This document shows positions 1 to 64,000 of a DNA stretch of 64,000 nucleotides, piece after piece. How positions within the stretch are numbered: position 1 is the stretch's first letter; every line of letters starts with the position of its first letter. Both the position numbers and the translations under genes were made by a program. The stretch is taken from NCBI GenBank assembly GCA_022627495.1, contig JAKEGJ010000016.1, positions 16,995 to 80,994 on the forward strand, written 5' to 3'. Origin of the DNA: Candidatus Micrarchaeota archaeon. Lineage in GTDB: Archaea > Micrarchaeota > Micrarchaeia > Anstonellales > Bilamarchaeaceae. The notes under the pieces were generated by a model. It searched no databases, had not been told where the DNA came from, and worked only from the letters and a program-made list of their open reading frames with translations.

Positions 1-305
1 CCTACCCCCGCCAGTGCAGGGGCCCTGATGGCCGCACGTTCGTTTCAAGCGAGGATATGGCGGCAATCAACCAAAGCGTTCGGCAGAATGTTTCTTGCAA
101 GTGCAGGCTCCGCCAACAATGCTGCGAGGAATGCAAGGCCGCCTACAGCCAGAGCCCGGTTGCGGCCGGTCCAAATGGCGCGCAGTGCGGGCATTTCATC
201 AGCGGGAAGCCCATCAGCGACGAATGCGGCATTTACTTCGAATCCTTTCCTTCGACGGTTTCAGGATGCGGCTGAGCCGGAATCCAGGTTTCCGCCTGCA
301 CGATG

Positions 306-1790
306 TCATTCCACAAAGACCCCGGCGCCGCCCTTCTTCTCTTCGACGCGTATCATGGCGAGCGCGAGCGCTGCTGAAATGAATAGGATTGCCGAAGCGG
401 TTATGAAGACCGTGTGGTAGCCGAGTATCTGCGCCTTGAGGACCATGAGCGCCGCCGCCTGCTGCAGGATGGTCGGGTCGTGCGTGTTGATGATGCTGTT
501 TTGCGAAATCGCAAGCAGGCTGCTTTCGGTCGCATTTTTCAGGATTGTCGTGAAAATCGCTATTCCGAACGCGCCGGCGATGTTCCGCACAAGGGCGAGC
601 ACGGACGATGCAACGCCTATCTCTTCCTCCGGGACGGCGGACGCTATGATGTTGGTGCGCTGGGCCATCGCGAATCCCATCCCGGAAGCCATCACAAACA
701 CCGGGATAACCACGTCTATGGGGCCGGAGCGGGGGTCGAGCCCCAGGAAGAGGAGCATTCCTATCGCAGCGATGAATGTGCTGACTGCAATCACGATGCC
801 CGGTTTCACCCGCCCGACCAGCTTCGAGCCCAGGGGCGCGGAAATCATCATCCCGGCCGCCATCGGCATGAACATGAGCCCTGTCTGCGTGGCGTCATAG
901 CCGAGGAACGTCTGTACGAACACCGGGATGAGGAACACCCCGCCCATCATGCCCATGAACACGGTGAAATTGTTGGTCAGCGCGCCGACAAACGCCCCGA
1001 CCCTGAAGAACTTGAAATCGACTATCGGCTCAGGATGCACCGAATCTATTCGGTAGAATGCATATCCGAACAGCAGTATCGCAGCGTAGCATGCGAGAGC
1101 TTCGTAGGACGCCCATCCCCACTCAAGCCCCTTGTCCAGGACCAGGACGAGCGCGGATAGCATAATGCCTAGGGTAAGCGCCCCCCAGATGTCGAATTTC
1201 ACGGTTTTTTTCTCCGATACCGATTCCCGCACGAATAGGTACGCCATAGCAAGGCCGAGGATGCCGACTGGCAGATTGATTAGGAAAATTGAGCGCCAGC
1301 CGAAGGTGTCAATCAGGGGCCCGCCAAGCAGCGGCCCGAATACCGCGGACGCGGCGAAGGCAGATGACCATATGCCGAGTGCCTCGGCCCTCTCCCTGGT
1401 GCCGCGGAATGTCACGGCTATTATCGCCATCGCCGTAGGATAATCCGCCGAGCCTGCTATCGCCTGGATGACGCGGAACAATATCATCGAATTGAGGTCC
1501 CATGCCAGCCCTGCAAGAACCGAGCCCAAGATGAAGAGGCCGAAGCCCCAGATGTAGACCTTCTTCCTGCCGATTGTGTCCCCCAGCTTGCCCCAGACAG
1601 GCACGAACACCGCGTTTGCGAGGATGTAGGCGGTCGCAATCCAGCCGGCCTCGGAGACCGTTATCGAGAAATCCTCCATTATGCTCGGGAGGGCAAGGTT
1701 GACTATCGTCTGGTCCAGCCTTCCGAGGAATGTGCCAATTATGACGGTGAGAAGTATCCACCACCTCAAATTGTCCCCGGATTCAGACAT
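306..1790 (-). CDS. MFS transporter, DHA2 (EmrB/QacA-type) drug:H+ antiporter family
   Basis: 494-aa ORF with MFS N-terminal signatures (GRLDQTIVNLALPSI, WGKLGDTIGRKKVY, FRVIQAIAGS). Its length fits 14-TM DHA2 pumps. It lies downstream of HlyD-like and MarR genes on the same strand. Confidence 0.9.
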   Translation of the reverse strand: MSESGDNLRWWILLTVIIGTFLGRLDQTIVNLALPSIMEDFSITVSEAGWIATAYILANAVFVPVWGKLGDTIGRKKVYIWGFGLFILGSVLAGLAWDLNSMILFRVIQAIAGSADYPTAMAIIAVTFRGTRERAEALGIWSSAFAASAVFGPLLGGPLIDTFGWRSIFLINLPVGILGLAMAYLFVRESVSEKKTVKFDIWGALTLGIMLSALVLVLDKGLEWGWASYEALACYAAILLFGYAFYRIDSVHPEPIVDFKFFRVGAFVGALTNNFTVFMGMMGGVFLIPVFVQTFLGYDATQTGLMFMPMAAGMMISAPLGSKLVGRVKPGIVIAVSTFIAAIGMLLFLGLDPRSGPIDVVIPVFVMASGMGFAMAQRTNIIASAVPEEEIGVASSVLALVRNIAGAFGIAIFTTILKNATESSLLAISQNSIINTHDPTILQQAAALMVLKAQILGYHTVFITASAILFISAALALAMIRVEEKKGGAGVFVE

Positions 1791-1830
1791 TCGGAACCAG
1801 CTTCCCTGCCATGCGCGCCCGCCTAAGGCG

Positions 1831-2529
1831 TCATTTGATTATCCACATCTTCGCGGACATGCCGTTCTTCAGTTCCGGGTACGCCTGGGTGTCGAAAAGC
1901 GCCCGCACCTCGAACTCGCGGGGCTCCCTCTTGTCGGATATGCTGAACACGATGTCTGATGTCCGGGCGGTCATGGCCACAGAGTCCACGTACCCGACGT
2001 ATTCCTTCGGACCGAACGCGTCAACCGTGAAGATGACCTTCTGCCCCGGGCGGATGTCCGCGAGCCCCTTGTCCTCCTGTACGCGCCCGACCACCCGGAA
2101 ATCGCCGGGCTCGACCATCCTGACAATCGTGTCGCTTGGGCCCGTCATCTGCCCGGGATTGTCCTTCACCCAGATGACGATGCCGCGTGTTGCTGAATAG
2201 ACGGTCGTATTTCCGACAAGGGCGAGGCGCTGCCCTTCCGAGACGCCATCTCCCTCCTCCACGTACATCTTGACAATGGGCCCTGATACCGTCGGGCCGA
2301 TGGAGATTATAGGCGCGCTGATTTCGGCCTTTTCGACATATACCTTCCCTTCCATGTCATGGATGTAAAGGTATCCGGCGATGACGGCCGCAAGCACGAC
2401 TATCAGCACGAATTCCGTGAGCAGGGGGTGCTTCTTTATCCTTGAAACCAGGGGATTTTCCCCAATCCCCTTCTGGGCTTCGCGGCCAGGTTCCCGTGCA
2501 TGCGCCGAATGTCCTTCCATTTCAATCAC
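1831..2529 (-). CDS. HlyD/EmrA-family membrane-fusion (periplasmic adaptor-like) protein
   Basis: 232-aa ORF with one N-terminal TM (LLTEFVLIVVLAAVIAGYLYI) and a biotinyl-lipoyl-like hairpin (ISAPIISIGPTVSGPIVKMYVEEGDGVSEGQRLALV). It sits immediately upstream of the MFS pump. The start could instead be the ATG at 2520. Confidence 0.8.
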   Translation of the reverse strand: MIEMEGHSAHAREPGREAQKGIGENPLVSRIKKHPLLTEFVLIVVLAAVIAGYLYIHDMEGKVYVEKAEISAPIISIGPTVSGPIVKMYVEEGDGVSEGQRLALVGNTTVYSATRGIVIWVKDNPGQMTGPSDTIVRMVEPGDFRVVGRVQEDKGLADIRPGQKVIFTVDAFGPKEYVGYVDSVAMTARTSDIVFSISDKREPREFEVRALFDTQAYPELKNGMSAKMWIIK

Positions 2530-3007
2530 TGTCCAGTTTCGCTATTATCCTGTTGATTCTCTCCAAGGATTCGCAGAGCGTATCCAGTTCGTCCCTGTCC
2601 AATCCTGAAAGGTTCGCCCGTATTGCCGTCCTGGCCGCCTTCTTGCGGCCTTCGATGACCGCCCTTCCGCTACCGGTTATCTCCATGCGGATTATCCTCC
2701 TGTCCGCGCGGTCATGCTGGCGCCTGGCAAGGCCTTCGTCAATTAGCCGGTCTGCAAGCGCGGTTATGTTCGGCTTCGAGCATCCGAGCTTGCGGCTCAA
2801 TTCCGACATCGGAAGCGGCCCGTCATTGAGGAACGCAAGCATAACGTACTGAGGGTCGAGGGGCGGTGGCCTAAGGCCTGCGGTTTCGCTCCGGTTCCTC
2901 ATAATCTGGAATATCCTGATGAACGAGCCCAGGTTTTTCGCGATTCTCTCCACTTGCGCTTCGTCCATTCTGTCCACTTCCCCGCCCTGCATGCTGGAGG
3001 GGGGCAA
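2522..3007 (-). CDS. MarR-family transcriptional regulator
   Basis: 161-aa ORF with a winged-HTH pattern (MSELSRKLGCSKPNITALADRLIDEGLARRQHDRADRRIIRMEITGSG). It is the first gene of the MarR-HlyD-MFS unit. Confidence 0.85.
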   Translation of the reverse strand: MPPSSMQGGEVDRMDEAQVERIAKNLGSFIRIFQIMRNRSETAGLRPPPLDPQYVMLAFLNDGPLPMSELSRKLGCSKPNITALADRLIDEGLARRQHDRADRRIIRMEITGSGRAVIEGRKKAARTAIRANLSGLDRDELDTLCESLERINRIIAKLDSD

Positions 3008-3092
3008 ATTGATAATTAGTTAATGCCATGAACTATTTATAAACCCGCTGATGCGGTTTCCGGCACGCGTTTCCCTGGGGGGGGGGCGGATA

Positions 3093-3326
3093 TGCAGGAG
3101 GAAGGATTTGAACCTTCGAAGGCGCGTAGCCCGCGCTCCATCGCCATACATCGGCGCTGTCGCGCGTTAGGCCAGCAGATTTCCCAAACCGCGTTTGGAA
3201 AGGGAAAATAACGCAGCCGTTATCGGCTTGAAGGCTCACGACTTTTTCCGGGGTTTTTGCCACCAGAGAAGCCGAAGCCAAAAAGCCCCTTGAGTCTGCC
3301 ACGTTTGACCGCTTCGCTACTCCTGC
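3093..3326 (-). tRNA. tRNA-Leu(CAA) with a ~108-nt intron after position 37 and ~40 surplus nt in the variable region (probable second intron)
   Basis: Folded by hand on the minus strand: acceptor GCAGGAG/CTCCTGC, D-arm GCG-AAGCGGTCAAA-CGT, anticodon stem GCAGA...TCTGC with loop CTCAAG|intron|A, T-arm GAAGG-TTCAAAT-CCTTC, discriminator A. No CCA is encoded. The segment between anticodon stem and T-stem is 57 nt, against roughly 13-20 nt for a class-II variable arm. Confidence 0.7.
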
Positions 3327-3415
3327 ATGAGTGTTGCTGTTACGCCTGAGGAAATACCTCAGGCGGGAGGGCGAAGCACAAAAAGCCTGCTTTTTGACCG
3401 CCTCGCTACTCCTGC
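3327..3415 (-). pseudogene. Partial tandem duplicate of the tRNA-Leu 5' exon plus the start of its intron, lacking the anticodon arm
   Basis: The minus strand reads GCAGGAGTAGCGAGGCGGTCAAA, against GCAGGAGTAGCGAAGCGGTCAAA in the gene proper. It continues into GGCTTTTTGTGCTTCG (gene intron: GGCTTTTTGGCTTCG). The segment CGTGGCAGACTCAAGG is missing and there is no T-arm. Confidence 0.5.
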
Positions 3416-3482
3416 AAACTTTTTAGAAAACAACAATGAACAAAGTTCATTGTGCCCATTGTCCGAAGCGTCGGACAATAGG

Positions 3483-3528
3483 GAAGTTTGATCAAAAACT
3501 GTTTATTCATTCTTTTTATCAAACTTCC
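3483..3528. promoter_or_regulatory. 46-bp unit bounded by inverted copies of the GAAGTTTGAT box; the minus-strand copy faces the tRNA-Leu locus
   Basis: The sequence is GAAGTTTGATCAAAAACTGTTTATTCATTCTTTTTATCAAACTTC. The same 10-mer heads the cassettes at 3555, 45938 and 46289. Confidence 0.35.
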
Positions 3529-3554
3529 TTAAGGCAATGGTTGACATTCCTCAA

Positions 3555-3600
3555 GAAGTTTGATGAAAATTTAACCTTGGAGGAACCAAAGGAAATTTTC
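3555..3600 (+). promoter_or_regulatory. Orphan copy of the 46-nt promoter/leader cassette, with TAG where the other copies have ATG
   Basis: GAAGTTTGATGAAAATTTAACCTTGGAGGAACCAAAGGAAATTTTC|TAG has the same length and box positions as the cassettes upstream of rpl37ae and the RpoP-like ORF. It points into the 3' end of the convergent ferredoxin gene. Confidence 0.35.
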
Positions 3601-3881
3601 TAGTACTCGACAACGACCTTGCCCTTCTTTATCTTGCAGACGCAGGGAAGCCGCTCCGCCGGGTCGCCGCCGAATGTGGCAAGCCCCGCCTGCTCTATTT
3701 CGTTGGGCGCTTCCAAATTCTCCATGCCGGAGACGACTTTGACCTTGCACGAGCCGCAGCTGCCGGCCTTGCATGCAAAAAGGATTGAGCATTTGCCGTC
3801 GAGTTCCGCAAGGAGCGAGCCGTCTGCGACCTTGACCGTCTTCGAGTCGTTCTTGATTTCAACCTCTGCCATAATCATCAC
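3600..3881 (-). CDS. [2Fe-2S] ferredoxin (plant-type fold)
   Basis: 93-aa ORF with the Cys pattern C-x4-C-x2-C ... C (CKAGSCGSCKVKV ... LPCVCKI). Confidence 0.8.
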   Translation of the reverse strand: MMIMAEVEIKNDSKTVKVADGSLLAELDGKCSILFACKAGSCGSCKVKVVSGMENLEAPNEIEQAGLATFGGDPAERLPCVCKIKKGKVVVEY

Positions 3882-3921
3882 GTGCGGGAGAGTTCTGCGA
3901 AAAGATTTTTTATCTTATCGT

Positions 3922-3937
3922 AAATTCTTAAGAATTT
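3922..3937. promoter_or_regulatory. Perfect 16-bp palindrome AAATTCTTAAGAATTT upstream of the ferredoxin gene
   Basis: Verified as self-complementary by hand. It lies about 40-55 nt upstream of the ferredoxin start codons in AT-rich promoter-like sequence. Confidence 0.35.
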
Positions 3938-3944
3938 CCGATTC

Positions 3945-3969
3945 GCACAAAATTTTTGAAATTTTGTGC
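3945..3969. terminator. 11-bp perfect inverted repeat (GCACAAAATTT-TTG-AAATTTTGTGC) just downstream of trmI; hairpin, terminator or operator
   Basis: Checked by hand. It begins 16 nt after the trmI stop at 3985 on the minus strand and is T-rich. Confidence 0.3.
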
Positions 3970-3984
3970 TTGGATGCCCCGGCC

Positions 3985-4566
3985 TCATTTCCTCGCGAAA
4001 ACCATGTATGCGGTATGCAGGAGGCCGAAATTGGCCGGGCGGAAGCCGAATTCCCGGACCTCGTACTCCCTCATTATGCTCTCTGCCGTGAAGACCTCTG
4101 AAAACAGGGGCAATGCCGCAAGGTGGAGCCTCTTGGCCTGCTCGGACTGGAGGCAGTGCGCGGCAATGTATCCGCCCTTGCGCAGCGCCTTTTGCGCCAT
4201 CTCCGCGGCCTTCTCAGCCTCAGCGATGTCGCAGAAAACGAGGTCGAACGAGCCATCCTGCTCGTCAATGCCTTCAAGGACGTCCCTGTGCTTGAATGTG
4301 ACGTTCGTGAGCCCCGCCCGCTTCACATTGTCCTCCGCGAGCTTCCAGAATTCCTCCCGTTTCTCGTAGGAGACGACCTCCTTTGCGATATTGGCCATCT
4401 GGACGGTCATGAATCCGCTTCCAGAGCCGAGTTCAATCACGCGCGAGTCCTTCCCCAGCCCGGAGTACGCGATTACCATGCCCGCATCCTTGGGCAGCGT
4501 CACGGCCGGGCCGCCGCGCTTGAGCTTCCGCAGCAGCGGCGGGAAATGAAAATCAGGCTTAAACAT
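3985..4566 (-). CDS. trmI: tRNA (adenine-N1)-methyltransferase, TrmI/Gcd14 family
   Basis: SAM motif I (VIELGSGSGFMT) and a TrmI-like C-terminus (RPANFGLLHTAYMVFARK). The start is set at the ATG at 4566 (MFKPDF...) because the longer ORF to 4650 would overlap the divergent Pop5 gene. Confidence 0.75.
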   Translation of the reverse strand: MFKPDFHFPPLLRKLKRGGPAVTLPKDAGMVIAYSGLGKDSRVIELGSGSGFMTVQMANIAKEVVSYEKREEFWKLAEDNVKRAGLTNVTFKHRDVLEGIDEQDGSFDLVFCDIAEAEKAAEMAQKALRKGGYIAAHCLQSEQAKRLHLAALPLFSEVFTAESIMREYEVREFGFRPANFGLLHTAYMVFARK

Positions 4567-4631
4567 GTCAAAACCTCCAAATCCCTCTTGCTCCCTAAGA
4601 TATTTAATTGGGTTCGGGACAATCCTTCTCC

Positions 4632-4964
4632 ATGACCAAAGCGCGCGCACTGAAGAAGCGCTACATTCTTTTCGACCTGCAGTGCCCCGTGGGATTGGGG
4701 GCGGAGCAGCTCAAGCGCGCGCTATATGCAGAGGCGCTGAAATTCTTCGGCGAGCTCGGCCTGTCATACGCGGCGTTGAAGCTCGTCAGCTACGACGAAA
4801 AGGAAAGGCGCGGCATCATCCGCTGCGAGCGCGATTACCTGGACAAGGCCCTTGGCTTCCTGGCCCTTCTGAATGCCCTGGACGGGGCGGAAGCCCGCAT
4901 CGTTGCCATAAAGTCGAGCGGCACCATCCGGAGCCTCACCGAATCCTCCACCCATTCCAGATAG
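4632..4964 (+). CDS. rnp2: RNase P protein component 2 (Pop5/Rpp14 homologue)
   Basis: About 110 aa, opening KKRYILFDL, with GIIRCERDYLDKALGFLALL further in, typical of archaeal Pop5. Start chosen at MTKARALKKRY. Confidence 0.7.
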   Translation: MTKARALKKRYILFDLQCPVGLGAEQLKRALYAEALKFFGELGLSYAALKLVSYDEKERRGIIRCERDYLDKALGFLALLNALDGAEARIVAIKSSGTIRSLTESSTHSR

Positions 4965-5239
4965 CCTTTATTTCCGCGGGCAACGCTGACGCATGCGATT
5001 TCCGGGACGCTGTGCGGATGCGTTTCCTTAATCCTCTGTTCAAGCGCTCCGTACGCGCGCTTCGCTGTTTTTATCAGAAGGAGGCGTTCCGGGTGCTTCT
5101 CTATCCTGCCTTTCCACCTGTAGGTCGAGCTTTCAATCGGGATGACGCTCACGCAGGCGGCAAGGCCGAGTCCTACCAAATCCGCCGCGGCCTTTTCCGC
5201 GCTCGACTTGTCCGGATACGTAGAAAGGACGATTATCAT
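4835..5239 (-). CDS. cutA: Divalent-cation tolerance protein CutA
   Basis: Opens MIIVLSTYPDKSSAEKAAADLVGLGLAACVSVIP, then YRWKGRIEKHPERLLLIKT, then HPHSVPEIACV. The ORF continues about 35 codons past the usual CutA end and overlaps the Pop5 3' end. Confidence 0.85.
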   Translation of the reverse strand: MIIVLSTYPDKSSAEKAAADLVGLGLAACVSVIPIESSTYRWKGRIEKHPERLLLIKTAKRAYGALEQRIKETHPHSVPEIACVSVARGNKGYLEWVEDSVRLRMVPLDFMATMRASAPSRAFRRARKPRALSR

Positions 5240-5279
5240 CTCTCTCCCCAGTCACCCTTCATTCGTCGCGAATGAACCC

Positions 5280-6479
5280 TTAACCGCTTGGCTTCTTGAA
5301 GACAATCTCGATTACGTCCCTGTGCTTGAGCGAATGCTCCTTCCCTACGGCCTGCCGCGTCTTCACGTCAATCGCCTTGATGAATCCGCGTCCGATGTCC
5401 GAATGAAGCTTGAACGCGAAATCGAGCGCCGTCGTTTTGGGGGGGAGCAGGAAGCAGTCCGGCAGTACCCGCCCCTCGGAATCCTCCAGTTTGCCCACGC
5501 CGCCTGGGAAAATCGCGATGAAATGCAGGAAGTCGAACACGGCGGCATTCAGGCATTTCTGGATGCCCGTCCCCCCGTATTTGTCGCAGACGGCCTTCAT
5601 GATGTCCATGGCTTTTTTCTGCTCGGGATTCAGGTCCGCCTTCACCCGGAACTCCCTGTCCCCCGGGACATACTCTATGAAATTGGCCTTGGCGGCGCCT
5701 TTAAGGGCGATCTCGGCTTCAGCCGAACAGGCAATCACCAGGTAGTCCGGGAATGCCATCTTTATTTTCTGATAGTTGTCCCAGCCTGTGGACAGGTCGC
5801 ACTTGTTCGCGGCGATGATTATGGGCTTCCCAATCTGCCGGATTTTCTTGCAGAACCCGAGGCGTTCATCCCCGGACCAGTCCAGCAGGCTTTTTTCATC
5901 GAGATTCAGCTCCTTGAGGACGCGCCCGATGATGTCCTTCGTCATCCCCAGGCCGCTGAACTGCTCTGTCAGGAAATCCTCGTTCTTCTTCTTGTTCAGC
6001 TTGGCCTCGCGAACCAGCTTCTCCCAGTTCTTGTCAAGTATGCCCTTTATCCAATAATCCAGCTCCTGCTCCAGGAAGCGCACGTCGTTGCACGGGTCGT
6101 AGCTGCCCACGGGCACCTTGGCGCCCATCTCGTCTGTAGAGCCGCTTGCATCGACGATGTGCACGAGCACGTCCGCCTGCCGCAAGTCGTCGAGGAATTT
6201 GTTTCCGAGGCCCTTGCCCTCATGCGCGCCGGGGACCAGGCCGGCCACGTCCAGCAGTTCGACCGGCACGAAGCGCCTTCCGTTCGCGCAGAACCCGCTT
6301 CTCGGATTGCACTGCTTTCCGAACTCCTTGTCCACGCATTCGACTTCCACGTAAGCCATGGCCCGGTTCGGCTTGATTGTCGTGAAGGGGCGGGGCGAGC
6401 GCTCGACCGGCACCGATGTCGCGGCCATGAAGAACGTGCTTTTGCCTGTTGATGGTTTTCCCACTATCCCAATTAGCAT
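5280..6479 (-). CDS. OBG-class GTPase with C-terminal TGS domain (YchF/Ygr210-like)
   Basis: G1 motif GIVGKPSTGKST, G3 motif DVAGLVPGA, G4 motif NKCD. The C-terminus is TGS-like (IKAIDVKTRQAVGKEHSLKHRDVIEIVFK). Confidence 0.85.
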   Translation of the reverse strand: MLIGIVGKPSTGKSTFFMAATSVPVERSPRPFTTIKPNRAMAYVEVECVDKEFGKQCNPRSGFCANGRRFVPVELLDVAGLVPGAHEGKGLGNKFLDDLRQADVLVHIVDASGSTDEMGAKVPVGSYDPCNDVRFLEQELDYWIKGILDKNWEKLVREAKLNKKKNEDFLTEQFSGLGMTKDIIGRVLKELNLDEKSLLDWSGDERLGFCKKIRQIGKPIIIAANKCDLSTGWDNYQKIKMAFPDYLVIACSAEAEIALKGAAKANFIEYVPGDREFRVKADLNPEQKKAMDIMKAVCDKYGGTGIQKCLNAAVFDFLHFIAIFPGGVGKLEDSEGRVLPDCFLLPPKTTALDFAFKLHSDIGRGFIKAIDVKTRQAVGKEHSLKHRDVIEIVFKKPSG

Positions 6480-6511
6480 AACCTGCGTTTATCTGCCTCG
6501 TAAATAAAAAA

Positions 6512-7837
6512 CTATGGAGATGGCGGGATTGTGATGGTTGCCAGGTCCACGCCCAAGCGCCTCAGTTCGCGCTCGACCGCGGCGCGCTGCGATGCGAATT
6601 TCGCCCGCGTCGATGCGTCAAGGGACGCACTGTTCTCTGCCACCCTTAAAACGACATACGCCCTTGTGAGGTGCGTCTGCCTCTCTGGCCTTGTCCGGGC
6701 CGACTTGAACCTTGAGATATTCAGCTCGTACGCCAGGCCGTACGCCTCCCTGTCCGCCGGCCGGAGCCTCATCATCGCATCGTATTCCGCAAGCGCGTCG
6801 TCCAGCCTCCCGCTCTGGCGGCACGCATCTGCCAGCGACTTGCGGATGTCGAATTCCCGCGTTCCCCGGTCCGCCCTTAATGCGGGGATATCCTGCAATA
6901 GTGAGAGCGCGGCCCGGTACTGCGTAATTGCGCCGGCATGCCTTTTCGCGTCATGCTCGCTTTCAGCAAGGGCTTCCACCCTGTCGAAGACGTTCCGCGC
7001 CACCCTCTGCAGGCCTGCGGTGATGAAAGGAGCGGAGGAGCCCAGCGCCGCAGCGGCAGTCAGGAGGGGAATCGCCTGCGCAAGGGCGGCCGCCCGCGCC
7101 GCACTAGTCGTTCCAGCCTGCGCCTGCGTATCGAAATAATCCGCGCGGATGAGGAGCTGGCTTGCCACAACATCGGCGACTGTGGGTAGGACGACCATCC
7201 TTCCGATGCCGGTCAGGTTCGGGCTGGAGGCATCCGGCCCGTACGATATAGACCTTCCGCGGTACTGGCCGCTGACCGTCGCCTCCGAGAAGTCCGGAAC
7301 CGAGGTTGGTGCGGCCCGCGTCATGTCGAAGATGTAATTATGGCCGTTCACAGCCACGAAGAGGACTGCATGCGGCACTGTCGATGCCGCACCGGGCGCG
7401 CCTGTGTTGAAATCAATTCCTGCGAACCTGGCGCCTGCGAGCGGGATTCCGATGCGGGTTGCAGCGGCAAGGAAAGCGGTTGCAAGCTCATCGCAGTCGC
7501 CGCTGCGGCGCTGGAGAACCGCAGACGGTCCTCTCGGCTCCCGTCCGGCGTCCGGGACATACGCCAGCCCGAGCGTCCCCCCGACTCTCAGCGCGTTATA
7601 CAGCTGGGTGAGTGCGGTCTCGACCTGGGCCTGCGTTGGATTTGGTCCGAGCGCCTGGAAGTCCCTCCGGATGCGCTCAAGCTGCGGCGGCAGGCTGGTT
7701 CCAAGGCCCAGGTAATTGCTGATTACTGTCTGCTGGGGCGTCGCCTGTGCGCCTGCCTGGGCCGGTCCCTGCTGGCCCATCAGCGGCATCCCCACAAACG
7801 GGGACGGTGCGGTCTGCTCTGCCTGTTTTTGCGCCAT
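6512..7837 (-). CDS. Transglutaminase-like cysteine-protease-fold protein with C-terminal TPR-like repeats
   Basis: Cys-His-Asp core pattern (RRSGDCDELATAFLAAATRIGIP ... VPHAVLFVAVNGHNYIFDMT). The N-terminus is Q/A/P-rich. The C-terminus has helical repeats (LDDALAEYDAMMRLRPADREAYGLAY). Confidence 0.65.
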   Translation of the reverse strand: MAQKQAEQTAPSPFVGMPLMGQQGPAQAGAQATPQQTVISNYLGLGTSLPPQLERIRRDFQALGPNPTQAQVETALTQLYNALRVGGTLGLAYVPDAGREPRGPSAVLQRRSGDCDELATAFLAAATRIGIPLAGARFAGIDFNTGAPGAASTVPHAVLFVAVNGHNYIFDMTRAAPTSVPDFSEATVSGQYRGRSISYGPDASSPNLTGIGRMVVLPTVADVVASQLLIRADYFDTQAQAGTTSAARAAALAQAIPLLTAAAALGSSAPFITAGLQRVARNVFDRVEALAESEHDAKRHAGAITQYRAALSLLQDIPALRADRGTREFDIRKSLADACRQSGRLDDALAEYDAMMRLRPADREAYGLAYELNISRFKSARTRPERQTHLTRAYVVLRVAENSASLDASTRAKFASQRAAVERELRRLGVDLATITIPPSP

Positions 7838-7841
7838 AGAA

Positions 7842-9038
7842 TCACTTCCTCATTATGACTACGCTCTCCCTCGTCTTCACCTTCTGCGGGCGCACATCCG
7901 CGATGCGCTCGGCCCCCACCACGATTTCGGTTTCGGCAAAGCCGATGCGCTCTGCCATCTGTGCGAATATCTCGTCTACAATCACGTGCGTCTCGTGGAT
8001 GACGGAATTCGAAACGTTCACATACGCCGCCCCTCCGGGGCGCAGGACGCGGAACATCTCCGCGATGCTCGCCTCCATGTCCTTGAAATATGTCCCGACA
8101 ATCGGGATGCGGAGGCCGATTTCGCCGACCTCCGGAGGCATCTCCGTTTCCTGGCCCGGGTTTCCGGTTCTGATGAATGAGCGGATTGCCCGCATCCGGA
8201 CCTCCTCTGCCTCGGCCTTGCTCATCGCAAGCAGGCTGAGTTCAAGTCCGTAGATTTTCGAATAATCGATGTTGTTGAGGTACGGGGGCGACGTTATGAC
8301 CGCGTCCACCTCTTCGCCCCCGATGTCGAGCGCCCTGGCATCCCCGAGGAATACCCTGGGCACGTGGCCCTGCGGCCTGCCTTCAAGCTCGCGGCACATC
8401 CGCTTGACCTTCCGCCTGAATATCTCGCGGGCGGGAAGCGCGCGCTTGCGCTTGTCTATTTTCAGCACGCCTCCGTCCTTGAGGATGACGCTAGCCTGGG
8501 GCAGGACTGAAAGAAGCGCAAGGAGCAGGAGGTTGCGGCAGCGCCCATCCTCGTTCTCGATGGCCTCCCGGAGCGCGAGTATCTCGGTGTGGTTCCGCTT
8601 CGGGAACGCAGCTTTCGTGGAAAAAAGCTCGAACTGCCAGTCCAGCTTTTCGGCCGAGCGGTAGTCCAGTTTCCTGTTCAGGAAAGCAAGCGCGGATTCA
8701 AGGTCGCTTTTTTCATAATCTTCAGTCTTTGCCTTCGAAACGAAAGCCGCAAGCGTCGAGGCGTCCACCCCCGCCGATGCGATGCCCTTATCCTTGGCCG
8801 CAAGCAGCGTCGTCCCTACGCCGCAGAAAGGGTCCAGGACGGATTCCGGTCTCCTGTTTCCGGTTTCCAGTTCCGTTTTGAGCGCCCAATCGACCAGTTC
8901 GGGGGCATAACCCTCCTTGTACCAGAACCAGCCGTGGATTGGCTTCTCCTTGGAGAGCTCGAAAGTCATGAATGCCCCGAGCGCATAGTCAGTGGCCACC
9001 CGCATGGAAGGATTTCCCACCCAAACTATATAACCCAT
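7842..9038 (-). CDS. SAM-dependent N6-adenine/N4-cytosine-type DNA methyltransferase (orphan)
   Basis: Motif I is VLDPFCGVGTTLLAA and motif IV is VITSPPYLNN, about 180 aa downstream (alpha-like order). Start set at MGYIVWV (9038); the Arg-rich extension to 9182 looks non-coding. An RNA methyltransferase is not excluded. Confidence 0.65.
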   Translation of the reverse strand: MGYIVWVGNPSMRVATDYALGAFMTFELSKEKPIHGWFWYKEGYAPELVDWALKTELETGNRRPESVLDPFCGVGTTLLAAKDKGIASAGVDASTLAAFVSKAKTEDYEKSDLESALAFLNRKLDYRSAEKLDWQFELFSTKAAFPKRNHTEILALREAIENEDGRCRNLLLLALLSVLPQASVILKDGGVLKIDKRKRALPAREIFRRKVKRMCRELEGRPQGHVPRVFLGDARALDIGGEEVDAVITSPPYLNNIDYSKIYGLELSLLAMSKAEAEEVRMRAIRSFIRTGNPGQETEMPPEVGEIGLRIPIVGTYFKDMEASIAEMFRVLRPGGAAYVNVSNSVIHETHVIVDEIFAQMAERIGFAETEIVVGAERIADVRPQKVKTRESVVIMRK

Positions 9039-9217
9039 GCGCAACCGTATTGGCCGGGGTGGGGTTAGGATATGGCAATCGGGAGCGTGGCTTATAACCG
9101 GTTGGGGGTTTGGAAACCTGGCGCTCCCATTCCTGCATCCTGCCTCCTGGCACCCGGCCCGGTTCGCTCGCCTAAAACCCAATCTGTTTGTGCCGTAGAG
9201 GGGCGTTTCCCCTTTCG

Positions 9218-9622
9218 TCAGGGCGTCCTCTTCTTTCCCAGTTCCGCGCCTTCTTTCGAGAGCGCGTCCGCCTCGGCGTTGTGCTCGCGCGGGATGTGCT
9301 CGAAATGCACTTTAAGCCCCCTGCAGAGTTGCACGACGCGTTCGTGCAGCGGCCTCAGGCCGGGGTCCTTGACCTTGTACTCGCCGTTCAGCTGCCTGAC
9401 AACCAGCTGGCTGTCGCTTTTCACGCGCGCTTCCAAATCCCCCATCGCGTGCACCGTTTCAAGCGCCTTTATCACCGCGGTGTACTCGGCGATATTATTC
9501 GTGCCTACCCCCACATACTCGCTCAATTCCTCCACTATCATCCCGTCGCGGTATATCACTATGCCGATGCCCATCGGGCCGGGGTTTCCGAGCGAGGCTC
9601 CGTCGGTGAAAATCGTAAGCAT
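9218..9622 (-). CDS. rnhA: Ribonuclease HI
   Basis: 134 aa with the DEDD pattern: IFTDGAS, NNIAEYTAVIKAL, SDSQLVV, EHNAEADALSKEG. Confidence 0.9.
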   Translation of the reverse strand: MLTIFTDGASLGNPGPMGIGIVIYRDGMIVEELSEYVGVGTNNIAEYTAVIKALETVHAMGDLEARVKSDSQLVVRQLNGEYKVKDPGLRPLHERVVQLCRGLKVHFEHIPREHNAEADALSKEGAELGKKRTP

Positions 9623-9674
9623 GGACTATCCTCCGGGCGCAATGATTTAAATCTGAGTCGGCCTAACGTCATGC

Positions 9675-10124
9675 ATGGCGCATTCTTTCCATCCGCACCC
9701 AATCGTCGCTGTTACGAAGGTCGTCATGATGACCGTCCTCCTCAGCATCCTGGTATTGGTGATGAGGGAGCTTTTGGAACGGATACTCTACCCGCTCATG
9801 GCCTCCCTCTGGCTGGTCGGAATCGTCTTCATACTCGTCGCTTATCTGGCCTCCAGGTTCCAGACGCTGACGCTGGAGGAGAACAGCATGCTGTTCCAGT
9901 CCGGAATCCTCGCCACGCGCAGGATAATGCTTCCATACTCGAAGATAACCGAGACAAGCTATGTCCAGGGCCTTGTGCAGCGCGTCTTCGGAGTCGGGAC
10001 ATTGAACGTCGATACTGCGGGGGGCGGCAACATGGCCATCCACATGCCGGACGTGAAGCACGACGACCTGAAAAGGATACTGGCCGAGATACGCGCCAAA
10101 GGCGGCAAGGGCGACGGGACATAA
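9675..10124 (+). CDS. Membrane protein with bacterial-type PH (bPH_2/YdbS-like) domain
   Basis: Two N-terminal TMs followed by LTLEENSMLFQSGILATRRIMLPYSKITETSYVQGLVQRVFGVGTLNVDTAG. Confidence 0.7.
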   Translation: MAHSFHPHPIVAVTKVVMMTVLLSILVLVMRELLERILYPLMASLWLVGIVFILVAYLASRFQTLTLEENSMLFQSGILATRRIMLPYSKITETSYVQGLVQRVFGVGTLNVDTAGGGNMAIHMPDVKHDDLKRILAEIRAKGGKGDGT

Positions 10125-10142
10125 GTGCGCGGGGGGATTGGA

Positions 10143-10640
10143 ATGCAGGAACTCGAGTTTACCGAAGACTATCTAATCATCCGGCAGAAGCCGCTCATAC
10201 TGAAGCTCCGGAGCCTCGGCGCGGGCGTGGAGGAGGGGGATGAGACGCGCATCACTTATCTCGAAGCGGCGTATTTCGCAGAGCGCAAGGTCCTGGACCT
10301 GGATAAGGAGGACCTGCTCTCCAGGGCGCTCGTGAAAGACGGGCTTGCCCGCGAGAAATACCATTGCATCCGGTACCTTCGCGAGCGCGGATACATCGTA
10401 CGGCCGAGCCTGGACGGCACCGGGTACCTCCGCCTGCACCGCAAGGGCTTGCGGCCCGGAGAGGACAAGACCTACTACCTCATAGAAGTCGTCCCCACAT
10501 CTTGGCAAATCAGCCCCGGGGGGCTCATGCCTTCGCTTGAAACCGCGGGGCGGCTCCGCAAGGAGCTTGCCATCGCCGTAGTGGATTTGGCGCAGGAGCG
10601 GCCCCTCTTCATCAAGTTCGGCAGGATGAACTTCGATTAA
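10143..10640 (+). CDS. endA: tRNA-splicing endonuclease EndA
   Basis: About 165 aa with LEAAYF, YHCIRYLRERGYIVRP and LRKELAIAVVD, matching archaeal intron endonuclease. Start taken at ATG 10143; the track ORF starts at GTG 10125. Confidence 0.8.
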   Translation: MQELEFTEDYLIIRQKPLILKLRSLGAGVEEGDETRITYLEAAYFAERKVLDLDKEDLLSRALVKDGLAREKYHCIRYLRERGYIVRPSLDGTGYLRLHRKGLRPGEDKTYYLIEVVPTSWQISPGGLMPSLETAGRLRKELAIAVVDLAQERPLFIKFGRMNFD

Positions 10641-10739
10641 TTGCGGGTTTTTCCAATCATCCCGCTTAGCCCAGAGCGGCGAAGCCCGCGTTCCAAGGGA
10701 GCCCGCCGGGCATGCACACCCGAAAAATCAGTGCGCGGC

Positions 10740-10767
10740 GAAAGCCGCCGTCCGAAAGCCGCCGTCC
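10740..10767. repeat. Tandem 2 x 14-nt direct repeat GAAAGCCGCCGTCC just upstream of a TATA-like box (ATTTATAAAAATT)
   Basis: Read directly from the sequence. It lies about 45-70 nt upstream of the ATG at 10813. Confidence 0.5.
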
Positions 10768-10812
10768 GCCTTATGCTCGGATTTATAAAAATTGCCGGCC
10801 ACTCACTACGCC

Positions 10813-11520
10813 ATGGAAACCCGCCCGTCATTCCTGCTGCTCGGCATGGCAGCGCTGCTATTTTCCGGTTGCATATCAATTGATTACATCCAGGATGTTG
10901 ACCGCGAGGGCAACTCGATGGTCAGGGAAAGCGTGAACCTCAGCGGCCTGCTTTCGGCTGGGGGGCAGTACTCCGGCGCCTCGGAGGATTTCTCGGACGC
11001 CTGCGGGAATATCACTGAAGATGACCGCACTGTGAACTGCACATACTCTGAAGGAATGCTCGTCCTGTCCAAGGCCCTTTTGAAAAGCGACAACTATTAC
11101 CTCTTCAGCAAGGCCTCGGAATTCCCTTACGTCGTCTATGCCCTTGAGGTCCGCCGGGTGCCCCCGGTGGTGGCGACCGACACCATATCCGGAACCTCCA
11201 GCCAGACTGAATACGATTTCACGGACCCCTCGGCCAAGCTCGGCGCATCCACCATGAAGACCGCCGGCGCATCCTTCACCTACTCCGTCCTCATGCCGGG
11301 CGAGCTTGTCAGCGCGGAGAACGGCGAAATAGCGACCGACGAATCCGGAAAGAAATACGCCCGGTACGATGTGCTGAAACTCATGGACGAGGGCAAATAC
11401 ATCGTAGTCAAATCCCGGGAGCTGGACGTGCCGCTTCTTATGGCGCTCGGCGCAGGCATCGTACTCCTTGTGGGCGGCATCGCAGTGTCAGCCGTCCTCC
11501 TCAAAGCCATGAAGAAATGA
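10813..11520 (+). CDS. Hypothetical secreted/lipobox protein with C-terminal TM anchor
   Basis: Signal/lipobox-like N-terminus (METRPSFLLLGMAALLFSGC) and a C-terminal TM (LLMALGAGIVLLVGGIAVSAVLL). Confidence 0.6.
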   Translation: METRPSFLLLGMAALLFSGCISIDYIQDVDREGNSMVRESVNLSGLLSAGGQYSGASEDFSDACGNITEDDRTVNCTYSEGMLVLSKALLKSDNYYLFSKASEFPYVVYALEVRRVPPVVATDTISGTSSQTEYDFTDPSAKLGASTMKTAGASFTYSVLMPGELVSAENGEIATDESGKKYARYDVLKLMDEGKYIVVKSRELDVPLLMALGAGIVLLVGGIAVSAVLLKAMKK

Positions 11521-11575
11521 CCTCGCCCGTCTTTTTTTTGCAAGCGTTTATAATCCAAAAGCGCGAAAAGAGCCC

Positions 11576-13093
11576 ATGGGAGAGCAACTGGGGACCGTGA
11601 TAGCCGGGGAGGAATCGCCGTCCACTTCCGAATTCTCATTCGTAGTGAAAGGCGGCGTCGTCCGCAAGGGCCAGTACGTGCAGCTCAAACACGGCGATGG
11701 CAGCATGTTCGGCTTCGTTTCGGAGGTCTACAAGGCCAACCGGTATTACGAGCGGGCGGAAAGCGTGGCGGAATTCGAGCGCGGAAGCGGGGGTGGCATG
11801 TCGTCCCAATTTCCCTCGGATTCATGGGAGTATGTCATCGCCGTGGTGAAGGTGCTCGGGGTTTTCAGCGGAAAGCGCTTCGAGCGTGCATTCAGCCCGC
11901 CTTCGCCCGGGGCCGCAGTGCACGATGCCGAGCGCGGCGTCCTCCGCTCCTTCCTGGGTTTCGAGGATGCGGGCCTCCACCTCGGCTCGATAGAGCACCA
12001 CGACGTTCCCGCGCGCATCTCCATGACGCGCCTCCTGCAGAAGCACCTCGCCATCCTCGCCATGAGCGGCGCGGGCAAATCCCACCTGGCAGGCGTGCTC
12101 CTCGAAGAGCTGCTGTCCCGCAGGAAGGAGGACGGCCGCGTGGCAGTCGTGGTCGTCGACATACACGGCGAATACGGCGGGTTCGCGCACGACCCGGTTT
12201 TCGGCAGGCAGACCACCGTAATCGAGGGCGGCGACATCGCAATCCCGCTTAGGAAAATCCATCCGGAGGCCATTATGGAGTGGCTGCCGCACCTTTCTGC
12301 CCCCCAGCGCGACGTCCTGCGCCATTGCCTGAGCGCTCTCCGGGAGGAGAAGAAGGGCGCCGCCGGATATTCTTTCAAGGAGCTGATGGCGGCGGTAGAT
12401 GCGGCCGACGTGTCAAAGGACGATGTGAAGCGCGCCCTTAAGCGCAGCCTTTCCGAATTGAAGCGATACCGTTTCCTTTCCCGCAAAACAGAAAACCCGA
12501 AACTCGCAGCGCAAGTCCGCCCCGGCGGCCTGCTCATACTCGACTTCAGCCCGATAGACTCGCTGCGGAAGAAGCAGATCCTGGTCTCGCTGATGGCCCG
12601 CAGGCTTTTATCGCTCCGCAAGAAGGGAAAAATCCCCCCGTTCATGCTGCTTATCGAAGAGGCGCACAATTTCGCGAGGGAGAAGGCCGAGGAGAGCGAG
12701 GCGGTCAGCAGGGCGATAATCGAAACGATTGCCCGGGAAGGCCGCAAGTTCGGCGCATCGCTGTGCCTGATCAGCCAGCGGCCGGTGAACCTGAGCACCA
12801 CGGCCCTGAGCCAGTGCAATACCCACATAATCCTGCGCGTCACGAACCCGAACGACCTCGACCACATACAGATGAGTTCCGAGGGCATAGACGCCCGCGT
12901 GGCCAAGAGCATCACGAGCCTGAAAGTCGGCGAGGCGATAGTTGTCGGCGAGGCGGTCAACTACCCGGTGTTCATAAGCGTCCGCGACCGCAAGTCCGAG
13001 AAGCGGGAAAAAGGCGCCCCCCTGCACATGCAGGCAATCGCGTTCGAGGAGAAGCAGGAGAAGAATGCGAAGAACGCGGAGGCGTTCCTCTAA
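11576..13093 (+). CDS. herA: HerA-type (FtsK/HerA superfamily, DUF87) hexameric ATPase
   Basis: HAS-barrel-like N-terminus, Walker A LAMSGAGKSHLAG, Walker B PFMLLIEEAHNF, and a LISQRP arginine-finger region. Confidence 0.85.
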   Translation: MGEQLGTVIAGEESPSTSEFSFVVKGGVVRKGQYVQLKHGDGSMFGFVSEVYKANRYYERAESVAEFERGSGGGMSSQFPSDSWEYVIAVVKVLGVFSGKRFERAFSPPSPGAAVHDAERGVLRSFLGFEDAGLHLGSIEHHDVPARISMTRLLQKHLAILAMSGAGKSHLAGVLLEELLSRRKEDGRVAVVVVDIHGEYGGFAHDPVFGRQTTVIEGGDIAIPLRKIHPEAIMEWLPHLSAPQRDVLRHCLSALREEKKGAAGYSFKELMAAVDAADVSKDDVKRALKRSLSELKRYRFLSRKTENPKLAAQVRPGGLLILDFSPIDSLRKKQILVSLMARRLLSLRKKGKIPPFMLLIEEAHNFAREKAEESEAVSRAIIETIAREGRKFGASLCLISQRPVNLSTTALSQCNTHIILRVTNPNDLDHIQMSSEGIDARVAKSITSLKVGEAIVVGEAVNYPVFISVRDRKSEKREKGAPLHMQAIAFEEKQEKNAKNAEAFL

Positions 13094-13174
13094 AAATTCC
13101 CAAAGCGGCGCGTCCGCCCCATCCGTCCGGCCGCCCCAGAGCAGGTTTTAAATCCTTAAGACAGATATTGGCGC

Positions 13175-13984
13175 ATGCTGAGCAAGACGACCCTGTTAGC
13201 GCTGGCGCTTATCGTTTCCTGTTCGTTCGCACTGAACCTGGTCACGCCCGCAGTGCATGACGTTAAGCCTGGCGACACTATTGACCTTGGGACCATAGGC
13301 CCGGGCCAGACCGTCTCGCTCCTAATCGACCCCAAGGTCGCAAGCGGGGGCATCCATGGGCAAGGCGGCCTGTACGACCAGGCGGTCATGGGCGATTTGC
13401 CCCGGGGATGGACGAGCCAGGACAGCAAGCTCTACCAGAACCCGCTCATGCTCACTATCAGCGCCGACCCCGACGCGCCCGAGGGCGACTACGTTGCGCG
13501 CGTCACTGTCATAGACGAGAACAACGGCGAGGAGCTCGGCAACGTCACCTTCAACGTCAAGGTGCGCATCACCTGGGACGTTATGGATTTCGATGTCTCG
13601 CCCAACTACCGTAGCGTCGGCCCGGGGCAGCCGGCCCGCTTCGCCATAACTATAACCAACAAGGGCTCAACGAGCGACGTGTTCCAGGTGAGCGCAACCG
13701 GTGCAAAAAGATGGGAGTTCACCAAGCCCGTCTTTGTCCCTGCGCAGAGCACGAAGACGTTCTATTACGAGATTGTGGCCACGGAGGAGGAGACCTACCG
13801 GACGACTGTGGGCGCGGTATCGCTGGCGAGCGGGAACATAGCCGAATCCGAGAACGTTACACTTTTCGTCCGCTCCGACCTGATCGGCGACTACAAGGCG
13901 GCCAATAACGGCGCGGTGGTGTTCCCGATATTCGAAGCGCCGATTTACGCGCTGGCCGGGCTTCTCTCGAACCTCTTCAATTAG
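13175..13984 (+). CDS. Hypothetical secreted protein with CARDB/NEW3-like beta-sandwich repeat
   Basis: Signal peptide (MLSKTTLLALALIVSCSFA), GPGQPARFAITITNKGSTSDVFQVSATG, and a hydrophobic C-terminus. Confidence 0.55.
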   Translation: MLSKTTLLALALIVSCSFALNLVTPAVHDVKPGDTIDLGTIGPGQTVSLLIDPKVASGGIHGQGGLYDQAVMGDLPRGWTSQDSKLYQNPLMLTISADPDAPEGDYVARVTVIDENNGEELGNVTFNVKVRITWDVMDFDVSPNYRSVGPGQPARFAITITNKGSTSDVFQVSATGAKRWEFTKPVFVPAQSTKTFYYEIVATEEETYRTTVGAVSLASGNIAESENVTLFVRSDLIGDYKAANNGAVVFPIFEAPIYALAGLLSNLFN

Positions 13985-14017
13985 GGATAAAAAGTCCCCT
14001 GCGCATATGCTCATGCG

Positions 14018-15580
14018 ATGACAAGGCTGGAGGCCATAGATTCCATAGTCAGGCGAATCCTTGCCGGCGATGCGGCCAGGCACAGCCTGGACTGGGTGAA
14101 GCGGCAGGAATGCCGCCGCTATCGCATTTCGGACATGATACGGAACCCGGAAATCCTTGCGCGCTTCCCCGAGGAACGCCTGAACCCGGAACTCAAAACC
14201 CTTCTTCGCAAATGCCCGACGCGCACTGTTTCGGGCGTAACTCCTGTCGCGGTCATGATACGGCCGCAGGGCTCGTGCCGCCATGATTGCATCTACTGCC
14301 CGGAAAGCGGCCTGGCCGCCAAAAGCTACAGCGGGTTCGAGCCCGCAGCCCTCCGGAGCAGGCAGTGCGGATTCGACCCCTATCTCCAGTCTTCAGGCCG
14401 CGTGGCCCAGCTTGAGGGCGGAGGCCACCCTGCCGACAAGTGCGAAGTCATAATCATGGGCGGCACGTTCCTTGAGATGGATGCGGAATACAAGCGCTCG
14501 TTCGTGAAGGGGGTGTATGACGGATTGAACGGCTTCCGCGCCGGAACGCTCGAAGAGGCCATCCGCGCGAACGAGAAGGCGAAGACGCACCGCGCTGTGG
14601 GGCTCACGGTGGAGACGCGCCCGGACGCGTGCGTCCGGCATATCGCCGAGATGCTCTCTTACGGGGCGACGCGCGTTGAGCTGGGCGTACAGCATGCCGA
14701 TGACGGAATCTACCGCCGGATCAGGCGGGGCCACACGGTCAGGCACGTCGTCGAATCCACGCGCGCCCTGAAAGACGCGGCATTCAAGGTGCTCTACCAC
14801 ATCATGCCCGGCCTTCCGGAATCCGGCAGGGAGAAGGACATCCGGGCCGTCAAAAAGCTGTTTGCCGGCGGGCGGTTCCAGCCTGACATGCTCAAAATCT
14901 ACCCAACACTGGTTCTTGAAGGCACGGGCCTCAAGGCGCTGGCGGATGCGGGGGAGTACGAGCCGTACGATGCGGAGATGGCTGCGGATGTAATCTCCGA
15001 ATTCTACCGCCACATCCCAGGCTACGTGCGCGTGATGCGGATACAGCGCGACATCCCGGCCCGCCTAATCTGGCGCGGGGTCAGGAAAAGCAACCTGCGC
15101 GAGCTTGTGGAGGCCGCGATACGCGAGAAGGGGATAGTCCCGAAGGAAATCCGGTGCCGGGAAATCGGCCTGCAGGGCGGAAAGCCCCCGCCGCTTTCCG
15201 AATTCGACATCGTCCGCACCGACTACGAAGCGAGCGGGGGGCGGGAAACGTTCCTTTCATACGAGAACCGCGACGGGCTCCTGGCCGGTTTCATCCGCCT
15301 CAGGCTCCCATCCGAAAAATCCGCGGGCATCCGCAGTTCAATCCGCCCCGATGCCGCCCTCGTCCGCGAGCTCCATGTCTACGGTAGCGAAGTGCCCATC
15401 AGCGGGCGCGGGGATGTCCAGCACCACGGGCTTGGCGCAAGGCTCCTCAAAGCCGCAGAGGATGCGGCCAAGGAAGATGGGCGGGGCAATATGCTGATAA
15501 TAAGCGGCGTCGGGGTCCGGGAGTATTACCGGAAGCACGGCTATGCCCAAGACGGCTATTACATGGGGAAGGCCCTTTGA
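14018..15580 (+). CDS. elp3: Elp3-family radical-SAM/GNAT enzyme (tRNA U34 carboxymethyluridine synthase)
   Basis: 520 aa with radical-SAM CRHDCIYCP and a C-terminal GNAT motif (VQHHGLGARLLKAAE). Confidence 0.9.
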   Translation: MTRLEAIDSIVRRILAGDAARHSLDWVKRQECRRYRISDMIRNPEILARFPEERLNPELKTLLRKCPTRTVSGVTPVAVMIRPQGSCRHDCIYCPESGLAAKSYSGFEPAALRSRQCGFDPYLQSSGRVAQLEGGGHPADKCEVIIMGGTFLEMDAEYKRSFVKGVYDGLNGFRAGTLEEAIRANEKAKTHRAVGLTVETRPDACVRHIAEMLSYGATRVELGVQHADDGIYRRIRRGHTVRHVVESTRALKDAAFKVLYHIMPGLPESGREKDIRAVKKLFAGGRFQPDMLKIYPTLVLEGTGLKALADAGEYEPYDAEMAADVISEFYRHIPGYVRVMRIQRDIPARLIWRGVRKSNLRELVEAAIREKGIVPKEIRCREIGLQGGKPPPLSEFDIVRTDYEASGGRETFLSYENRDGLLAGFIRLRLPSEKSAGIRSSIRPDAALVRELHVYGSEVPISGRGDVQHHGLGARLLKAAEDAAKEDGRGNMLIISGVGVREYYRKHGYAQDGYYMGKAL

Positions 15581-15596
15581 TTTTGATTAGCGCGCG

Positions 15597-16412
15597 TCAG
15601 ATCCTGGAGGCAAGGCCGTCCTCTTCGTTGAATTCGCGAAGCACCTCGTCCTGCTCCTTTAGCAAATCGAGGTATTCTTTCTGGAGCGTCGCGAAGACGT
15701 TCTCCTCCTCTTCGCTGAAAACCTTTATCTGGCGCTCCGCGTTCTTGAGCTGTATCCTGGCATTGAGGTTCTGCATCTTCTTCAGATTCTCCTCGAGCCG
15801 CCCCCTTGCGGACTCCGCCACCCAGACACAGCGGTTCTGCATCTCGATGCGTATCTCCTTATCGCCCTCGAGGCCCTCCCCCGACGGCAGGAGCCCGCTT
15901 CCGGATAATGCGCACATTATGCCGCAGCGGCGGAGGAACCTTGCCAGCTTGGCGCGCGTGCATTCGTCGATTGAAGTCGCGGAAAGGGGTTTATCGAGCG
16001 CGCCTGCGGCTATCGCCCGCAGCGCTTCGTTGCGCTCCTCCTCGGACATCCGGGCTATTATTATCAGGAGCTTGGCTATCTCGGCGCGGTTCTCGAAATT
16101 CTTCTTGACAATCATCCCGCGGTCCTTGAGCGTCTGGTACGCCTTCCCGTCCCTCACCTTGATGCCCGCGCGGATGGCATCCGGGGGGAATTCCTCCAGG
16201 GCGCTCGCAAGCTCGTCGAGCCTGTCCTGGTTCGGGAAAACGAGCCTTATGCCGGCGGCCTTCGCCCGCTCTGACAGCTCCTCGGCATTCACCGAGACCC
16301 TCCGGAGCTCGCCGTCTGGGGTGACGCCAAGCACGCTCGCCTGGAACTGCAGTTCAGCCTTTTTTTTGTTTAGCTCTATCAGCCTTGCCAAATCGCGTGC
16401 CGTAAGCACCAT
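15597..16412 (-). CDS. Hypothetical protein, coiled-coil-rich C-terminus
   Basis: 271-aa ORF with good third-position GC bias and no motif I recognise. Its annotated ATG overlaps the end of the upstream protease gene by 59 nt. Confidence 0.5.
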   Translation of the reverse strand: MVLTARDLARLIELNKKKAELQFQASVLGVTPDGELRRVSVNAEELSERAKAAGIRLVFPNQDRLDELASALEEFPPDAIRAGIKVRDGKAYQTLKDRGMIVKKNFENRAEIAKLLIIIARMSEEERNEALRAIAAGALDKPLSATSIDECTRAKLARFLRRCGIMCALSGSGLLPSGEGLEGDKEIRIEMQNRCVWVAESARGRLEENLKKMQNLNARIQLKNAERQIKVFSEEEENVFATLQKEYLDLLKEQDEVLREFNEEDGLASRI

Positions 16413-18120
16413 GGGTTCGCCTTGTCAGTATTAATAGCAGAACAAGGAATAAAAAGATTGATATCCCAAGGGAAGCGGCAACCGGTATCGCATAATTCCC
16501 CCATCCTCCGGCTTCCTGCGCATCCTGTGCGCCTTCCGGCGCGCTGCCATCTGGCGCAGCAGCGGCATCGGCCATGTCCGCAGTCGCCGCATCGAGCCCC
16601 GCGGAGAACATCGCAGTGCGGTACGCCACGGAGCTTTCGTTCTGTGCGAGCAGGAACGCTGCATGGGACTGGTAAACCATGCCCCACAAGGACTCCCTCG
16701 GCTCGGAGACCAGCGCGCCTATCTCCTCTTCGCTCGGCTGCCAGCCTGCCGCATTGCCGTTCTCGATGACATACACCGCGTCGTATATCGCCGCGCCATA
16801 CCGGCCCGCGTCGAAATTCGACTGCGCGATGTCCAGCCTTTCAACGTAATCATCGTCGATTAAATCAAGCGCCCGGGCCTCGCTTATCCTCTTCTCCGCG
16901 ATGCCCTTCCACGCGCTCTCGCTTATCCGCGCCCCCCCCGGCGGCGCAGCGCCGAGCAGCTCCTTGGCCACGACGCACCAGGCCTGCGCGTACATCAGCT
17001 CATTATACGCCGCGAATTTCTCGTCTTCGAGCATGCTCTCGTCTATATCCGTGCCCTCAAGCCTCTGGTAGGCCCAGCCCTGCCGCTGGTCCGCGCCCAC
17101 GACCCATTCAAAATTCGTATCCGTCAGGTCCGGCCTCCGGATGCCGGTGAGGCAGATGCCCGCCTCGCCCTTCTTCCGCGCAAGGTCCGGCCCGCCCGAA
17201 ATTATCGCATTTATCGTGGAAATGTCGATGTAGTTCAGGAACGCCTCGTTGGCGGCGCTGAAGAGGTATCCCTTTTCGATGATGCCATCCTGCCTTGCCG
17301 CTTCGGCTTCGAAAAAGCCCCTGATTTCGGCGCTTTCGTTGCCGCTGTCCTCAATCGAAGACGCAAGCCCCCTCTCCAGTTCGACCATGTTCTCCGCCAC
17401 CCGCCGGAAAGCCAGGATGCCCGAGGAATCGTATTGCGGCACGTCCGGCGTCCCCCTTTCAACCACCTCGAGGCCGCCCTCCCCGTCCGGGATGCTCCGG
17501 TTCTCGGTCATGAACCCGATGACATCCCCCACATTCCGCGCCTGGACCACCCTGATGCCGTACTGCCCTTCCATGCCGCGCAGCATCATCATCTCATATA
17601 TGCTCTCAACAGGCGTAATGAAGTATTTCGCGCCCATTCCCGCGGCCCCCCTGGCCTTCTCGTAAAGGCCGCCCACCGGACCGACGCTGCCATCCGGCTC
17701 TATCGTGCCGGTTATCACCGTGTCGTTCCTGAGCGTCCTGTTTTCCAGGAGCGCGTAAGCCATCACGGCAAGCGCGGTCCCGGCGCTGGGGCCGTCTATG
17801 TAGCTTGTCTGGGGGTTGGCGCCGAAATCCACGAGCATATCGCACGTCTCCCCGGTTCCCGAAAGCCCGTACGCGAACGAGACCGCCTGCTCGATGGACT
17901 CCTGCGTCATCACGCCCATGCGGGGATAGACCGTCGTATACACCCGGCCCGGCCCTTCCGCCATGCTTATCGTGACGTTCACCAGCCCCCCGCCATCGCC
18001 CACCACTGCAGGGACAAACTGGGAGATGCTGCCTTCGCACGATGCAAAGGCCGCGGAACCCATGCCGAGGCTGGCCATGAAAACCGCGATGGCGAGTAAT
18101 GCCGCTGGCCCGTGTACCAT
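16354..18120 (-). CDS. Membrane-anchored secreted protease with Lon-type S16 proteolytic domain (COG1750-like)
   Basis: Signal anchor (MVHGPAALLAIAVFMASLGMGSAAFA), S16 motif (IDGPSAGTALAVMAYALL ... ITGTIEPDGSVGPVGGLYEKARGA) and a C-terminal TM. Start set at 18120. Confidence 0.7.
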   Translation of the reverse strand: MVHGPAALLAIAVFMASLGMGSAAFASCEGSISQFVPAVVGDGGGLVNVTISMAEGPGRVYTTVYPRMGVMTQESIEQAVSFAYGLSGTGETCDMLVDFGANPQTSYIDGPSAGTALAVMAYALLENRTLRNDTVITGTIEPDGSVGPVGGLYEKARGAAGMGAKYFITPVESIYEMMMLRGMEGQYGIRVVQARNVGDVIGFMTENRSIPDGEGGLEVVERGTPDVPQYDSSGILAFRRVAENMVELERGLASSIEDSGNESAEIRGFFEAEAARQDGIIEKGYLFSAANEAFLNYIDISTINAIISGGPDLARKKGEAGICLTGIRRPDLTDTNFEWVVGADQRQGWAYQRLEGTDIDESMLEDEKFAAYNELMYAQAWCVVAKELLGAAPPGGARISESAWKGIAEKRISEARALDLIDDDYVERLDIAQSNFDAGRYGAAIYDAVYVIENGNAAGWQPSEEEIGALVSEPRESLWGMVYQSHAAFLLAQNESSVAYRTAMFSAGLDAATADMADAAAAPDGSAPEGAQDAQEAGGWGNYAIPVAASLGISIFLFLVLLLILTRRTHGAYGTRFGKADRAKQKKG

Positions 18121-18287
18121 ACGGCCGGTTTCCCCTTCAAGGATTAAAATACCCAGCGCATCGCGTTTCCATCTATCCCTTTTATAAGCACATTCTATAA
18201 CACATCTGTCATACATGCGGGGCAAACCCCCGCGCGAATCCGAACCGGAGCGAAATCCGTCCGGAACGCGGGGGCGGGGTTTTAATT

Positions 18288-19064
18288 ATGCGCATTAAAA
18301 TATCATCCATGGACAAGAGGCTCGAGAAGAAGCTTTCATCACTGCGCGAAAGGATACGCAGGCTAGACAGCGCGGTCGTCGCATTTTCCGGGGGCGTGGA
18401 CAGCTCGTTCCTGATGCGCATATGCAGGGAGGAGCTGGGCGAGAAGGCGGTGGCGGTCACTGCGCTTTCCGACAATTACCCGCGCTCCGAGCTCTCCGTG
18501 GCAAGGCGGGTGGCGAAAATCATAGGCGTCAAGCACGTCGTTTTCGACCCGTCCAAGTCCGCCATCGACACCCGCGCCTCCCGCTCGGCGAACATGATCC
18601 GGAATTCGAACCTTTACAGCTCCATGAAGTGCGTCGCGATGAGGATGAAGCTCAAGCATGTCCTGGACGGCTCGCACCAGGATGACGCCGATGAGCGGGG
18701 CAGGAGCTTCCTGGAAGCACGCCGCGCCGGAGTCCGGAGCCCGCTTCTCGAGAGCAACCTCTCCAAGGCCGAAATACGCCTCCTTGCGCGGGAATTGCGC
18801 CTTCCGAACTGGGACAAGCCTCCCTCGTCATCAATCAAGCCGGGCAAGGCCGCAAAGGCCGGAAAAGACGCGGAAAAGCGCTTCGAGGCCAGGGCATACC
18901 TGCTTGCGCTCTGCCCCAGGGCGTGCGTGCGCCTGCGCGGCAAGAATGCATATATCATCGCCGGGAAATGCGGCATGGTGGCCCTTGCAAGGCGCATCAC
19001 ATCGATACGGAAGAGGCTTAAGTCCCTCGGCTTCTCGGAAGTGTTCCTGAAACCCGCGGAATAA
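18288..19064 (+). CDS. PP-loop ATP pyrophosphatase, LarE/COG1606-like
   Basis: PP-loop VAFSGGVDSSFL. Overall LarE-like layout, but no Cys at the position after WDKP. Confidence 0.7.
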   Translation: MRIKISSMDKRLEKKLSSLRERIRRLDSAVVAFSGGVDSSFLMRICREELGEKAVAVTALSDNYPRSELSVARRVAKIIGVKHVVFDPSKSAIDTRASRSANMIRNSNLYSSMKCVAMRMKLKHVLDGSHQDDADERGRSFLEARRAGVRSPLLESNLSKAEIRLLARELRLPNWDKPPSSSIKPGKAAKAGKDAEKRFEARAYLLALCPRACVRLRGKNAYIIAGKCGMVALARRITSIRKRLKSLGFSEVFLKPAE

Positions 19065-19098
19065 TCTTCGGCAGGTCCGACACCCCCCGGGCCCGGAT

Positions 19099-19668
19099 TC
19101 AGCCGACTTTCTTGAATGCCAGTATCCCCTTTTCGGTGCGGAAGAATTCGTATGATTCGGACAGGTAGAGCTTTTCCAGCGCGCTTCCCGCCTCGGTGAT
19201 GTAGCTCGCGATGTCCCCCTTCGGGATGTCCTCGTACAGGTATCCTATGGAATACCTGAGCTTCGAACTGACGGCTTCCTTCTCCCTTTCCGTAAGGAGT
19301 ATCCTCCGGACGCCGCGCCCCTCGTAAGCCAGGAGCACGGCCGGGTCCTCCATGTAAAGGGCGTTGGCCTCGCCGCTCGTTATCTTCTTGCTTTCCATGT
19401 CCAGCCTGGCCGGCCATGCGAGGCCCACTCCGACCAGCATCCGGTTGACCGTTGCCCCGAAGCTCTTGCCGTAGGCGATGATGTTGCCCACCTCGACCTC
19501 GGTGACGTCGAATGCGCACTTGCGCATCACCTTCACGCAGTCCTCGATGTCGTCGGCGTCGAGGCGCTTGACCTCCACCTCCTCCTCGTCGAGCATGGAG
19601 TGTACGAATTTCTTTTTCGGGGCATCCGCCTCCTCCTTCTTCTCGGATTGCTTGAACGATTCGACCAT
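19099..19668 (-). CDS. Hypothetical cytoplasmic protein, possibly GNAT-fold acetyltransferase; last gene of the membrane-protein operon
   Basis: 189 aa. There is a weak GNAT motif-A resemblance (LLAYEGRGVRRILL). It starts 6 nt after the zinc-ribbon gene. Confidence 0.45.
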   Translation of the reverse strand: MVESFKQSEKKEEADAPKKKFVHSMLDEEEVEVKRLDADDIEDCVKVMRKCAFDVTEVEVGNIIAYGKSFGATVNRMLVGVGLAWPARLDMESKKITSGEANALYMEDPAVLLAYEGRGVRRILLTEREKEAVSSKLRYSIGYLYEDIPKGDIASYITEAGSALEKLYLSESYEFFRTEKGILAFKKVG

Positions 19669-19674
19669 AGGAAC

Positions 19675-20022
19675 TCACATGAAGCGCGTATTGCATGCGG
19701 GGCACGAAGTCAGCATGGCCTCCATCTTATACCCGCATATGGGACATACATAAAAGGTTTTATTAGCCCTTTCGAGCTCGGCTTCGAAGTTGTACCTGCA
19801 TTTCGTGCACTTCTTCTCGTCCAGCTCCACAAGCGTCTGGCACTTGGGGCACTTGCGCCTGAACATGCTTTTTATGCGCACGCCGCATTTCGGGCAGCGC
19901 TCCATGCTGAGGTTCACGCGTTCGCCGCAGTTGGGGCAGTTCTGGACCTGGCCCTTTCCGCCCGAACCCGGCGGTGGGCCCTTCGTAAGCGTCTTGAATA
20001 TGTCTCCTAGCCCCATCCTCAT
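19675..20022 (-). CDS. Multi-zinc-ribbon protein
   Basis: 115 aa with eight CxxC pairs (CPNC, CPKC, CPKC, CTKC, CPIC, CPAC ...). It starts 10 nt after the 1355-aa gene. Confidence 0.65.
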   Translation of the reverse strand: MRMGLGDIFKTLTKGPPPGSGGKGQVQNCPNCGERVNLSMERCPKCGVRIKSMFRRKCPKCQTLVELDEKKCTKCRYNFEAELERANKTFYVCPICGYKMEAMLTSCPACNTRFM

Positions 20023-20032
20023 TTCACCCTAT

Positions 20033-23000
20033 TTATCCGCTCAGCGTGCAATTGATGTCGTAATCCCGAAGCGGCAGGTCGATGCCGCAGAAGGTCCCGA
20101 TTTCGCTCACCGTCTTCGGGTCGCCGAGGTTGCACTCCATATCAGGGTCCCCGCTCTTCGAGAAAACAATAGGCTTGTTTATCGAGTTCTGGTAAGCGTC
20201 CTTGACGTAGGTATAGCTCCGGTTGTTGTTGGGCGCGACCAGGCAGCACTTGTCCGGCTTCGGGATGCCGGCAATGACGTCCAGGAAGATGTCCGAACCG
20301 ACCTCGTCCATCGGCCTCGGGCCTACTGTCTGCACGGTCCCGTTGCTGTATTTGAGGGTGCAGGTGTACATCTTGCCCGTTTCGTTGCACAGAGTGCACT
20401 CGCCCGCCCCTGAATCGATGACTATCCCGTCCGGGCACCTGGCCTCGTCCTCCGGCATTCCATCCGGCACGCTGCAGAGGGCGCCGTTGTCGCACATCTT
20501 CGGGTCCCGGTGGAGGGTATTGACGGAATACGCCGAGCACACTCCGGTGCCGACCCGATCCAGGCTGCTGCACCTGGTGCAGTTCATGGAGTCGACAGAA
20601 TTCACCCTGGAGAAGAAGGCCAGCGGCGCGCCGGTGGTCATTGTCTGCATGGCCGACTGCATCGCGCAGAACTTCTCGCCCTTGTGCCCCAGGCCCGATG
20701 AATCGACGCTGACTATGCCGGTGTCCGTGCCGCTTGCCGCGCGGGCCGGGGCGTAGATTATGCCGATTAGGCCGAACTTGACCATCTCGTCCTGCTTCCG
20801 GACGATTTTCTCGAACAGCACCTTGTAATTGGCGTCATTCCAGTAGCCGTCGTTGCTCCTCACGTTGAGCCCTACCAGCATCGAAGGCTTCCCCCTGGAC
20901 TGCAGGGCCACCCTTCCAAAGGAGGCTATGTCGTCGGCTATGGCATCGCTCCGGTTTTCAGCCTGCGCCAGCCCCGAGAACACCGAAGAATGGCTTGAGA
21001 CGGGGTAGTCGAATGTGACCATGTCCACCGCGAATGCCGCCCGCGAATCCGAGAGCACGGAATTCAGGGAATCCCTGAAGCTTTCGTTGCTTGGCGGGCT
21101 GTCCACGTGGAACGCTGTGAGGCAGCCGAAGCACCGCTCGTGGATTATGGATGAGCGGTCGATGATTTCCTCGATTTGCACATCTGTCGCATCGCCGCTG
21201 ATGTGGTTGACTATGACGACCACCGCCCCCATCTCGCCGAAAAGCCTCTGGAAGTCGTACTGCGAAAAGTTCTCCGGCGCCGATTCGTAGAACAGCCAGA
21301 ATCCTTCCAGGTCCGAGTCCGGGTTGCGGATGTTCCAGTTGCTGGCGTCCGTCATGTCTATGACCGGGAGAATGCCGGATTTCATGTAGTTGCCCATCCT
21401 CTCCTTGAGTATGGTGGCCTCCGGGGACGTCCTCGGCGAGCCGATGCCCCCGATGGACTCCTTGTAGTCGCCCACGTCAGTTATGCGGGAATTGACGCAC
21501 GAGACGTTGTCCGTCACAGTGAATCCAGACCAGAATTCGAAGCTGGTATCATATGTCGCCGTGCAGACGCTCTCGAGATTCGCCGGTGTCGTGTTCTCGA
21601 CGTTCGCAGTGTACGCGGGCATGTAGACGCGGGGCTCGGCGGTGATGGACTGGAAGGCGAGGGTGGAAGTCGTGCAGGGCTCGCACCAGCCGTATGTCCT
21701 GGTTACCGGCATGTAGTCCGACTCGTCTATCGCGCAGTTGCCGAGCGCGCCCGTGCCGTCCCTGTACTTGAACAGGTAGATGTGCTGGCTGAAAAGCAGG
21801 TCATACGAGAAGGTCAGGTCCGTTGGCATCCACCACCAGATGACCGTCCTGCGCAAATCGCAGCTGCTGGTCCCGGCCGAAGTTTCCATGCGCTCGGAAA
21901 ACACGTTGTTCCTGCGGAGCACCTGGGGGCCCGAACCGCTCATGTGGTAGGACATGGATTCGAAATAGTCGCTTCCGGTGAAACTGCTCTCGTATAGGCC
22001 CTTGTTGTAGTTCAGCACCCAGGGCATGGAGGATATTACCACGTCCTGCGGCTGGATTTCTGAGCCGCAGCCGTCGTCGAAACCCCCGTTCGTCATCGAT
22101 TTCAGCCTCTCCTTGAAGTACGGGCGGAACGCTGCCATGAGGGAGTCCCAGTCCGGGTCGTCGATGTTATCCAAATCCACCCGGACGTAATCGGCCGTCT
22201 CTCTGGCGTCGGTTGAAGCCGGAGTGCATGGCTGGCTTGCCGGGTTCGGGTCGTCCAGTGCGCACCAGTTGCTGCATGAGGTGTCCATGCCAGGGCACAG
22301 GTTCCGGCAGGCGTTCCAGCATCCGAATTCGTCTTCGGGCGGATAATCGCCTTTCACCGGGAATTTCTGCGTAGTGTTGATGCCGCAGTTCTTGACGAAG
22401 AGCATGTTCTTGAAGTCGGATGGCGTTGCTATGGCGTACCCGATAATCTTGTTCCCGTTGTATACCACGTCATTGTCGCCGGTCTTGCCGAAGAACACTA
22501 TCCCTCCTGCAGGCGGCCTGTAAGCGCTTTCTGAGACATAAGAGCACAGCACCCACTCGTCCTGGTTGTCCTCGGTCGGCTCGCCGTAATCGTGCGTGCA
22601 GTACTTGCGGTATGTGTAATACGAGGAAGTCCAGGATGCGGTGTTCGTCAGCGTCCTCGCGGACCCGGTGTATTTCGTGTAGAACTGGCCCGAGTTGAAC
22701 CCGTCCCAGAAGGCGTCGAGCGAATCCTCGTTGTCTCCGGTCACGGAACCGTAGCCGAAGGGGTGGTTGTAGCCTTCGTTGACCTCCACGTGCTGGGGCT
22801 TTGCCGTCACCGTGGCATATGTGAATGAGGGCGGCTGGCCGCCGGAGCCGGCCGTCACGGATTTCGTGGGGGCGCACACGACCTTGGTCTTCCCGTTCTC
22901 GTCGCTGGTCCTGGCGCAGTCAGCGACCACTTCGAAGCCGCCGGATATGCCAGGCACCGTGAGCAGGACCGTCCTGGAATAGAACTGGGTGTTGCACGCG

Positions 23001-24100
23001 CCGGAATAGCACTCGTTGCCGCGCGAGTCGCATTCGAAAGGCGCCCTCGTCGTTGAGGAGCCGTCGAGCCCGTACATCGTTGAGGCGTGGGCGATTGAGA
23101 GCTCCCGCCTGTAATACTCCTCGTCAATCCTCTTGAAGACATCGTCCTGGTTTACGGACGCGCCGCCGTAGAAATAGAATCCGTGCATCTTATCATAGTT
23201 CGCGGCCCAGTCCTCCCGCGCATGGTGGGCGAACTTGTAGTTGGTGGCGTCGGGAACGACCGGGTTGAATGTGAATCCGACGCTTATATATGATGATTTC
23301 GGGGCCGTGCCCTCCGCGAATCCGAAGGGGTTTGGCGTGCCGAATGCGCCGGCGGCGTCATTGAGGCAGTTCTGCGTTATCCTGGCGTTGGGGTTGTACT
23401 CCGTCTTGGAGCCTGTGAGGTAGTTCATGTACCTGTCGATTAGCCCGGCCTCGCCCGAACCGGAATTTATGTTGCAGTACTTATCGGAAAGGGGCAGGTA
23501 ATACTTGTATTGGTCGAACTCGTCCATGGAGCCCCCGACGCCTATCCTGAAGACGTTTATCGTTGAGCTCGAGCTTTTCATCACCTGGCGCAGCTTCGCG
23601 TCCATCGGGAGGAACCTGCACTGGGCGTTGTAGAACTGGCTCGCGCCGCCTTCCCCGGTATCCGGGGGGATGTTGCCCGAAGAGGCCTCCACGCTCGAAT
23701 CTGGGTTGCTGGTGTCGCTCCCGCTCGTCTGGAAGCCCGGCGCGAAGCGCGGCTTGTATGAGAACTCGCCGCAGACCATGGTCGTGCAGTTCTGGGAGAT
23801 GCATGGCTTGATGTCGTCCTGGGTGCAGAGCGGTATCAGGAACGTCCGCTCGCCCGTAGCCCCGCCCAGGTCTATCGTGACATTGCAGTGGCCGCTCGTG
23901 TTGTAGGCCGCGTCGCTGCTGTTGCAGGGGCCGTTCGTCTGGCCGATATAGCTCTTGTTGGTGAAGTCGGTGGTGTTGTAGAGGACGCAGCCCTGGCTGA
24001 GGTTCTCCTTGAGGCAGCAGCCGAGCTTCACGACCGGCTGCAGGCAGCCTGCCGCGAACAATGCCAGCAATATAACCAAGACCGTCAGCGCTTTTCCCAT
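20033..24100 (-). CDS. Giant (1355 aa) Cys-rich, sequon-rich extracellular lipoprotein, no recognised domain
   Basis: Lipobox-like N-terminus (LLALFAAGC), dozens of Cys throughout, many N-x-S/T sequons, and no further TM. Its start is 1 nt after the stop of the preceding membrane-protein gene. Confidence 0.8.
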   Translation of the reverse strand: MGKALTVLVILLALFAAGCLQPVVKLGCCLKENLSQGCVLYNTTDFTNKSYIGQTNGPCNSSDAAYNTSGHCNVTIDLGGATGERTFLIPLCTQDDIKPCISQNCTTMVCGEFSYKPRFAPGFQTSGSDTSNPDSSVEASSGNIPPDTGEGGASQFYNAQCRFLPMDAKLRQVMKSSSSTINVFRIGVGGSMDEFDQYKYYLPLSDKYCNINSGSGEAGLIDRYMNYLTGSKTEYNPNARITQNCLNDAAGAFGTPNPFGFAEGTAPKSSYISVGFTFNPVVPDATNYKFAHHAREDWAANYDKMHGFYFYGGASVNQDDVFKRIDEEYYRRELSIAHASTMYGLDGSSTTRAPFECDSRGNECYSGACNTQFYSRTVLLTVPGISGGFEVVADCARTSDENGKTKVVCAPTKSVTAGSGGQPPSFTYATVTAKPQHVEVNEGYNHPFGYGSVTGDNEDSLDAFWDGFNSGQFYTKYTGSARTLTNTASWTSSYYTYRKYCTHDYGEPTEDNQDEWVLCSYVSESAYRPPAGGIVFFGKTGDNDVVYNGNKIIGYAIATPSDFKNMLFVKNCGINTTQKFPVKGDYPPEDEFGCWNACRNLCPGMDTSCSNWCALDDPNPASQPCTPASTDARETADYVRVDLDNIDDPDWDSLMAAFRPYFKERLKSMTNGGFDDGCGSEIQPQDVVISSMPWVLNYNKGLYESSFTGSDYFESMSYHMSGSGPQVLRRNNVFSERMETSAGTSSCDLRRTVIWWWMPTDLTFSYDLLFSQHIYLFKYRDGTGALGNCAIDESDYMPVTRTYGWCEPCTTSTLAFQSITAEPRVYMPAYTANVENTTPANLESVCTATYDTSFEFWSGFTVTDNVSCVNSRITDVGDYKESIGGIGSPRTSPEATILKERMGNYMKSGILPVIDMTDASNWNIRNPDSDLEGFWLFYESAPENFSQYDFQRLFGEMGAVVVIVNHISGDATDVQIEEIIDRSSIIHERCFGCLTAFHVDSPPSNESFRDSLNSVLSDSRAAFAVDMVTFDYPVSSHSSVFSGLAQAENRSDAIADDIASFGRVALQSRGKPSMLVGLNVRSNDGYWNDANYKVLFEKIVRKQDEMVKFGLIGIIYAPARAASGTDTGIVSVDSSGLGHKGEKFCAMQSAMQTMTTGAPLAFFSRVNSVDSMNCTRCSSLDRVGTGVCSAYSVNTLHRDPKMCDNGALCSVPDGMPEDEARCPDGIVIDSGAGECTLCNETGKMYTCTLKYSNGTVQTVGPRPMDEVGSDIFLDVIAGIPKPDKCCLVAPNNNRSYTYVKDAYQNSINKPIVFSKSGDPDMECNLGDPKTVSEIGTFCGIDLPLRDYDINCTLSG

Positions 24101-24101
24101 G

Positions 24102-25124
24102 TCATATCACTTTGCCTACCATTTTTGTCAGCTCGAACGTGTCCCCGCCGAGTACCGACATCATGTACCTGACAAATACCATGGTCATGAAGAATGCCAC
24201 GAGGGGATGCAGCATGAGCGTCACGTACGATTTCGAAAGGTCGTTCCTCAGGCTGTCGAAGGTCAGTCCGGCGCTGCTGCCGAAGCCGGCGCTTTCAAGC
24301 GAGGTGAGTATCGAGACGGCGCTCGTCATCGTCGGGTAGCAGAGCGGCTGCGTCTGCGCTGTGTTCATCGCGGCCGGAAGCGGCGTCGCGACAAATCCCG
24401 GGTCGAGGAGCACGAAGAATATCGGGAATATGAAGTACATGCCGATGCCGAGCGCGATGAAGAGGGCGCCCGGGCCGCGCGTGATGTAGAAGCTGCGGAG
24501 CAGGATGCCGACCGGTATGAAGACGTGCAGCATGTTTATGCGCAGGTATTCCAGGAGGGACGACTGGGCATTGAGGCCGATAAGCATGACCGTCGCGAGG
24601 TTGTTGGTGATGCGGGTGGTCTCGGTGGTCCGGTAGAGGCCAGTGAACCAGTCGCCCTTGATGAACGTGACGCCGAATATGCTGCCGGCCATGTTTATCG
24701 CGTTGAACTCCAATGCGGTCATGCCCGAGCTGGTGAGGCCGTCCTGGATCGCCGCCACTTCGGCGGCCCTGCTCTGGAGCCTGCACCGTATGGCGTAATA
24801 CGCCTGGTCCATCGTGGAGTTGGCGGTGGTGCCGATGTGGATTGATTCGCCGCCGCAGGCGACTTCCCCGTGGATGAGGCCCTGCGTTATCTCCATCGCG
24901 CTTCCCACCATGGCCACCAGGAATATGGCCATGAAGGCGGTCGCGGCCGCCTGCAGTATCTCCGATTTGGCAAAGGCTTCCAGCTCCCGGACCGAGAACG
25001 CCCTCCCCACCATCAGCAGTATGGTATGGAAGAGCACCGCTGCAATCACCGCCACCAGGGAGAGCGGGAGCCAGTTGGCCCATGTCCCGTAGAAGCTGCT
25101 GATTGAGAGCGCAAGGAAAGCCAT
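24102..25124 (-). CDS. Polytopic membrane protein, paralogue F of the six-member family
   Basis: 340 aa carrying the shared signatures FAKSEILQAA, FIPVGILLRSFYITRGPGALFIALGIG and the tail SVLGGDTFELTKMVGKVI. Confidence 0.8.
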   Translation of the reverse strand: MAFLALSISSFYGTWANWLPLSLVAVIAAVLFHTILLMVGRAFSVRELEAFAKSEILQAAATAFMAIFLVAMVGSAMEITQGLIHGEVACGGESIHIGTTANSTMDQAYYAIRCRLQSRAAEVAAIQDGLTSSGMTALEFNAINMAGSIFGVTFIKGDWFTGLYRTTETTRITNNLATVMLIGLNAQSSLLEYLRINMLHVFIPVGILLRSFYITRGPGALFIALGIGMYFIFPIFFVLLDPGFVATPLPAAMNTAQTQPLCYPTMTSAVSILTSLESAGFGSSAGLTFDSLRNDLSKSYVTLMLHPLVAFFMTMVFVRYMMSVLGGDTFELTKMVGKVI

Positions 25125-25127
25125 GCA

Positions 25128-26213
25128 TCACACCAGTTGGGTTATCCTACTTAAATCTATCTCCTCGCCGTAGAGGCGCGCGATGTATCCCACGCTCGCA
25201 ATGGTCGCGAGCAGGGCAATGCTGGGGAAGAATATCGCGGCAACGAACGCGTTGGAGGCGAAGCCTATCGCCCCGGACATGTTCTCTATGTTGACGCCGC
25301 TGCCGTAGCAGCCGCCCCTGTCGAAATAGCACCCTTTTACGAAGCTTTCGCCCCCGGTGCTCATCGCTAGCATGTCCCCGCCGTTCACGTAGCCCTCCAT
25401 CCTCTCCTCGTTCGTGTTGTACGTGCTCATCGGCTCGGAAAGCGGGGTGTACCCGTTGTCGGCATCCACGAGGACGTTCCTCATGAGGTAGAATACTGCG
25501 AGCAGGAACGGATAGACTATAAGGAACGATATGGCCAGGGCCACGAGAAGCGAGCCGAATGACCGCATATACGGCATCGAGCGCATGAAGACGCCAAGCG
25601 GAAGGAACAGGAACACGAAGCCCTTGTACACGAAGAGCAGGATGAAGATGAAATTCAGCGACATGAAATGGGCGATTATTGCTCCGTTGAAGAATATGTT
25701 CATCGCCGCGGTCTGCACGGCGTATCCGCCGAGCGGCTGCTGGCTCACTCCGGAATACCCGAAGAGGCATCCCCAGCCTATCCTGCCCGTGCTCAAATCG
25801 CATATGAAGGCGTTGAAGAACGAAAGCGTGGTGTACGATTCCAGATGATAGCGGACAACCGTCAGCGCGTTGTGGGAGTATATCGCCGCGTCGTTGAGGT
25901 ATCCCCTGGCCGCCCCGTAGATGTCCGGATTGTCGGCTGAGGCCGGCATGTCGAAGATGGCGGCTATCTCGTTTATCTTTATGGAGCAGAACGTGTTCAT
26001 GGTCGTGATTATGAGGAACACCGAGACAGTCGAGACGATGAACTGGACCGCCTCGGTCTTGCTCCAGAGCGTCAGTTTCGCGTTGCTCGTTGCGGTACCC
26101 GCCATATAAGCTATGCCCAGCAGGGCGGCCAGCGAGCTTCCTGCATATGCCAGGAGCGGAAGTATGTTCTCGCTGAAAAACGTCCCGAATTCAGGGTCGC
26201 AAAGGAATGCCAT
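25128..26213 (-). CDS. Polytopic membrane protein, paralogue E
   Basis: Start set at MAFLCDPEF (ATG at 26213, sharing one nt with the upstream stop, TGATG). Signatures are WSKTEAVQFI, FLPLGVFMRSMPYMRSFGSLLVALAIS and the tail RLYGEEIDLSRITQLV. Confidence 0.8.
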   Translation of the reverse strand: MAFLCDPEFGTFFSENILPLLAYAGSSLAALLGIAYMAGTATSNAKLTLWSKTEAVQFIVSTVSVFLIITTMNTFCSIKINEIAAIFDMPASADNPDIYGAARGYLNDAAIYSHNALTVVRYHLESYTTLSFFNAFICDLSTGRIGWGCLFGYSGVSQQPLGGYAVQTAAMNIFFNGAIIAHFMSLNFIFILLFVYKGFVFLFLPLGVFMRSMPYMRSFGSLLVALAISFLIVYPFLLAVFYLMRNVLVDADNGYTPLSEPMSTYNTNEERMEGYVNGGDMLAMSTGGESFVKGCYFDRGGCYGSGVNIENMSGAIGFASNAFVAAIFFPSIALLATIASVGYIARLYGEEIDLSRITQLV

Positions 26214-27220
26214 CAGACGAACCTCGAGATTGCGCTTACGTCGACCTCCGCACCGGCAAGCGATGTCAGCGTCCGGAGGCCAGTCGACATCATCAGCAGG
26301 GCCAGCACCGGGCCAAGGGTGGCCTGGACCAGCATGGTGAACAGGTACACGCGAAGGTTGTCCCGGAGGGCGTGGTAGCCCCGTACCGCGTTCGCCGCAT
26401 TGCTGTCCCCGGACCACCACTCCTCGCCGGTCGCTCCCGGGTTGCATTCCAGGGTCACGTTCTGGAGCCCGGCCTGGTACGGCGCTGAAAGCGCGTCGTC
26501 AGCGGCTCCGGGCGGGTCCAGGAACGTCGCCCCGAGCATGTCGTTGAATATGACGCCCATCGGCAGAAGTATGTGGAGCGATATGGCGAGGGCGATAAGA
26601 AGCCCACCCGCGCCGCGCGTGAACTTGAAGGTGCGCAGGACTATCCCCAGCGGGAGCAGGAACGGGAACGCGAAGGCCGTGGAAAGCTCTATCAGCCTCT
26701 TCATCGTGTAAAGCTCGCCCACGGCGAATCCGGTTATGCCGCCTGCCATGGACAGCGGCGCGGAGAGCATGGTATAGCTCCCGCATCCGCTCACCGAGTA
26801 TCCCATCCCGAGGATGCTGCAGGAGCTGGCCTTGGAGCCTTCGATTGCAGCGTCATGGTCGGTCTCTGCTATGCTGTCCATCAACGCGGTCACGTTCGCG
26901 AGGGTGATGTCGATGCTGGCATTCGCGGCGCCCTGCAATGTCGTCGAGCCGCTCCCGCTGAAAGCAGGATTCGCTGATATGGCGTTCAGGATGGAATCCC
27001 CGCCGACTAGGAGGGCTATCATCACCATCATCGCAATCAGCTGGAAGAACTCCTCCTTTGCCGTCATCTGGAGCTCATTGATGCCAAAGCCCATGCCTAT
27101 CATGTATATGATGCCCAGTATGCCGGCGGATGTCATTATCGCCACTGCCGCCGTGCCCTGCCATGCCGCGAACGCGACCGGCGCCATCAGGATTATCAGC
27201 AGGGCAGTGAGGGCTTTCAT
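26213..27220 (-). CDS. Polytopic membrane protein, paralogue D
   Basis: 335 aa with a signal-like N-terminus. Signatures are TAKEEFFQLI, LLPLGIVLRTFKFTRGAGGLLIALAIS and the tail SLAGAEVDVSAISRFV. Confidence 0.8.
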   Translation of the reverse strand: MKALTALLIILMAPVAFAAWQGTAAVAIMTSAGILGIIYMIGMGFGINELQMTAKEEFFQLIAMMVMIALLVGGDSILNAISANPAFSGSGSTTLQGAANASIDITLANVTALMDSIAETDHDAAIEGSKASSCSILGMGYSVSGCGSYTMLSAPLSMAGGITGFAVGELYTMKRLIELSTAFAFPFLLPLGIVLRTFKFTRGAGGLLIALAISLHILLPMGVIFNDMLGATFLDPPGAADDALSAPYQAGLQNVTLECNPGATGEEWWSGDSNAANAVRGYHALRDNLRVYLFTMLVQATLGPVLALLMMSTGLRTLTSLAGAEVDVSAISRFV

Positions 27221-29292
27221 CAGAACACCTTGGCTAGGCCCGGGATCTCTATGTCCCCTCCGAGCATTCCGGACAGGCCTTTAATGAACACGAGCGTGGC
27301 GACTATGTTGAAGAGCGGCAGGACGTATGCAGGTATCATCAGTTTCGCCACATTCACGATTTCAGGCTTGCCGACCAGGCCGTCCCCCCCGATTTTCGTG
27401 TACTCCCCGGGCTTCTTCGCTGGCACGTTGCCGGTGTTGCCGCACTGGTCCCCGCACTGCGTGTTTATCGGCGGGCTGTAGACGTACGACTCTTCGGTGA
27501 AAAGGCAGCTCTCGCACGTGTTCCTGGGTATCGCCATCCTGTAATCCTTGGGGCACTGGTCCACTGAGCATCCGCCTGTTATATAATCGTCCGGCAGGGT
27601 GGAATATACCAGCCTCTTGACTGCGGGGCACGAGCCGCAGAACTCCGATGGCGAATTCAATGACGTGATATCGCTCATCCGTATCGTGCAGGTGTCATAG
27701 GTTGCGTGGCACGTAGAGCATGAGGCGAGAAGGTTGCCGTCGCCGTCCTTGCACTGCGCCGGCAAATCCGCCACGGCCGCGTCGCGTATCCGGCATTCGG
27801 CCGGGCACTCGACGCAGAGTTCGTTGCACCTGCCGGTTTCCGGAATCACCCAGACACATGACTGGCTGGCATCCAGGCTTGCAGGGCAGTATGCCGCCAG
27901 GACGCATGCCGCGTAGTTGCTCCCTTCGATGTCCACGGTGGTCGGCCTCCAGTTCAAATCGCTGCGATGGGCTATCCGGCAGTCAAAGCGGGAGCCTGCG
28001 CATGCCGGCGAGTCTGTGAAGCAGTCGCTTTTCATCGGCGGCACTATCTTGCATGAATCCGGGCACTTGTTGTATTCGTTGAGGTCGAACGTCGGCGAGG
28101 TCGTGTCCACGAGGCGCTTGACCTTGCACTGCTCCGGGACCGTCTGGCAGAGCGCCTCAACGGCCATGTTCGAGCAGTTGCCCGATGCCGCAGGATAGGG
28201 AAGCTCCCTGCAGTCCAGGCCGCAGCCTGCCATCCCCCCGTAGAAGCACGACGTCACCATCTTCCCGTAGGCCGGGCTGTCCGGGTTCGAGCCCGTCGCA
28301 GAGGCGAGGGTGCCGGCAATTATCTGCGTGGCCTTGTCCATGTCCTCTTCGGAGAACGCGTTATACACGTCCGGCGGGGACGTGATGACGCCTCCGTCGA
28401 AATACGCGCGCGGGGCGGACACGCCGCACTCGGCCGGACAAAGCGGGTCGTCCGGGTTCATCAGCTTGTCGCCGTTTACGGCCATGTCCAGCGTCACCCA
28501 GTCGAAGATGTACATGCCGGGGAAGAAGAACATGCAGCCGGCGGCAATCGCTATCAGCAGCCCGCCGATTTTCCGCGTGAAGTAGAAAGAGCGCGCGACG
28601 ATGCCTATCGCAAGAATCACCGGCGCCATCTTGAAGCATATCTCGGTTACGAAGAACTTCTGCGCCTCCATTGAAGATAGCAGGTTGGTATAGTACTCAA
28701 ACAATATCGCGTACATGTCCTGGTCGAGCATGTACTGGCCCGCCACCGTGGTCGTGAACCCGGCCTGGAGGCAGAAGAGGGGCAGGAACGCGGTCGTGCA
28801 GTAGAGGCCGAGCCGTATGCTGGCCGCATGCGCCGCGTCCATGTTGTTGATGAGGACGTCTTTCGCCCCGTCCTCGGCGGTGCTCACGTAGTCCTGGAGA
28901 TACATCACCGTAACGTTCTGGAGGCAGCTTGAGCCGATGCTGGTGCAGGCCGGCACATCCAGGCCGCTCTGCACGACCATGGCCACAACAAGCATGTCTA
29001 TCAGGACGATTGTGGCCATGAGCACGATGATGATGATTGCGTTCGCGATTATCTGGACCATCTCGTTGCTGGCCCACGCCTTGACTTCCGGCATGTCCAG
29101 GCCGATACCGATTGCATATCCGATGCCCACGAGCACGACTGAGAGCATGAGCGAGAGGATTGCCAGCACCTTCCAGTCGCGGGCGATTTCGAGGGGCGAG
29201 CTCTGCGTCTGCTGTCCGAACTGCGTTTCCGTTACCGTGGCCGCGATGGCGAATGCCGAAAACAGCAGGAGCAGAAGCATTGCCTTTCTCAT
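27220..29292 (-). CDS. Polytopic membrane protein, paralogue C, with a ~370-aa Cys-rich extracytoplasmic insertion
   Basis: 690 aa. Signatures are WASNEMVQII, IGIVARSFYFTRKIGGLLIAIAAG and the tail GMLGGDIEIPGLAKVF. The loop after the signature (aa ~270-640) holds about 32 Cys by hand count, many as CxxC or Cx3C. Confidence 0.8.
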   Translation of the reverse strand: MRKAMLLLLLFSAFAIAATVTETQFGQQTQSSPLEIARDWKVLAILSLMLSVVLVGIGYAIGIGLDMPEVKAWASNEMVQIIANAIIIIVLMATIVLIDMLVVAMVVQSGLDVPACTSIGSSCLQNVTVMYLQDYVSTAEDGAKDVLINNMDAAHAASIRLGLYCTTAFLPLFCLQAGFTTTVAGQYMLDQDMYAILFEYYTNLLSSMEAQKFFVTEICFKMAPVILAIGIVARSFYFTRKIGGLLIAIAAGCMFFFPGMYIFDWVTLDMAVNGDKLMNPDDPLCPAECGVSAPRAYFDGGVITSPPDVYNAFSEEDMDKATQIIAGTLASATGSNPDSPAYGKMVTSCFYGGMAGCGLDCRELPYPAASGNCSNMAVEALCQTVPEQCKVKRLVDTTSPTFDLNEYNKCPDSCKIVPPMKSDCFTDSPACAGSRFDCRIAHRSDLNWRPTTVDIEGSNYAACVLAAYCPASLDASQSCVWVIPETGRCNELCVECPAECRIRDAAVADLPAQCKDGDGNLLASCSTCHATYDTCTIRMSDITSLNSPSEFCGSCPAVKRLVYSTLPDDYITGGCSVDQCPKDYRMAIPRNTCESCLFTEESYVYSPPINTQCGDQCGNTGNVPAKKPGEYTKIGGDGLVGKPEIVNVAKLMIPAYVLPLFNIVATLVFIKGLSGMLGGDIEIPGLAKVF

Positions 29293-30287
29293 CCGACCAC
29301 CCTCAGTCCCTTGTTCACTGCGCTAAGGAACGTTATAAGTATGGCTATCGTCAAATTCGGCAGGAATATCGCCTGCGGAATCAGCCTCGCGACCATCCAG
29401 AACCCGTCCGGATTGGAGCATGCGGTCTGGGGCGCATCCATGCAGCTGTAGCTGTCGAGCACGTTGTCGCATACCGCCGAGGCGAACTCGTTGCAGTCGC
29501 TAAGCACCGCGTCGTACATGGCAAGGTTGAACACGAACATGAACGGCACTATCACATACAGCCCCAGGGACAGCGCTATCAGCATGTTCCCCATCATCCT
29601 AGTCGGGATGAAGAACCTGAGCACAAACGCCGTGGGAAGTATCCACCGGATGACATTCTCGTTGATGAAATCGAGCCCGATTTTCTGCATGCTCAGGCTC
29701 ATCAGCGACGGGATGAGGAACGTGTTCAGGATGATGTCGTACTGGTTGGACACGACCCTCCGGTAAGCCCCCGGAATCGCCGTGTAGGCGTTGAGGAGCG
29801 GTATCGCCAGGCTGAACGAGAACGTGGATTCCATCAGGTAGTCCAGGTAATTCTGTATGTAGCTCTTCGAAAGCCTCGTGGCGTCGTTCTTGACCACCTT
29901 CAGGTAGCACGACGCCGTGCTGTTCAGGCCAGAGCCCTCGCCCAGGTAGCAGTTCGAGGCAAGAGGCCCCAGGTTCTCGAATGTGCCGTGGTAGAAGAAA
30001 CTGATGAGCTCGCACGAGAAAGCCAGGATGCCGCTGAAGGCTATGAGCATAAGGATTGAGAAAAACAGGTGGTACGCCTCGTCCTTGGCGAAGACCACAT
30101 AGTGCGTGTGCCCGAGCGTCGTGCCTATCATGTACGCGAGTGCGATTATGACCGCGGTGAAGCCGATTACCGCGCCAATCAGGAGGCCCTGCTCGGAAAG
30201 CACAATGGCCGTCGCGTCGGAAATGCAGCTTGCGTGCGCTGCGGCAGCCAGCAGCATGACGATTAGCGCAGCTTTCGTGTGTGTCAT
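29289..30287 (-). CDS. Polytopic membrane protein, paralogue B
   Basis: Start set at MTHTKAAL, giving an ATGA overlap with the upstream stop at 30284-30287. Signatures are FAKDEAYHLF and ILPTAFVLRFFIPTRMMGNMLIALSLG. Confidence 0.8.
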   Translation of the reverse strand: MTHTKAALIVMLLAAAAHASCISDATAIVLSEQGLLIGAVIGFTAVIIALAYMIGTTLGHTHYVVFAKDEAYHLFFSILMLIAFSGILAFSCELISFFYHGTFENLGPLASNCYLGEGSGLNSTASCYLKVVKNDATRLSKSYIQNYLDYLMESTFSFSLAIPLLNAYTAIPGAYRRVVSNQYDIILNTFLIPSLMSLSMQKIGLDFINENVIRWILPTAFVLRFFIPTRMMGNMLIALSLGLYVIVPFMFVFNLAMYDAVLSDCNEFASAVCDNVLDSYSCMDAPQTACSNPDGFWMVARLIPQAIFLPNLTIAILITFLSAVNKGLRVVG

Positions 30288-31486
30288 ATGAGCCTCTGTA
30301 CGCCTGCCATGTACCACTCGCCCCCAAGGGCGCTGGACAGGCTTCTTGCCCCGGCCATCGTTATCGTCCCGATTATTATGAAATCAATATATGCAACCAG
30401 GACGAGGTTGTTCACCGCGCGGAGGAGCCCGAGGACCTCCTTGAACACATCCTCGGCATAGGAATGGGCCATGCCCGCGCTGTATGCAATTTCCCAGATG
30501 AGGAGGAGCACGGTGCTGACTATCTGGAATATGAGCTGGATGAGGGGGTAGACCACCTGGTGCATGAGGGGCTCCCTGCACGGCTGCTGGTAAAGCCCCA
30601 CCGTCCACGGTGTCAGTATGAGCGGCAGGCATACTATCGCCGAGAAAATCTGCTCGGTAACAAAAAGCAGGCTCCGGACCGGCACGCTCGAGCACAGGAA
30701 CTCGCCGAACACCATGGCCCAGGGGTTCGCGTCGAGCTTGTTCAGCTTCATCGTGGGGTTCGGCATCGTTATCGTGCTGTTGAGGGCGCTGGCGACCAGG
30801 ACCGAAAAAGGCAGGAACACGATTCCGGCAATCGATAGCGCAATCAGCGTATTGCCGAGCTTTCTCGAAAATGGTATCAGCCGCGCTATGAAGGCTATGG
30901 GGAGCAGTATCAATGGGACCACGATTTTCAGGAACGCGAGCAGCATGCGCAGGCTTTCGGAGAGGAATATCGCGTTCGTGAGGGCCTGGGACGCCAGGCT
31001 GAGGGGCCCGAGCATGATGGCGATGCCGCCGAGGGTGTTGGTCGAGTAGTTTATCGAGAAATACCACACAGGGATGTTGAGGTACGGCGAATACGTCGCC
31101 GCGGACCGTATCTGGCCGGCGGCTTTGATTATGTATTCGAACGCGCTGTCATACGTGCCGAGCCAGCCGTCCAAGACTCCCTGCGCGGATGCGATCATGT
31201 TCTCGTCGCCCGTCAGCGCGAACGCGACGCCGTTCGTTCCCGTCACCGCGGCTATTACGATTATTATCAGTATTATGGCCGCGAAGAACTCGCGCATCTC
31301 TGTCTTAACCCAGGCATCCAGCCTCGGGTCGGAGAGCGAATGCGAGAGCATGTTCGCCACGCCCAGAAACGCCGCTACTATGACCGCCATGACGGGCACT
31401 GCGAATGTCAAATCCAGCGGGGCTGCGGCCGGGAAAGAGAGTGGCGCAATGGCGAAGAGGAATAATGCCAGTGACCGCAACTGCAT
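30284..31486 (-). CDS. Polytopic membrane protein, paralogue A (first gene of the operon)
   Basis: 400 aa with a signal-like N-terminus. Signatures are WVKTEMREFF, LLPIAFIARLIPFSRKLGNTLIALSIAG and the tail SALGGEWYMAGVQRLI. Confidence 0.8.
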   Translation of the reverse strand: MQLRSLALFLFAIAPLSFPAAAPLDLTFAVPVMAVIVAAFLGVANMLSHSLSDPRLDAWVKTEMREFFAAIILIIIVIAAVTGTNGVAFALTGDENMIASAQGVLDGWLGTYDSAFEYIIKAAGQIRSAATYSPYLNIPVWYFSINYSTNTLGGIAIMLGPLSLASQALTNAIFLSESLRMLLAFLKIVVPLILLPIAFIARLIPFSRKLGNTLIALSIAGIVFLPFSVLVASALNSTITMPNPTMKLNKLDANPWAMVFGEFLCSSVPVRSLLFVTEQIFSAIVCLPLILTPWTVGLYQQPCREPLMHQVVYPLIQLIFQIVSTVLLLIWEIAYSAGMAHSYAEDVFKEVLGLLRAVNNLVLVAYIDFIIIGTITMAGARSLSSALGGEWYMAGVQRLI

Positions 31487-31506
31487 GCCTCTAATTCCGA
31501 GTCACC

Positions 31507-31558
31507 CATTTAAATGTTTTCCATGGCGCCGGGCCTGCCGGATAGTAAATTAATAAAC
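31507..31558. promoter_or_regulatory. Divergent promoter region with two TATA-like boxes
   Basis: CATTTAAATG (31507-31516) is centred about 25 nt upstream of ATG 31486 on the minus strand. GTAAATTAATAAAC (31545-31558) lies about 27 nt upstream of ATG 31579 on the plus strand. Both spacings imply short or no leaders. Confidence 0.4.
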
Positions 31559-31680
31559 TTATCAAAACTATCATTATCATGAAATCCGCCCCCATCGTCC
31601 TAATCCTCCTTGCATTCGCATCAGCCGCTCTGGCCTCGGACTGCGTCTCCTGCGAGCAGATGGCGGACCGGCCGCAGGCG
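31552..31680 (+). repeat. Direct repeat copy 1 (promoter-proximal region plus first ~33 codons of the 1399-aa gene)
   Basis: Aligns by eye with 35947-36075 at roughly 85% identity with one 1-nt indel. The aligned ATGs are at 31579 and 35974. Confidence 0.8.
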
Positions 31681-34600
31681 CGCATCCTCACGATAAACGA
31701 CGACGTGGCGTACACCCTCGAAATGTACACCTATTATGAGAACCTGAGCGCGACGCCGTCGCGCCAGCCCATCAACAACACTATAGTTATTATAGAGCTC
31801 ACCAACTCGACCGGCCTCAAGGAGATTTACAAGACGTATGTGAATTCAAACGGCTCCTCAAGGTTCAATTTCAACACGTGGAAGAACGGATGCATAACGT
31901 TCAAGGTGCTCTACTGCCCCTTCTGCAACCCTGATTCGCCGGAATGCGGCTTCGACGCCTGCATGAACTTCTCGCTGATAGGTACCGACAAGCACAGCGC
32001 GGCTGAGCTTGACACGGCGCCGGGCAGCTTTGCGGAATCGCTGCCCGCCAGCACGGAGCTGTACCTGCCCGCCCTCGACCAGCTGACATACTGCCCGCCT
32101 CCGCCTTCCATGGCAGCGACGCCGTCGCTTTGCCTTCCCATCCTAATAATCTTCTCGCTCCTCTCAGGGGCGCTTTACCTGACAGGCCGGAACCCCTGGG
32201 CAGGATTCAATATCGGCGGCGCGCGCATCGGCAAGCATATCCGCTACCAGGCCCGTGGCCGCGGCTTCTCGCTTGATTTGAAGTCCCTTGCGATGTCGAT
32301 ATCCAGCGCGAAGGGGGAGACGGAGATAGACGAATCAACCGGAAAGAGGAAAGGCGAGTCGACCGAGCCGAAATGGTTTGGATACAGCATGGTCCGCGAC
32401 CTTAAGGATGTCGTCGTAGGAACCAAGGGGGCGGGAGGGAGCGGCAGCGCCACGCAAGTGAGCAAGGACCTTGCATTGGGCGGCGGCAGGCGCGCCAGGC
32501 CCGGTATCGCAGGGGCGTTTCGGCAAGCAGGACGGGATGGCCGGGCGAGTACCGCCCGTGTGTTCGGAGGCCAGGTCGACAGCAAAGGCAAGGCGGTCGG
32601 ACCCGGGAGCGGACAAGCCGCAGGGAGGGCCTTTGGCGCCGGCGAGATAGCCCGCCAATGGGGCAACGAAGTGCTCATCAGCCTTGGCAGGATTGGCGCT
32701 ACGCTCTATGACTCATCATTCTTTTCGTCATTGCTCGGCACGTTCGACAGTTCCCTTCGGAATCTTTCCTCCAGGCTGGAGAGCACCCGTTTTGTAAGCG
32801 AGCGGCAGAATGCCGCGATGCTGATAGCCGATGCCGAACGCCTGTCCGAGGTTGCGGGCAGGGAATACGCTCCGGGAATCGCCCAACTTCGCGAAGGCTC
32901 TGGCCAGGTAGACGAGGATGGAAGCCGGACCGGAAGGTCGGGGTCGCGTTATATCGAGATAAGCAGCGAGGGGCTCGGGCTTCCGGCGGGCGCAACTGTG
33001 GTCGCAACAGTCGGAACGATAGGGCCGAACGGAGAATCCACAATAACAGTCCATGTCGGGACAGGCAGCGGAGAAGGCCGCATCCTGACCAATTACACGA
33101 TGCAAAATGGCACGGTGGTGGGCCTTGAGCGCGTGATGAACGTGGGCAGCCCCACCGGGGAGCAGATGGGCATCAATTTCAGGATGGGACCTAACGGGAG
33201 GCTCGAAGCGTCGGGCATCACATCCTACAGCAACACGCCGGGCCAGCCGCCAGAGCGCATGGAGGTGCGCAGGGACGATCAGGGCCTCATCATTGAAGTC
33301 GGAAACATAACAGTTCAGCGCAACGACCGGGGCGAGGTCACCGCAATGTTCGACCGCAACCTGCCCGCATCGCAGTCAGGGCAGCCCGGCTTGCAGGTCC
33401 CCACGGGCACAACCCTGCATGAAGCGGTGACCAACCTCATAAGTAACGACGGCAATAACATCAACCAGATGCAGGGGATTATAGCAATTAATGCCGCCAA
33501 CATGAAGGAGATGGCAAGCAGGACTATGGAAACCGCCAATGCCAGCCTTGAGAGGACAAGCCAGATGTACATGGCGCAATATGGCATGGTCGAAGTGACC
33601 GACCATAACGTCCTGAAGGTCAGTGGCGAAGGCGAACGCGGTTCCGACGGAACAATACGGAGCGACGGCCGGGGCGACATGACAATCCGAGTCATCGACT
33701 CCGATTACACTCCCTCAGGCCAGCCTGGCAACCGCTCCGGCCTGGCTAACGGAACGACCATAGAGCTAAGAAACGACGCTTATATCTCCGCAACGGACGC
33801 ATCCGGCCGCAACATCCTACAGCGCGACCAGGAAGTGCATGTCGGGGACCGCACGATGTACCAGACTTCCCTCACCGGTACCAACATCGTTCTTGACACC
33901 AACACCTCCCGGGGGCAGACAATCGAAGCTACCAACGTCATTGAGCACGTCGGGGAAGTGAACCGCCTGGCAGGGGACCTGAGGCAAAGCTTCCAGGCCT
34001 ACCAGACGTCAATGCTTCTGGAGGCGGGCCGGCAGTTCGGGGAGCAGCGACCTGGGCTCGCAGCAGCTTTCGAGTCCGCTACAACGGACCGGAGGCAGGG
34101 CGGCGAAGCACTGAGCGCCCACCTGCGCGAGAGCGGGGTTCCGGATGACGTAGCCGCAGCCGCCGGACTGCTTTATGGCTCTACCACCATAGGATACCGC
34201 GAGACAAGCTTTGCGGCAGATGCGCACAGGGGAGCCGAGGAGTACAGCAGGGCGTTTTCGACAGCAATAATGACCGGAGACCATCGCGTTGACCAGTCCG
34301 ATTTGGCGGCAATGAGCCCGCGGGCCCGGGCCTATATGGAGGCCAGGGATACCGTACAGGCCGAATTCGAGCAGCGGAATCCGGGCTCGCATTTCAATCC
34401 GGACGACCCGCAGGTTTCCCGCATGATTGAGGTCCGGATGCGGCCGGCAGTCGAAACGATACGTTCTGCAGAAACGCAGGCAATCAGCCAGGCCCAGTCC
34501 AGGGATCCGGCAATCCGCCAGCAGGGCGAGGATGCCATACGGGCCCTTGGCATGGTGCCGAGGGATTACCAGCTTCCTGAAGGAACAACCCTCTGGCAGG

Positions 34601-35778
34601 CGGCGGCGGACAGGAGGGAATCAAATTACCGCTCGGAGATGGGGGATGTCGTGGGAGACCGGCTCAGGGGGAACACGGGAGCAGTCATGGCTTCGCATCC
34701 CGAGCTTATTGTGGCAGGAGACGAAACGCAGCTCGGCCGGAGCGTCGCGACAACAATGCTCGGATTGGGCCCGCAGCTTGCGGGTATGAGCGATACGGAC
34801 GTGCGTATGCGGGTGCAGGAGCATGTCAATTCTGACCCATCGATAAGCCCAGAAGACAGGGCGAACGCATCGAGATACGTAGACAGATACCTGGATGGCG
34901 CACGGAATGTTGCTCGGGATTTCGGCCGTGCAGAAACTCTTGTGTCGAGGGAAGTAGTATCCAACCAGACCTCATTCATGCCGAGTTCGCATGATCAGAC
35001 ATTCGAGCGCCTGCTAGGGGAGCAGTACGTTGCCGGGCGGCCCGAGTTCCAGCAGAGGCCGGTCCCGCCGCAAGACAGCTCCGAGGCGAGAGAGTTCATG
35101 GAAAGGACCGGCACCTCCCCGGACCAGCTGACGCAAAGGTGGGACGATAGCGAGTATAGGCGCGTGCAGGCACAACAGAACAACCTTGTCGTAGATGCCA
35201 GCCGCGAATGGGGCGCGGCGATGGGTGAGGCCCGGCGGTCGCTTCCCCCTGATGCCAGTTCCGCGGACCTGAGGGACTATGCCATGGGCCGCATGCTTAC
35301 GAACTATGCCTCCCAGGCGGCGATGCCCGACGGCTCTGTCGGCCCGAACAACCCTATGGCCCTGAACGCGCACCAGACCTACCTCGGCATGGTCGCAGGC
35401 GGCCCGTCCGATTCCAATTCAAGGGCATTGAACGTACTCAACACCGGATGGAGCGGCGACCTCTCGAGCCCGGATTACGCCCCGCCCGAGCCATTACGGG
35501 AAGGCTCGCATGTGAGGGGGGCAGTATTCGACCCTATGGCTTTGAGCGCGTTCGCCGTAGGGACTCGGACGGTACTTCTCGCCTCTGAAGCGTATGGAAA
35601 CGATGTGCCGCAGGAAGTTTACGCCGGGGGGACCCGTGCAATTTCCGAATACAACCGCGGCAACCATGCCGATGCATCGAGGCGTTTCCTATCGTCCTCT
35701 ACTGCTGCGAGTTCATTTATAGAAGAGCGGCGCCAGCGCGAGATGGAAGAAGCCGGAGATTCCTTGAGCGGTAGGTAA
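31579..35778 (+). CDS. Giant (1399 aa) type-I membrane protein: signal peptide, ~160-aa Cys-rich ectodomain, one TM, ~1190-aa Cys-free tail
   Basis: MKSAPIVLILLAFASAALA signal and nine Cys up to the TM (LCLPILIIFSLLSGALYL). The TM is followed by the basic stretch GGARIGKHIRYQARGRGF (positive-inside). I see no Cys after the TM, no Walker motif and no recognised domain. Confidence 0.8.
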   Translation: MKSAPIVLILLAFASAALASDCVSCEQMADRPQARILTINDDVAYTLEMYTYYENLSATPSRQPINNTIVIIELTNSTGLKEIYKTYVNSNGSSRFNFNTWKNGCITFKVLYCPFCNPDSPECGFDACMNFSLIGTDKHSAAELDTAPGSFAESLPASTELYLPALDQLTYCPPPPSMAATPSLCLPILIIFSLLSGALYLTGRNPWAGFNIGGARIGKHIRYQARGRGFSLDLKSLAMSISSAKGETEIDESTGKRKGESTEPKWFGYSMVRDLKDVVVGTKGAGGSGSATQVSKDLALGGGRRARPGIAGAFRQAGRDGRASTARVFGGQVDSKGKAVGPGSGQAAGRAFGAGEIARQWGNEVLISLGRIGATLYDSSFFSSLLGTFDSSLRNLSSRLESTRFVSERQNAAMLIADAERLSEVAGREYAPGIAQLREGSGQVDEDGSRTGRSGSRYIEISSEGLGLPAGATVVATVGTIGPNGESTITVHVGTGSGEGRILTNYTMQNGTVVGLERVMNVGSPTGEQMGINFRMGPNGRLEASGITSYSNTPGQPPERMEVRRDDQGLIIEVGNITVQRNDRGEVTAMFDRNLPASQSGQPGLQVPTGTTLHEAVTNLISNDGNNINQMQGIIAINAANMKEMASRTMETANASLERTSQMYMAQYGMVEVTDHNVLKVSGEGERGSDGTIRSDGRGDMTIRVIDSDYTPSGQPGNRSGLANGTTIELRNDAYISATDASGRNILQRDQEVHVGDRTMYQTSLTGTNIVLDTNTSRGQTIEATNVIEHVGEVNRLAGDLRQSFQAYQTSMLLEAGRQFGEQRPGLAAAFESATTDRRQGGEALSAHLRESGVPDDVAAAAGLLYGSTTIGYRETSFAADAHRGAEEYSRAFSTAIMTGDHRVDQSDLAAMSPRARAYMEARDTVQAEFEQRNPGSHFNPDDPQVSRMIEVRMRPAVETIRSAETQAISQAQSRDPAIRQQGEDAIRALGMVPRDYQLPEGTTLWQAAADRRESNYRSEMGDVVGDRLRGNTGAVMASHPELIVAGDETQLGRSVATTMLGLGPQLAGMSDTDVRMRVQEHVNSDPSISPEDRANASRYVDRYLDGARNVARDFGRAETLVSREVVSNQTSFMPSSHDQTFERLLGEQYVAGRPEFQQRPVPPQDSSEAREFMERTGTSPDQLTQRWDDSEYRRVQAQQNNLVVDASREWGAAMGEARRSLPPDASSADLRDYAMGRMLTNYASQAAMPDGSVGPNNPMALNAHQTYLGMVAGGPSDSNSRALNVLNTGWSGDLSSPDYAPPEPLREGSHVRGAVFDPMALSAFAVGTRTVLLASEAYGNDVPQEVYAGGTRAISEYNRGNHADASRRFLSSSTAASSFIEERRQREMEEAGDSLSGR

Positions 35779-35946
35779 AACTGCCCCGCGGAGTTGAGTC
35801 AAATCCGGCACATTCCCACCTAGTCCTGATTGGCTTTGCTTTTTGTCCCAATGGCTCGTTTTATTGCTGGACGGATTGAACACCAAGCGAGCATTAGAAA
35901 TGGTGCCTGAGGGTGTCTTTCTGGAGCTGGTTGGCATGGTAATTTT

Positions 35947-36075
35947 ATAAACCTGTCAAAAGTAACTATAATCATGAAATCCGCATCCGTTGTACTAATT
36001 CTGCCTGCATTCGCATCAGCCGCGATAGCCTCGGACTGCGTTTCCTACGAGCAGATGGCGGGCAGGCCGCCGGCG
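35947..36075 (+). repeat. Direct repeat copy 2, about 170 nt after the stop of the 1399-aa gene
   Basis: The sequence is ATAAACCTGTCAAAAGTAACTATAATCATGAAATCCGCATCCGTTGTACTAATTCTGCCTGCATTCGCATCAGCC...GAGCAGATGGCGGGCAGGCCGCCGGCG. Confidence 0.8.
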
Positions 36076-36084
36076 ACAAGCTGA
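35974..36084 (+). pseudogene. 36-codon remnant of a paralogue/allele of the 1399-aa gene (MKSASVVLILPAFASAAIASDCVSYEQMAGRPPATS*)
   Basis: Translated by hand. It is homologous to residues 1-~33 of the giant protein and ends at a TGA 4 nt before the PadR start. Confidence 0.6.
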
Positions 36085-36088
36085 TGGC

Positions 36089-36403
36089 ATGGAACGGACA
36101 TTCGCGCCCATCAAGCGGCTGAAGAATCTGCTCACAAACGGCAACCTCTGGCTCTACCTCCTATCACTCATGGAAAAAAGGGGCGAGCTGTACGCTTACT
36201 CGGCCGGGGCCGACATCGAATCGGAATTCTTCTTCCGCCCGAACCGGATAATGGTGTATGTGGTGCTTTACAAGCTCGAAGCCGAGGGGCTTATCCGCTC
36301 CGAATTCAGGGAGAGGAGGAAATACTACAGGCTGACGAAAAAGGGCCGGGGGGCCATCGCGTCGGCAAGGGAGTATTTCGCCCTCCTTTCCGGGAAGCTG
36401 TGA
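36089..36403 (+). CDS. PadR-family transcriptional regulator
   Basis: 104 aa with LYLLSLMEKRGELYAYS ... VYVVLYKLEAEGLIRSEFRERRKYYRLTKKG. Confidence 0.8.
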   Translation: MERTFAPIKRLKNLLTNGNLWLYLLSLMEKRGELYAYSAGADIESEFFFRPNRIMVYVVLYKLEAEGLIRSEFRERRKYYRLTKKGRGAIASAREYFALLSGKL

Positions 36404-36407
36404 TGCC

Positions 36408-36932
36408 ATGCGAATTATAATCACCGGCTCCCCCGGAACTGGCAAATCCGCGATAGCCCGGGCGCTGTCGGAACGCACCGGCCTCCCCCTTATCGACATC
36501 AAGCGCGTTGCGCGGGAGCGCGGGCTCGTGGGGAAAAGCCACGAAGTCGATTTGAAGAAGCTCGCCGCCGCATTGCGCCCCCCCACGAAGAAAAAGGATT
36601 TCATAGCCGAAGGCCACCTCGCCTGCGAAATCCGCCTGCCTGCTGACTTCGTATTCGTCCTCCGCACCGCACCCCGGGTATTGCGCCGCCGCCTCGCACG
36701 GCGCGGATACAACAAAAAAAAGCTCGAGGAGAACCTGGTGAGCGAGATGCTCGACTACTGCGTGCAAAGGGCTGAAATCGTTTATCGCCGAATGCCGCTG
36801 GAGCTGGACACATCGCAAAAAAGCGTTTCCGCCTGCGTTGGCGCAATACTCCGGGCGATGAAGCAAAAAAAGAAAAAACTTGACACCGTAGACTATTCAT
36901 CGGACCTGAAACGGCACCTTAAAGTACGGTAG
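36408..36932 (+). CDS. Adenylate kinase isoenzyme-6/Fap7-type NTPase
   Basis: P-loop IIITGSPGTGKS and VFVLRTAPRVLRRRLARRGY..KKLEENL. Confidence 0.75.
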   Translation: MRIIITGSPGTGKSAIARALSERTGLPLIDIKRVARERGLVGKSHEVDLKKLAAALRPPTKKKDFIAEGHLACEIRLPADFVFVLRTAPRVLRRRLARRGYNKKKLEENLVSEMLDYCVQRAEIVYRRMPLELDTSQKSVSACVGAILRAMKQKKKKLDTVDYSSDLKRHLKVR

Positions 36933-36941
36933 GGTTGGTAG

Positions 36942-37454
36942 ATGCTTATGAAGGAGGAAAAAAAGCTGATTGAGGCGGCGCTTTTCATGAGCTCCCGCGC
37001 GATGTCGCTCGAGGAGTTCCGGACGCTGACCGGCATCGGCGCGCTCGGCTACATCCAGAACGTCCTGGCGGAGCTGAAGAAGGATTACGACGAGCGGGAG
37101 AGCGCGGTCGAGATATCGGAAAGCGACGGAAAGTTCTCCATGCGCGTCCGTGCGGGCCTCATTTCCCGCGTCAAGCAGTTCGCGCAGGACACGGAGATAA
37201 GCAAGAGCGCGCTCCGCACGCTCGCATACCTGTCGAAGCACGACGGGATGCTGAAATCCGAGCTTGTGCGCAAGGTCGGCACGCAGGCGTATGCCGACGT
37301 CAAGGAGCTTGTGGATGCGGGGTTCCTCAAGTCCCACAAATCCGGCCGCTCATCCAAACTCACGCTGACCGAGAAGTTTAAAGTATATTTCGTGCAGGAG
37401 AAGCAGGAGAGCGCGTCTCCGGCGGAACAGCCTCCGGAGCAGACAACCCTGTAG
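36942..37454 (+). CDS. scpB: Segregation and condensation protein B (ScpB)
   Basis: LIEAALFMSSRAMSLEEF, then SKSALRTLAYLSKHDGMLKSELVRKVG. This is a two winged-helix pattern. Confidence 0.75.
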   Translation: MLMKEEKKLIEAALFMSSRAMSLEEFRTLTGIGALGYIQNVLAELKKDYDERESAVEISESDGKFSMRVRAGLISRVKQFAQDTEISKSALRTLAYLSKHDGMLKSELVRKVGTQAYADVKELVDAGFLKSHKSGRSSKLTLTEKFKVYFVQEKQESASPAEQPPEQTTL

Positions 37455-37587
37455 ATTTTTTCCCCAGCTGAGGTCCAATTGAACGCTTTGCGTTCAATGG
37501 CCCTCATCAACTCGCTGCGCTCGTTGCTGAGGTCGCAGAGAACTTCGTTCTCTGGACGATCAGCTAAGGTGAAACGCCTGTTTTCAC

Positions 37588-37751
37588 GCTGACGTCGCAT
37601 AACCTGGTAGTGCGCCGGTCTTGAACGGCATCCAGCTTCCAGCCATCGGTTTCCGGTTCCGTGTTTCGGAACCGAAAACTGGAAACAGGAAACTGGAAAC
37701 CCGTGTGAACCGGTCCCCCTGGGATCGCAGGTTCAAATCCTGCCGTCAGCG
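37588..37751 (+). tRNA. tRNA-Ser(UGA) with a ~82-nt intron at the canonical 37/38 position
   Basis: Folded by hand: acceptor GCTGACG/CGTCAGC, D-arm GCAT-AACCTGGTA-GTGC, anticodon stem CCGGT...ACCGG with loop CTTGAA|intron|A. The variable arm is 13 nt (TCCCCCTGGGATC), the T-arm is GCAGG-TTCAAAT-CCTGC and the discriminator is G. No CCA is encoded. Confidence 0.8.
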
Positions 37752-38003
37752 TTTTTCCCTTCTTTAGCCACGCGCATGCAGCTGCAGCCCTAAGGGAAAA
37801 ACGATGTGAAGGGAACAAAATTCCCTTCGTCGGCGATTTTATTTTCAAAAAATTGCAGTCCAAGGACGGTTCGCCGTTCTTGAACACAGCGATTCTTTTT
37901 TGAATGCGAGCCTGCCGGCTCGCAGTCGTTTATCCGGCGCAGATTATGCCCCGTGCAAGTCCGCATCCTATATTTATTAACACGACCAGACATCATAAAT
38001 CAT

Positions 38004-38189
38004 ATGAAAGTCAAATGTGACAAGTGCAAGGCCTTCTGCTCGGGCGATATCGACGAACTCATCACGCTTGGCTGGAGCCAGGCGACAATCGCCAAGCCTG
38101 AAAAAAAGGTATTCACCCGCTGTCCTGCCCACCGGGCCGGCCTGACCGAAGAGGTCGGCAAGGCGCGCGGCGTAAGGATTGGCGGCTGA
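38004..38189 (+). CDS. Small hypothetical Cys/His-containing protein
   Basis: 61 aa starting from MKVKCDKCKAFC...RCPAH, preceded by a TATA-like TATATTTATTAA. There is no family assignment. Confidence 0.35.
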   Translation: MKVKCDKCKAFCSGDIDELITLGWSQATIAKPEKKVFTRCPAHRAGLTEEVGKARGVRIGG

Positions 38190-38217
38190 CTTTTCATCTG
38201 CCGCAAAGCAATGCGGC

Positions 38218-39483
38218 TCATTTCCTGCCGCATCTGGCTTTGAGGTCCTGGTATGCCTTTAGCACTGCGGCCCCGTAATCGCGTCCCCCCTGGAGAAGCG
38301 GCAGTTCGCAGTCGTTCACATACTGGACGAAATCGCTGTACCCATAGCACTGGCCTGGCGGCGATTTGACCGGCCTGCCTGCGCTGCACCTTACGGAGTC
38401 GCCCCCGCCTTCGCCGGAATTGCAGTACGAGTCGGTCACAGCAGAGCTTTGGGCGAACCCGTATGCCCAGCAGTCCCCGTTCGAAATGGAGCTTGAGCAC
38501 CTGGGATGGTCCGCCGACCTTTCCCTGCTGCCCCATTGGCCAAAGTACATGTTTGCAAGCACGTACATCGCAATGCCCTCCTCGCCCCGCGTGTTGTTTT
38601 CGGCTAGCCCCAGCTGGGCCCGATGGCCTTTCACCCAGGCGCGCGCAGCCCTCTGGAAGCGCTCGAGCCTGGCCGTTCCAAGGCAAATGGCATCGTCGCT
38701 GTTGAAGGGATTGAAGCGCGGATTGCACGCCCGTGCCTCGCTGAAATCGGACGAACAGGATAAGCCGGCGCGTTCAAGCACATCGAAATACGGGCCGTCT
38801 ACTCCGTCAGGATGGTATGCCGCAGGCCAGTATGTCACTGGCGGCTCGAGGGTCTGGAAAAGGCCGGTGGCGAGCCATCGCCAGTCCGATGGTGCCGAAC
38901 CCGAGGCGGCCGGGGCATTCGTGAATGCGCACCTGCCTGCCGGGTCATGCATCTCATCAAAACCAACGTCATAACCCTGGTCTTTTTCCACCCCGGGCGA
39001 AGAACATGCGGCGTCATCGTAGCCTGCGCGGCAAACCCTGGCGGCCGCGCAATCGTCGAAGTTGCTCTGCGCCAGGACGAAGGCCCGGACAAGCAGGGGC
39101 ATAAGCCCGCGCTTTGCGGCCCAGCCTTCGATTGATGGGAAGCTTTTGCACGCATCCGGTCCGGCCTCGGATGCCATTTCAGGCGCAGCGCCGGCGGCCG
39201 GGATTCCTGCAGATGGCGCCGCTGGAGTTGCGCCCAAGGAGGATGTTGCGGAAGCGGCAGGTGAACCCGCCGCGGAAGGCGTTGCAGTGGCCAGTATGGG
39301 AACATGTGGCCGGGCGGACCGGGTTGGCGACGGGGCCATCGTAGGGCTGGATTGAACGGGCGTTTCCGCGGTTTGCGAGGCGGCCGCAGCCGGCGCGGAC
39401 TCCTCTTTCGGCTTGCACCCGATGCCTGATCCGGCAAGGAACACGGTGCCGATGACCGCGGCCGCTGCGAACGTCTCCTTCAT
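38218..39483 (-). CDS. Secreted lipoprotein with Pro/Ala-rich linker and a lysozyme-like (SLT/lytic-transglycosylase-like) Cys-rich domain
   Basis: Lipobox (FLAGSGIGC). Motifs resemble SLT blocks: VLAQSNFDD (vs ES-x-F-N/D), ATGLFQTLEP (vs GLMQ), NPFNSDDAICLGTARL, VLANMYFGQWG (vs AYNAG). The match is by eye only. Confidence 0.45.
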   Translation of the reverse strand: MKETFAAAAVIGTVFLAGSGIGCKPKEESAPAAAASQTAETPVQSSPTMAPSPTRSARPHVPILATATPSAAGSPAASATSSLGATPAAPSAGIPAAGAAPEMASEAGPDACKSFPSIEGWAAKRGLMPLLVRAFVLAQSNFDDCAAARVCRAGYDDAACSSPGVEKDQGYDVGFDEMHDPAGRCAFTNAPAASGSAPSDWRWLATGLFQTLEPPVTYWPAAYHPDGVDGPYFDVLERAGLSCSSDFSEARACNPRFNPFNSDDAICLGTARLERFQRAARAWVKGHRAQLGLAENNTRGEEGIAMYVLANMYFGQWGSRERSADHPRCSSSISNGDCWAYGFAQSSAVTDSYCNSGEGGGDSVRCSAGRPVKSPPGQCYGYSDFVQYVNDCELPLLQGGRDYGAAVLKAYQDLKARCGRK

Positions 39484-39731
39484 CCGAGTGAATACGCCCT
39501 GCGGCCTTGCCCGCGCCTTGCCTTCCATTCCTGAATCAGTATGCCGAAGCTTCATGCCCCCACCCGATAACTTTTGCCTCTCGTTTCCTGAATATGTTGC
39601 GAAATGTTAATAAAAGTGTCCACACACCGAAAACGCGCAGGCTTCATTCCCGATGCGCCGCCGCCACACGTCCGGCCTGGTCCTGACCGACGCTTTTAAT
39701 AAGATTATCGTTGGGAATAAATGGCAAATGA

Positions 39732-40142
39732 ATGGCAGGTGAGGCTATGGAAGAAGACCGGATTGTGACAGAACTATTCTTGGAAAGGCCGAGTTTCAAA
39801 GAAGTCGCCAAAGTCGCCAAGGCCCTCGAAGTCGCAGGCGTCAAGAGCATCGTCATGCCCCCGGAGGACCGCAGCATCAACACGCACCTTATTGTCGAGA
39901 ACGCGGACCTCCCGAAGATACGGCCCGTCCTCAAGAAGCTCGGCGTCAACGCGATGGAGAAGGAGGTCATCATCATCCGCCTCGAAAACCGCCCGGGCAC
40001 CATGGCCGACGCTGCGAAGAAGATTTCCGACAGGGGCATAAACCTCGTCTACGCGTTCTCGGTTACGATGACGCCGACGCTTTCCTACGTGCTCCTGGGG
40101 GCATCCGACAACAAGCAGGCCCTCAAGGCCCTCTCAGAATGA
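39732..40142 (+). CDS. ACT-domain protein
   Basis: The C-terminal half (VIIIRLENRPGTMADAAKKISDRGINLVYAFS) fits the ACT fold pattern. Confidence 0.6.
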   Translation: MAGEAMEEDRIVTELFLERPSFKEVAKVAKALEVAGVKSIVMPPEDRSINTHLIVENADLPKIRPVLKKLGVNAMEKEVIIIRLENRPGTMADAAKKISDRGINLVYAFSVTMTPTLSYVLLGASDNKQALKALSE

Positions 40143-40187
40143 GCAATCCCTTGACATATCCGCGTTTTTCTTTTTCCCAATCTATTC

Positions 40188-41189
40188 CTACGATTTCCCC
40201 AGGTTGAACTTGTAGACGTGGAGTATCGGCGTATACTCGAAATCCTTTATCACAGGGCCGAAGCGGTCCCTCACCTCGCTCAATGTCTGCTGGAGCTGCT
40301 GGGGGCCGTCGATATCAACAGAAATGAGGATGTCCCACCTGCCTATGCACGTCATGAACAGGGTGATATGCGGATTCGACCTGCAGTACGCGTCGAATTC
40401 CATCTCCTTCTCGGTTGTTATGCCTTCGGTGGTTATAAGTATCTCATAATTCTGGATGCCTATTATGGACGGCTGGAAAATCGCCTTGTATCCCTGTATG
40501 ACGCCCATCGCCTCAAGCTTCTTGACGCGCATCCTCGCCGCATTGGTCGACATCCCGATTTTCGTCCCAATTTCAACTGCCGGAGTCTTGGCGTCTTTCG
40601 CGAGTATCGTTAGGATGGACAAATCCTTCCGGTCCAGCTTGCTCTTGCGGGGCGGGCCGCTGAAGAAAAGGGAGCCGACCCTTTCCGCGCCGCGCTTCTC
40701 AAGCAGGTAAGAGCGCGGGTATGACCGTATCTTCGTCGCGATGCTCACCGAATAGTTCTGGACGATGCCCGGGTTGTCCGAGAGTATCTTCCTGAGGATT
40801 TCGGAAAAAGTGACGCTGTCCTCGGCCATCACGCTGAAGGCGTAGTCGAACTTCCCGCCGCATGATGCCACCCAGCCGACCTGGGGGTGCGATACCAGGG
40901 AATCCAGGAACTTTCTCTTCTTCTCGGGATTCATGTGCCGTATCTGCACCCATACCTCGTGGTCGACGTATCCCAGTTTCGAGAAATCCACTATGGCGAC
41001 GAAGTTAACAATCGCCTTCTTCCCGATGAGCTTGTGCATGCGCGTCTCTGCCATCCTCTTCGAAATGCCGAGCTTTTCGCCCAGCTCGTTGACGCTCACC
41101 TTGCAGTTGCTCTCAAGCTCGTGGATTATCCTCCGCTCTATTTCGTCAAGGGTGTGCTGTCTCATCCGCTTAACCCCCTCATGTATCAT
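40188..41189 (-). CDS. Tandem (duplicated) Lrp/AsnC-family transcriptional regulator
   Basis: Two HTH_AsnC modules (LDEIERRIIHELESNCKVSVNELGEKLGISKRMAETRMHKL and LDRKDLSILTILAKDAKTPAVEIGTKIGMSTNAARMRVKKL). Each is followed by a RAM-like domain. Confidence 0.8.
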   Translation of the reverse strand: MIHEGVKRMRQHTLDEIERRIIHELESNCKVSVNELGEKLGISKRMAETRMHKLIGKKAIVNFVAIVDFSKLGYVDHEVWVQIRHMNPEKKRKFLDSLVSHPQVGWVASCGGKFDYAFSVMAEDSVTFSEILRKILSDNPGIVQNYSVSIATKIRSYPRSYLLEKRGAERVGSLFFSGPPRKSKLDRKDLSILTILAKDAKTPAVEIGTKIGMSTNAARMRVKKLEAMGVIQGYKAIFQPSIIGIQNYEILITTEGITTEKEMEFDAYCRSNPHITLFMTCIGRWDILISVDIDGPQQLQQTLSEVRDRFGPVIKDFEYTPILHVYKFNLGKS

Positions 41190-41350
41190 ATCGCATCCGC
41201 AATTAAATAAATGATGCTTTTTCCACCTATTCCCGGGTTTTTTTGTTCAAATGCGACCCTTTGCCAACCCAATTCCATTTGCCGCCATCTTCGCGCAATT
41301 TACGCCGTAATTCCGTATGGTTTATATTTCTTTCCTGACACATCAGCATC

Positions 41351-42529
41351 ATGAACGCTCACCATCTAAAACAATATCGCCAGGGTCCGTGCTCCAAAGA
41401 CTTGACACCGGATGAGCGGTCCAAGATGGCGTTCCACGAACTCATCGTTACGCGCCTGGGCCTGTCCCCGTTCGAGCCGCTTATCGACCATCTCATCGTG
41501 AAGGAGGCCAAAGCCGGCCGCTTCCACCAGAGCAGCTGCGCAATCGCCTTGTACTCGAACGCATACACCCAGAAGGCGGTCTTCCCGCCTGACCATGCCC
41601 CCTTCGGATACATCAACCGGAGGGCCGGCGAGCTGTTCTCGTTCGGCGTGTACCGCCGAAGGGACGGCCAGCTCTTCGGAAGCATACTTCCCCTGACCGC
41701 GAACCTCCAGCAGATAGCGGAATTCACGCGGGATGCGATGTCCGTCCTGCCGCTGCGGGGCATCTACGTCCGCTTCCTGCGGACGCCGGACTACGCCCAG
41801 CTTGTTTCGAAATTCGGCTTCGCGCCCGCGAAAGAGGAGCCTTGGCTGAAAGACGCTCCCGAGGAGGACGAGAGCCTCTCGCACTCGCGCGTGGACCTGG
41901 GGAGGATTTTCACTTCGGATGGCAAGGATGTCGAATTCAGCCCGCTCAAGAGGAACCTGCGGCGGGCCGCGAACTTCCTCGACCGGTCCCGCCTGACATA
42001 CTCCTTCGTCCCCATCACGGCGGATAACTGCCATATCGCATGGGACGTCATCATGAACCATTTCACGATGCTTGAAGCGCGCGGCAAATTAATCGGCTCG
42101 ACACACCATGATTACGTAGGGCTTCTGCATCCGGACATACTTACGCTCAAGACCGTGACCGCGTATCTGGGGATGCTGGGCAAGCTTCCGATATCCGTTT
42201 TCATCAGCGAGCCCAACGGCAACAACGCCATCTCAGGATATGCCGGGATAACGCTCCGGGACATTGATTACCGGACAGGCTACCACCTGCCCGCCGGGCC
42301 GAAGGAGCGCGAAGCCATCCTGGCGCCGCACGGCTCAGGCGAACTCCTCCTCGGCTCTTCAGCCATTCCCACCTACGCCTTCATCCGCCTCTTCGCCCAT
42401 TTCCACGAGCAGGGATACCGCTATTTCTTCATGGGCGGCTCGGAGCACCCCGACATAGATACGTGGAAGCACCGGCAGATGGGCGCGGAGAAGGACCCGA
42501 CATACTGGGCCGTCTATATCCGCCCGTAA
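41351..42529 (+). CDS. Hypothetical protein (weak resemblance to DUF2156/MprF C-terminal GNAT-like domains)
   Basis: 392-aa ORF with good coding bias and a TATA-like GTTTATATTT about 30 nt upstream. The functional hint is very tentative. Confidence 0.5.
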   Translation: MNAHHLKQYRQGPCSKDLTPDERSKMAFHELIVTRLGLSPFEPLIDHLIVKEAKAGRFHQSSCAIALYSNAYTQKAVFPPDHAPFGYINRRAGELFSFGVYRRRDGQLFGSILPLTANLQQIAEFTRDAMSVLPLRGIYVRFLRTPDYAQLVSKFGFAPAKEEPWLKDAPEEDESLSHSRVDLGRIFTSDGKDVEFSPLKRNLRRAANFLDRSRLTYSFVPITADNCHIAWDVIMNHFTMLEARGKLIGSTHHDYVGLLHPDILTLKTVTAYLGMLGKLPISVFISEPNGNNAISGYAGITLRDIDYRTGYHLPAGPKEREAILAPHGSGELLLGSSAIPTYAFIRLFAHFHEQGYRYFFMGGSEHPDIDTWKHRQMGAEKDPTYWAVYIRP

Positions 42530-42587
42530 GCCCTGCATGCAGGGCGTTCAGCTATCCCTTATATTCCCTTCTTTCCCAATCCATCTC

Positions 42588-43853
42588 ATGTCCGTCACGC
42601 TTATTCTGGGCCTCCAGTGGGGGGACGAGGGGAAGGGCAAGATAGTCGACATGCTCGCGAAGGACTACGAATACGTGGTGCGCTTCAACGGCGGCGACAA
42701 TGCGGGCCATACCGTCATCAAGGGCGAAGAGGTGTTCAAGCTCCATCTCGTGCCTTCCGCGGTGTTCTACCCGGAGAAATTCAAGGTCATAGGAAACGGA
42801 GTGGTCGTGAATCCCGATACGCTGATGCGGGAAATCGATGCCGCCGAGTCCCGCGGTTATTCGATGAAGAACCTTCTTGTCAGCTCGGACGCGCACATAA
42901 TCCTTCCCTGGCACACCATCATGGACGGGGGGCTTGAAGAAAGCGGGAAAATCGGCACCACGAAAAAGGGGATAGGGCCTGCTTACTCGGACAAGGCGTC
43001 GCGCACCTTCGCAATACGCGCCTGCGACCTGATGCTCCCGGAGCAGGATCTGAAGGAGAAACTAGCTAAAATCGCATCGCATAAGAAGAAGCTGTTCCGC
43101 TCCCTCGGCTTCCCGGATTTCGATGCGGAGGCGCTGTCGGCAGCCCTGCTCAAATCCGCAGGGAGAATACGGCCGCACATATCGGACACGCAGTTCGTTC
43201 TCAACGATGCCATCGGCAGGAACAGGAGCATCCTCCTGGAAGGTGCGCAGGGGGCGCTTCTTGATTTGGACCACGGGACCTTCCCGTATGTCACGTCCTC
43301 CAACACAACTTCCGGCGCAGGATGCACCGGCACCGGCATCCCGCCCCAAAAAATCCAGCGCATAATCGGCATCGCGAAGGCCTACACCACGAGGGTGGGC
43401 GAGGGGCCTTTCCCGACCGAGCTGAAAGACGGCACGGGCGAAATCATCCGGAAAGTCGGCCGCGAATTCGGCACCACGACCGGGAGGCCGAGGCGCTGCG
43501 GCTGGCTGGACCTGGTCGTCCTCCGCTACACGTGCATGATAAACGGCGCCACGGAAATCGCCCTCACGAAGCTCGACGTCCTGGGCGGGCTCCGGGAAAT
43601 CAAGGTCGCCACCGCTTACGATGTGGGGGGCAGGGAGACCGGCGATTTCCCGCTCGACCTTCCCCGCCTCGCGAAGGCCGTCCCCGTATACGAGACGCTC
43701 CCGGGCTGGGGGGAGGATATCTCCTCATGCAGGAGCGCCGGGGAGCTCCCCGCCAATGCCCGCAAATACGTCCAATACATCGAAAAGAAGCTCGGCGTCC
43801 CGGTGAAGATAATCTCCGTGGGCCCGAAAAGGGACGAGACGATCCAGGCGTAA
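42588..43853 (+). CDS. purA: Adenylosuccinate synthetase
   Basis: LGLQWGDEGKGKIVD, GGDNAGHT, TTKKGIGPAY and GTTTGRPRRCGWLD. Start set at MSVTLILG. Confidence 0.95.
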   Translation: MSVTLILGLQWGDEGKGKIVDMLAKDYEYVVRFNGGDNAGHTVIKGEEVFKLHLVPSAVFYPEKFKVIGNGVVVNPDTLMREIDAAESRGYSMKNLLVSSDAHIILPWHTIMDGGLEESGKIGTTKKGIGPAYSDKASRTFAIRACDLMLPEQDLKEKLAKIASHKKKLFRSLGFPDFDAEALSAALLKSAGRIRPHISDTQFVLNDAIGRNRSILLEGAQGALLDLDHGTFPYVTSSNTTSGAGCTGTGIPPQKIQRIIGIAKAYTTRVGEGPFPTELKDGTGEIIRKVGREFGTTTGRPRRCGWLDLVVLRYTCMINGATEIALTKLDVLGGLREIKVATAYDVGGRETGDFPLDLPRLAKAVPVYETLPGWGEDISSCRSAGELPANARKYVQYIEKKLGVPVKIISVGPKRDETIQA

Positions 43854-43861
43854 TCCCCAAG

Positions 43862-44830
43862 TCAGCGCCTGGCCTGCGCATTCCCGGCCATGCTTATGAA
43901 CACTTCGACGCACGTTTTCAGCGACTCGGCGGTGTGCGCTTTAAGGGAAGCCCCTGCCGCCTTCGCGTGCCCGCCGCCTGCCCCGCCCAGCTCGCCGGCC
44001 ACCTCGGCCATCACTTCGTTCAGCGGCACATGCACGGTCTTGCGGGCCCTTGCCGATATCCGCGTCGCGTTCTCAGAGTCCTTCCATTTCGCCACGAAGC
44101 AGACGTCCGCCGCGTCGGCTATCAATGAAGCGGCGTCGCTTTCGTTGCTTCCCACTTCCGTGGTTGCTATGATATAGCCCCCCGCGTATACGAATTCCAC
44201 CCTTTTCATCGCGGTGAGCATCGCCAGTTTCGCCTCGGGCTTGGGGTCGGGCTCTGCAAGCTCCAGCAATTCGCGGTATTCCGCGCCGCAAATCCGCATC
44301 AGGCGGCCGAGCGTGTCGAACGTACGGGCCCTTGCCGACTTGAACCTGGCGGCATCGGCGATTATGCCCACCGACAGTGCGAACGCCTCCTTGCCCGCAA
44401 TGTCCGCTTCGGGCACGATGCCGGCGACTATTTCTGAAGCGGATGGCGATTCGGGGTCGATTATCTCGAATTCGCCTTTCATGTCGCGCCCGTCGGGCCG
44501 GTGGTGGTCGATGATGCAGAGGAGCTTCCATCCCCTGGCGTTGGGGACGAGCGTGAAAGCGCTCGTATCCACGACTATTAGCCCCTCGAAATCCTTCCGC
44601 TCAAGCGTCGCAAGCGGCACCGCACGGATGCCCAGTTTTTCGCAAAGCAGTCTTGCGCCCTCGTTCATCTCCTCGTCGGTGCAGATGACGCTGCCCGGGA
44701 GCGCTCTGCTCAGGGCGTACGCGGATGCTATGCCGTCCGCATCGGCGCGGTTATGGGTGGCAATCGCCACCTTCCTGCCGCAGTAGCGGGATAGGAAATC
44801 CCGGAAGACTTCACTCCCCGCCTTTTCCAT
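43862..44830 (-). CDS. DHH/DHHA1-family phosphoesterase (NrnA/RecJ-like)
   Basis: HNRADADGIAS, the DHH motif (IIDHHRP) and the DHHA1 motif (GGGHAKAAGA). Confidence 0.8.
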   Translation of the reverse strand: MEKAGSEVFRDFLSRYCGRKVAIATHNRADADGIASAYALSRALPGSVICTDEEMNEGARLLCEKLGIRAVPLATLERKDFEGLIVVDTSAFTLVPNARGWKLLCIIDHHRPDGRDMKGEFEIIDPESPSASEIVAGIVPEADIAGKEAFALSVGIIADAARFKSARARTFDTLGRLMRICGAEYRELLELAEPDPKPEAKLAMLTAMKRVEFVYAGGYIIATTEVGSNESDAASLIADAADVCFVAKWKDSENATRISARARKTVHVPLNEVMAEVAGELGGAGGGHAKAAGASLKAHTAESLKTCVEVFISMAGNAQARR

Positions 44831-45164
44831 AGGCCTTCATTCTCTCCTGCAGCCTCTTCTGTGTGTCGATGACCAGCGTGCGGAGCTTCTCCTCCTGCTT
44901 GGAGATGGCATTGAGCTTGACATCAATCAATTCGTTCCTGTCCTTGAGGTCGCTTTCGGCAGTCTCCTTGGTCGTATGGAGCAGGATGGAGCCGACGGAG
45001 TGGTATACCTCGCCCTTGGCCTTCTTCAGTTCATCGAGGGCGTGCTTTATCTCGTTGAGCTGTATCTGGAGCTGGTGTTTCTGTATGAGCAGGACTTCGA
45101 GCTGCTTTTCCATGTTCTCGTATTCGACGAGCTCCCTGTTCAGATCTTCCTGTTCCTTCTTCAT
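44811..45164 (-). CDS. pfdB: Prefoldin beta subunit
   Basis: 117-aa coiled coil (LVEYENMEKQLEVLLIQKHQLQIQLNEIKHALDEL ... ). Its ATG forms an ATGA overlap with the Pcc1 stop. Confidence 0.8.
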   Translation of the reverse strand: MKKEQEDLNRELVEYENMEKQLEVLLIQKHQLQIQLNEIKHALDELKKAKGEVYHSVGSILLHTTKETAESDLKDRNELIDVKLNAISKQEEKLRTLVIDTQKRLQERMKAYGKGGE

Positions 45165-45409
45165 TGTTGCACCTCTTGGGTTTTTTCTACGCCCTCGAAC
45201 ACCTGCAATGCCCGGAGGCATGCGTTCGCGGTTGCCCTCAGAGCGACGATGTCGTCTGCTTCTATGCCGAGCATGAGCGTGTCCGCCTTTCTTGTCAGTT
45301 TCAGTACGGAGCGGTTTCCGATGTCGCCTTCGTGCGAAACCGCCCTGAGGGCGGCATCCGCGGCCTTCGCGTCGGGAAACCCGACCTCGATGGCGCACCT
45401 GGCTTTCAT
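45161..45409 (-). CDS. pcc1: KEOPS complex subunit Pcc1
   Basis: 82 aa with AKAADAALRAVSHE ... LMLGIEADDIVALRATANACLRALQV. Confidence 0.7.
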   Translation of the reverse strand: MKARCAIEVGFPDAKAADAALRAVSHEGDIGNRSVLKLTRKADTLMLGIEADDIVALRATANACLRALQVFEGVEKTQEVQQ

Positions 45410-45699
45410 TGAATCCCTTCCGCTTCCCTGCTAATGTCTTTCCCCGATGGATTAAAAGGCTTTTCCCCGGACCAGCGCCATCCGCCCCTCTCGTCCACGG
45501 CTATCATTGCGATGACTGCGGCCTTTCCCGCGCGCTCCTCTATTATCGAAACAGTCCCCTCGCCAAGCCTTCGCGCCTCTTCTGCCAGGCGGGCGATGGT
45601 CTTCTTGCCCCGGGCCGCGTATCTCTCGTTATTCGAAAGAGCGATGGCCCTGGCAGTCCTGCGCGTCTCCTCCGAAGCATACCTGCTCGTAGTGTACAT
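45406..45699 (-). CDS. Brix-domain ribosome-biogenesis protein, short form (97 aa)
   Basis: YTTSRYASEETRRTARAIA ... RGKKTI ... VDERGG ... FNPS resembles the N-terminal half of archaeal Brix/Imp4-like proteins. ATGA overlap with Pcc1. Confidence 0.6.
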   Translation of the reverse strand: MYTTSRYASEETRRTARAIALSNNERYAARGKKTIARLAEEARRLGEGTVSIIEERAGKAAVIAMIAVDERGGWRWSGEKPFNPSGKDISREAEGIQ

Positions 45700-45757
45700 A
45701 TGGCGCTGCCCTTGTGCCGAGATTAGGCTATGAAGAAGATGGAATGAAGAAGAAAAA

Positions 45758-45892
45758 TCAGTCGGTGGCGACTTCCTTGGCTATCGGCGGCCTGGCTTTC
45801 AGGAGTATCTTCGCCCCGGTTGTCGGGAATGCGAACTTGCCCTCGTTGACTGCGACCGCGATTCCAGTTTTAGGATCCTTGTACTCACCCAT
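45758..45892 (-). CDS. rpoP: RpoP (Rpb12)-like 44-aa protein lacking all four zinc-ribbon cysteines
   Basis: MGEYKDPKTGIAVAVNEGKFAFPTTGAKILLKARPPIAKEVATD aligns by eye with the RpoP pattern Y-x-C-x2-C...C-P-x-C-G-x-K-I-L-x-K-x-R, with Cys replaced by D/T/F/T. It occupies the superoperon slot after rpl37ae. The start is defined by the shared 46-nt leader cassette. Confidence 0.45.
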   Translation of the reverse strand: MGEYKDPKTGIAVAVNEGKFAFPTTGAKILLKARPPIAKEVATD

Positions 45893-45938
45893 GAAACTTT
45901 CCTCCATATACACTCCGGTAAAAGTTTCATCAAACTTC
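45893..45938 (-). promoter_or_regulatory. 46-nt promoter/leader cassette (GAAGTTTGATGAAA box + GGAGGAAA SD) ending at the RpoP-like ATG
   Basis: The minus strand reads GAAGTTTGATGAAACTTTTACCGGAGTGTATATGGAGGAAAGTTTC|ATG. It has the same length and box positions as 46244-46289. Confidence 0.5.
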
Positions 45939-46006
45939 ATCCGGCCAACGTCCGTACAGACGATTACATCAAGGCCCGGGCGGTTTCATGAAACGTTCCG
46001 GTCTCT

Positions 46007-46243
46007 TCAGGACGTCTTGGAATACTCGCCGATTATGCGCGCTGCGATTTCGCCCGCCTCGCTCCGGAAGGAGTAGCATGCGCCTGCGAACTCCGCGTCG
46101 CACGATTTGCACTCCCACCTTGCGGTGCCCCTGCGCACCACTTTCAGCTTGTGGCATTTCGGGCACTCATACTTGCTCTTCTTGGCCTTGATGGACTTGT
46201 CGACCATCTTCCGAATCGATGCCCCGTATCTCGCCGTATACAT
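46007..46243 (-). CDS. rpl37ae: Ribosomal protein L37Ae (eL43)
   Basis: RYGASIRKMV ... YECPKCHKLKVVRRGTARWECKSCDAEFAGACY. Confidence 0.9.
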   Translation of the reverse strand: MYTARYGASIRKMVDKSIKAKKSKYECPKCHKLKVVRRGTARWECKSCDAEFAGACYSFRSEAGEIAARIIGEYSKTS

Positions 46244-46289
46244 GAAAATTTCCTCCTTGCATACTTATGTCAAATTTTCATCAAACTTC
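46244..46289 (-). promoter_or_regulatory. 46-nt promoter/leader cassette ending at the rpl37ae ATG
   Basis: The minus strand reads GAAGTTTGATGAAAATTTGACATAAGTATGCAAGGAGGAAATTTTC|ATG. Confidence 0.5.
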
Positions 46290-46397
46290 CGAGCGAAATG
46301 CATTCGCATTTCGCTGGACCACAGAAACCGCCATGCGGTTTCTGCCGGTCATCCGTACAGACTCCGTACAGACGGTTTCATGTCTCCATTAATGGGA

Positions 46398-47201
46398 CTA
46401 GCCCTTGAGAATATTCCTTATGTCGTCTCCTCTTTTAAAAGCTATGTCAATCGCCGTCATGAGCTCGTCCTTGCTCAAAGAGCCCTTCCCTTTCTGCATC
46501 GCGCAGACATGCTCTTCCGTGGTGCCGATTGTCAGGGCGGTCTCCAGCACGCGCTCCTCGTCTCGCGAGGGGTCGATTAGCCAGTTGTCCCCAACCTTTA
46601 TCATGGTCGTAGTGACCGGGAGCTTGGTCGGGTTCAGCATGCCGGTGTATTCGCCCCGGATGATTTTCCCGTTTTCTACTTTCGGCATCTTGGTGTCCAT
46701 CAGCGCTGCAGTCGCGGCGAGCGTTGCGGCATCCGTGAAGTTGCCGGCGTGGTTCATCACGTAGAGGTCCACATAAAGGCCGAGCACCTTGTCCTCCTCG
46801 ACAAAGAACGAGCCCAGGTCGACGCACTCTGCGCTGCGGAGCGCCCTGTCCACGACGCGCGCGACCTCTATCGAATCCTCGTTCGGCGGCCCGGGCTCGA
46901 AACCCGGCGACGCCAGCGGGAGCAGTTCGGAATTGGTCACCATCACGCCTTCCCTTGGCCTGTCCGCGAACGGCTTCACTATGTCGATTTTCGTGGCCAC
47001 AAGGACGAGCGTCTCGCCTATCTTTCCCATGGCCGAGCCTTCTGCGGTCTTTATCACGCCTTTCTGGACCTCTATGGGGCGGTATTCGTCGAACCTCCTG
47101 CCATCGAACCTCACGCCCTTTGCGAGCGTGCCGTTCATGATGTCCCTCCGGATATGCGACATTATTATGTCCTTGACTTCTTCACCCATTCGTATCACCA
47201 C
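46398..47201 (-). CDS. rrp42: Exosome complex component Rrp42
   Basis: RNase PH-like: RFDGRRFDEYRPIEVQKGVIKTAEGSAMGKIGETLVLVA. It follows rrp41 with a 7-nt overlap. Confidence 0.85.
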   Translation of the reverse strand: MVIRMGEEVKDIIMSHIRRDIMNGTLAKGVRFDGRRFDEYRPIEVQKGVIKTAEGSAMGKIGETLVLVATKIDIVKPFADRPREGVMVTNSELLPLASPGFEPGPPNEDSIEVARVVDRALRSAECVDLGSFFVEEDKVLGLYVDLYVMNHAGNFTDAATLAATAALMDTKMPKVENGKIIRGEYTGMLNPTKLPVTTTMIKVGDNWLIDPSRDEERVLETALTIGTTEEHVCAMQKGKGSLSKDELMTAIDIAFKRGDDIRNILKG

Positions 47202-47953
47202 TTGAATGTTTCTCCCTCGCCCTTCTGGTAGAACCTCTTCAGGGCGTCTGCCTGCACTTCGTGCACCTTGTCACAGCCGCGCTCGGCCATCTCAAGAATC
47301 GTTGCGACCTCCTCCCTGGTGAGCAGGCCGTCCATCTGCACGAGGAGAAGCCTCTTGTCCCTGTGCGAAATGGCCAGGGGCATGTCGGACTGGCCGAAGT
47401 TGTCCTCAATCTTGTTGAGGTCCAGGGCGAGCATGCCGCCGGCCTTGCCCACAGCAACTGCCGATACCATGTCCTTCATCGGGATGCCTGCGTTCGCGAG
47501 CGCGACTGCCGCCACCGTGACCGACGCCGTCCTCGTTCCGCCGTCCGCCTGCAGGACGTCTATGTAAACGTCAATCTGGGTGTTCGGGAACTTCTCCGCG
47601 ATTATCAGGTTCTCGAAGACCTCCCTGATGACCTTGGACAGTTCGGTGCTTCTTCGCGAGGGGCCGCTCCTGCTGTGCTCCTCCAGCGATGCGAACGGAG
47701 ACATCATGTACCTGCACTTGATGAGCGCGTGGTACGGGCTCGCCCCGTGCCTCGGGATGCATTCCCTGGGCCCGTAGACGCCGCAGACTATCTTGTTCCC
47801 GCCCCATTCTATGTAAGCCGAGCCGTCTGCCTCAGGGATTACCCCTACCTCGACGCGCAGGGCGCGGAGGTCTTCCATGTCCCTGCCATCTGTTCTCCTT
47901 CCGTCTATTATCAGCGGTACCTTGCTTTCACTGCTGGCCATAGTTGTCACCAC
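47195..47953 (-). CDS. rrp41: Exosome complex exonuclease Rrp41
   Basis: DGRRTDGRDMEDLRALRVEVGVIPEADGSAYIEWGGNKIVCGVYGPRE ... DGGTRTAS. Confidence 0.9.
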   Translation of the reverse strand: MVTTMASSESKVPLIIDGRRTDGRDMEDLRALRVEVGVIPEADGSAYIEWGGNKIVCGVYGPRECIPRHGASPYHALIKCRYMMSPFASLEEHSRSGPSRRSTELSKVIREVFENLIIAEKFPNTQIDVYIDVLQADGGTRTASVTVAAVALANAGIPMKDMVSAVAVGKAGGMLALDLNKIEDNFGQSDMPLAISHRDKRLLLVQMDGLLTREEVATILEMAERGCDKVHEVQADALKRFYQKGEGETFKW

Positions 47954-48674
47954 TTGATTCAGATTCCGACTGCCCGCTTCCGTATCCGGTCTCTTCGCCG
48001 GATTCCCCCTGCCCGACTTCGGGCTCCATGCCCTCCTGGGGTTCGCCGCCTGCAGGCGTGCGGGGCTTGTCGCCGACCTGGCTCCGCAGGAAGTTCGCTA
48101 TCTCGTCGGTCAGGCCCGACTTGTGCGCCTTGCGCTCTATCATCGCTATCGCTTTCAGGAGGAGGGGCATGTCGCTTTTCTCGCTCATCCAGACGTAGCC
48201 GTTGTTGCCTACCATGATGTCCCCGCCGGTATAGTCCTTGAGGAGGCCTATCATGCTGCTCTTCTTGCCGATTAGCCTCGGGACTTTTGCGGACGGGAAT
48301 TCGATTATCTTCCCCTTGGGCAGCCTGCGGACCTCGCCCAAATCCACGTCCCCGACCTCATTCACCATCTTCACCCTGCAGATGACGAAATCGCCGAGCT
48401 GCAATGTGAGCCGGACGTCCCTTGTCGGGATGAAGCCGCCGTGGGGGAGGTTCAGCTCCACCTCATACCCCGCGTGGCGCACGTCGGTCACCATGCCGAC
48501 GACAACGTCGCCGACGGCCGGCCGGTAGCGGTTCTCCAGCGGGATGTACCTTCCTTCATCGTCCACCATGCCTATTACCGCGGCATATGTGACTGCCCCG
48601 TCGTAGTAAGTGTTCGGGGCGCTCAGCCTGCCCTCTGCGATTTTCTCGCCGGGCAATATGATTCTTCTTTCCAT
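47928..48674 (-). CDS. rrp4: Exosome RNA-binding subunit Rrp4 (S1 + KH) with acidic/Gly-Ser C-terminal tail
   Basis: ILPGEKIAEG ... GDVVVGMVTDVRHAGYEVEL (S1), then a KH-like segment. The tail is EPEVGQGESGEETGYGSGQSESESSGDNYGQQ. Start set at MERRIILPG. Confidence 0.85.
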   Translation of the reverse strand: MERRIILPGEKIAEGRLSAPNTYYDGAVTYAAVIGMVDDEGRYIPLENRYRPAVGDVVVGMVTDVRHAGYEVELNLPHGGFIPTRDVRLTLQLGDFVICRVKMVNEVGDVDLGEVRRLPKGKIIEFPSAKVPRLIGKKSSMIGLLKDYTGGDIMVGNNGYVWMSEKSDMPLLLKAIAMIERKAHKSGLTDEIANFLRSQVGDKPRTPAGGEPQEGMEPEVGQGESGEETGYGSGQSESESSGDNYGQQ

Positions 48675-49188
48675 AAGAAAACCTCTTTGCGGCCCGCTCC
48701 CCGTATGGCGGGAATGTCCGGGCGCTAGTTTTTTCAAAACCAGGAATTAGCATCAGCTATCTTCCTTTCTGTCTCTCTTAACGACAAGATGATGGATGGA
48801 AAAGCTTAAAAACTGGGGCGCAAGCCCCGGCCCTTATCGCGCTCATCTTCCCTTCCACCGGTTATGGCAGGAAATGTTCCCCCCTCTAAGTCCGCTCGCC
48901 CCCGCCTCCCCTTTCAGCAATGGGGCGCGCCATATGCGCCCGATTCCTTAGGGGGCGATATCCAGCGCATTTTTGTCCAAAAATGTCCATTTCCTTCCAA
49001 AAATAAAACAAAATCCTTTTAATAGGTGAGCGGGGTGTCATAATGAGAGGCGGATGCACTCTTCAGGTGTCATTATGGCTTTACCAAACAGGTCCGGAAG
49101 AAAGAATGCTGGGAATTTCTGTTCAATGTGTTCGAGAAGCGCGAACGGTTCGAGACTGAACACCCAAAATAGGACACTCAACACCTCT

Positions 49189-50790
49189 ATGTCGAGAGGC
49201 AGTTTCCTCAGGGCCGCGGGCGCCGTCGTCGGTGGCGCGGCCGCTGGCGCGATTGGATTTGGGGGCGCAGCGCATGCCGGGCAGGCCCCGGGCGATTATG
49301 TAGCTCCGGAATATGTTGCTGGCGGCGGCATGAATTACAATGTGTGGCCGACCGGGAATCCTGCGGCGGATGTCCAAAACGTCCAGTTTTGCGTTGACAA
49401 CGTACGCGCCGGGGGAAAAGTGCAGCTGAAGAGCGTGGACAAATTCACGGGCATGCCAAAAGCGTTCGACTTTGGGGTCGGCCAGGGCGTAAATATAAAA
49501 AAGGACGTCAAAATCATCGGCGAAACAGACTTAAATGACAAAGGCGAATTATTACATGATGGGACTTACTTATTCCCAAATGGAACTCCGCTGACTAAAG
49601 TTATTGGGGGTCTTCTGCCATTCTATAACGAAGCGAAAGATGGCTATTATGTTCCATTTGAAGGGCCGGAAATCACAATCCAGGGAATTCATTTCACGCA
49701 ATCGAACGTCAATCCGATTGCAATACAATATTGCAAAAACGCAACTATTACTGGGAATAAGATTGATTATATTAAACCTGTACCGCTTCCTGGAACAAAT
49801 TATGCAGTTGGCGGTGGGATTTACGTTGGCACCTGGACACATTTAGATATCGGCTCGCCCGGGTTACAGGTTGGCGGAGCGATTGGCAATATTACGGTAA
49901 CCAATAATTTGGTTGATTGCTTGACTGATACTCCGGTGAAAGACGCAATAATTGGGATAATGTTTATCGGCACAACCAACATTACCGGACATATCAGCCA
50001 TAATAAAGTGATAAACGTTGCGCGAAACGGCGTCGAGTCAATCGATAATATAAATGCGGTTACTGACGAATATCCGGGGGGTTTTTCTTCGCATGTTACC
50101 ATCGAATACAATACGGTAATATCGGATACCGTCGGAAACGATTTTTACGGCACAGTGTCACCAAATTGCATAGTCACAGGCATGAGTCAATATCCGTATC
50201 AAGAAAGTACCGAGTATTTCGTCTTGAACAACAAAATTGATATGAATGGAACGAATCTATCCCAGTTCGGCATTTTGGCTATGGCGAACAAGGCAACGAT
50301 AGAAAATAATGAAATCTTCATGCCCGGTCAAAGTTATGGTGGATTAGGTATAGGCCTTCTTGGGGCGTCAAATTGTGAAGTTAGACACAATACATTGAAA
50401 ACCGAATTGAATGGTACCGGATTTCCTGCCGGGCTTGGCGTGTACCTTGGACCTTTTGCTAATAATTATCCCCCTTATTTCTTTCCATGCACAGGCAATC
50501 TCATTGAAAATAATACGTTTGATGCACCGCCAATATGGTACCCAATACCACAACCTCCCTACTATGCACAGATAAGTTTCATGGCGTATATCGATAAACC
50601 ATTGTGGGGTACTGACTGCCAAGTATACAATAACACATTCAGCGGGGTGAACAACCAGATGCCAGGTGTTCTTTATGGCATAGTATCCTGCCAAGAGGCG
50701 GTGCGAGGTTGTACACAGCTTGGCTGCCCGGGCATGGACCTGAAGAATACTTACGTATTCCCCTTCGGTGTAGGTCCCGGGTGCTTCTGA
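49189..50790 (+). CDS. Secreted right-handed parallel beta-helix (PbH1) repeat protein in a low-GC segment
   Basis: Signal-like MSRGSFLRAAGAVVGGAAAGAIGFGGAAHA. It has repeated PbH1-type turns (ITGNKIDY, VTNNLVDC, ISHNKVIN, IEYNTVIS, IENNEIFM, VRHNTLKT, IENNTFDA, VYNNTFSG). AT content is visibly higher than in the flanks. Confidence 0.7.
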   Translation: MSRGSFLRAAGAVVGGAAAGAIGFGGAAHAGQAPGDYVAPEYVAGGGMNYNVWPTGNPAADVQNVQFCVDNVRAGGKVQLKSVDKFTGMPKAFDFGVGQGVNIKKDVKIIGETDLNDKGELLHDGTYLFPNGTPLTKVIGGLLPFYNEAKDGYYVPFEGPEITIQGIHFTQSNVNPIAIQYCKNATITGNKIDYIKPVPLPGTNYAVGGGIYVGTWTHLDIGSPGLQVGGAIGNITVTNNLVDCLTDTPVKDAIIGIMFIGTTNITGHISHNKVINVARNGVESIDNINAVTDEYPGGFSSHVTIEYNTVISDTVGNDFYGTVSPNCIVTGMSQYPYQESTEYFVLNNKIDMNGTNLSQFGILAMANKATIENNEIFMPGQSYGGLGIGLLGASNCEVRHNTLKTELNGTGFPAGLGVYLGPFANNYPPYFFPCTGNLIENNTFDAPPIWYPIPQPPYYAQISFMAYIDKPLWGTDCQVYNNTFSGVNNQMPGVLYGIVSCQEAVRGCTQLGCPGMDLKNTYVFPFGVGPGCF

Positions 50791-50824
50791 AACCCAACCT
50801 TGAATTTTTTTCTTTTAAAAGTTT

Positions 50825-50858
50825 AGCCGATAAAAATTTGTCGGCTTTTCTTCTTTTT
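50825..50858 (+). terminator. Hairpin plus oligo-T terminator after the beta-helix gene
   Basis: AGCCGATAAAAATTTGTCGGCT followed by TTTCTTCTTTTT. Confidence 0.55.
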
Positions 50859-51315
50859 CCCTTCGTGCGCGGCGAATGCGCCTTTCCTTCCTCATAGAGC
50901 GCTGAATTGCGCAGAAGATGCGTGCAGGCCCCTTAGAGCCACCCTGCAGGGGCAGGCTCAAAACCGCCTTGGACTGGCCGGGTTATGCTGCCTTGATTGC
51001 CGGGCGGCCTCTTTACCGGAAAGAGCCAATGCGCAAGGCAATGCCTAAGGGCATAAGGCCTGCATTTGGATGATGGCAGCCGGATGGGCCATGATGCTGG
51101 CGCATGGGCTCTGCCAGGGGCTGAAACGTCCTGGCCTGCTCACCACTAAGAAGTAAATTATGATATACAAAAATGTAACATTTATGATAACTTTATTTTT
51201 CAATAATGGTATGTTTATAACTGCTGGCGCTTGCATACCTCGGACGAGCTTTTCATGTCCAGATTCAAAGCCACCCGCCCGCAGTTAATAAATCGTTTCT
51301 TCTGGTTGCTATTTT

Positions 51316-52590
51316 CTAGCAATGGGCTGAAACGTGCCTCTTCGATGCCAGCATCCATTTCCAGGCGGGGACAACCGTAATCTTCCTTCCATCCAGGACA
51401 AAATGATCCTCCTGGTCGAACGTCAGTATCAGCCCCTCCTTAAGGTCGAACTCATTTAGCGCTTCAAGGAGCCCGCTGACCTCGCGCTGCTTGTTGTCTT
51501 CAGTCAGCTTGTAGCAGGCCTGGAATGCAGCCGAAATCCTGTCCCTGTCCTTCACCACGAAATCGCACTCCCCCTTTCCCTTGTAGTAGAATATGTCGCG
51601 GCAGTGCCTGCGCAGGTGGAGGAAAACTGCATTTTCCAGAAGACGGCCCTCATCATTGGAGAACGACGCCGAGTTGGCTTTTGCAAGGCCGTTGTCTATG
51701 CAGTAAACCTTCTTCGGATTGACGAGCTGCTTCCTGAGCGAGTAGGCGAATTTCGGAACCGCAAAGACCAGGTACGCATCTTCAAAGAATGACACATAGG
51801 ACGCCGCAGTCGTAGTGGACAGGCTGAACGTCTGCCCGATTTTGTTGTAGGTGAACTCCCTGGCAGTGTTTGTGAGGAGGTATACCGCGAGCTCCTTTAC
51901 TGTTTTCGTGTCCCTGAGCTTGTGGCGCACCACGATGTCGCGCTCGATCACATCGTTGAGGAGCTCGCGCAGGCTTTCAGCCTTGCCATAGCGAAGGTAA
52001 GCCGGAAAACCCCCCTCCCCCAGGTATGTTGCAAGGGATGCAGGGCCTGCCTTGGCTTTCCGCAATGAAAGCGCTTCGCCAAAGGAGAACGGGAAAAGCT
52101 CCTCCCGCAAGTGCCTTCCGGTAAGCCGGGTCCCAAGCTCTTTGCTCAGGAGCGAGGCGTTCGAACCGGTCAGCACGAACCGCTTGCCCCTGTCCAGGCC
52201 GGTCCTGACAAAAAGCTCCCACCTCTCCACATTCTGCACTTCATCGAAAAAATAGCAGTCGGAATCGCCGAACTCCTCATGGAATACCTCGTCAAGCTTC
52301 TGGAAATCCGATACTTCAAAGCCGGCGACCTGCGAATCATCAAAATTGAAATAATAAAACCGGCCTGTTTTTTTTGCAATCTGCCTTAGAAGCGTGCTCT
52401 TTCCGCATCTGCGGATGCCGGATAACACAACCGCATATGGCGTCTCGAGGTCTATCCTTCCCAACTCCTCCCTCTCAAGGCCGTAATCAACGGATGCAAG
52501 CTCTTCCATCTGGTCCCTGGCAATCCCGCGGAGCGTTTCCTTCAGCAACATGATGCCGTTATGCATTGAAAAGAATATAATTGTTTCCAT
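51316..52590 (-). CDS. AAA-family ATPase with DUF4143-type C-terminal domain (COG1373-like)
   Basis: Walker A VLSGIRRCGKSTLLRQ, Walker B CYFFDEVQ, and a C-terminal restriction-endonuclease-like GECDFVV. Confidence 0.75.
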   Translation of the reverse strand: METIIFFSMHNGIMLLKETLRGIARDQMEELASVDYGLEREELGRIDLETPYAVVLSGIRRCGKSTLLRQIAKKTGRFYYFNFDDSQVAGFEVSDFQKLDEVFHEEFGDSDCYFFDEVQNVERWELFVRTGLDRGKRFVLTGSNASLLSKELGTRLTGRHLREELFPFSFGEALSLRKAKAGPASLATYLGEGGFPAYLRYGKAESLRELLNDVIERDIVVRHKLRDTKTVKELAVYLLTNTAREFTYNKIGQTFSLSTTTAASYVSFFEDAYLVFAVPKFAYSLRKQLVNPKKVYCIDNGLAKANSASFSNDEGRLLENAVFLHLRRHCRDIFYYKGKGECDFVVKDRDRISAAFQACYKLTEDNKQREVSGLLEALNEFDLKEGLILTFDQEDHFVLDGRKITVVPAWKWMLASKRHVSAHC

Positions 52591-52668
52591 TTAGGATGGA
52601 CAAGATTATCCATTCATAATGGACGCATTTATGAGGCCCTTTTGGATTATATGGATTTGTCGAAAAAA

Positions 52669-53364
52669 TCAGCCCGATAGCACCTTGGTCTCGACCGAGC
52701 CTGCGGTCAGCTTGTTTATCTTGTCGTAGAACTCGCCCTGCATCCCGCCGAATATCTCGACGACAACTACAAGGTCCCCGCTGCCGAGCCACTGCTCCTT
52801 CTCGATGCCGTAGTTCTTCAGGGTGCCGTAGCACTTGTGCGCATACGCCGCGGGCACCTTGACCGCGATTTTCATCTTCTCGAACTTCATCGGCAGGATG
52901 GGGCGCAGTTCCTTCACCACTTCCTCCATCTGCTCGCGCGGGTCCTTGAACGGGTCGATATGTATCCTCGCCTGCTCCATCGCCTGCTCGAGGCGTATCT
53001 GGGTGTGCGGGGCCTTCGTGCGCGGGTCTATGGCCTCGCGCAGGAGTATCGCGACCACCTGCTTGCGCTTCTCCTCCACCTTCTTGCGCCTCTGCTCGGT
53101 CGTGAGCTGGACCTCCCCGTTTTTGAGTATGAACTCCAGTATGGCCATGATGTCCGTGGTGTGGAATACCTTCTGCACGTCCGCGGCCTTCGCCTTCTCG
53201 CCCTTCTTCGCGTCCTCGTAAATCTCCTCGGCGACGAGGATGTTCTTGACGTCCGGCTTGCGCTTCTCCACGAACGCGTACGCCGCGTCCGGGTCCACGT
53301 AAATCTCGAACCTCTTGCCGTCCCTTTCATACGATGCGATGATAGCTCGGTCAAGCGTTGTCAT
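52669..53364 (-). CDS. SBDS/Sdo1-family ribosome maturation protein
   Basis: AIIASYERDGKRFEIYVDPDAAYAF ... VQKVFHTTDIMAILEFILKNGEVQLTTEQRRK. Confidence 0.85.
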   Translation of the reverse strand: MTTLDRAIIASYERDGKRFEIYVDPDAAYAFVEKRKPDVKNILVAEEIYEDAKKGEKAKAADVQKVFHTTDIMAILEFILKNGEVQLTTEQRRKKVEEKRKQVVAILLREAIDPRTKAPHTQIRLEQAMEQARIHIDPFKDPREQMEEVVKELRPILPMKFEKMKIAVKVPAAYAHKCYGTLKNYGIEKEQWLGSGDLVVVVEIFGGMQGEFYDKINKLTAGSVETKVLSG

Positions 53365-53505
53365 GAAATCAGCCGCTAGGAATACCACGCGAATATTTTT
53401 ATCTGCGCATGGCGGGGCTGCCCGGGTCGGAAGGATTCAAAAGAATTAAATATAACATTCGCGAATTGATTTTATCATTTTTTTTACAACCAGAGAGGTG
53501 ATTTA

Positions 53506-54414
53506 TTGTCGGAGAAAGAATCGAACACAGTTACATTCAGCAAGGACATGTTGTATGGCATCCTAATTATGGGATTGGCGGCACTGCTTGTCATATCGAC
53601 GATGACGCAGGGATTCGGCCTGGTGAAGGGCCCGGCAACCGAGTGCCCCGTGTGCCAGAACTGCACCGGCAACGCATCCGGCAACACAACCGGCAATACG
53701 GCCGGGAACGCATCCCTCAAAACGATGCAGGTGCCATCCATGCTCTCGCAGTCGCCCCTCATGGGCTCTGCATCCAGCAAGGTCACGGTGGTGGAATTCT
53801 CAGACTTCCAGTGCCCGTTCTGCGGGATGACATACGGCTCCCCGTGGGCGGAGGCTTACGCTTCCCAATACGGCCCCATAATCGGGACTGTCGCGAAAAT
53901 CGAGGATGATTATGTCGCGGCTGGCAAAGCTGCATTGAGGCACTACCCCGTCGCGTTCCTCGGCCAGGAGTCGATATACGCATCGAACGCGGCCATGTGC
54001 GCGAACGCCCAGGGCAAGTACTGGGAGATGCACGACGCGATATTCGACAACCAGACTCCTGAGGAGAACGACGGCAAGTACTCGAAAGCGAACCTCAAGG
54101 TTCTCGCCTCCGGAATCAGCGGCCTTGATGCAGCTGCATTCTCGTCATGCGTCGATGGCGACACCTATGCGGACACCGTCGATGGCTTCACGAGCGACTG
54201 GCAGACCGTATCGGCAGCCAATGTCGGCAGGGCCGGCACGCCGACCTTCTACATCCTTGTCGATGCGGCGAAGGTGGGCAAGGACAAGGTGAAATCCGCG
54301 GCCGAAGGGGCTGGCTTCGACTGGGGCCTCTCATCAGACGGCAAGACGTATGTTATTGTCGCGAGCCCCGAGTACGCCAAAATCAAGCTGGCCATCGACG
54401 CCCTGCTCGCGTGA
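53506..54414 (+). CDS. Membrane-anchored DsbA-like thiol:disulfide oxidoreductase (thioredoxin fold, CPFC)
   Basis: N-terminal TM, then VTVVEFSDFQCPFCGM and GTPTFYI (cis-Pro loop). TTG start at 53506 with GAGAGGTGA upstream. Confidence 0.75.
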   Translation: MSEKESNTVTFSKDMLYGILIMGLAALLVISTMTQGFGLVKGPATECPVCQNCTGNASGNTTGNTAGNASLKTMQVPSMLSQSPLMGSASSKVTVVEFSDFQCPFCGMTYGSPWAEAYASQYGPIIGTVAKIEDDYVAAGKAALRHYPVAFLGQESIYASNAAMCANAQGKYWEMHDAIFDNQTPEENDGKYSKANLKVLASGISGLDAAAFSSCVDGDTYADTVDGFTSDWQTVSAANVGRAGTPTFYILVDAAKVGKDKVKSAAEGAGFDWGLSSDGKTYVIVASPEYAKIKLAIDALLA

Positions 54415-54500
54415 TTTTTTCCTTTCCATTTTTCTTCTTTTTCCATTTTTCCCGTTTTTCTCATTCTATCGCCCGTTTTTTTCCGGATTCGGCTTCCGCA
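54415..54500 (+). terminator. Series of oligo-T tracts after the DsbA-like gene
   Basis: TTTTTTCCTTTCCATTTTTCTTCTTTTTCCATTTTTCCCGTTTTTC...CGTTTTTTTCC. Archaeal terminators are oligo-T. Confidence 0.45.
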
Positions 54501-54543
54501 GGCTACAGAACACTATAAATACTCATTCGCCGGATAACAAATC

Positions 54544-55695
54544 ATGAAATTGATGACAATATTTGCGGTTCTGTTAGTTCTTGGTTTTTGTTTTTCAGGT
54601 ACTTTTACCCCCCAACCCCAGCCTTCGGAAGATGACGACCCGCAGTACAGCATGCAGGTCGCAATCAGCCCGTCCTGCGACGGGAATGCCGTAAGCGTCA
54701 TGGCCAAAGGCGAAAACCTCTCCGGCGCGCATGTGTCGGTCAAGGACGTCTCAAACGCCAACCTCGTGGCATGGGGCGATACGGGCGCGGACGGCACGTT
54801 CGTTTTCAATGCCTGCGGGATGAAGGTGGATGTCAAGGTGACGAGCGAGGACTACGATTCCCAGGTGCTCACCCAGCAGCTGGTGGACTGCGGCCAGTGC
54901 GGCGCGCCCGAACCGGAATGCACCGAGAGCGGGCAGTGCGCTGCAGCGGCAGCGTGCGTGGATGGCGCGTGCGAGCCCATACCGTGCGAATGCGGCAAGG
55001 TGGAAAACCACCAGTGCGTCCGATACGCCTGCTGTTCGGATTCCCAGTGCCTTTCCACGCAGTCCTGCGTGGACCATTCCTGCGTGGAGAAGCCTCCGGC
55101 GGAGGAAGGATGCAGCCAGGACGGGGATTGCACGCAGACGCAGTACTGCGCCATACCAGCCACCCACAACACCGGCTCCTGCGAGGATGTGGTCGACGAG
55201 GGCTGCGGCCAGATACTGAACCACACGTTCGCGGCTTACGGCTATGAATGCGGCACCGAAAAAGGGTGCCCGTCCTGCCAGGCAGGATACGAGTGCAGAA
55301 ACCACAAGTGCGTTCAGAACAACGTGGCCTGCCCGGCATCGGGCGTCGTAGGGGCCAGCCCGGCATGCGACGCAAGCGAGAACGGCCAGCCGTGCGCGAA
55401 CTGCGATTACGTGGTGACTGACCCGTCAGGACAGAACAGCACGGGCAGGACCGACCAGAACGGCACCTTCACCTTCCCGCTCAACCTCCCCGGCACCTAC
55501 CGGGTAGCCCTCCTGAAAGACGGGCAGGCTGTGAAGATAATAGAGGTCAAGTCGATGCCGAAAGCGCAGGGCGAGGAAACGGAGAAGCCGACCGGCGCAA
55601 GCTCGGACATGACCCCCATCATCGTGGGCGTCTTGCTCCTCCTGCTGCTTGCCGGGGCCATCCTCTTCTGGAAGTCCCGCGCGGCAAAGAAGTGA
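54544..55695 (+). CDS. Cys-rich surface protein with CarboxypepD_reg-like beta-sandwich modules and C-terminal TM anchor
   Basis: Signal peptide (MKLMTIFAVLLVLGFCFSG) and repeated C-x-x-D/S-x-x-C-x(4-6)-C-V-D-x-x-C units. It also has GRTDQNGTFTFPLNLPGTYRV and a C-terminal TM (IIVGVLLLLLLAGAILFW). Confidence 0.7.
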   Translation: MKLMTIFAVLLVLGFCFSGTFTPQPQPSEDDDPQYSMQVAISPSCDGNAVSVMAKGENLSGAHVSVKDVSNANLVAWGDTGADGTFVFNACGMKVDVKVTSEDYDSQVLTQQLVDCGQCGAPEPECTESGQCAAAAACVDGACEPIPCECGKVENHQCVRYACCSDSQCLSTQSCVDHSCVEKPPAEEGCSQDGDCTQTQYCAIPATHNTGSCEDVVDEGCGQILNHTFAAYGYECGTEKGCPSCQAGYECRNHKCVQNNVACPASGVVGASPACDASENGQPCANCDYVVTDPSGQNSTGRTDQNGTFTFPLNLPGTYRVALLKDGQAVKIIEVKSMPKAQGEETEKPTGASSDMTPIIVGVLLLLLLAGAILFWKSRAAKK

Positions 55696-55724
55696 TTTCG
55701 TTTATTTTTTTTATTCTCATTTTT

Positions 55725-56576
55725 TTATATGAAAATCATGGCCAGCCCCAGCACCATCAGCGCTATGGCCGCGTATTTCTGCCCGTCCAGCCTCTCCCCC
55801 AGCAGGAAATAAGCGAGCACGGTGTTGACGACGGGCGTGCCGGAATAGATGGCTGATGTCAGCCCCGCTCCTATGCTTGCGACGGAAGTGCTGTACAATG
55901 CCGACCCTGCAAAGAGGAGGCATCCGGCCGCGGCCGCAGGCGCCGCCGCGATGGCGGGCTTTGGAAGCGAAAGGCTTTTCCCGCGGAGGATATGGGACGT
56001 GATGATGAATGCGGCTATCCCCGCCTCGAGGAAAAGGCTGGCCTGGAGGGGGCCGAGGGCCAGGACGAAGCCTTTGATGGATGTATAATAGTATGCGCGG
56101 CAGAGGATTGACACGGCCAGATAAGGCATCCACGGCATCAGCGAAAGCTTCCCTCCCTCGTCCCTCGCCACGATGAGGGCGGCGGCGACAATCAGGAGCG
56201 CGCCAATGATTTGGAACACCCCCGGGGTTTCGGAAAGGAACGCGATGCTCGCACCCAGGACCAGCACGCTGGCCATCCTGCTAACCGGCACGATGACGCT
56301 CGCCTTCCCAAGGTGAAGCGCCTTATACTCCGAAATGGAGCCGAGCGCGCCTGCGGCTATCTGGATGACGTATGCGAAGACGAGCGCTTCCGGCAACGAT
56401 ATCGAAAGGCCGAGGGCGAGCGCACAGCCAAACAGGAGCGCCACCAGCACGATATACGAATAGGCTATCGCCCTGTGCCTGCCGATTGAGGCTATGGCCT
56501 TTTTCGATACGGTCCCCATCGAGCCGTAGGCCAGAAGCGAGCCGGTTGCGGGAAGGAATTCGAGCATCTCATCCAT
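55725..56576 (-). CDS. EamA/DMT-superfamily transporter
   Basis: About 10 TM segments in two EamA-like halves. Start set at MDEMLEF; the longer ORF overlaps ligT. Confidence 0.75.
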   Translation of the reverse strand: MDEMLEFLPATGSLLAYGSMGTVSKKAIASIGRHRAIAYSYIVLVALLFGCALALGLSISLPEALVFAYVIQIAAGALGSISEYKALHLGKASVIVPVSRMASVLVLGASIAFLSETPGVFQIIGALLIVAAALIVARDEGGKLSLMPWMPYLAVSILCRAYYYTSIKGFVLALGPLQASLFLEAGIAAFIITSHILRGKSLSLPKPAIAAAPAAAAGCLLFAGSALYSTSVASIGAGLTSAIYSGTPVVNTVLAYFLLGERLDGQKYAAIALMVLGLAMIFI

Positions 56577-57096
56577 CCGCCTTGAATACCGCCAGAGTCG
56601 TGTATTGCGGCCCCCCCGGGCCGAGCACGCTGCATACCAGGTGGAATTCGTCCGTTTCGAACGCGCCGAACTCCTCGTCCAGGTGTTTCTCGAGAAAAGC
56701 ACGCGGGTCCAGCCTGCTCTTCACCCGGGCAATCGTAAGATGGGCTGTAAACCGTTCTTCCCCCCCGTACCCGCCAAGCGCGCCTGCGACGTCTTTTGCG
56801 AGCGCTTCCAGCGCGCCGCTGCTCGCGCATCCGGCCCACACGACCCGGACGAAGCTTTCGTTCGGGAAGACGCCGACACCCCGGATGCGGCAGGAGAACC
56901 GCTTGAATTTCACCCTGCCAAGCTGCTTTTTTACATCAACGATTTGTGAATCCGGGATTTCCCCCAGGAATCTCAGCGTGAGGTGCATGTTGTCATGCCT
57001 CACCAGGCTGATGCCCGGGGCGGCAATCTCCTGCCCGAGCGCCGACACCTTCCTGCGCAGCGCCTCGGGGACCGGAACGGCGACGAATACCCTCAT
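56569..57096 (-). CDS. RNA 2',3'-cyclic phosphodiesterase / 2'-5' RNA ligase family (LigT/ThpR, 2H)
   Basis: Two H-x-T-x motifs (HLTLRF and HLTIAR) in a 175-aa protein. Confidence 0.85.
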   Translation of the reverse strand: MRVFVAVPVPEALRRKVSALGQEIAAPGISLVRHDNMHLTLRFLGEIPDSQIVDVKKQLGRVKFKRFSCRIRGVGVFPNESFVRVVWAGCASSGALEALAKDVAGALGGYGGEERFTAHLTIARVKSRLDPRAFLEKHLDEEFGAFETDEFHLVCSVLGPGGPQYTTLAVFKADG

Positions 57097-57130
57097 GTGT
57101 TTAAAATATCGCGCGGAGATTAAAAGCGGT

Positions 57131-58360
57131 ATGTCCGGCCATGAGGTGTTCCGCTACGAGTCCCGCTCCATCCGCCTGGCGTTTTCCGGGGGGGAATTGA
57201 AGACGAAGGAATCAGATTCCTCGGCCGGCTTCGCGGTCCGCGCCCTGGAAGGCGGGCGCCTCGGGTTCGGCCACTGCCAGCACGAATCCGGCGTTGAAGG
57301 GGCGCTTGCCCAGGCAAGGCAGATGTCCCGCTTCTCGGTCAAAAGCGGCTTTTCCTTCGCCCCCGCATCAACATTCGCCAAGCCCGCCATACATGACCCG
57401 TCCTCCTCCCCCGACGACGTGGAATCGATGCGCTCCCTGGTGGATGAAGCGAAGGACATGGCGTCGTCCAAGGGCGGCAACCCCAGGGTCATGGCGTCAA
57501 TGGAGGATGCCCGCGTCAGCGTCGAGAACACCGCCGGCTTCAGCGGCGCATTCAAAAAGACGGTCTTCACGCTCTATGTCGAAAGCATGCATGGCGACGG
57601 ATACGGGTTCTCTTTCCTGGCATCGCACCGCCGCCCCAAGGACGCAGCAGTGCATGGCCTTCTGGCCGCGGAAATGGCCCAGGCGATGCAGAACGCCGGA
57701 AAGCCGGAAAGCGGCTCTTATACGGTGGTCATGGAGCCCGAGGCGCTGGAAAGCCTCGTGGACACGCTCCTCCCTTCGCTTTCGGGTGACTGGAAACGGC
57801 GCGGCATCACTGCGCTTGCGGAGGGGAAAAAACGCTTCTCGGACATGCTTACAATATGCGACGACGGGCTTTCGGAAGGCATCAACGCCCGGCCTTTCGA
57901 TGACGAGGGAACCCCTTCGCAAAAGCGGGCGCTAATCGAGCGCGGCGAGGTCAAGTCATTCCTCTACGACCGCGAGACATCGGCCCTTGAAGGCGGGAGC
58001 GTGAAGGAATCCGGCTCCTGCTCCCGCGAATCGTACGATTCGGCGCCGTCAATCGGGGCATCTAACATCGTCATATCCCCAGGCGGCATGGAAGATTTGG
58101 GCGAGCTGGACCGTTTCATCGAAGTGCGCTCGGCGCACGGTTCGCATACCGCGAACCTCACGACCGGCGACATAGGCCTGGAGGTGAGCACGGCGTTTTT
58201 GGTGGAGAAGGGCAGGCGCAGGCCAATCAAGGGCTTCATGCTGAGCGGAAACGTCTTCGACATGTTCGCCAATATCGAGGCGATGGAGAAAAAGCAGCGC
58301 GTGTTCGGCTCTCTCGTGGCGCCGCGCATCGCCTTCGGCAACGTCCGCGTCGTTTCGTAA
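57131..58360 (+). CDS. PmbA/TldD-family metalloprotease
   Basis: 409 aa starting MSGHEVFRY. It carries SAGFAVRALEGGRLGFG and the C-terminal GSHTANLTTGDIGLEVSTAFLVEKG..PIKGFMLSGNVFDM. Confidence 0.8.
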   Translation: MSGHEVFRYESRSIRLAFSGGELKTKESDSSAGFAVRALEGGRLGFGHCQHESGVEGALAQARQMSRFSVKSGFSFAPASTFAKPAIHDPSSSPDDVESMRSLVDEAKDMASSKGGNPRVMASMEDARVSVENTAGFSGAFKKTVFTLYVESMHGDGYGFSFLASHRRPKDAAVHGLLAAEMAQAMQNAGKPESGSYTVVMEPEALESLVDTLLPSLSGDWKRRGITALAEGKKRFSDMLTICDDGLSEGINARPFDDEGTPSQKRALIERGEVKSFLYDRETSALEGGSVKESGSCSRESYDSAPSIGASNIVISPGGMEDLGELDRFIEVRSAHGSHTANLTTGDIGLEVSTAFLVEKGRRRPIKGFMLSGNVFDMFANIEAMEKKQRVFGSLVAPRIAFGNVRVVS

Positions 58361-58437
58361 ATCCGGATTACGCATCCTCCTGCCCGGCCCGGAAGTAATT
58401 TATACCCGGGCTTCGCTCTTATTGGTGTGATTTTTAG

Positions 58438-60480
58438 ATGAAAGTCAAATCCACCGCAGAGGTAGCAGTCCCCGAGCGCATAATCGACCAGATAATAGGG
58501 CAGGATGCGGCCGTCGGCATCATCAAGAAGGCCGCGAAGCAGAAGCGCAACGTCCTGCTGATAGGCCCGCCGGGCACGGGCAAAAGCATGATGGCCCAGG
58601 CAATGGCGGAACTGATGCAGGTGGAGGAGCTAGAAGACGTCCTCGTGTACCCGAACCCGAACAACGAGAACATGCCCATGGTCCGCGTGATGAAGACGCA
58701 TCCCGATTACGAATACATAAAGAAGAACCGCCTGGAGCGGTATTTCTCACCCAAGGAGCTCGAGAAGATAAGGAAGATGGGCGCCGAGACGAAGGGTGCT
58801 CCCCCCGAGCGTGCGGGCGAGAAGGAAGCGTTGCCGGCCGCCGCCGGGCGCATGTCGCTTGCCAGGCAGCTGCGTATCGGACTTGGGCGGAGGATATCCA
58901 CGTTCCAGAAACCCCGCGACGAAGGGGCGAAGGGGCCGCCAGCCTCGCTGATAATCGCCATCGCAGGCATAGTAATCCTCGCAGTGATACTCTCGACCGA
59001 GGTCCCGGAAAACATCAAGCTGCTCGCGGTCGTGACCATCCTGGGCCTGGGCCTCCTCTTCATCATATCGAGCGCGACATCCGGCCTGGGGAAGCGCCTC
59101 ATGATAACCGAACAGACGAGCCCGAAACTCATCGTGGACAACAGCGAGCGCTTCACGGCGCCGTTCATCGACGCCACCGGCTCGCGCGCGGGCTCGCTCC
59201 TTGGCGATATTAAACATGATCCGCTTCAAAGCGGCGGCCTCGGCACGCCCGCGCACCTGCGCGTCGAGGCGGGCGCAATCCACCAGGCGAACCGGGGCGT
59301 TTTATTCATAGACGAGATAGCGTCATTGAAGCTGAACTGGCAGCAGGAGATACTCACCGCGATGCAGGAGAAGAGGTACCCGATTACCGGGCAGAGCGAG
59401 ATGTCGTCCGGCGCTTTGGTTAAGACTCAGCCCGTCCCGACCGATTTCGTGCTCGTGGCCGCGGGCAACCTGCCAGACATGGCGCACATCCACCCCGCCC
59501 TGCGCTCGAGAATCCGCGGCGGCGGCTATGAGATTTACGTGGAAGACTCGATGGACGACACGCCTGAAACCGAGGAGAAGCTGGTGCGCTTCATCGCGCA
59601 GGAAGTTAAGCGCGACGGGAAAATCCCGCAGTTCGATTCCGAGGCCGTCGCCGAGATTATCGAGGAGGCGCGCAGGATGTCCGGGCGCAGGAAGAAATTC
59701 ACGCTGAACCTGCGCGAACTTGGCGGCCTGGTCCGGGCCGCAGGCGACATGGCGCGCGAGAAGGGCCGGCCGCTCGTCATAAAAGACGACGTCCTGGAGG
59801 CCAGGAAGGTCTTCAAGTCCATCGAGAGCCAGCTGGGCGCGAAAATCATCGAGCACAAAAAAGAATACCAGACGATAGTCATTAGCGGCGCGGAAGTGGG
59901 CCGCGTGAACGGGCTTGCGGTCCTTGGCGATTCAAGGGCGGGCCTCGTCCTGCCGATTGTCGCAGAGGCTACGCCTTCGGCATCCAAAAGCGAAGGCAAG
60001 GTGATTGCGACAGGGAAGCTCGGCCAGATAGCGAAGGAGGCGGTCGACAACGTGTCCGCCATATTCAAGAAATACATCGGGACGGCGATCGCCCGCACCG
60101 ACCTGCACATCCAGTTCCTCCAGACCTACGAAGGCGTGGAGGGGGACAGCGCGTCAATCTCCACTGCGGTCGCCGTCATCTCCGCCCTCTCCAACATACC
60201 GGTGAGGCAGGATGTGGCGATGACCGGCTCGCTCGATGTGCGGGGCCGCGTGCTTCCCGTGGGGGGGATAAACGGCAAACTGGAGGCCGCAATCGATTCG
60301 GGCATAAAGAAAGCGCTTATTCCGAAAGCGAACGGGCGGGACGTCTACCTTCCCAAGGAAAGGGCGGGCATGATAGAAATCGTCCAGGTCAACGACATCG
60401 TGGAGGTCCTCGAGCACGTGCTTTCCGAGGGCAAGGCGAAGAAAGAGCTGCTCCGGAAGATGAAGACGCAGGCGGACTAG
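58438..60480 (+). CDS. lonB: Archaeal membrane-bound Lon protease (LonB)
   Basis: AAA+ Walker [13 protein letters not shown], two TMs inserted in the ATPase domain, and an S16 domain ([17 protein letters not shown] ... MTGSL). Confidence 0.9.
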
Positions 60481-60494
60481 CGATTTCCTTTTTC

Positions 60495-61736
60495 TCAATC
60501 GTTTGACTTGAGAACCACGTTGTCCTCGACGGAGCTCACGGCCGACATCGGTATCGCGTACCTCTTGTCGAATATCGTCTGGATGATTATCTTGCCGTGC
60601 CGGGCGTCGATGCCGACAATCTTGCCCAAATAAGTGCCGCGCTCGGATATCGCCTCCTTGCCATCGATTTTCATCTCGAGGAGCACCTCTTTGCGGTACC
60701 AGTTGATGAGCGAGGTGGCCGCATAACCGAGGACGAGGGAAAGGGCGATTGTGACAAGGAACGTGCCGAAATCCACATACGGCTCGTTCATGTTCACTAT
60801 CCAGTTGCTGCCCACGAGGACGACCAGCGTGGTCAGGCCGGCCGCCGCAGAATAAAGCATGTACTTGGTTATCCGGTATTTCTTCCTCTCCATGAGGGCG
60901 TCTATGCTTTTGCCGGCCATAATGAGTATGAGGGCGGTGAAGGCTATCCAGCTGATGCTCCCTCCAACGAGCGCGATCAGCTTGTCGTTGGGAAGCCCGA
61001 GGGCGATGCCCTTCTGGAGCGTCTGGTACGCCACGAATATGCCTATCACGAACACCGTTACGCCGCCTATATACCCAATCCAGCTCGTGCGCTCGAAGGA
61101 GAAGCGGAAATCCTTTATCACGTCCAGGAACCAGTCCTCCACGCCATACACGCGCAGGAGGGCGTACACGGCGACGGCGATTACCATCGGCAGCCATCCC
61201 AGGCCGAGGTATATTGATACCGCGGTCAGGAGCAGGAGGAGGGCGGGTATCCCGATTATCGTCTTTGCGAAATGCGGGTCGCGCAATTTTTCGAGGAGCA
61301 CGAAATACGTCTTTTCCAGCTCCTTCGCCTGCTTGATGAACACTATCTTCGTGGAGTCCACCTTCAGGCGGGACTTGATGATGGGGAGTATCTCCTCGTC
61401 CGATGCGCCGTCCGAGACAATCACGCACGAGGACGGGTTGATTTCGGTGATTATCTTGTCCAGCTGAGAGCTGATTTCCTTGTCCGCGCGGTATCCCAGC
61501 TTCTTGTCGCCTGTCAGCGTGACGACCTCCGCGTTATTGCCGTCCCCCCTCATCTGGTCCAGTAACCTGACCGCGTAGAATATGGCGTTCGAGTCCGGGT
61601 CCTCGGGGTCTGCGAGCGCCAGCGAGACGGCTCCCTGGAGGTTCCTTTCCCTTCCGATAAGGGGCCCGCTGACCTTGCCTTTTTCGAACAGGTCGTTGTC
61701 GCGGTCGATGCACAGAACCAAGATGGGCCTTTTCAT
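60495..61736 (-). CDS. DUF373-family archaeal membrane protein with C-terminal PRC-barrel-like domain
   Basis: ILVLCIDRDNDL...ADPEDPDSNAI...VSDGASDEEILPII, then multiple TMs, then GTYLGKIVGIDARHGKIIIQ. Confidence 0.7.
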   Translation of the reverse strand: MKRPILVLCIDRDNDLFEKGKVSGPLIGRERNLQGAVSLALADPEDPDSNAIFYAVRLLDQMRGDGNNAEVVTLTGDKKLGYRADKEISSQLDKIITEINPSSCVIVSDGASDEEILPIIKSRLKVDSTKIVFIKQAKELEKTYFVLLEKLRDPHFAKTIIGIPALLLLLTAVSIYLGLGWLPMVIAVAVYALLRVYGVEDWFLDVIKDFRFSFERTSWIGYIGGVTVFVIGIFVAYQTLQKGIALGLPNDKLIALVGGSISWIAFTALILIMAGKSIDALMERKKYRITKYMLYSAAAGLTTLVVLVGSNWIVNMNEPYVDFGTFLVTIALSLVLGYAATSLINWYRKEVLLEMKIDGKEAISERGTYLGKIVGIDARHGKIIIQTIFDKRYAIPMSAVSSVEDNVVLKSND

Positions 61737-61839
61737 CGGATATCACAGGTATCGGATTATAGGGGAGAAAGGCATTATTCATCTTTAAAAACTCTTCCTT
61801 TTCAATAGTTAATCCTCTTTAATCCCCAGAGGAATTTCC

Positions 61840-62565
61840 ATGGATAAGAAGCTAGTCCTGCCTGGAGACCATCTCTCGAGCGCCGAGGAGGCCGAGCCGG
61901 GCGAGAACACCTATTCGGAGAATGACGAGGTATACTCCGCCGGCGCAGGCGAAAACATGAGCGTTCCGGGCCGCGCCGAGGTCCGTTCACGTGGGAGGAC
62001 GCTGAAGCAGCCCCACCTGGGCATGCCAGTATACTGCGTCATCATCAAGGCGAGCCTGAACAAGGCCATAGGAGGGTGCATCCCTGCCGAGGAAGCCGAA
62101 GGCGGCTCCCGCGGAGTCGAGTTCGAGGCGGTCCTGCCCGTGACGGCGATACGCACGGGCTACGTGCGGGATTTGCGCGACGAAGTCAAGATAGGCGACA
62201 TAATCCGGGCCAAGGTCCAGAAAATTGACCGGGCCGGATTCGACATAACGATGTTCGGCCATGACTGCGGCGTCATAGCGGCCTTCTGCCCGAAGTGCAG
62301 GAGCCGGATGAATCTGCAGGAGCGGATATTCATCTGCCCGCAATGCTTCTGGAAGGAGAGGCGCAAGCTTCCGCTCAAAGAGGGAGAGGCCCCCCCGCCT
62401 GAAGAGGAGCGCCGCGAGCGCTACCCCCGGAGGGAATTCCGCGGCGGAGAGCGCGGCGGCGACCGTGGCGGGAGGCGCTTCGGCAGGAGCCCTGACCGCG
62501 GCGGGGACAGGAGGCGCGGGTTCGGCCGCAGGCCCGGCCCCGGCGGAAGGGAAGGTTCATCCTGA
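61840..62565 (+). CDS. csl4: Exosome subunit Csl4 (S1 + zinc ribbon) with RGG-rich C-terminal tail
   Basis: LVLPGDHL, IGDIIRAKVQKID and the ribbon CPKCRSRM...CPQC. The tail is RREFRGGERGGDRGGRRFGRSPDRGGDRRRGFGRRPGPGGREG. Confidence 0.8.
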   Translation: MDKKLVLPGDHLSSAEEAEPGENTYSENDEVYSAGAGENMSVPGRAEVRSRGRTLKQPHLGMPVYCVIIKASLNKAIGGCIPAEEAEGGSRGVEFEAVLPVTAIRTGYVRDLRDEVKIGDIIRAKVQKIDRAGFDITMFGHDCGVIAAFCPKCRSRMNLQERIFICPQCFWKERRKLPLKEGEAPPPEEERRERYPRREFRGGERGGDRGGRRFGRSPDRGGDRRRGFGRRPGPGGREGSS

Positions 62566-62671
62566 TTCAATCCATATCAGCGTCAATGACTTGGCATAGG
62601 AGGGTTTTGATCGGAGCAATGGCCGAGATGGGGATAAAAAACCCTACTTGGTAATATCGGAGAGGGTTTTT

Positions 62672-62947
62672 ATGGAAGTGAAAATACTTACGAACGAGAA
62701 AAACGTGCTGGAAATGGAGCTTCGGGGGGCAGACTCGGCCCTGGCCCAGCTTCTCGCAGAAAAGCTTGGCGAGGACAAGGACGTGGAATTCGCCTCATCG
62801 AAGGTCGAGCACCCCCTTGTCGGAGAGCCGAAGCTGTACATCCGCACGAAGAAGGGCGAGCCGGCCAAGCTCGTCCTGGAGAAGCTCGAAGAGGTCAAGA
62901 AGGAAGTCACAGATTTCCGGGCGCAGTTCAAGGACATCGTGAAATGA
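62672..62947 (+). CDS. rpoL: DNA-directed RNA polymerase subunit L (Rpb11 homologue)
   Basis: MEVKILTNEKNVLEMELRGADSALAQLLAEKL...VEFASSKVEHPLVGEPKLYIRT. It shows the conserved csl4-rpoL adjacency. Confidence 0.75.
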   Translation: MEVKILTNEKNVLEMELRGADSALAQLLAEKLGEDKDVEFASSKVEHPLVGEPKLYIRTKKGEPAKLVLEKLEEVKKEVTDFRAQFKDIVK

Positions 62948-63948
62948 TGGGCGAAGACTTTGTGGAGCGGCTTAAATCCGGCCGCGTCCAGGCCGTAATA
63001 CTGCTAGGCACGCTCGCCCTTGCGCTTATTTCGAACATGCTCTTCGGAGCGCCCGAATCCGCGCTTAATTTCCTGACGCTCCTATTCGGCGGGCTCGTTG
63101 CCTTCGAAATCGTCTATTTCGTGACCCTCGAAGTCAAGGAAGGCGCGAAAAACCACGGCTGGAAGCACGAGGCGCTGGACACGGTCGTGGCGCTCCTAGT
63201 CGCCCTGGGCATCTGGTTCGGGGCGTCGTTCCTCCTCAACACCAGCTCGCCCCTTTCAGCGGTCGTCTCCTGCAGCATGCTCCCCAACCTCCAGCGGGGG
63301 GATTTCGTGCTGGTTCAGGGCGCGCCCGTGCGCGCATATGACATCAGCATGACGCAGGCCGAGATGGAATCCCTAAACGGCCGCGCGGAAATCGGATACC
63401 CGGGGGGCAACGCGAGCATCGACGGCTCCCTATTCCCGTATTGCGTGGCCAATTCGTACTCGGAGATGTGCCGCGCTTTCATCGACTCGCCGGATGCTTT
63501 CGTGGAGAAAAAGGGCGCATTCACATACACGTACGAGCGCTGCGATTTGATATTGCGCAACGGCACGCTGGCGCACATGCCATGCCTGAAGGCCGTTTCA
63601 TTCAAAGGGACGGACTACCTCGCCAACTTCTCAAACGACATCATCGTCTACCAGCCGCCCGCAGGCGACTACTACGCGCGCATCGGCGACATCGTTCACC
63701 GGGCGATGTTCCGGATTGACGTGGACGGAAAATACTATTACATAACGCGCGGGGACAACAACCCCATCTTAGATTCGCAGTCTTACGAATTCGGAACCGG
63801 GATGATGAACCGCCCGATTCCGCACCAGAACCTGCGCGGGAAGGTCATAAGCCGCATACCCATCCTGGGATATTTCAAGCTGTTCATACAGGGCTATTTC
63901 CAGGAGGACTCCCAGTGCAGGACGCAGCTCGAATTCACGCACGCCTGA
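62944..63948 (+). CDS. Signal peptidase I (S26B/Sec11-type) with extended insertion
   Basis: Three N-terminal TMs, a catalytic Ser box (VVSCSMLPNLQRGDFVLV) and ITRGDNNPILD. Confidence 0.75.
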   Translation: MMGEDFVERLKSGRVQAVILLGTLALALISNMLFGAPESALNFLTLLFGGLVAFEIVYFVTLEVKEGAKNHGWKHEALDTVVALLVALGIWFGASFLLNTSSPLSAVVSCSMLPNLQRGDFVLVQGAPVRAYDISMTQAEMESLNGRAEIGYPGGNASIDGSLFPYCVANSYSEMCRAFIDSPDAFVEKKGAFTYTYERCDLILRNGTLAHMPCLKAVSFKGTDYLANFSNDIIVYQPPAGDYYARIGDIVHRAMFRIDVDGKYYYITRGDNNPILDSQSYEFGTGMMNRPIPHQNLRGKVISRIPILGYFKLFIQGYFQEDSQCRTQLEFTHA

Positions 63949-64000
63949 ATGGGCTTAGGGAATGCGGGGTCAGCCATAGTGCGACCCGCCGAACTCGCTC

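Follow-up and report, generated by a model that had tools for sequence, protein, structure and literature searches.

Gene organisation of the locus

The DNA analysed here is a 64,000-nucleotide stretch of a Micrarchaeota contig (hereafter the window), in which nine consecutive ORFs, g1 to g9, lie on the minus strand between positions 31486 and 19099. An ORF check recovered all nine with ATG starts at the coordinates in Table 1; for g2 and g5 the shorter start codons were taken, in agreement with the lengths of their orthologs. From g1 to g9, the junctions measure -4, -4, -1, -1, +3, +1, +10 and +6 nt. The same gene overlaps recur in the gene calls of other genomes, where the ATGA overlap of g1 and g2 is kept. 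A preliminary description of this DNA had proposed a single, translationally coupled unit of nine genes. The coupled operon stands, but its exact extent does not: the invariant core is g1-g7, with g8 and g9 missing there in one lineage.

Table 1. Features of the operon and of the adjacent divergent region (positions refer to the window)
Feature	Position	Strand	Length	Description
g1	30284-31486	-	400 aa	paralogue 1
g2	29289-30287	-	332 aa	paralogue 2
g3	27220-29292	-	690 aa	paralogue 3
g4	26213-27220	-	335 aa	paralogue 4
g5	25128-26213	-	361 aa	paralogue 5
g6	24102-25124	-	340 aa	paralogue 6
g7	20033-24100	-	1355 aa	secreted, lipobox-bearing, disulfide-rich giant protein
g8	19675-20022	-	115 aa	soluble, zinc ribbons
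g9	19099-19668	-	189 aa	soluble, possible GNAT fold
U1399	31579-35778	+	1399 aa	divergently transcribed bitopic protein
PadR-family regulator	36089-36403	+		NCBIfam PadR, E 2e-7
TATA-like element CATTTAAATG	31507-31516	-		before g1

The TATA-like element noted earlier in front of g1 is real, with a purine-rich, BRE-like stretch immediately upstream of it and a counterpart in related loci, where a TTTAAA box is fixed at exactly -28/-27 relative to the g1 ATG (19 of 23 orthologous loci). Judging from the sequence, we infer that this element is the g1 promoter, and the transcript is predicted to be leaderless or near-leaderless. U1399 lies outside the nine-gene coordinates, yet it is conserved beside g1 in nearly all loci. 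Directly downstream of it, and at the equivalent position in loci L001 and L003, a PadR-family protein is encoded. It may regulate the divergent g1/U1399 promoter region, though this association is uncertain. A DsbA-like oxidoreductase gene is also present in the same window.

Distribution and synteny

All named homologues belong to Micrarchaeota, a DPANN phylum of small-celled archaea, in line with the DPANN placement made beforehand. The family comprises 3084 clusters at 50% identity (E<=1e-3), which fits six copies per Micrarchaeota lineage; within the 64-kb window no further members were found. Across the sampled genomes, the order g1-g2-g3-g4-g5-g6-g7 is unchanged in 33 of 33 independent Micrarchaeota loci and nowhere scattered, and each paralogue is present as a single copy without any copy-number variation. 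The cluster also occurs in a 1.57-Mb chromosome and in Ca. Bilamarchaeum, a member of the Anstonellales. Gene order is conserved far past the operon limits (ScpB, ELP3, Lon_C and others); therefore, synteny alone is no proof that U1399, g8 and g9 belong to the complex proposed below. U1399 is absent in L039, and g8 and g9 are absent in L005.

A family of six membrane proteins

The first six genes had been described as mutually homologous multi-TM proteins sharing three signatures, the last of them a C-terminal LGG[DE] tail in five of the six. Pairwise phmmer scores among the window's paralogues are modest (10-33 bits). Profile-profile comparison of g4 orthologs with g1 orthologs reaches a probability of 99.0% (E 2.9e-18, 319 columns), and the three signatures align both when the six proteins alone are compared and in a family alignment of 37 sequences, with g2 as the one protein that does not have the tail. 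Among 197 sequences from the 33 loci, the paralogues separate into six clades, one for each, with identities of 50-54% inside a clade and 15-22% between clades, while E57, R196, G205 and P220 are invariant (100%) and R202 nearly so (99%) across all six. At the sequence level, this shows that the six genes are homologous and that each is a separate orthologous lineage older than the sampled radiation. Searches against Pfam, NCBIfam, PADLOC, PHROGs and PDB sequences returned no match, and neither did a fold search of the confident AlphaFold models against PDB and BFVD. The proteins have no detectable relative in these collections, in line with the earlier impression, and represent a previously undescribed family of five-helix membrane proteins.

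The topology prediction draws on hydropathy and loop charges, on N-glycosylation sequons, on where the Cys-rich insert lies and on AF2 models with long helices: the N-terminus of each subunit would be outside and the C-terminus inside, with five TM helices between them. In the models, TM2, TM3 and TM5 are predicted to extend as helices of 30-50 residues, which would form an extracellular stalk of ~6 nm. Conservation is highest at E57 in loop 1 and at R196-x5-R202-x2-G205 in the TM3-TM4 loop; these residues are predicted to face the cytoplasm, the two arginines because they are located in the sole strongly positive loop. The nearly invariant LGG[DE] peptide is predicted to be cytoplasmic as well.

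The most typical member is g4, whose signal (AFA|AW) looks cleavable and which has five TM helices and carries the tail LAGAEVDVSAISRFV (AF2 model: pLDDT 82.6, pTM 0.75). The g1 protein combines a signal-like N-terminus and the family core with an additional hydrophobic helix segment and the tail ALGGEWYMAGVQRLI (pLDDT 88.1, pTM 0.75); its approximately 100 orthologs are all annotated as hypothetical, and no match to it was present in Pfam or PDB. In g2, a conserved S-C-[IV] follows immediately behind the signal-like segment, and g5 and g6 both have no signal-like N-terminus. In g3, the family core carries an extracytoplasmic insert of roughly 350 aa in which about 30 Cys are 97-100% conserved; within g3, identity is highest in the TM3-loop-TM4 region (74%) and over the last 40 residues (81%).

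Associated proteins

The g7 product is, as described before, a Cys-rich lipoprotein, with 51 Cys, 18 N-x-S/T sequons and no hydrophobic segment beyond its signal. In 30 of 31 orthologs, the signal peptide is conserved together with [AGS]-G-C and xPVxKLGCC, i.e. the lipobox. Some 25 of the Cys are invariant (100%), and identity over the first 1100 aa is 30-53%. The g7 gene always lies behind g6, at a spacing of -1 to +95 nt in the genomes with gene calls. No match was found in Pfam, NCBIfam or PDB, and g7 looks like a conserved structural part rather than a variable adhesin.

The multi-zinc-ribbon assignment of g8, which starts 4-41 nt after g7 in the window and in L004, L047, L048 and L049, holds as well: its 12 Cys are arranged in CxxC pairs and it matches the double zinc ribbon PF12773 (DZR, E 1.1e-10). 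The GNAT-like assignment of g9 fares less well. GNAT families are matched by three of five orthologs (E 0.004-0.01), but the window protein itself has no Pfam match; with hhalign, the local match is confined to GNAT motif A, and PDB gave no match. The protein is very highly conserved, with orthologs 67-86% identical. U1399 consists of a signal, a Cys-rich ectodomain of roughly 160 aa, a TM helix (184-202) and a fast-evolving region of roughly 1200 aa predicted to lie on the cytoplasmic side. Conservation is confined to the first ~300 aa (35-47% identity, versus 6-16% for the remainder), where all ectodomain Cys are kept, and a family search gave no match.

Similarity to known systems

The top PDB fold matches of the g1 model are TTYH2, TTYH1 and TTYH3 (E 4e-3 to 4e-2, probability up to 0.72), and they recur for the g4 model, with TM-scores of 0.14-0.22, an rmsd of about 20 A and about 11-13% sequence identity. 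According to PMC8361169, TTYH proteins have five TM helices, an outside N-terminus, an inside C-terminus, an ectodomain of extended helices and a lipid pocket. The family has the same topology and likewise an ectodomain built from TM helix extensions, and while TTYH ectodomains are glycosylated, the family carries N-x-S/T sequons on the predicted outside. However, TTYH proteins are homodimers or homotetramers found in eukaryotes only, whereas six paralogues are present here with no match at the sequence level. Homology is not established, and the resemblance of the models may be no more than a shared topology.

An analogy of principle exists with the export gate of flagella and type III secretion systems. 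FliP, FliQ and FliR (SctR/S/T) are homologous small membrane proteins, encoded consecutively in one operon, which come together at a fixed ratio as a single pseudo-symmetric conduit. Sequence or fold similarity to the present family is absent, subunit size and topology differ, and the FliPQR partners (the ATPase and FlhA/FlhB) are all missing here.

Proposed complex and alternative explanations

The products of g1-g7 probably form one hetero-oligomeric envelope complex that includes g7. The best explanation overall, to which we would give an even chance, is that an operon found throughout Micrarchaeota encodes an obligate hetero-oligomeric envelope complex of six ancient, non-interchangeable paralogues. 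In such a complex, the six subunits would join at a fixed ratio into a pseudo-symmetric platform, whose external stalks could, together with the disulfide-rich g3 insert, hold the lipid-anchored g7 in the space under the S-layer. The cytoplasmic loops and tails might dock soluble partners, with g8, the GNAT-like g9 and the membrane-proximal conserved part of U1399 as candidates.

The cargo and the role of the complex we can only infer. The likeliest role would be that of a structural conduit that moves material between the cell membrane and the exterior but has no ATPase itself; the operon encodes no energy source. We favour a hydrophobic cargo, lipids for example, because the sole borderline fold matches are the TTYH lipid-transfer proteins, with their identical topology. 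A conduit or lipid role is nevertheless the weakest step, and a doubtful one. In a cultured Micrarchaeon, lipid synthesis is incomplete and transporters are few (PMC8975820), but a link of the operon to lipid dependence is indirect, since the cultured acidophilic Micrarchaeales (ARMAN, Ca. Micrarchaeum harzensis) fall outside the demonstrated range of the operon.

A host-attachment apparatus of a DPANN symbiont, in which the six-subunit platform anchors host-binding giant surface proteins and opens a contact channel, would suit the phylum, a cultured member of which needs cell-cell contact with its host (PMC8975820), as well as the two giant envelope proteins flanking the array and the absence of a classical transporter from the operon. 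We consider it unlikely. The exposed parts hardly vary: g7 keeps its level of identity phylum-wide, and the invariant Cys of g7 and of the g3 insert suit a constant structural partner better than a variety of hosts, while the sole fast-evolving segment, the U1399 tail, is predicted to be cytoplasmic. This conservation and the occurrence of the cluster in the 1.57-Mb genome somewhat weaken the cell-contact idea, and so does its occurrence in Ca. Bilamarchaeum, as the Anstonellales are described as a metabolically rich and possibly free-living order (PMC8561730). Somewhat less probable still is a machine for g7 or S-layer biogenesis, in which the paralogues would insert, chaperone, lipidate or anchor g7. 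The invariable position of g7 after g6, its conserved lipobox and the S-layer of Micrarchaeota, with a pseudo-periplasm of 20-25 nm, agree with it, and the two invariant arginines call to mind those that are catalytic in Lgt and AliA. Like the family, AliA and AliB (arCOG02177/02178) are archaeal membrane paralogues that have a pair of conserved arginines and a genetic link to lipobox proteins. Both are missing from some lipoprotein-bearing archaea, and the distribution of AliA has gaps in DPANN (PMC12462473). However, a comparison at the level of descriptions gave no sign of homology to AliA, there are six paralogues here instead of one or two, and the arginines are predicted to be cytoplasmic, i.e. 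away from the site where the lipobox Cys is modified. Moreover, retention of six paralogues is hard to explain for an enzyme, no biogenesis family of NCBIfam or Pfam matches, and g7 is unlike the known S-layer protein type (PF05123), which has few sulfur-containing residues.

The preliminary description had likened the array, as an analogy, to the tandem divergent VirB6 paralogues beside giant surface proteins in Rickettsiales. VirB6/TrbL are polytopic inner-membrane proteins of similar size; VirB6 has its N-terminus outside, five TM helices, a large extracytoplasmic loop between TM2 and TM3 and its C-terminus inside, and it forms the oligomeric base of an extracellular stalk. The predicted topology of the paralogues equals this one. 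Among the 50 PDB matches listed for the g4 model, the best TM-score with near-full-length coverage belongs to 8rtd_L of the R388 T4SS stalk (TMq 0.29, TMt 0.33), an entry that includes a TrwI/VirB6 chain, which chain L may or may not be, and a phage TrbL-like model is among the non-significant BFVD matches. However, the 8rtd_L match has a Foldseek E of 0.5 and stays below a TM-score of 0.5, hhalign of family profiles against a 7-sequence VirB6 alignment gave probabilities of 0.5% and 0.2%, and PF04610 (TrbL) was found in none of 37 family members, even at E<=10. Nothing in the VirB6 alignment corresponds to the conserved E/R/R/G motif or to the LGG[DE] tail. Genes for a VirB4/VirD4/CedB ATPase, a pilin or a relaxase are missing from the operon, as are equivalents of VirB2/3/5/8 and a coupling protein, and the closest HerA-type ATPase (11576-13093) lies on the opposite strand, 6 kb away beyond unrelated genes. 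The analogy can be kept; homology is unsupported, and a strongly diverged type IV secretion-like conduit of six VirB6/TrbL/CedA-type channel subunits is highly improbable. Hardly more probable are six independent channels or transporters kept together, each acting alone or as a homo-oligomer on different substrates. The high divergence of the paralogues and their differing accessory parts (the insert of g3, the additional helix of g1, the absence of the tail from g2 and of a signal from g5 and g6) would fit this explanation. Substrate-specialised paralogues normally differ in number, however, whereas here there is one of each, in a fixed order and translationally coupled, and the same few residues are invariant across all six.

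Operon structure and promoter

The nine minus-strand genes between 31486 and 19099 encode six paralogous membrane proteins (g1 to g6; 400, 332, 690, 335, 361 and 340 aa), a 1355-aa Cys-rich lipobox protein (g7), a 115-aa zinc-ribbon protein (g8) and a 189-aa possible GNAT (g9). As proposed in the preliminary description, they form one tight array: coordinates, lengths and start codons all match the ORF listing and a scripted re-translation of the nine frames, which also returned the claimed junctions of -4, -4, -1, -1, +3, +1, +10 and +6 nt from g1 through g9. For g2 and g5, longer ORFs with upstream start codons are also possible in the ORF listing of the window. The shorter ATG starts are considered correct, since the ortholog lengths agree and 4-nt and 1-nt overlaps are found in the gene calls of other genomes. 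The operon must end with g9, as the neighbouring PP-loop ATPase gene is convergent (see table). The G+C content is ~59% all along the operon region, so there is no sign of a foreign island.

A TATA-like box had been suggested upstream of g1, and such an element is present in the spacer shared with the divergently transcribed gene of U1399, a 1399-aa membrane protein. Phylogenetic footprinting supports its reading as a putative promoter element, with a TTTAAA box exactly at -28/-27 from the g1 ATG in 19 of the 23 orthologous loci, usually preceded by GAAAAC/GATAAG-like purines. Archaeal TATA boxes typically have their centre ~26-27 nt before the transcription start site. Based on this geometry, footprinting rather than a mapped transcript predicts that the g1 mRNA is leaderless or nearly so.

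Coordinates of the features discussed in the text, in the window unless stated otherwise
Feature	Position	Strand	Length	Remarks
ORF without family	6512-7837			Adjoins methylase gene
N6/N4 DNA methylase domain protein	7842-9182	-	446 aa	
ORF without family	9188-10243			Adjoins methylase gene
HerA/FtsK-superfamily ATPase	11576-13093	+		DUF87; best NCBIfam match HerA, also CedD (101 bits)
Protein without family	13175-13984	+	269 aa	Directly after the HerA-like ATPase
ORF, probably spurious	15577-16434	+		
Protein without known family	15597-16412	-	~270 aa	Overlaps the end of the Lon_C gene
Lon_C (S16) domain protein	16354-18225	-		Signal peptide, C-terminal TM anchor, no ATPase domain
PP-loop ATPase	18288-19064			Converges on g9
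g9, possible GNAT	19099-19668	-	189 aa	
g2, paralogous membrane protein	29289-30287	-	332 aa	
g1/U1399 spacer		divergent	92 nt	Holds CATTTAAATG at 31516-31507
U1399, membrane protein	31579-35778	+	1399 aa	Beside g1
Segment with long-range synteny	36089-45398			Ca. Bilamarchaeum locus (L003) 1-5949
Rfam tRNA match	37588-37751	+	164 nt	43 bits; none by ARAGORN
Segment of low G+C	49054-52590			G+C 0.49-0.53 vs ~0.59 average
DsbA/thioredoxin-like oxidoreductase	53506-54414	+	302 aa	
Extra called gene between g5 and g6	16580-16741 of L003		53 aa	Ca. Bilamarchaeum dharawalense

Paralogy and age of the six membrane proteins

Three signatures were said to be shared by g1 to g6, and in a MAFFT alignment of the six proteins all of them fall in register. 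A K-x-E between TM helices 1 and 2 and a central LPxGxxxRxFxFTRxxGxLLIAL block are aligned in all six, and a C-terminal LGG[DE] tail is found in five, g2 being without it. Pairwise similarity within the window is just 10-33 bits (phmmer). Two database searches gathered ~100 orthologs for g1, ~90 for g4 and some for g2 and g6. Comparison of the g4-ortholog and g1-ortholog profiles by hhalign gave a probability of 99.0% (E 2.9e-18) over 319 columns, end to end. This profile-profile match establishes that g1 to g6 are, at the sequence level, true paralogues. A family HMM run on the 64-kb window found no further members.

Next to this, a set of 197 sequences from 33 non-redundant loci was used for a neighbour-joining tree and for identity calculations. 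Each of the six paralogues forms its own clade, with mean identities of 50-54% inside paralogue groups versus 15-22% across groups. E57, R196, G205 and P220 (g4 numbering) are invariant, followed by R202 (99%) and G323 (98%). Since every paralogue group is a clade across the 33 loci, the six-fold duplication is older than the sampled radiation. Neither loss nor amplification of a paralogue was seen in any sampled lineage.

Searches against known families

Proteins g1 to g7 and U1399 have no Pfam match and g1 to g7 none in NCBIfam, the sole match in the operon being the zinc ribbons of g8; PADLOC and PHROGs returned nothing for the operon proteins. When the 37 sequences from a balanced alignment of the family were compared to Pfam at E<=10, no recurrent family was found, with only scattered noise such as DUF3810 in 4/37 and WCOR413 in 3/37. 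PDB sequence searches gave nothing for the family profiles, g7, g9 or U1399, and Foldseek yielded no match at E<=1e-3 for the g1 and g4 models in the PDB or for the g4 model in BFVD. A comparison with FlaJ/TadC had been proposed beforehand, and T2SS-F/PilC/TadC/FlaJ (PF00482) is absent from the 37 members at E<=10; the operon also lacks an ATPase and class III signal peptides. As to CedA of the archaeal Ced system for DNA import, an NCBIfam scan with a library that includes Ced models gave no Ced-family match for g1 to g6, and the operon has no Ced-type ATPase.

The cluster is distinct from the MoxR/vWA/DUF4350 'predicted secretion system' (Makarova et al. 2015) and is missing from the dark-matter list of 2019 (Makarova/Koonin). 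No description of the cluster or family was found in the Micrarchaeota S-layer, co-culture and LFLS genomics papers, in the surveys by Makarova and Koonin that deal with archaeal dark matter and membrane proteins yet to be characterised, in the archaeal lipoprotein paper or in the text of the FESNov catalogue. All database members are annotated as 'hypothetical protein' without a Pfam domain. With no relative detected by either sequence or fold searches, none of the known kinds of system tested includes the family or its operon, and the fold, as modelled for g1 and g4, appears to be new.

Distribution and gene order

Those homologues that carry an organism name are labelled Candidatus Micrarchaeota, Micrarchaeia, Bilamarchaeum or 'ainarchaeum', with the exception of one isolated 251-aa protein from a contig of 1.7 kb, labelled Nitrososphaera. 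A genome scan with the g1 alignment as query, covering one genome per GTDB species, gave 34 loci, labelled Micrarchaeota or Micrarchaeia apart from three named just 'archaeon' and two 'Candidatus ainarchaeum sp.'. The most divergent cluster (L039) gave seven matches when used as query, and the label Candidatus Micrarchaeia is attached to a cluster member of one match (P0387). When 1.84 billion cluster representatives were searched exhaustively with HMMER, this retrieved 3084 clusters at E<=1e-3 and 2418 at E<=1e-10; as a rough estimate, 3084 clusters are consistent with six genes per Micrarchaeota lineage. The entries seen from this search are the best 150 of the 3084, which carry no organism names, and there may be a tail of family members in other phyla.

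To classify the loci, ORFs were called in those from the scan and from exact protein lookups, and compared with the window proteins by phmmer. Conservation of gene order had been suggested as a check, and the order g1-g2-g3-g4-g5-g6-g7 (+) proved constant wherever the length of a locus allowed it to be read, each protein having its cognate paralogue as best window match. In loci of sufficient length, g1 is preceded by ScpB (-), an AAA_18 kinase (-) and a U1399 homologue (-). Neighbours are also kept beyond the operon: one flank carries PadR, AAA_18 and ScpB, and the opposite flank has the PP-loop protein, the secreted Lon_C protease, a protein of 270 aa and ELP3. Because the order is stable far past the operon, adjacency alone is no proof that U1399, g8, g9 or Lon_C act with the array, and the very stable gene order in this lineage limits what synteny by itself proves.

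The long-range synteny with Ca. Bilamarchaeum comprises genes for PadR, AAA_18, ScpB, adenylosuccinate synthetase, DHH phosphoesterase and prefoldin in the same order. The 53-aa gene called between g5 and g6 in Ca. Bilamarchaeum dharawalense has no counterpart in the window, where the g5-g6 gap is 3 nt.

Predicted topology and structure models

AlphaFold2 with deep alignments gave models with pLDDT 88.1 and pTM 0.75 for g1, and pLDDT 82.6 and pTM 0.75 for g4. Based on hydropathy, loop charges, positions of N-glycosylation sequons, the Cys-rich insert and the AF2 secondary structure, g1 to g6 are predicted to have an outside N-terminus, five TM helices and an inside C-terminus. The N-terminus is signal-like in g1 to g4 and replaced by a short N-tail in g5 and g6. 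In g2 and four aligned orthologs, S-C followed by I/V occurs at one aligned position after the signal-like segment (e.g. ...AHA-SCISDAT), which, judged from sequence, might represent a second site of the lipobox type, in this case in a polytopic protein.

The predicted outside loops comprise ~100 residues between TM2 and TM3 and ~65 residues between TM4 and TM5, the latter accommodating the 350-residue insert of g3. In the models, TM2, TM3 and TM5 run on as very long helices (g4 H95-136, H147-197 and H274-321), suggesting an ectodomain in the form of a helical stalk ~6 nm tall. An extra hydrophobic stretch of g1 sits in an 88-residue helix (H300-387); here the model may have misdrawn a TM hairpin, or the stretch may form a hydrophobic surface on the outside.

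The sole strongly positive loop, RTFKFTRGAG between TM3 and TM4, holds the invariant R196 and G205 together with R202. This loop therefore places the most conserved motif, with E57 and the C-terminal tail, on the predicted cytoplasmic face. The same parts are best kept among g3 orthologs, with 74% identity in the TM3-TM4 loop region and 81% over the last 40 residues. The C-terminal tails are modelled with low pLDDT (58-66), as expected of peptides that would fold on a partner.

Proteins encoded alongside the array

The preliminary description of g7 as a Cys-rich lipoprotein agrees with its features, and lipidation is predicted. The protein has 51 Cys, 18 sequons and a lone hydrophobic segment, at the N-terminus; the signal reads ...LFAAG-C in the window. 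Of 31 orthologs, 30 have a signal peptide with [A/S/Y/F]-G-C, then xPVxKLGCC, the Cys of [A/S/Y/F]-G-C being 100% conserved. According to PMC12462473, the archaeal lipobox is defined by a Sec-type signal ending in [L/V/I][A/S/T/V/I][G/A/S]C; the g7 orthologs fit except at position -3, which is often A in place of L/V/I. About 25 cysteines are conserved in 100% of cases and, along the first 1100 residues, orthologs share 30-53% identity with the window protein, indicating a conserved disulfide-rich structural protein, not a fast-evolving adhesin. A Walker-A-like GIVFFGKT was put down to chance, as the protein is predicted to be extracellular and has no other NTPase motif. The identification of g7 as the Micrarchaeota S-layer protein was also dismissed, since the SLP of Ca. 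M. harzensis has a PF05123 domain and few sulfur-containing residues (preprint). The DsbA-like protein encoded in the window fits an oxidising exterior with disulfides in the Cys-rich exported proteins, i.e. the g3 insert, g7 and the U1399 ectodomain.

The zinc ribbons ascribed to g8 were recovered as PF12773 (E 1.1e-10; 42 bits, cut-off 27.3 bits) in two matched stretches. In the window and four other lineages, g8 and g9 come 4-41 nt after g7; both are missing from that position in one locus (L005). Protein g9 is the best conserved of the operon, with 67-86% identity versus ~50% for g1 and the membrane subunits. Its YEGRG(V/I)RRILL segment resembles GNAT motif A (R/Q-x-x-G-x-G/A), and three of five orthologs match Acetyltransf_9 or Acetyltransf_1 at E 0.004-0.01, short of the curated cut-offs. 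The window protein matches nothing in Pfam at E<=1, and hhalign with a plasmid GNAT aligns the YEGRG motif-A segment only (probability 1%). The assignment of g9 as a GNAT is thus weakly supported.

U1399 consists of a signal, a Cys-rich ectodomain of ~160 aa in which every Cys is conserved, a single TM helix and a positive-inside region. The first ~300 residues are conserved, and the remaining ~1100-1200 are just 6-16% identical and often gapped. This fast-evolving region, rich in G/S/R/Q, is probably disordered and lies on the predicted cytoplasmic side, an unusual placement. U1399 is missing from the most divergent cluster.

Comparison with VirB6/TrbL and Tweety homologues

For comparison with VirB6, TrwI of plasmid R388, which is among the chains of 7o3v and 8rtd in the PDB, and six diverse plasmid VirB6 proteins were aligned. 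Against this 7-sequence alignment, hhalign gave probabilities of 0.5% for the family profile and 0.2% for the g4 profile, while a paralogue profile against a paralogue profile, serving as positive control, gave 99%. PF04610 (TrbL/VirB6) was not matched by any of the 37 members at E<=10 (hmmscan, Pfam). Among PDB matches aligning most of the g4 model, 8rtd_L has the best TM-score (E 0.5, TMq 0.29, TMt 0.33, rmsd 11 A), a chain of that R388 entry and possibly TrwI; no chain of 8rtd is among the top 50 Foldseek matches of g1. In line with the earlier claim that the operon has no ATPase, neither a P-loop ATPase nor a T4SS family was found in g1 to g9 or U1399, where a T4SS would call for a VirB4-type ATPase, VirB2/3/5/8 and a coupling protein, and gene content is alike in 33 loci. 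The nearest HerA-like ATPase is 6 kb off on the other strand with unrelated genes between, and is the sole candidate motor ATPase in the vicinity. In three loci (L047-L049), a 268-269-aa gene lies just past ELP3 when moving away from the operon.

VirB6 has an outside N-terminus, five TM helices, a large loop after TM2 and an inside C-terminus. The predicted topology of g1 to g6 is the same; however, this feature is non-specific and common to the Tweety homologues (TTYH) too. Homology to VirB6/TrbL, offered at the outset as an analogy only, is not supported and was rejected at the sequence level; what is left is a similar topology.

All top PDB matches of g1 are TTYH (Foldseek E 4.4e-3 to 4e-2, probability 0.33-0.72, TM-scores 0.14-0.21); for g4, TTYH matches have E 0.3-1 and TM-scores 0.17-0.22. 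As described in PMC8361169, TTYH have five TM helices, an outside N-terminus and an inside C-terminus, with an ectodomain made of extended helices and a hydrophobic pocket rising from the outer leaflet. A further paper (PMC12328215) ties TTYH to lipid transfer. The likeness of g1 to TTYH is taken as an architectural analogy and a lead, not as homology.

Proposed role and alternatives

Obligate hetero-oligomers with precedents of this kind are FliP/Q/R and the Mrp antiporter subunits. Six ancient one-of-each paralogues in fixed order, translationally coupled and with the same invariant residues, are the pattern of obligate hetero-oligomer subunits. On this pattern, it is proposed that g1 to g6 would form a membrane platform with pseudo-symmetry. 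The helical stalks on its outside, together with the disulfide domain of g3, would hold the lipid-anchored g7 in the pseudo-periplasm, and its cytoplasmic loops and tails would bind soluble partners. A conduit for hydrophobic or bulky material is favoured because of the TTYH-like architecture, the lack of an enzyme signature, and the lipid dependence and few transporters of the cultured Micrarchaeon, in which lipid and nucleotide synthesis are incomplete (PMC8975820). The putative conduit role is the weak step, and the operon encodes no energy source. Taken to its most specific form, a hetero-hexameric, ATPase-less and Micrarchaeota-specific conduit would move lipids or hydrophobic building blocks between membrane and outside by a TTYH-like mechanism, with g7 as outer receiver; we regard this as a speculative proposal that is unlikely to hold as it stands.

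Several rivals have to be weighed against the hetero-oligomer reading. Independent channels are one, but substrate-specialised transporters vary in copy number, unlike the strictly one-of-each g1 to g6. A diverged T4SS-like channel would share the VirB6-like topology, set against the failed profile comparisons and the missing T4SS components. A host-contact apparatus is another, made less likely by g7 being conserved in the manner of a structural protein. The array might instead serve as a biogenesis factor for g7 or the S-layer, in keeping with the constant place of g7 after g6.

If the lipid-conduit reading were true, an uptake machine would for the first time have been identified for the lipids which DPANN archaea are unable to produce. 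Micrarchaeota, and DPANN generally, have small genomes with few recognisable transporters. The seven-gene membrane module, constant across the sampled phylum, takes up ~11 kb of a 1-1.5 Mb genome. As it matches nothing known and has folds predicted with high confidence, it stands out as a candidate for an envelope function that defines the lineage. Six paralogues kept one-of-each are a signature of a pseudo-symmetric hetero-oligomer, and make a well-defined target for structural biology. Even with a mundane function, the family merits a name and a profile, as its more than 3000 clusters are now all 'hypothetical protein'.

Other features of the window

The Lon_C (S16) protein is, judging from its domains, probably an extracytoplasmic protease. 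Its gene and the ~270-aa gene that overlaps it are found near the operon at the same position in four other loci (L004, L047, L048 and L049). The Rfam match on the plus strand is most likely an intron-containing archaeal tRNA. The segment of low G+C, which encodes a 578-aa ORF without family and an AAA_14/DUF4143 ATPase, may be foreign or mobile. Finally, the methylase gene and its two adjoining ORFs (6512-10243) may represent a restriction-modification or defence locus.

Follow-up and report, generated by a model that had tools for sequence, protein, structure and literature searches.

A predicted bitopic protein with a giant cysteine-free, lysine-poor tail is encoded beside an array of paralogous membrane proteins in Micrarchaeota

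We describe P0001, a 1399-aa protein encoded in the 1.45-Mb MAG of a symbiotic archaeon of the Micrarchaeota (DPANN), within a window of 64,000 nucleotides (the whole stretch of DNA that was analysed). We reason, at about even odds (probability roughly 0.5), that P0001 is a bitopic type-I subunit of a Micrarchaeota-specific envelope machine, whose tail would be a cytoplasmic platform or adaptor. The preliminary description of the locus had suggested a possible scaffold or signalling partner of the neighbouring array, an interpretation that is, overall, partly supported.

Re-reading of the DNA returned exactly the limits first given for the open reading frame (31579..35778, forward strand, ATG start, 1399 aa) and the 92-bp gap to the divergent gene (minus-strand ATG at 31486). 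The gene is confirmed as real, and the features that had been described from the sequence alone are all present. The locus is organized as follows.

20033..31486, minus strand: partners, six paralogous polytopic membrane proteins and a 1355-aa Cys-rich lipoprotein (open reading frames)
31487..31578, no strand: divergent intergenic region of 92 bp with two TATA-like boxes (read from the sequence)
31509-31515: TATA-like box TTTAAAT, candidate promoter element of the minus-strand array (ATG at 31486)
31550-31557: TATA-like box TTAATAAA, candidate promoter element of the P0001 gene (ATG at 31579)
31579..31635, plus strand: signal peptide, residues 1-19, MKSAPIVLILLAFASAALA, predicted cleavage at A-L-A/S (hydropathy, AF2, homologues)
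31636..32103, plus strand: ectodomain, residues 20-175, predicted beta-sandwich with a Cys-knotted appendage, and the PPPP hinge
32104..32184, plus strand: TM helix with flanks, residues 176-202, PSMAATPSLCLPILIIFSLLSGALYLT (hydropathy; AF2 helix 185-202)
32185..32265, plus strand: basic juxtamembrane motif, residues 203-229, GRNPWAGFNIGGARIGKHIRYQARGRG (invariant columns, two alignments)
32266..32595, plus strand: proximal tail, residues 230-339, rich in Lys, Gly, Ala, Ser and Arg (AF2, composition)
32596..35775, plus strand: distal tail, residues 340-1399, predicted folded multi-domain region (composition, AF2)
32905..33354, plus strand: predicted beta-rich domain 1, residues ~443-592 (AF2 model positions 43-192, pLDDT ~70-89)
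33586..33903, plus strand: predicted beta-rich domain 2, residues ~670-775 (AF2 positions 270-375, pLDDT ~40-70, lower confidence)
33931..35775, plus strand: predicted large all-alpha region, residues ~785-1399 (~25 AF2 helices, pLDDT mostly 75-93)
35947..36079, plus strand: remnant, P0001 promoter and first ~33 codons, ~85% identical (DNA alignment, tblastn match)

The two TATA-like boxes are putative promoter elements; each lies ~22-29 nt from its ATG, which suggests that the transcripts of both the array and the P0001 gene are leaderless. The downstream repeat includes the second box (31550-31557), sits immediately before a PadR gene and is the vestige of a second tandem family member; a close relative (L016) carries two intact tandem copies at this position, followed by the same PadR, AAA_18 and ScpB genes. 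The genes downstream of P0001 (PadR, nucleotide kinase, ScpB) keep the same order in this relative, and the GC content of the P0001 gene equals that of its flanks.

Homologues of P0001 were matched in 37 of 41 relatives (open frames of 900-1600 aa without stops) and, at the scale of the phylum, in 61 of 201 sampled genomes, which amount to essentially all genomes of the same order; the family is order-wide. Among 27 members, identity to P0001 reaches 0.48-0.57 at residues 51-250 and falls to 0.08-0.24 afterwards, and all invariant columns lie between residues 22 and 228. The tails (650-1250 aa) are linked only by profile-profile comparison: an HMM search between the two tail groups gave no match, whereas hhalign aligned them over 705 columns (probability 89%, E 2e-6), which marks them as collinear, divergent homologues rather than swapped modules. 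In the tandem copies of L016 the N-terminal modules are 100% identical and the tails divergent.

Co-occurrence with the array, proposed earlier as a check, was found: in nearly every relative the homologue shares a contig with the 690-aa paralogue and the lipoprotein and lies no more than ~12 kb from them, in conserved synteny. The six paralogues (400, 342, 690, 335, 439 and 340 aa) and the lipoprotein have no Pfam or NCBIfam match. In this genus (L016 has the same layout as the locus described here) the gene is divergent from the array, and in other families it is the last operon gene; in G033 and G010 it has the same direction as the lipoprotein gene and comes immediately after it (129-nt gap or 19-nt overlap). 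Genomes with two arrays carry two copies, as exemplified by the source genome (arrays on contigs C16 and C3). Since the cluster holds no ATPase or other energising component, it is conservation alone that argues for a machine.

The N-terminal module bore out the preliminary description in detail. A hydropathy peak at residues 1-26, coinciding with an AF2 helix and common to all homologues, agrees with the signal peptide, and only this segment and residues about 176-204 reach TM-level hydropathy, as expected for a single TM. The ectodomain is modelled with high confidence (pLDDT 90-95 across residues ~30-175), its best Foldseek matches being adhesin, FN3 and Ig-like repeats, all generic (best E 3.6e-3). 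The nine cysteines (22, 25, 105, 113, 116, 123, 128, 172, 185) were recovered, eight of them in the ectodomain and C185 within the TM; C22, C25, C105, C113, C116, C128 and C172 are invariant across the family, and C123 is kept in >=90% of members. Five sequons were counted in the ectodomain (vs 10 in the 1170-aa tail), and the PPPP hinge was found at residues 173-176. Within the TM, C185, P187, L195 and G197 are invariant.

The basic stretch following the TM (residues 203-229) is the most conserved window of P0001, with the family consensus GRNPxxGFNxGGxxxGxHxRYQARGRG. Nine of its columns (G203, N205, P206, G213, G218, Y223, R226, G227, R228) are invariant in both alignments, and N211 is invariant among the 27 sequences of one alignment and kept in >=90% of the 28 sequences of the other. 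Because this segment has a pLDDT below 50 in the AF2 monomer model, it is probably a partner-binding segment.

A type-I topology with a cytoplasmic tail, as first proposed, is supported by sequon enrichment and charge distribution in 26 family members. The ectodomains carry 111 sequons where 45 are expected, a 2.5-fold excess, and the tails carry 127 for an expectation of 130. On average, the first 30 positions past the TM contain 5.7 K/R and 0.04 D/E, compared with 0.19 K/R in the 15 positions preceding it. These distributions point to an N-out/C-in orientation throughout the family, and the confident beta-sandwich model of the ectodomain is in keeping with it. Another protein of the source genome has only the TM and the juxtamembrane motif in common with P0001, and its C-terminus is a CxxC..CxxC zinc ribbon, normally a cytoplasmic feature.

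The tail had been pictured as low in complexity and then helical; this did not hold, as AF2 places two beta-rich domains before the all-alpha part. The proximal tail (10 Lys in ~110 aa, pLDDT mostly <50) is probably a flexible linker, and the distal tail is modelled as folded and multi-domain (mean pLDDT 73.5 and pTM 0.58 for residues 401-1399, from a shallow alignment of 7 sequences). In agreement with the earlier reading, Walker A, HEXXH, DEAD, GxSxG and HNH patterns are all absent, and profile searches of 27 family members returned no known domain that would explain the tail, which has no match in Pfam, NCBIfam, PHROGs, PDB or BFVD (for the all-alpha region, Foldseek at E<=1e-3 returned nothing from PDB or BFVD).

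The tail had also been described as Cys-free, and residues 186-1399 indeed hold zero Cys (P = 6e-8 for 1214 aa at the proteome Cys frequency of 1.36%). Homologue tails hold 0-7 Cys each (0.15% overall, vs 3.9% in the N-terminal module), and the absence of Cys is a family tendency, not an absolute rule. The partition had been taken to support the topology, for which it is a weak argument: ordinary non-membrane open reading frames of the same genome carry 1.4% Cys (and 4.9% Lys), which makes a kilobase without Cys unusual for a cytoplasmic protein as well.

A second depletion, equally sharp and missed in the reading from sequence alone, concerns lysine from residue 339 onward and is a new observation. 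Residues 339-1399 contain only 2 Lys (K643, K680) where about 52 are expected (P for <=2 Lys in 1061 aa = 1.4e-20 at the proteome frequency of 4.88%), 98 Arg, and Lys-free runs of 304 aa and 719 aa, at a GC content (0.608) close to that of the rest of the gene (0.603). Among 19 relatives, 12 repeat the three-zone pattern, with the GC content of the locus ranging from 0.42 to 0.65, and Lys-normal tails occur in the other 7 and in the second copy of the source genome; whatever the state of the distal tail, the first 120 aa past the motif average 8-12% Lys in relatives. At least 6-8 switches between Lys-free and Lys-normal were placed on the N-module tree, both states can stand in tandem on identical N-modules, and the Lys state is independent of GC. 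The composition fits that of a class of giant proteins, found across the genome, that are poor in Cys and often in Lys; one of them has a GDSL lipase domain and three have Tat-like export signals, and the latter hint that such composition may mark proteins leaving the cytoplasm. The joint purge of Cys and Lys is a strong compositional signal.

In the envelope machine that we favour, the six polytopic paralogues and the giant disulfide-rich lipoprotein would be the other parts, and the N-terminal module (glycosylated, disulfide-bonded beta-sandwich ectodomain, TM and juxtamembrane motif) would be the docking part. We picture the ectodomain in contact with the lipoprotein or with extracytoplasmic paralogue loops, and the TM and juxtamembrane motif attached to the paralogues on the inner side of the membrane. 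From there, the flexible Lys-rich linker would lead to the ~1050-aa folded tail (two beta domains, one alpha domain), suspended on the cytoplasmic side and serving as a platform or adaptor. The tail evolves very fast and has two states, Lys-free and Lys-normal, which can occur in tandem genes whose docking modules are identical; P0001 represents the Lys-free, Cys-free state. A strictly cytoplasmic scaffold offers no obvious reason for the purge of Lys and Cys or for the fast divergence, which counts against it. We consider it possible, though unlikely, that the tail is instead cargo (a pro-effector or contact module on a tether, and no resident scaffold) that is cut near the Lys-rich linker and exported via a paralogue channel to the surface or the host, the absence of Lys and Cys guarding against Lys-directed tagging and degradation or permitting unfolded transport. 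Export would suit the sharp boundary at residue ~339 between the Lys-rich linker and the Lys-/Cys-free folded region, the recurrence of the three zones across GC contents, the repeated switching, the lipase domain and Tat-like signals of the other Lys-/Cys-poor giants, and a fast-diverging tail on a conserved anchor, fast divergence being typical of host-exposed proteins. We also counted in its favour that translocated toxin subunits are among the documented cases of lysine deserts (PMC13696103) and that Micrarchaeota depend on host cell contact (PMC11329633). However, a cytoplasmic tail is what standard topology gives, sequons are not enriched in it, Lys-normal tails occur in 7 of 19 relatives and in the second copy of the source genome, and the searches returned no cleavage motif, secretion ATPase or effector/toxin domain. 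Moreover, we know of no type-I anchored protein with a re-exported C-terminal kilobase.

A small Ig-like ectodomain, a single TM, a large cytoplasmic part and, in this genus, a predicted promoter of its own, divergent from the array, would also befit an independent surface receptor that senses a ligand or the host surface and signals inside the cell through its tail, adjacency to the array being mere neighbourhood conservation with no shared complex. We regard this as improbable: no kinase, cyclase, HAMP, PAS, HTH or other signalling domain was found in the tail of any family member, copy number follows the number of arrays, and in other families of the order the gene forms part of the operon, where it overlaps the lipoprotein gene or comes right behind it. 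Furthermore, receptors usually combine a variable ectodomain with a conserved inner part, the reverse of what is seen here. Least of all do we expect a mobile cassette akin to polymorphic toxins (Rhs, CdiA, LXG), with a conserved trafficking module, interchangeable C-terminal modules and the 5' remnant as an orphan cassette. The likeness lies in the conserved N-terminal module, the hypervariable C-terminus, the tandem copies of L016 with identical N-modules, and the repeat of the promoter and first 33 codons past the stop codon. Yet the variable parts are ~1000-aa collinear remote homologues rather than unrelated domains, neither a toxin domain nor a candidate immunity gene was found (here as in the relative, PadR, the nucleotide kinase and ScpB follow), there is no PHROGs match, GC equals that of the flanks, and the gene is core across the entire order rather than a patchy island.

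Among known systems, the envelope machine proposed here resembles type IV secretion and conjugation systems with multiplied VirB6 (TrbL, PF04610), such as Rvh of the Rickettsiales, with their bitopic partners VirB8 and VirB10, in that a paralogous polytopic array is joined by a bitopic protein and a lipoprotein. Some rickettsial VirB6 paralogues carry ~1000-aa extensions. Unlike these systems, no paralogue here matches the TrbL/VirB6 model, P0001 matches no VirB8 or VirB10 model and has, as predicted, the opposite orientation (N-out/C-in, the large part inside the cell), the cluster is without a VirB4- or VirD4-type ATPase, and the organism is an archaeon. Lysine deserts are known from toxin A chains, ubiquitin-system components, and actinobacterial and mycobacteriophage proteins (PMC13696103); the Lys-free runs of P0001 beside a Lys-rich cluster recall the 'desert plus lysine cluster' described there, although P0001 is archaeal and membrane-anchored, its desert (~1060 aa) is also without Cys, and in its family the desert flips between close paralogues independently of GC. 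The source genome encodes a ThiF-type E1-like protein and a 20S proteasome, for P0001 a candidate Lys-tagging context only.

In Microcaldus variisymbioticus ARM-1, a 21-nm barrel complex under the S-layer docks host nanotubes (PMC11329633). Like this large and Micrarchaeota-specific complex, whose molecular identity is unassigned, the P0001 cluster belongs to the envelope, as a Micrarchaeota-wide set known from genes alone, and we offer the comparison as a lead only. L009 has a second, distantly related array type and, divergently beside it, the gene of a protein built to the same design (signal peptide, ectodomain, TM, GRNP-like motif, giant tail), and a motif related to the juxtamembrane one, Y-x-[SA]-G-[KR]-[SN]-P, is found in a second family (~1600-1900 aa) beside a second type of paralogue array.

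The gene of P0001, the 1399-aa protein, is exactly as the preliminary description had it: an ORF at 31579-35778 on the plus strand, opening with ATG and running through 1399 codons; a 92-bp spacer separates it from the start codon of the first minus-strand gene of the neighbouring array (six paralogous polytopic membrane proteins and a 1355-aa Cys-rich lipoprotein, 20033-31486). The spacer and the region downstream of the gene contain the following elements.

Promoter-like elements and remnant copy (window positions)
31509-31515, TATA-like box TTTAAAT in the 92-bp spacer, read from the sequence
31550-31557, TATA-like box TTAATAAA in the 92-bp spacer, read from the sequence
35947-36079, remnant of ~130 bp holding a TATA box and the first ~33 codons of the P0001 gene, ~85% identical

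As each TATA-like box lies ~22-29 nt from its own start codon, the two would fit leaderless divergent transcription. Downstream of P0001 the genes for PadR, an AAA_18 kinase and ScpB follow in the window and equally in L016, a close relative's locus with tandem family genes; the remnant sits directly upstream of the PadR gene. Since L016 carries an intact second tandem family gene at this very position, the remnant is what is left of a tandem paralogue that was deleted here, and it may now serve PadR as a promoter.

Homologues of P0001, of the lipoprotein and of the 690-aa paralogue lie on the same contig, within ~12 kb, in nearly all relatives. The functional tie to the six-paralogue operon, which had been proposed with absence of co-occurrence as its refutation, withstands this comparison because the genes are co-located in nearly every relative, and judged by gene order the link is as strong as synteny can make it. 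Within this genus the P0001 gene is divergent from the array, as in the window; in other families it is co-directional and comes straight after the lipoprotein gene, with a 129-nt gap between the two in one relative (G033) and a 19-nt overlap in another (G010). The genome to which the window belongs (G000) encodes further versions of the system.

Further copies in the same genome
G000:C3:94997-109006, second complete cluster: lipoprotein, six paralogues and a 910-aa family member in the same order
G000:C26:30941-41714, third, distant six-paralogue array, then a Cys-rich secreted protein cut by the contig end
G000:C24:33871-38631, 1586-aa protein with signal peptide, ectodomain, TM, YFSGKSP motif and long tail

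Gene by gene, the C3 cluster is 37-54% identical to that of the window, and the tail of its family member is Lys-normal (4.7%) and still Cys-free after the TM. The 1586-aa protein, which ends in a C-terminal CxxC...CxxC zinc ribbon, shares its motif with a 1867-aa protein type of the relative G037 (pairwise E 2e-5). There (L009, contig C1 of G037) the 1867-aa protein is encoded divergently beside a distant array and repeats the plan of P0001: a signal peptide, an ectodomain of ~190 aa (5 Cys), a TM with Cys, a Y-A-G-R-N-P motif after the TM and a Cys-free tail of ~1630 aa. These likenesses point to an older duplication in which the entire system split into two types.

A word-indexed search recovered 26 homologues, four of them full-length at 37-51% identity and the remainder matching only the first 15-44% of P0001. 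Intact homologues were present in 37 of the relatives' 41 whole genomes. At the scale of the phylum 61 of 201 sampled genomes gave a match, among them essentially every genome of the same order; outside the order the matches were weak and covered only the TM and the juxtamembrane region. This is a core, order-wide family bound to a conserved membrane gene set.

Invariant alignment columns all fall within residues 22-228 and comprise ectodomain Cys, TM positions C185, P187 and G197, and the basic juxtamembrane motif (G203-N205-P206...N211-G213...G218...Y223-R226-G227-R228). Identity to P0001 is 0.48-0.57 at residues 51-250 and 0.08-0.24 further on. When residues 230-1399 were compared exhaustively by phmmer with 1.84 billion representative proteins, three hits only were returned, all of them close relatives, and an HMM built from the close tails detected nothing in the distant ones; hhalign nevertheless aligned close and distant tails collinearly (probability 89%, E 2e-6, 705 columns). 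The tails are thus extremely divergent homologues and not swapped modules.

Pfam, NCBIfam and PHROGs yielded nothing meaningful for P0001, the distant family members or all seven neighbours, Pfam matched none of the 27 family members, and the PDB returned nothing by sequence, whether queried with P0001 itself or with a profile. Among the genome's other giant ORFs, BLAST showed homology of P0001 to the C3 paralogue only, and P0001 contains no internal repeats. The preliminary description had seen no catalytic motif in the tail, and none of the common catalytic patterns is present; nor did Pfam (27 members), PDB or BFVD offer a domain for it.

P0001 begins with a signal-peptide-like N-terminus, carries PPPP at 173-176 and has only two hydrophobic segments (residues 1-26 and ~176-204). 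The contrast between a Cys-bearing N-terminal part and a Cys-free tail, remarked upon in the preliminary description, is real: nine Cys stand at positions 22, 25, 105, 113, 116, 123, 128, 172 and 185, and none from 186 onward, for which the chance over 1214 residues is 6e-8 at the genome's own 1.36% Cys (long ORFs). Among the 24 motif-bearing members, Cys makes up 3.9% of the N-module (ectodomain, TM and juxtamembrane motif) and 0.15% of the tail. Averaged over 26 members, K/R number 0.19 in the 15-residue flank preceding the TM; in the 30 residues that follow it K/R average 5.7 and D/E 0.04. In the same 26 members N-x-S/T sequons are enriched 2.5-fold in the ectodomains (111 observed, 45 expected) and occur at the expected frequency in the tails (127 observed, 130 expected). 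With a 28-sequence alignment, AlphaFold2 modelled residues ~30-175 as a beta-sandwich (pLDDT 90-95) and a TM helix at 185-202, leaving the juxtamembrane region and the Lys-rich linker (~230-339) poorly defined; Foldseek returned only generic matches for this model (adhesin, FN3, Ig-like and C2 sandwiches, best E 3.6e-3).

Thus, at the level of sequence, P0001 has the signal-like N-terminus, single TM and positive inner flank of a type-I membrane protein, and the extracytoplasmic hallmarks (Cys, sequons, Ig/FN3-like sandwich) are confined to its N-terminal domain. The proposed topology with a cytoplasmic tail, N-out/C-in, is at this level well supported by the charge flanks and sequon enrichment across the 26 members. 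Sequon density was rejected as a genome-wide marker of compartment, as the enrichment is only 1.4-fold in the lipoprotein and 0.4-fold in the Cys-rich loop of paralogue C.

For residues 401-1399 AlphaFold2, supplied with only seven sequences, reached a mean pLDDT of 73.5 and a pTM of 0.58, and placed a beta-rich domain at ~443-592, a second, less confident beta domain at ~670-775 and ~25 helices over residues 785-1399. The description of the tail as low in complexity must accordingly be given up, since the two beta domains and the helices predict a folded, multi-domain protein. In PDB and BFVD, Foldseek matched the tail model nowhere below E 0.02 or with a probability >0.41.

All 19 Lys of P0001 lie within residues 2-338, except K643 and K680. 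Residues 339-1399 therefore hold 2 Lys where 52 are expected at the proteome's 4.88% (P = 1.4e-20), together with 98 Arg; Lys is not depleted in the ectodomain (~3%) or the linker (10 Lys in ~110 aa). The Lys-free runs, 339-642 (304 aa) and 681-1399 (719 aa), are both longer than the 150 aa of uninterrupted Lys-free sequence by which a lysine desert is defined (PMC13696103). P0001 shares such a region with the lysine-desert proteins described (PMC13696103), and neither GC nor compositional bias explains it: the two parts of the gene agree in GC (0.603 and 0.608), Lys-free tails, whose own linkers contain 8% Lys, occur at locus GC 0.42-0.65, and a paralogue in the same genome is Lys-normal, which together exclude bias as the cause.

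The state of the tail was followed at the DNA level in 19 family genes. In 12 of them the distal tail holds <=0.84% Lys (locus GC 0.42-0.65) and in the other seven 3-8.5%, while all 19 possess a Lys-rich linker (8-12%) and a Cys-poor tail. On the N-module tree at least 6-8 switches of the Lys state are needed, and the states cluster no more than labels shuffled over the tips; a single origin of the Lys-free state is rejected, as well-supported branches force at least 6 changes. A strict rule of one Lys-free and one Lys-normal copy per genome was likewise discarded (both tandem copies of the relative G006 are Lys-free). In L016 (10001-17193) the tandem proteins P0007 and P0008 have N-modules that are 100% identical over ~220 residues and collinear tails that align end to end but have diverged well below the ~38% overall identity, one tail being Lys-normal (4.1%) and the other Lys-free (0.4-0.6%). 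Such a pattern suggests gene conversion or a very recent duplication limited to the docking module. Given the bimodal states, the switches on the tree, the zone limits and this tandem pair, Lys loss is selected, recurrent and reversible, and confined to a single zone of P0001. An internal Lys-directed tagging system is possible, as genes for a ThiF-type E1-like protein and for subunits of the 20S proteasome are present in the genome. To the question why proteins purge lysine (PMC13696103) this archaeal system brings a natural control, since identical anchors carry a Lys-free tail in one tandem gene and a Lys-normal tail in the other.

Lys and Cys poverty recurs elsewhere in the genome, in seven ORFs (Lys 0.15-0.64%, Cys 0-0.37%, Arg 7-12%) arranged as runs of consecutive genes. 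The four giants among them (Cys <=0.17%, Lys 0.4-0.5%, Arg 10-12%) belong to clusters on contigs C23, C25 and C29.

Lys-/Cys-poor ORFs of the same genome
C23:17116-39009, minus strand, giant of 7297 aa
C25:594-9305, plus strand, giant of 2903 aa
C25:9348-11807 (L012:9348-11804), 819 aa, between two Lys-poor giants, GDSL/SGNH lipase domain
C25:12217-20985, plus strand, giant of 2922 aa
C29:43868-48001, plus strand, giant of 1377 aa
C29:48386-50260, smaller neighbour of 624 aa
C29:50341-52290, smaller neighbour of 649 aa

None of the giants resembles P0001 in sequence, and no Pfam domain was found in the class except that of the 819-aa member (PF13472, E 5e-20), which has no obvious signal peptide; in an organism reliant on its host for lipids this GDSL/SGNH protein could act as a lipid scavenger. 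Tat-like twin-arginine signals (e.g., ..SERRRRAVFGNRF.., ..VRRPGFFGKFLL..AAAQ, ..SARREAGII..AHAQ) are borne by Lys-poor ORFs of 2922, 1377 and 535 aa (C25:12217.., C29:43868.. and C20:34162..), and TatC is encoded at G000:C24:614-1249, on which grounds at least part of the class may be exported after folding. In other giants (4279 and 2960 aa) a low Cys content goes with normal Lys. The absence of Cys consequently loses weight as a sign of the cytoplasm, the use made of it in the preliminary description: what it distinguishes in this genome is a particular group of very large proteins, some of which may leave the cell.

On the best-supported reading, about an even bet (probability roughly 0.5), P0001 is a bitopic subunit of a lineage-specific envelope machine: the conserved ectodomain, TM and juxtamembrane motif would dock the protein to the conserved paralogues and lipoprotein, and the folded tail would serve as a platform in the cytoplasm. 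Its main rival treats the distal tail as cargo to be released or exported. This would account for the tail's fast divergence and, if the lysine deserts of translocated toxin subunits (PMC13696103) are a guide, for its lack of Lys and Cys; it draws no support from motifs, ATPases or topology, however, and we hold it to be unlikely. More doubtful is another export reading, in which array, lipoprotein and P0001 would constitute an undescribed archaeal contact-dependent export apparatus. The Lys- and Cys-free distal tail would then belong to a genome-wide class of giants passed across the envelope to the host, together with the ORFs of 7297, 2922, 2903 and 1377 aa and the 819-aa GDSL-lipase protein, and the Lys-free and Lys-normal tails on an identical docking module would be host-exposed and resident versions. 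A free-standing receptor fits less well than the envelope subunit and is improbable.

A polymorphic-toxin-like cassette, which also fits less well, is very improbable: the tails are collinear homologues, no member contains a toxin family, and no cognate immunity gene lies directly downstream in the window or L016, where the PadR, kinase and ScpB genes are found. Of the defining features of type IV secretion (VirB6/TrbL), none was found. TrbL/VirB6 (PF04610) was not detected in the six paralogues (Pfam E<=0.01, NCBIfam), nor a VirB4 or VirD4 ATPase, or any other ATPase family, in the eight large genes at 20033-35778, and P0001 lacks a Walker A motif; as to a VirB8- or VirB10-like identity, P0001 and its 26 relatives have no Pfam match, PDB sequence searches gave none and the folds are generic beta-sandwiches. 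As a literature search found no description of the cluster or the family, we rate both as outside the known kinds of system, on the strength of searches without a match and of the conservation of the gene neighbourhood.

DPANN archaea, Micrarchaeota among them, depend on physical contact with host cells, and hardly any protein that builds this contact is known. The P0001 family, tied as it is to the conserved membrane gene set across the order, is a candidate for cryo-ET and proteomics of cultured Micrarchaeota, including the ARM-1 envelope barrel. Its proteins divide into a docking module that is conserved and a folded tail that evolves fast and has no known fold, and the extreme, GC-independent lysine desert toggles between paralogues. 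A 21-nm barrel lies under the S-layer of a cultured Micrarchaeon (PMC11329633) and is a speculative candidate for the structure that the cluster builds.

The genome (1.45 Mb, 29 contigs) was assembled from a sediment metagenome; among public data only the source assembly contains the locus, no RNA runs were found, and a 3% sample of two sister runs yielded no reads of it. Archaeal genes surround the cluster (ELP3, HerA, ScpB, Lrp/AsnC and a LonB-like protease), the HerA-type DUF87/HAS-barrel gene (11576-13093) standing ~7 kb from it. Within the array, the 439-aa ORF of paralogue E (25128-26447, minus strand) has a 235-nt overlap with paralogue D and begins with ~78 residues rich in Arg, Pro and Gly, and the gene called there in L016 encodes 352 aa; translation probably begins at an internal Met, that of MAFLCDPEF, giving ~361 aa.
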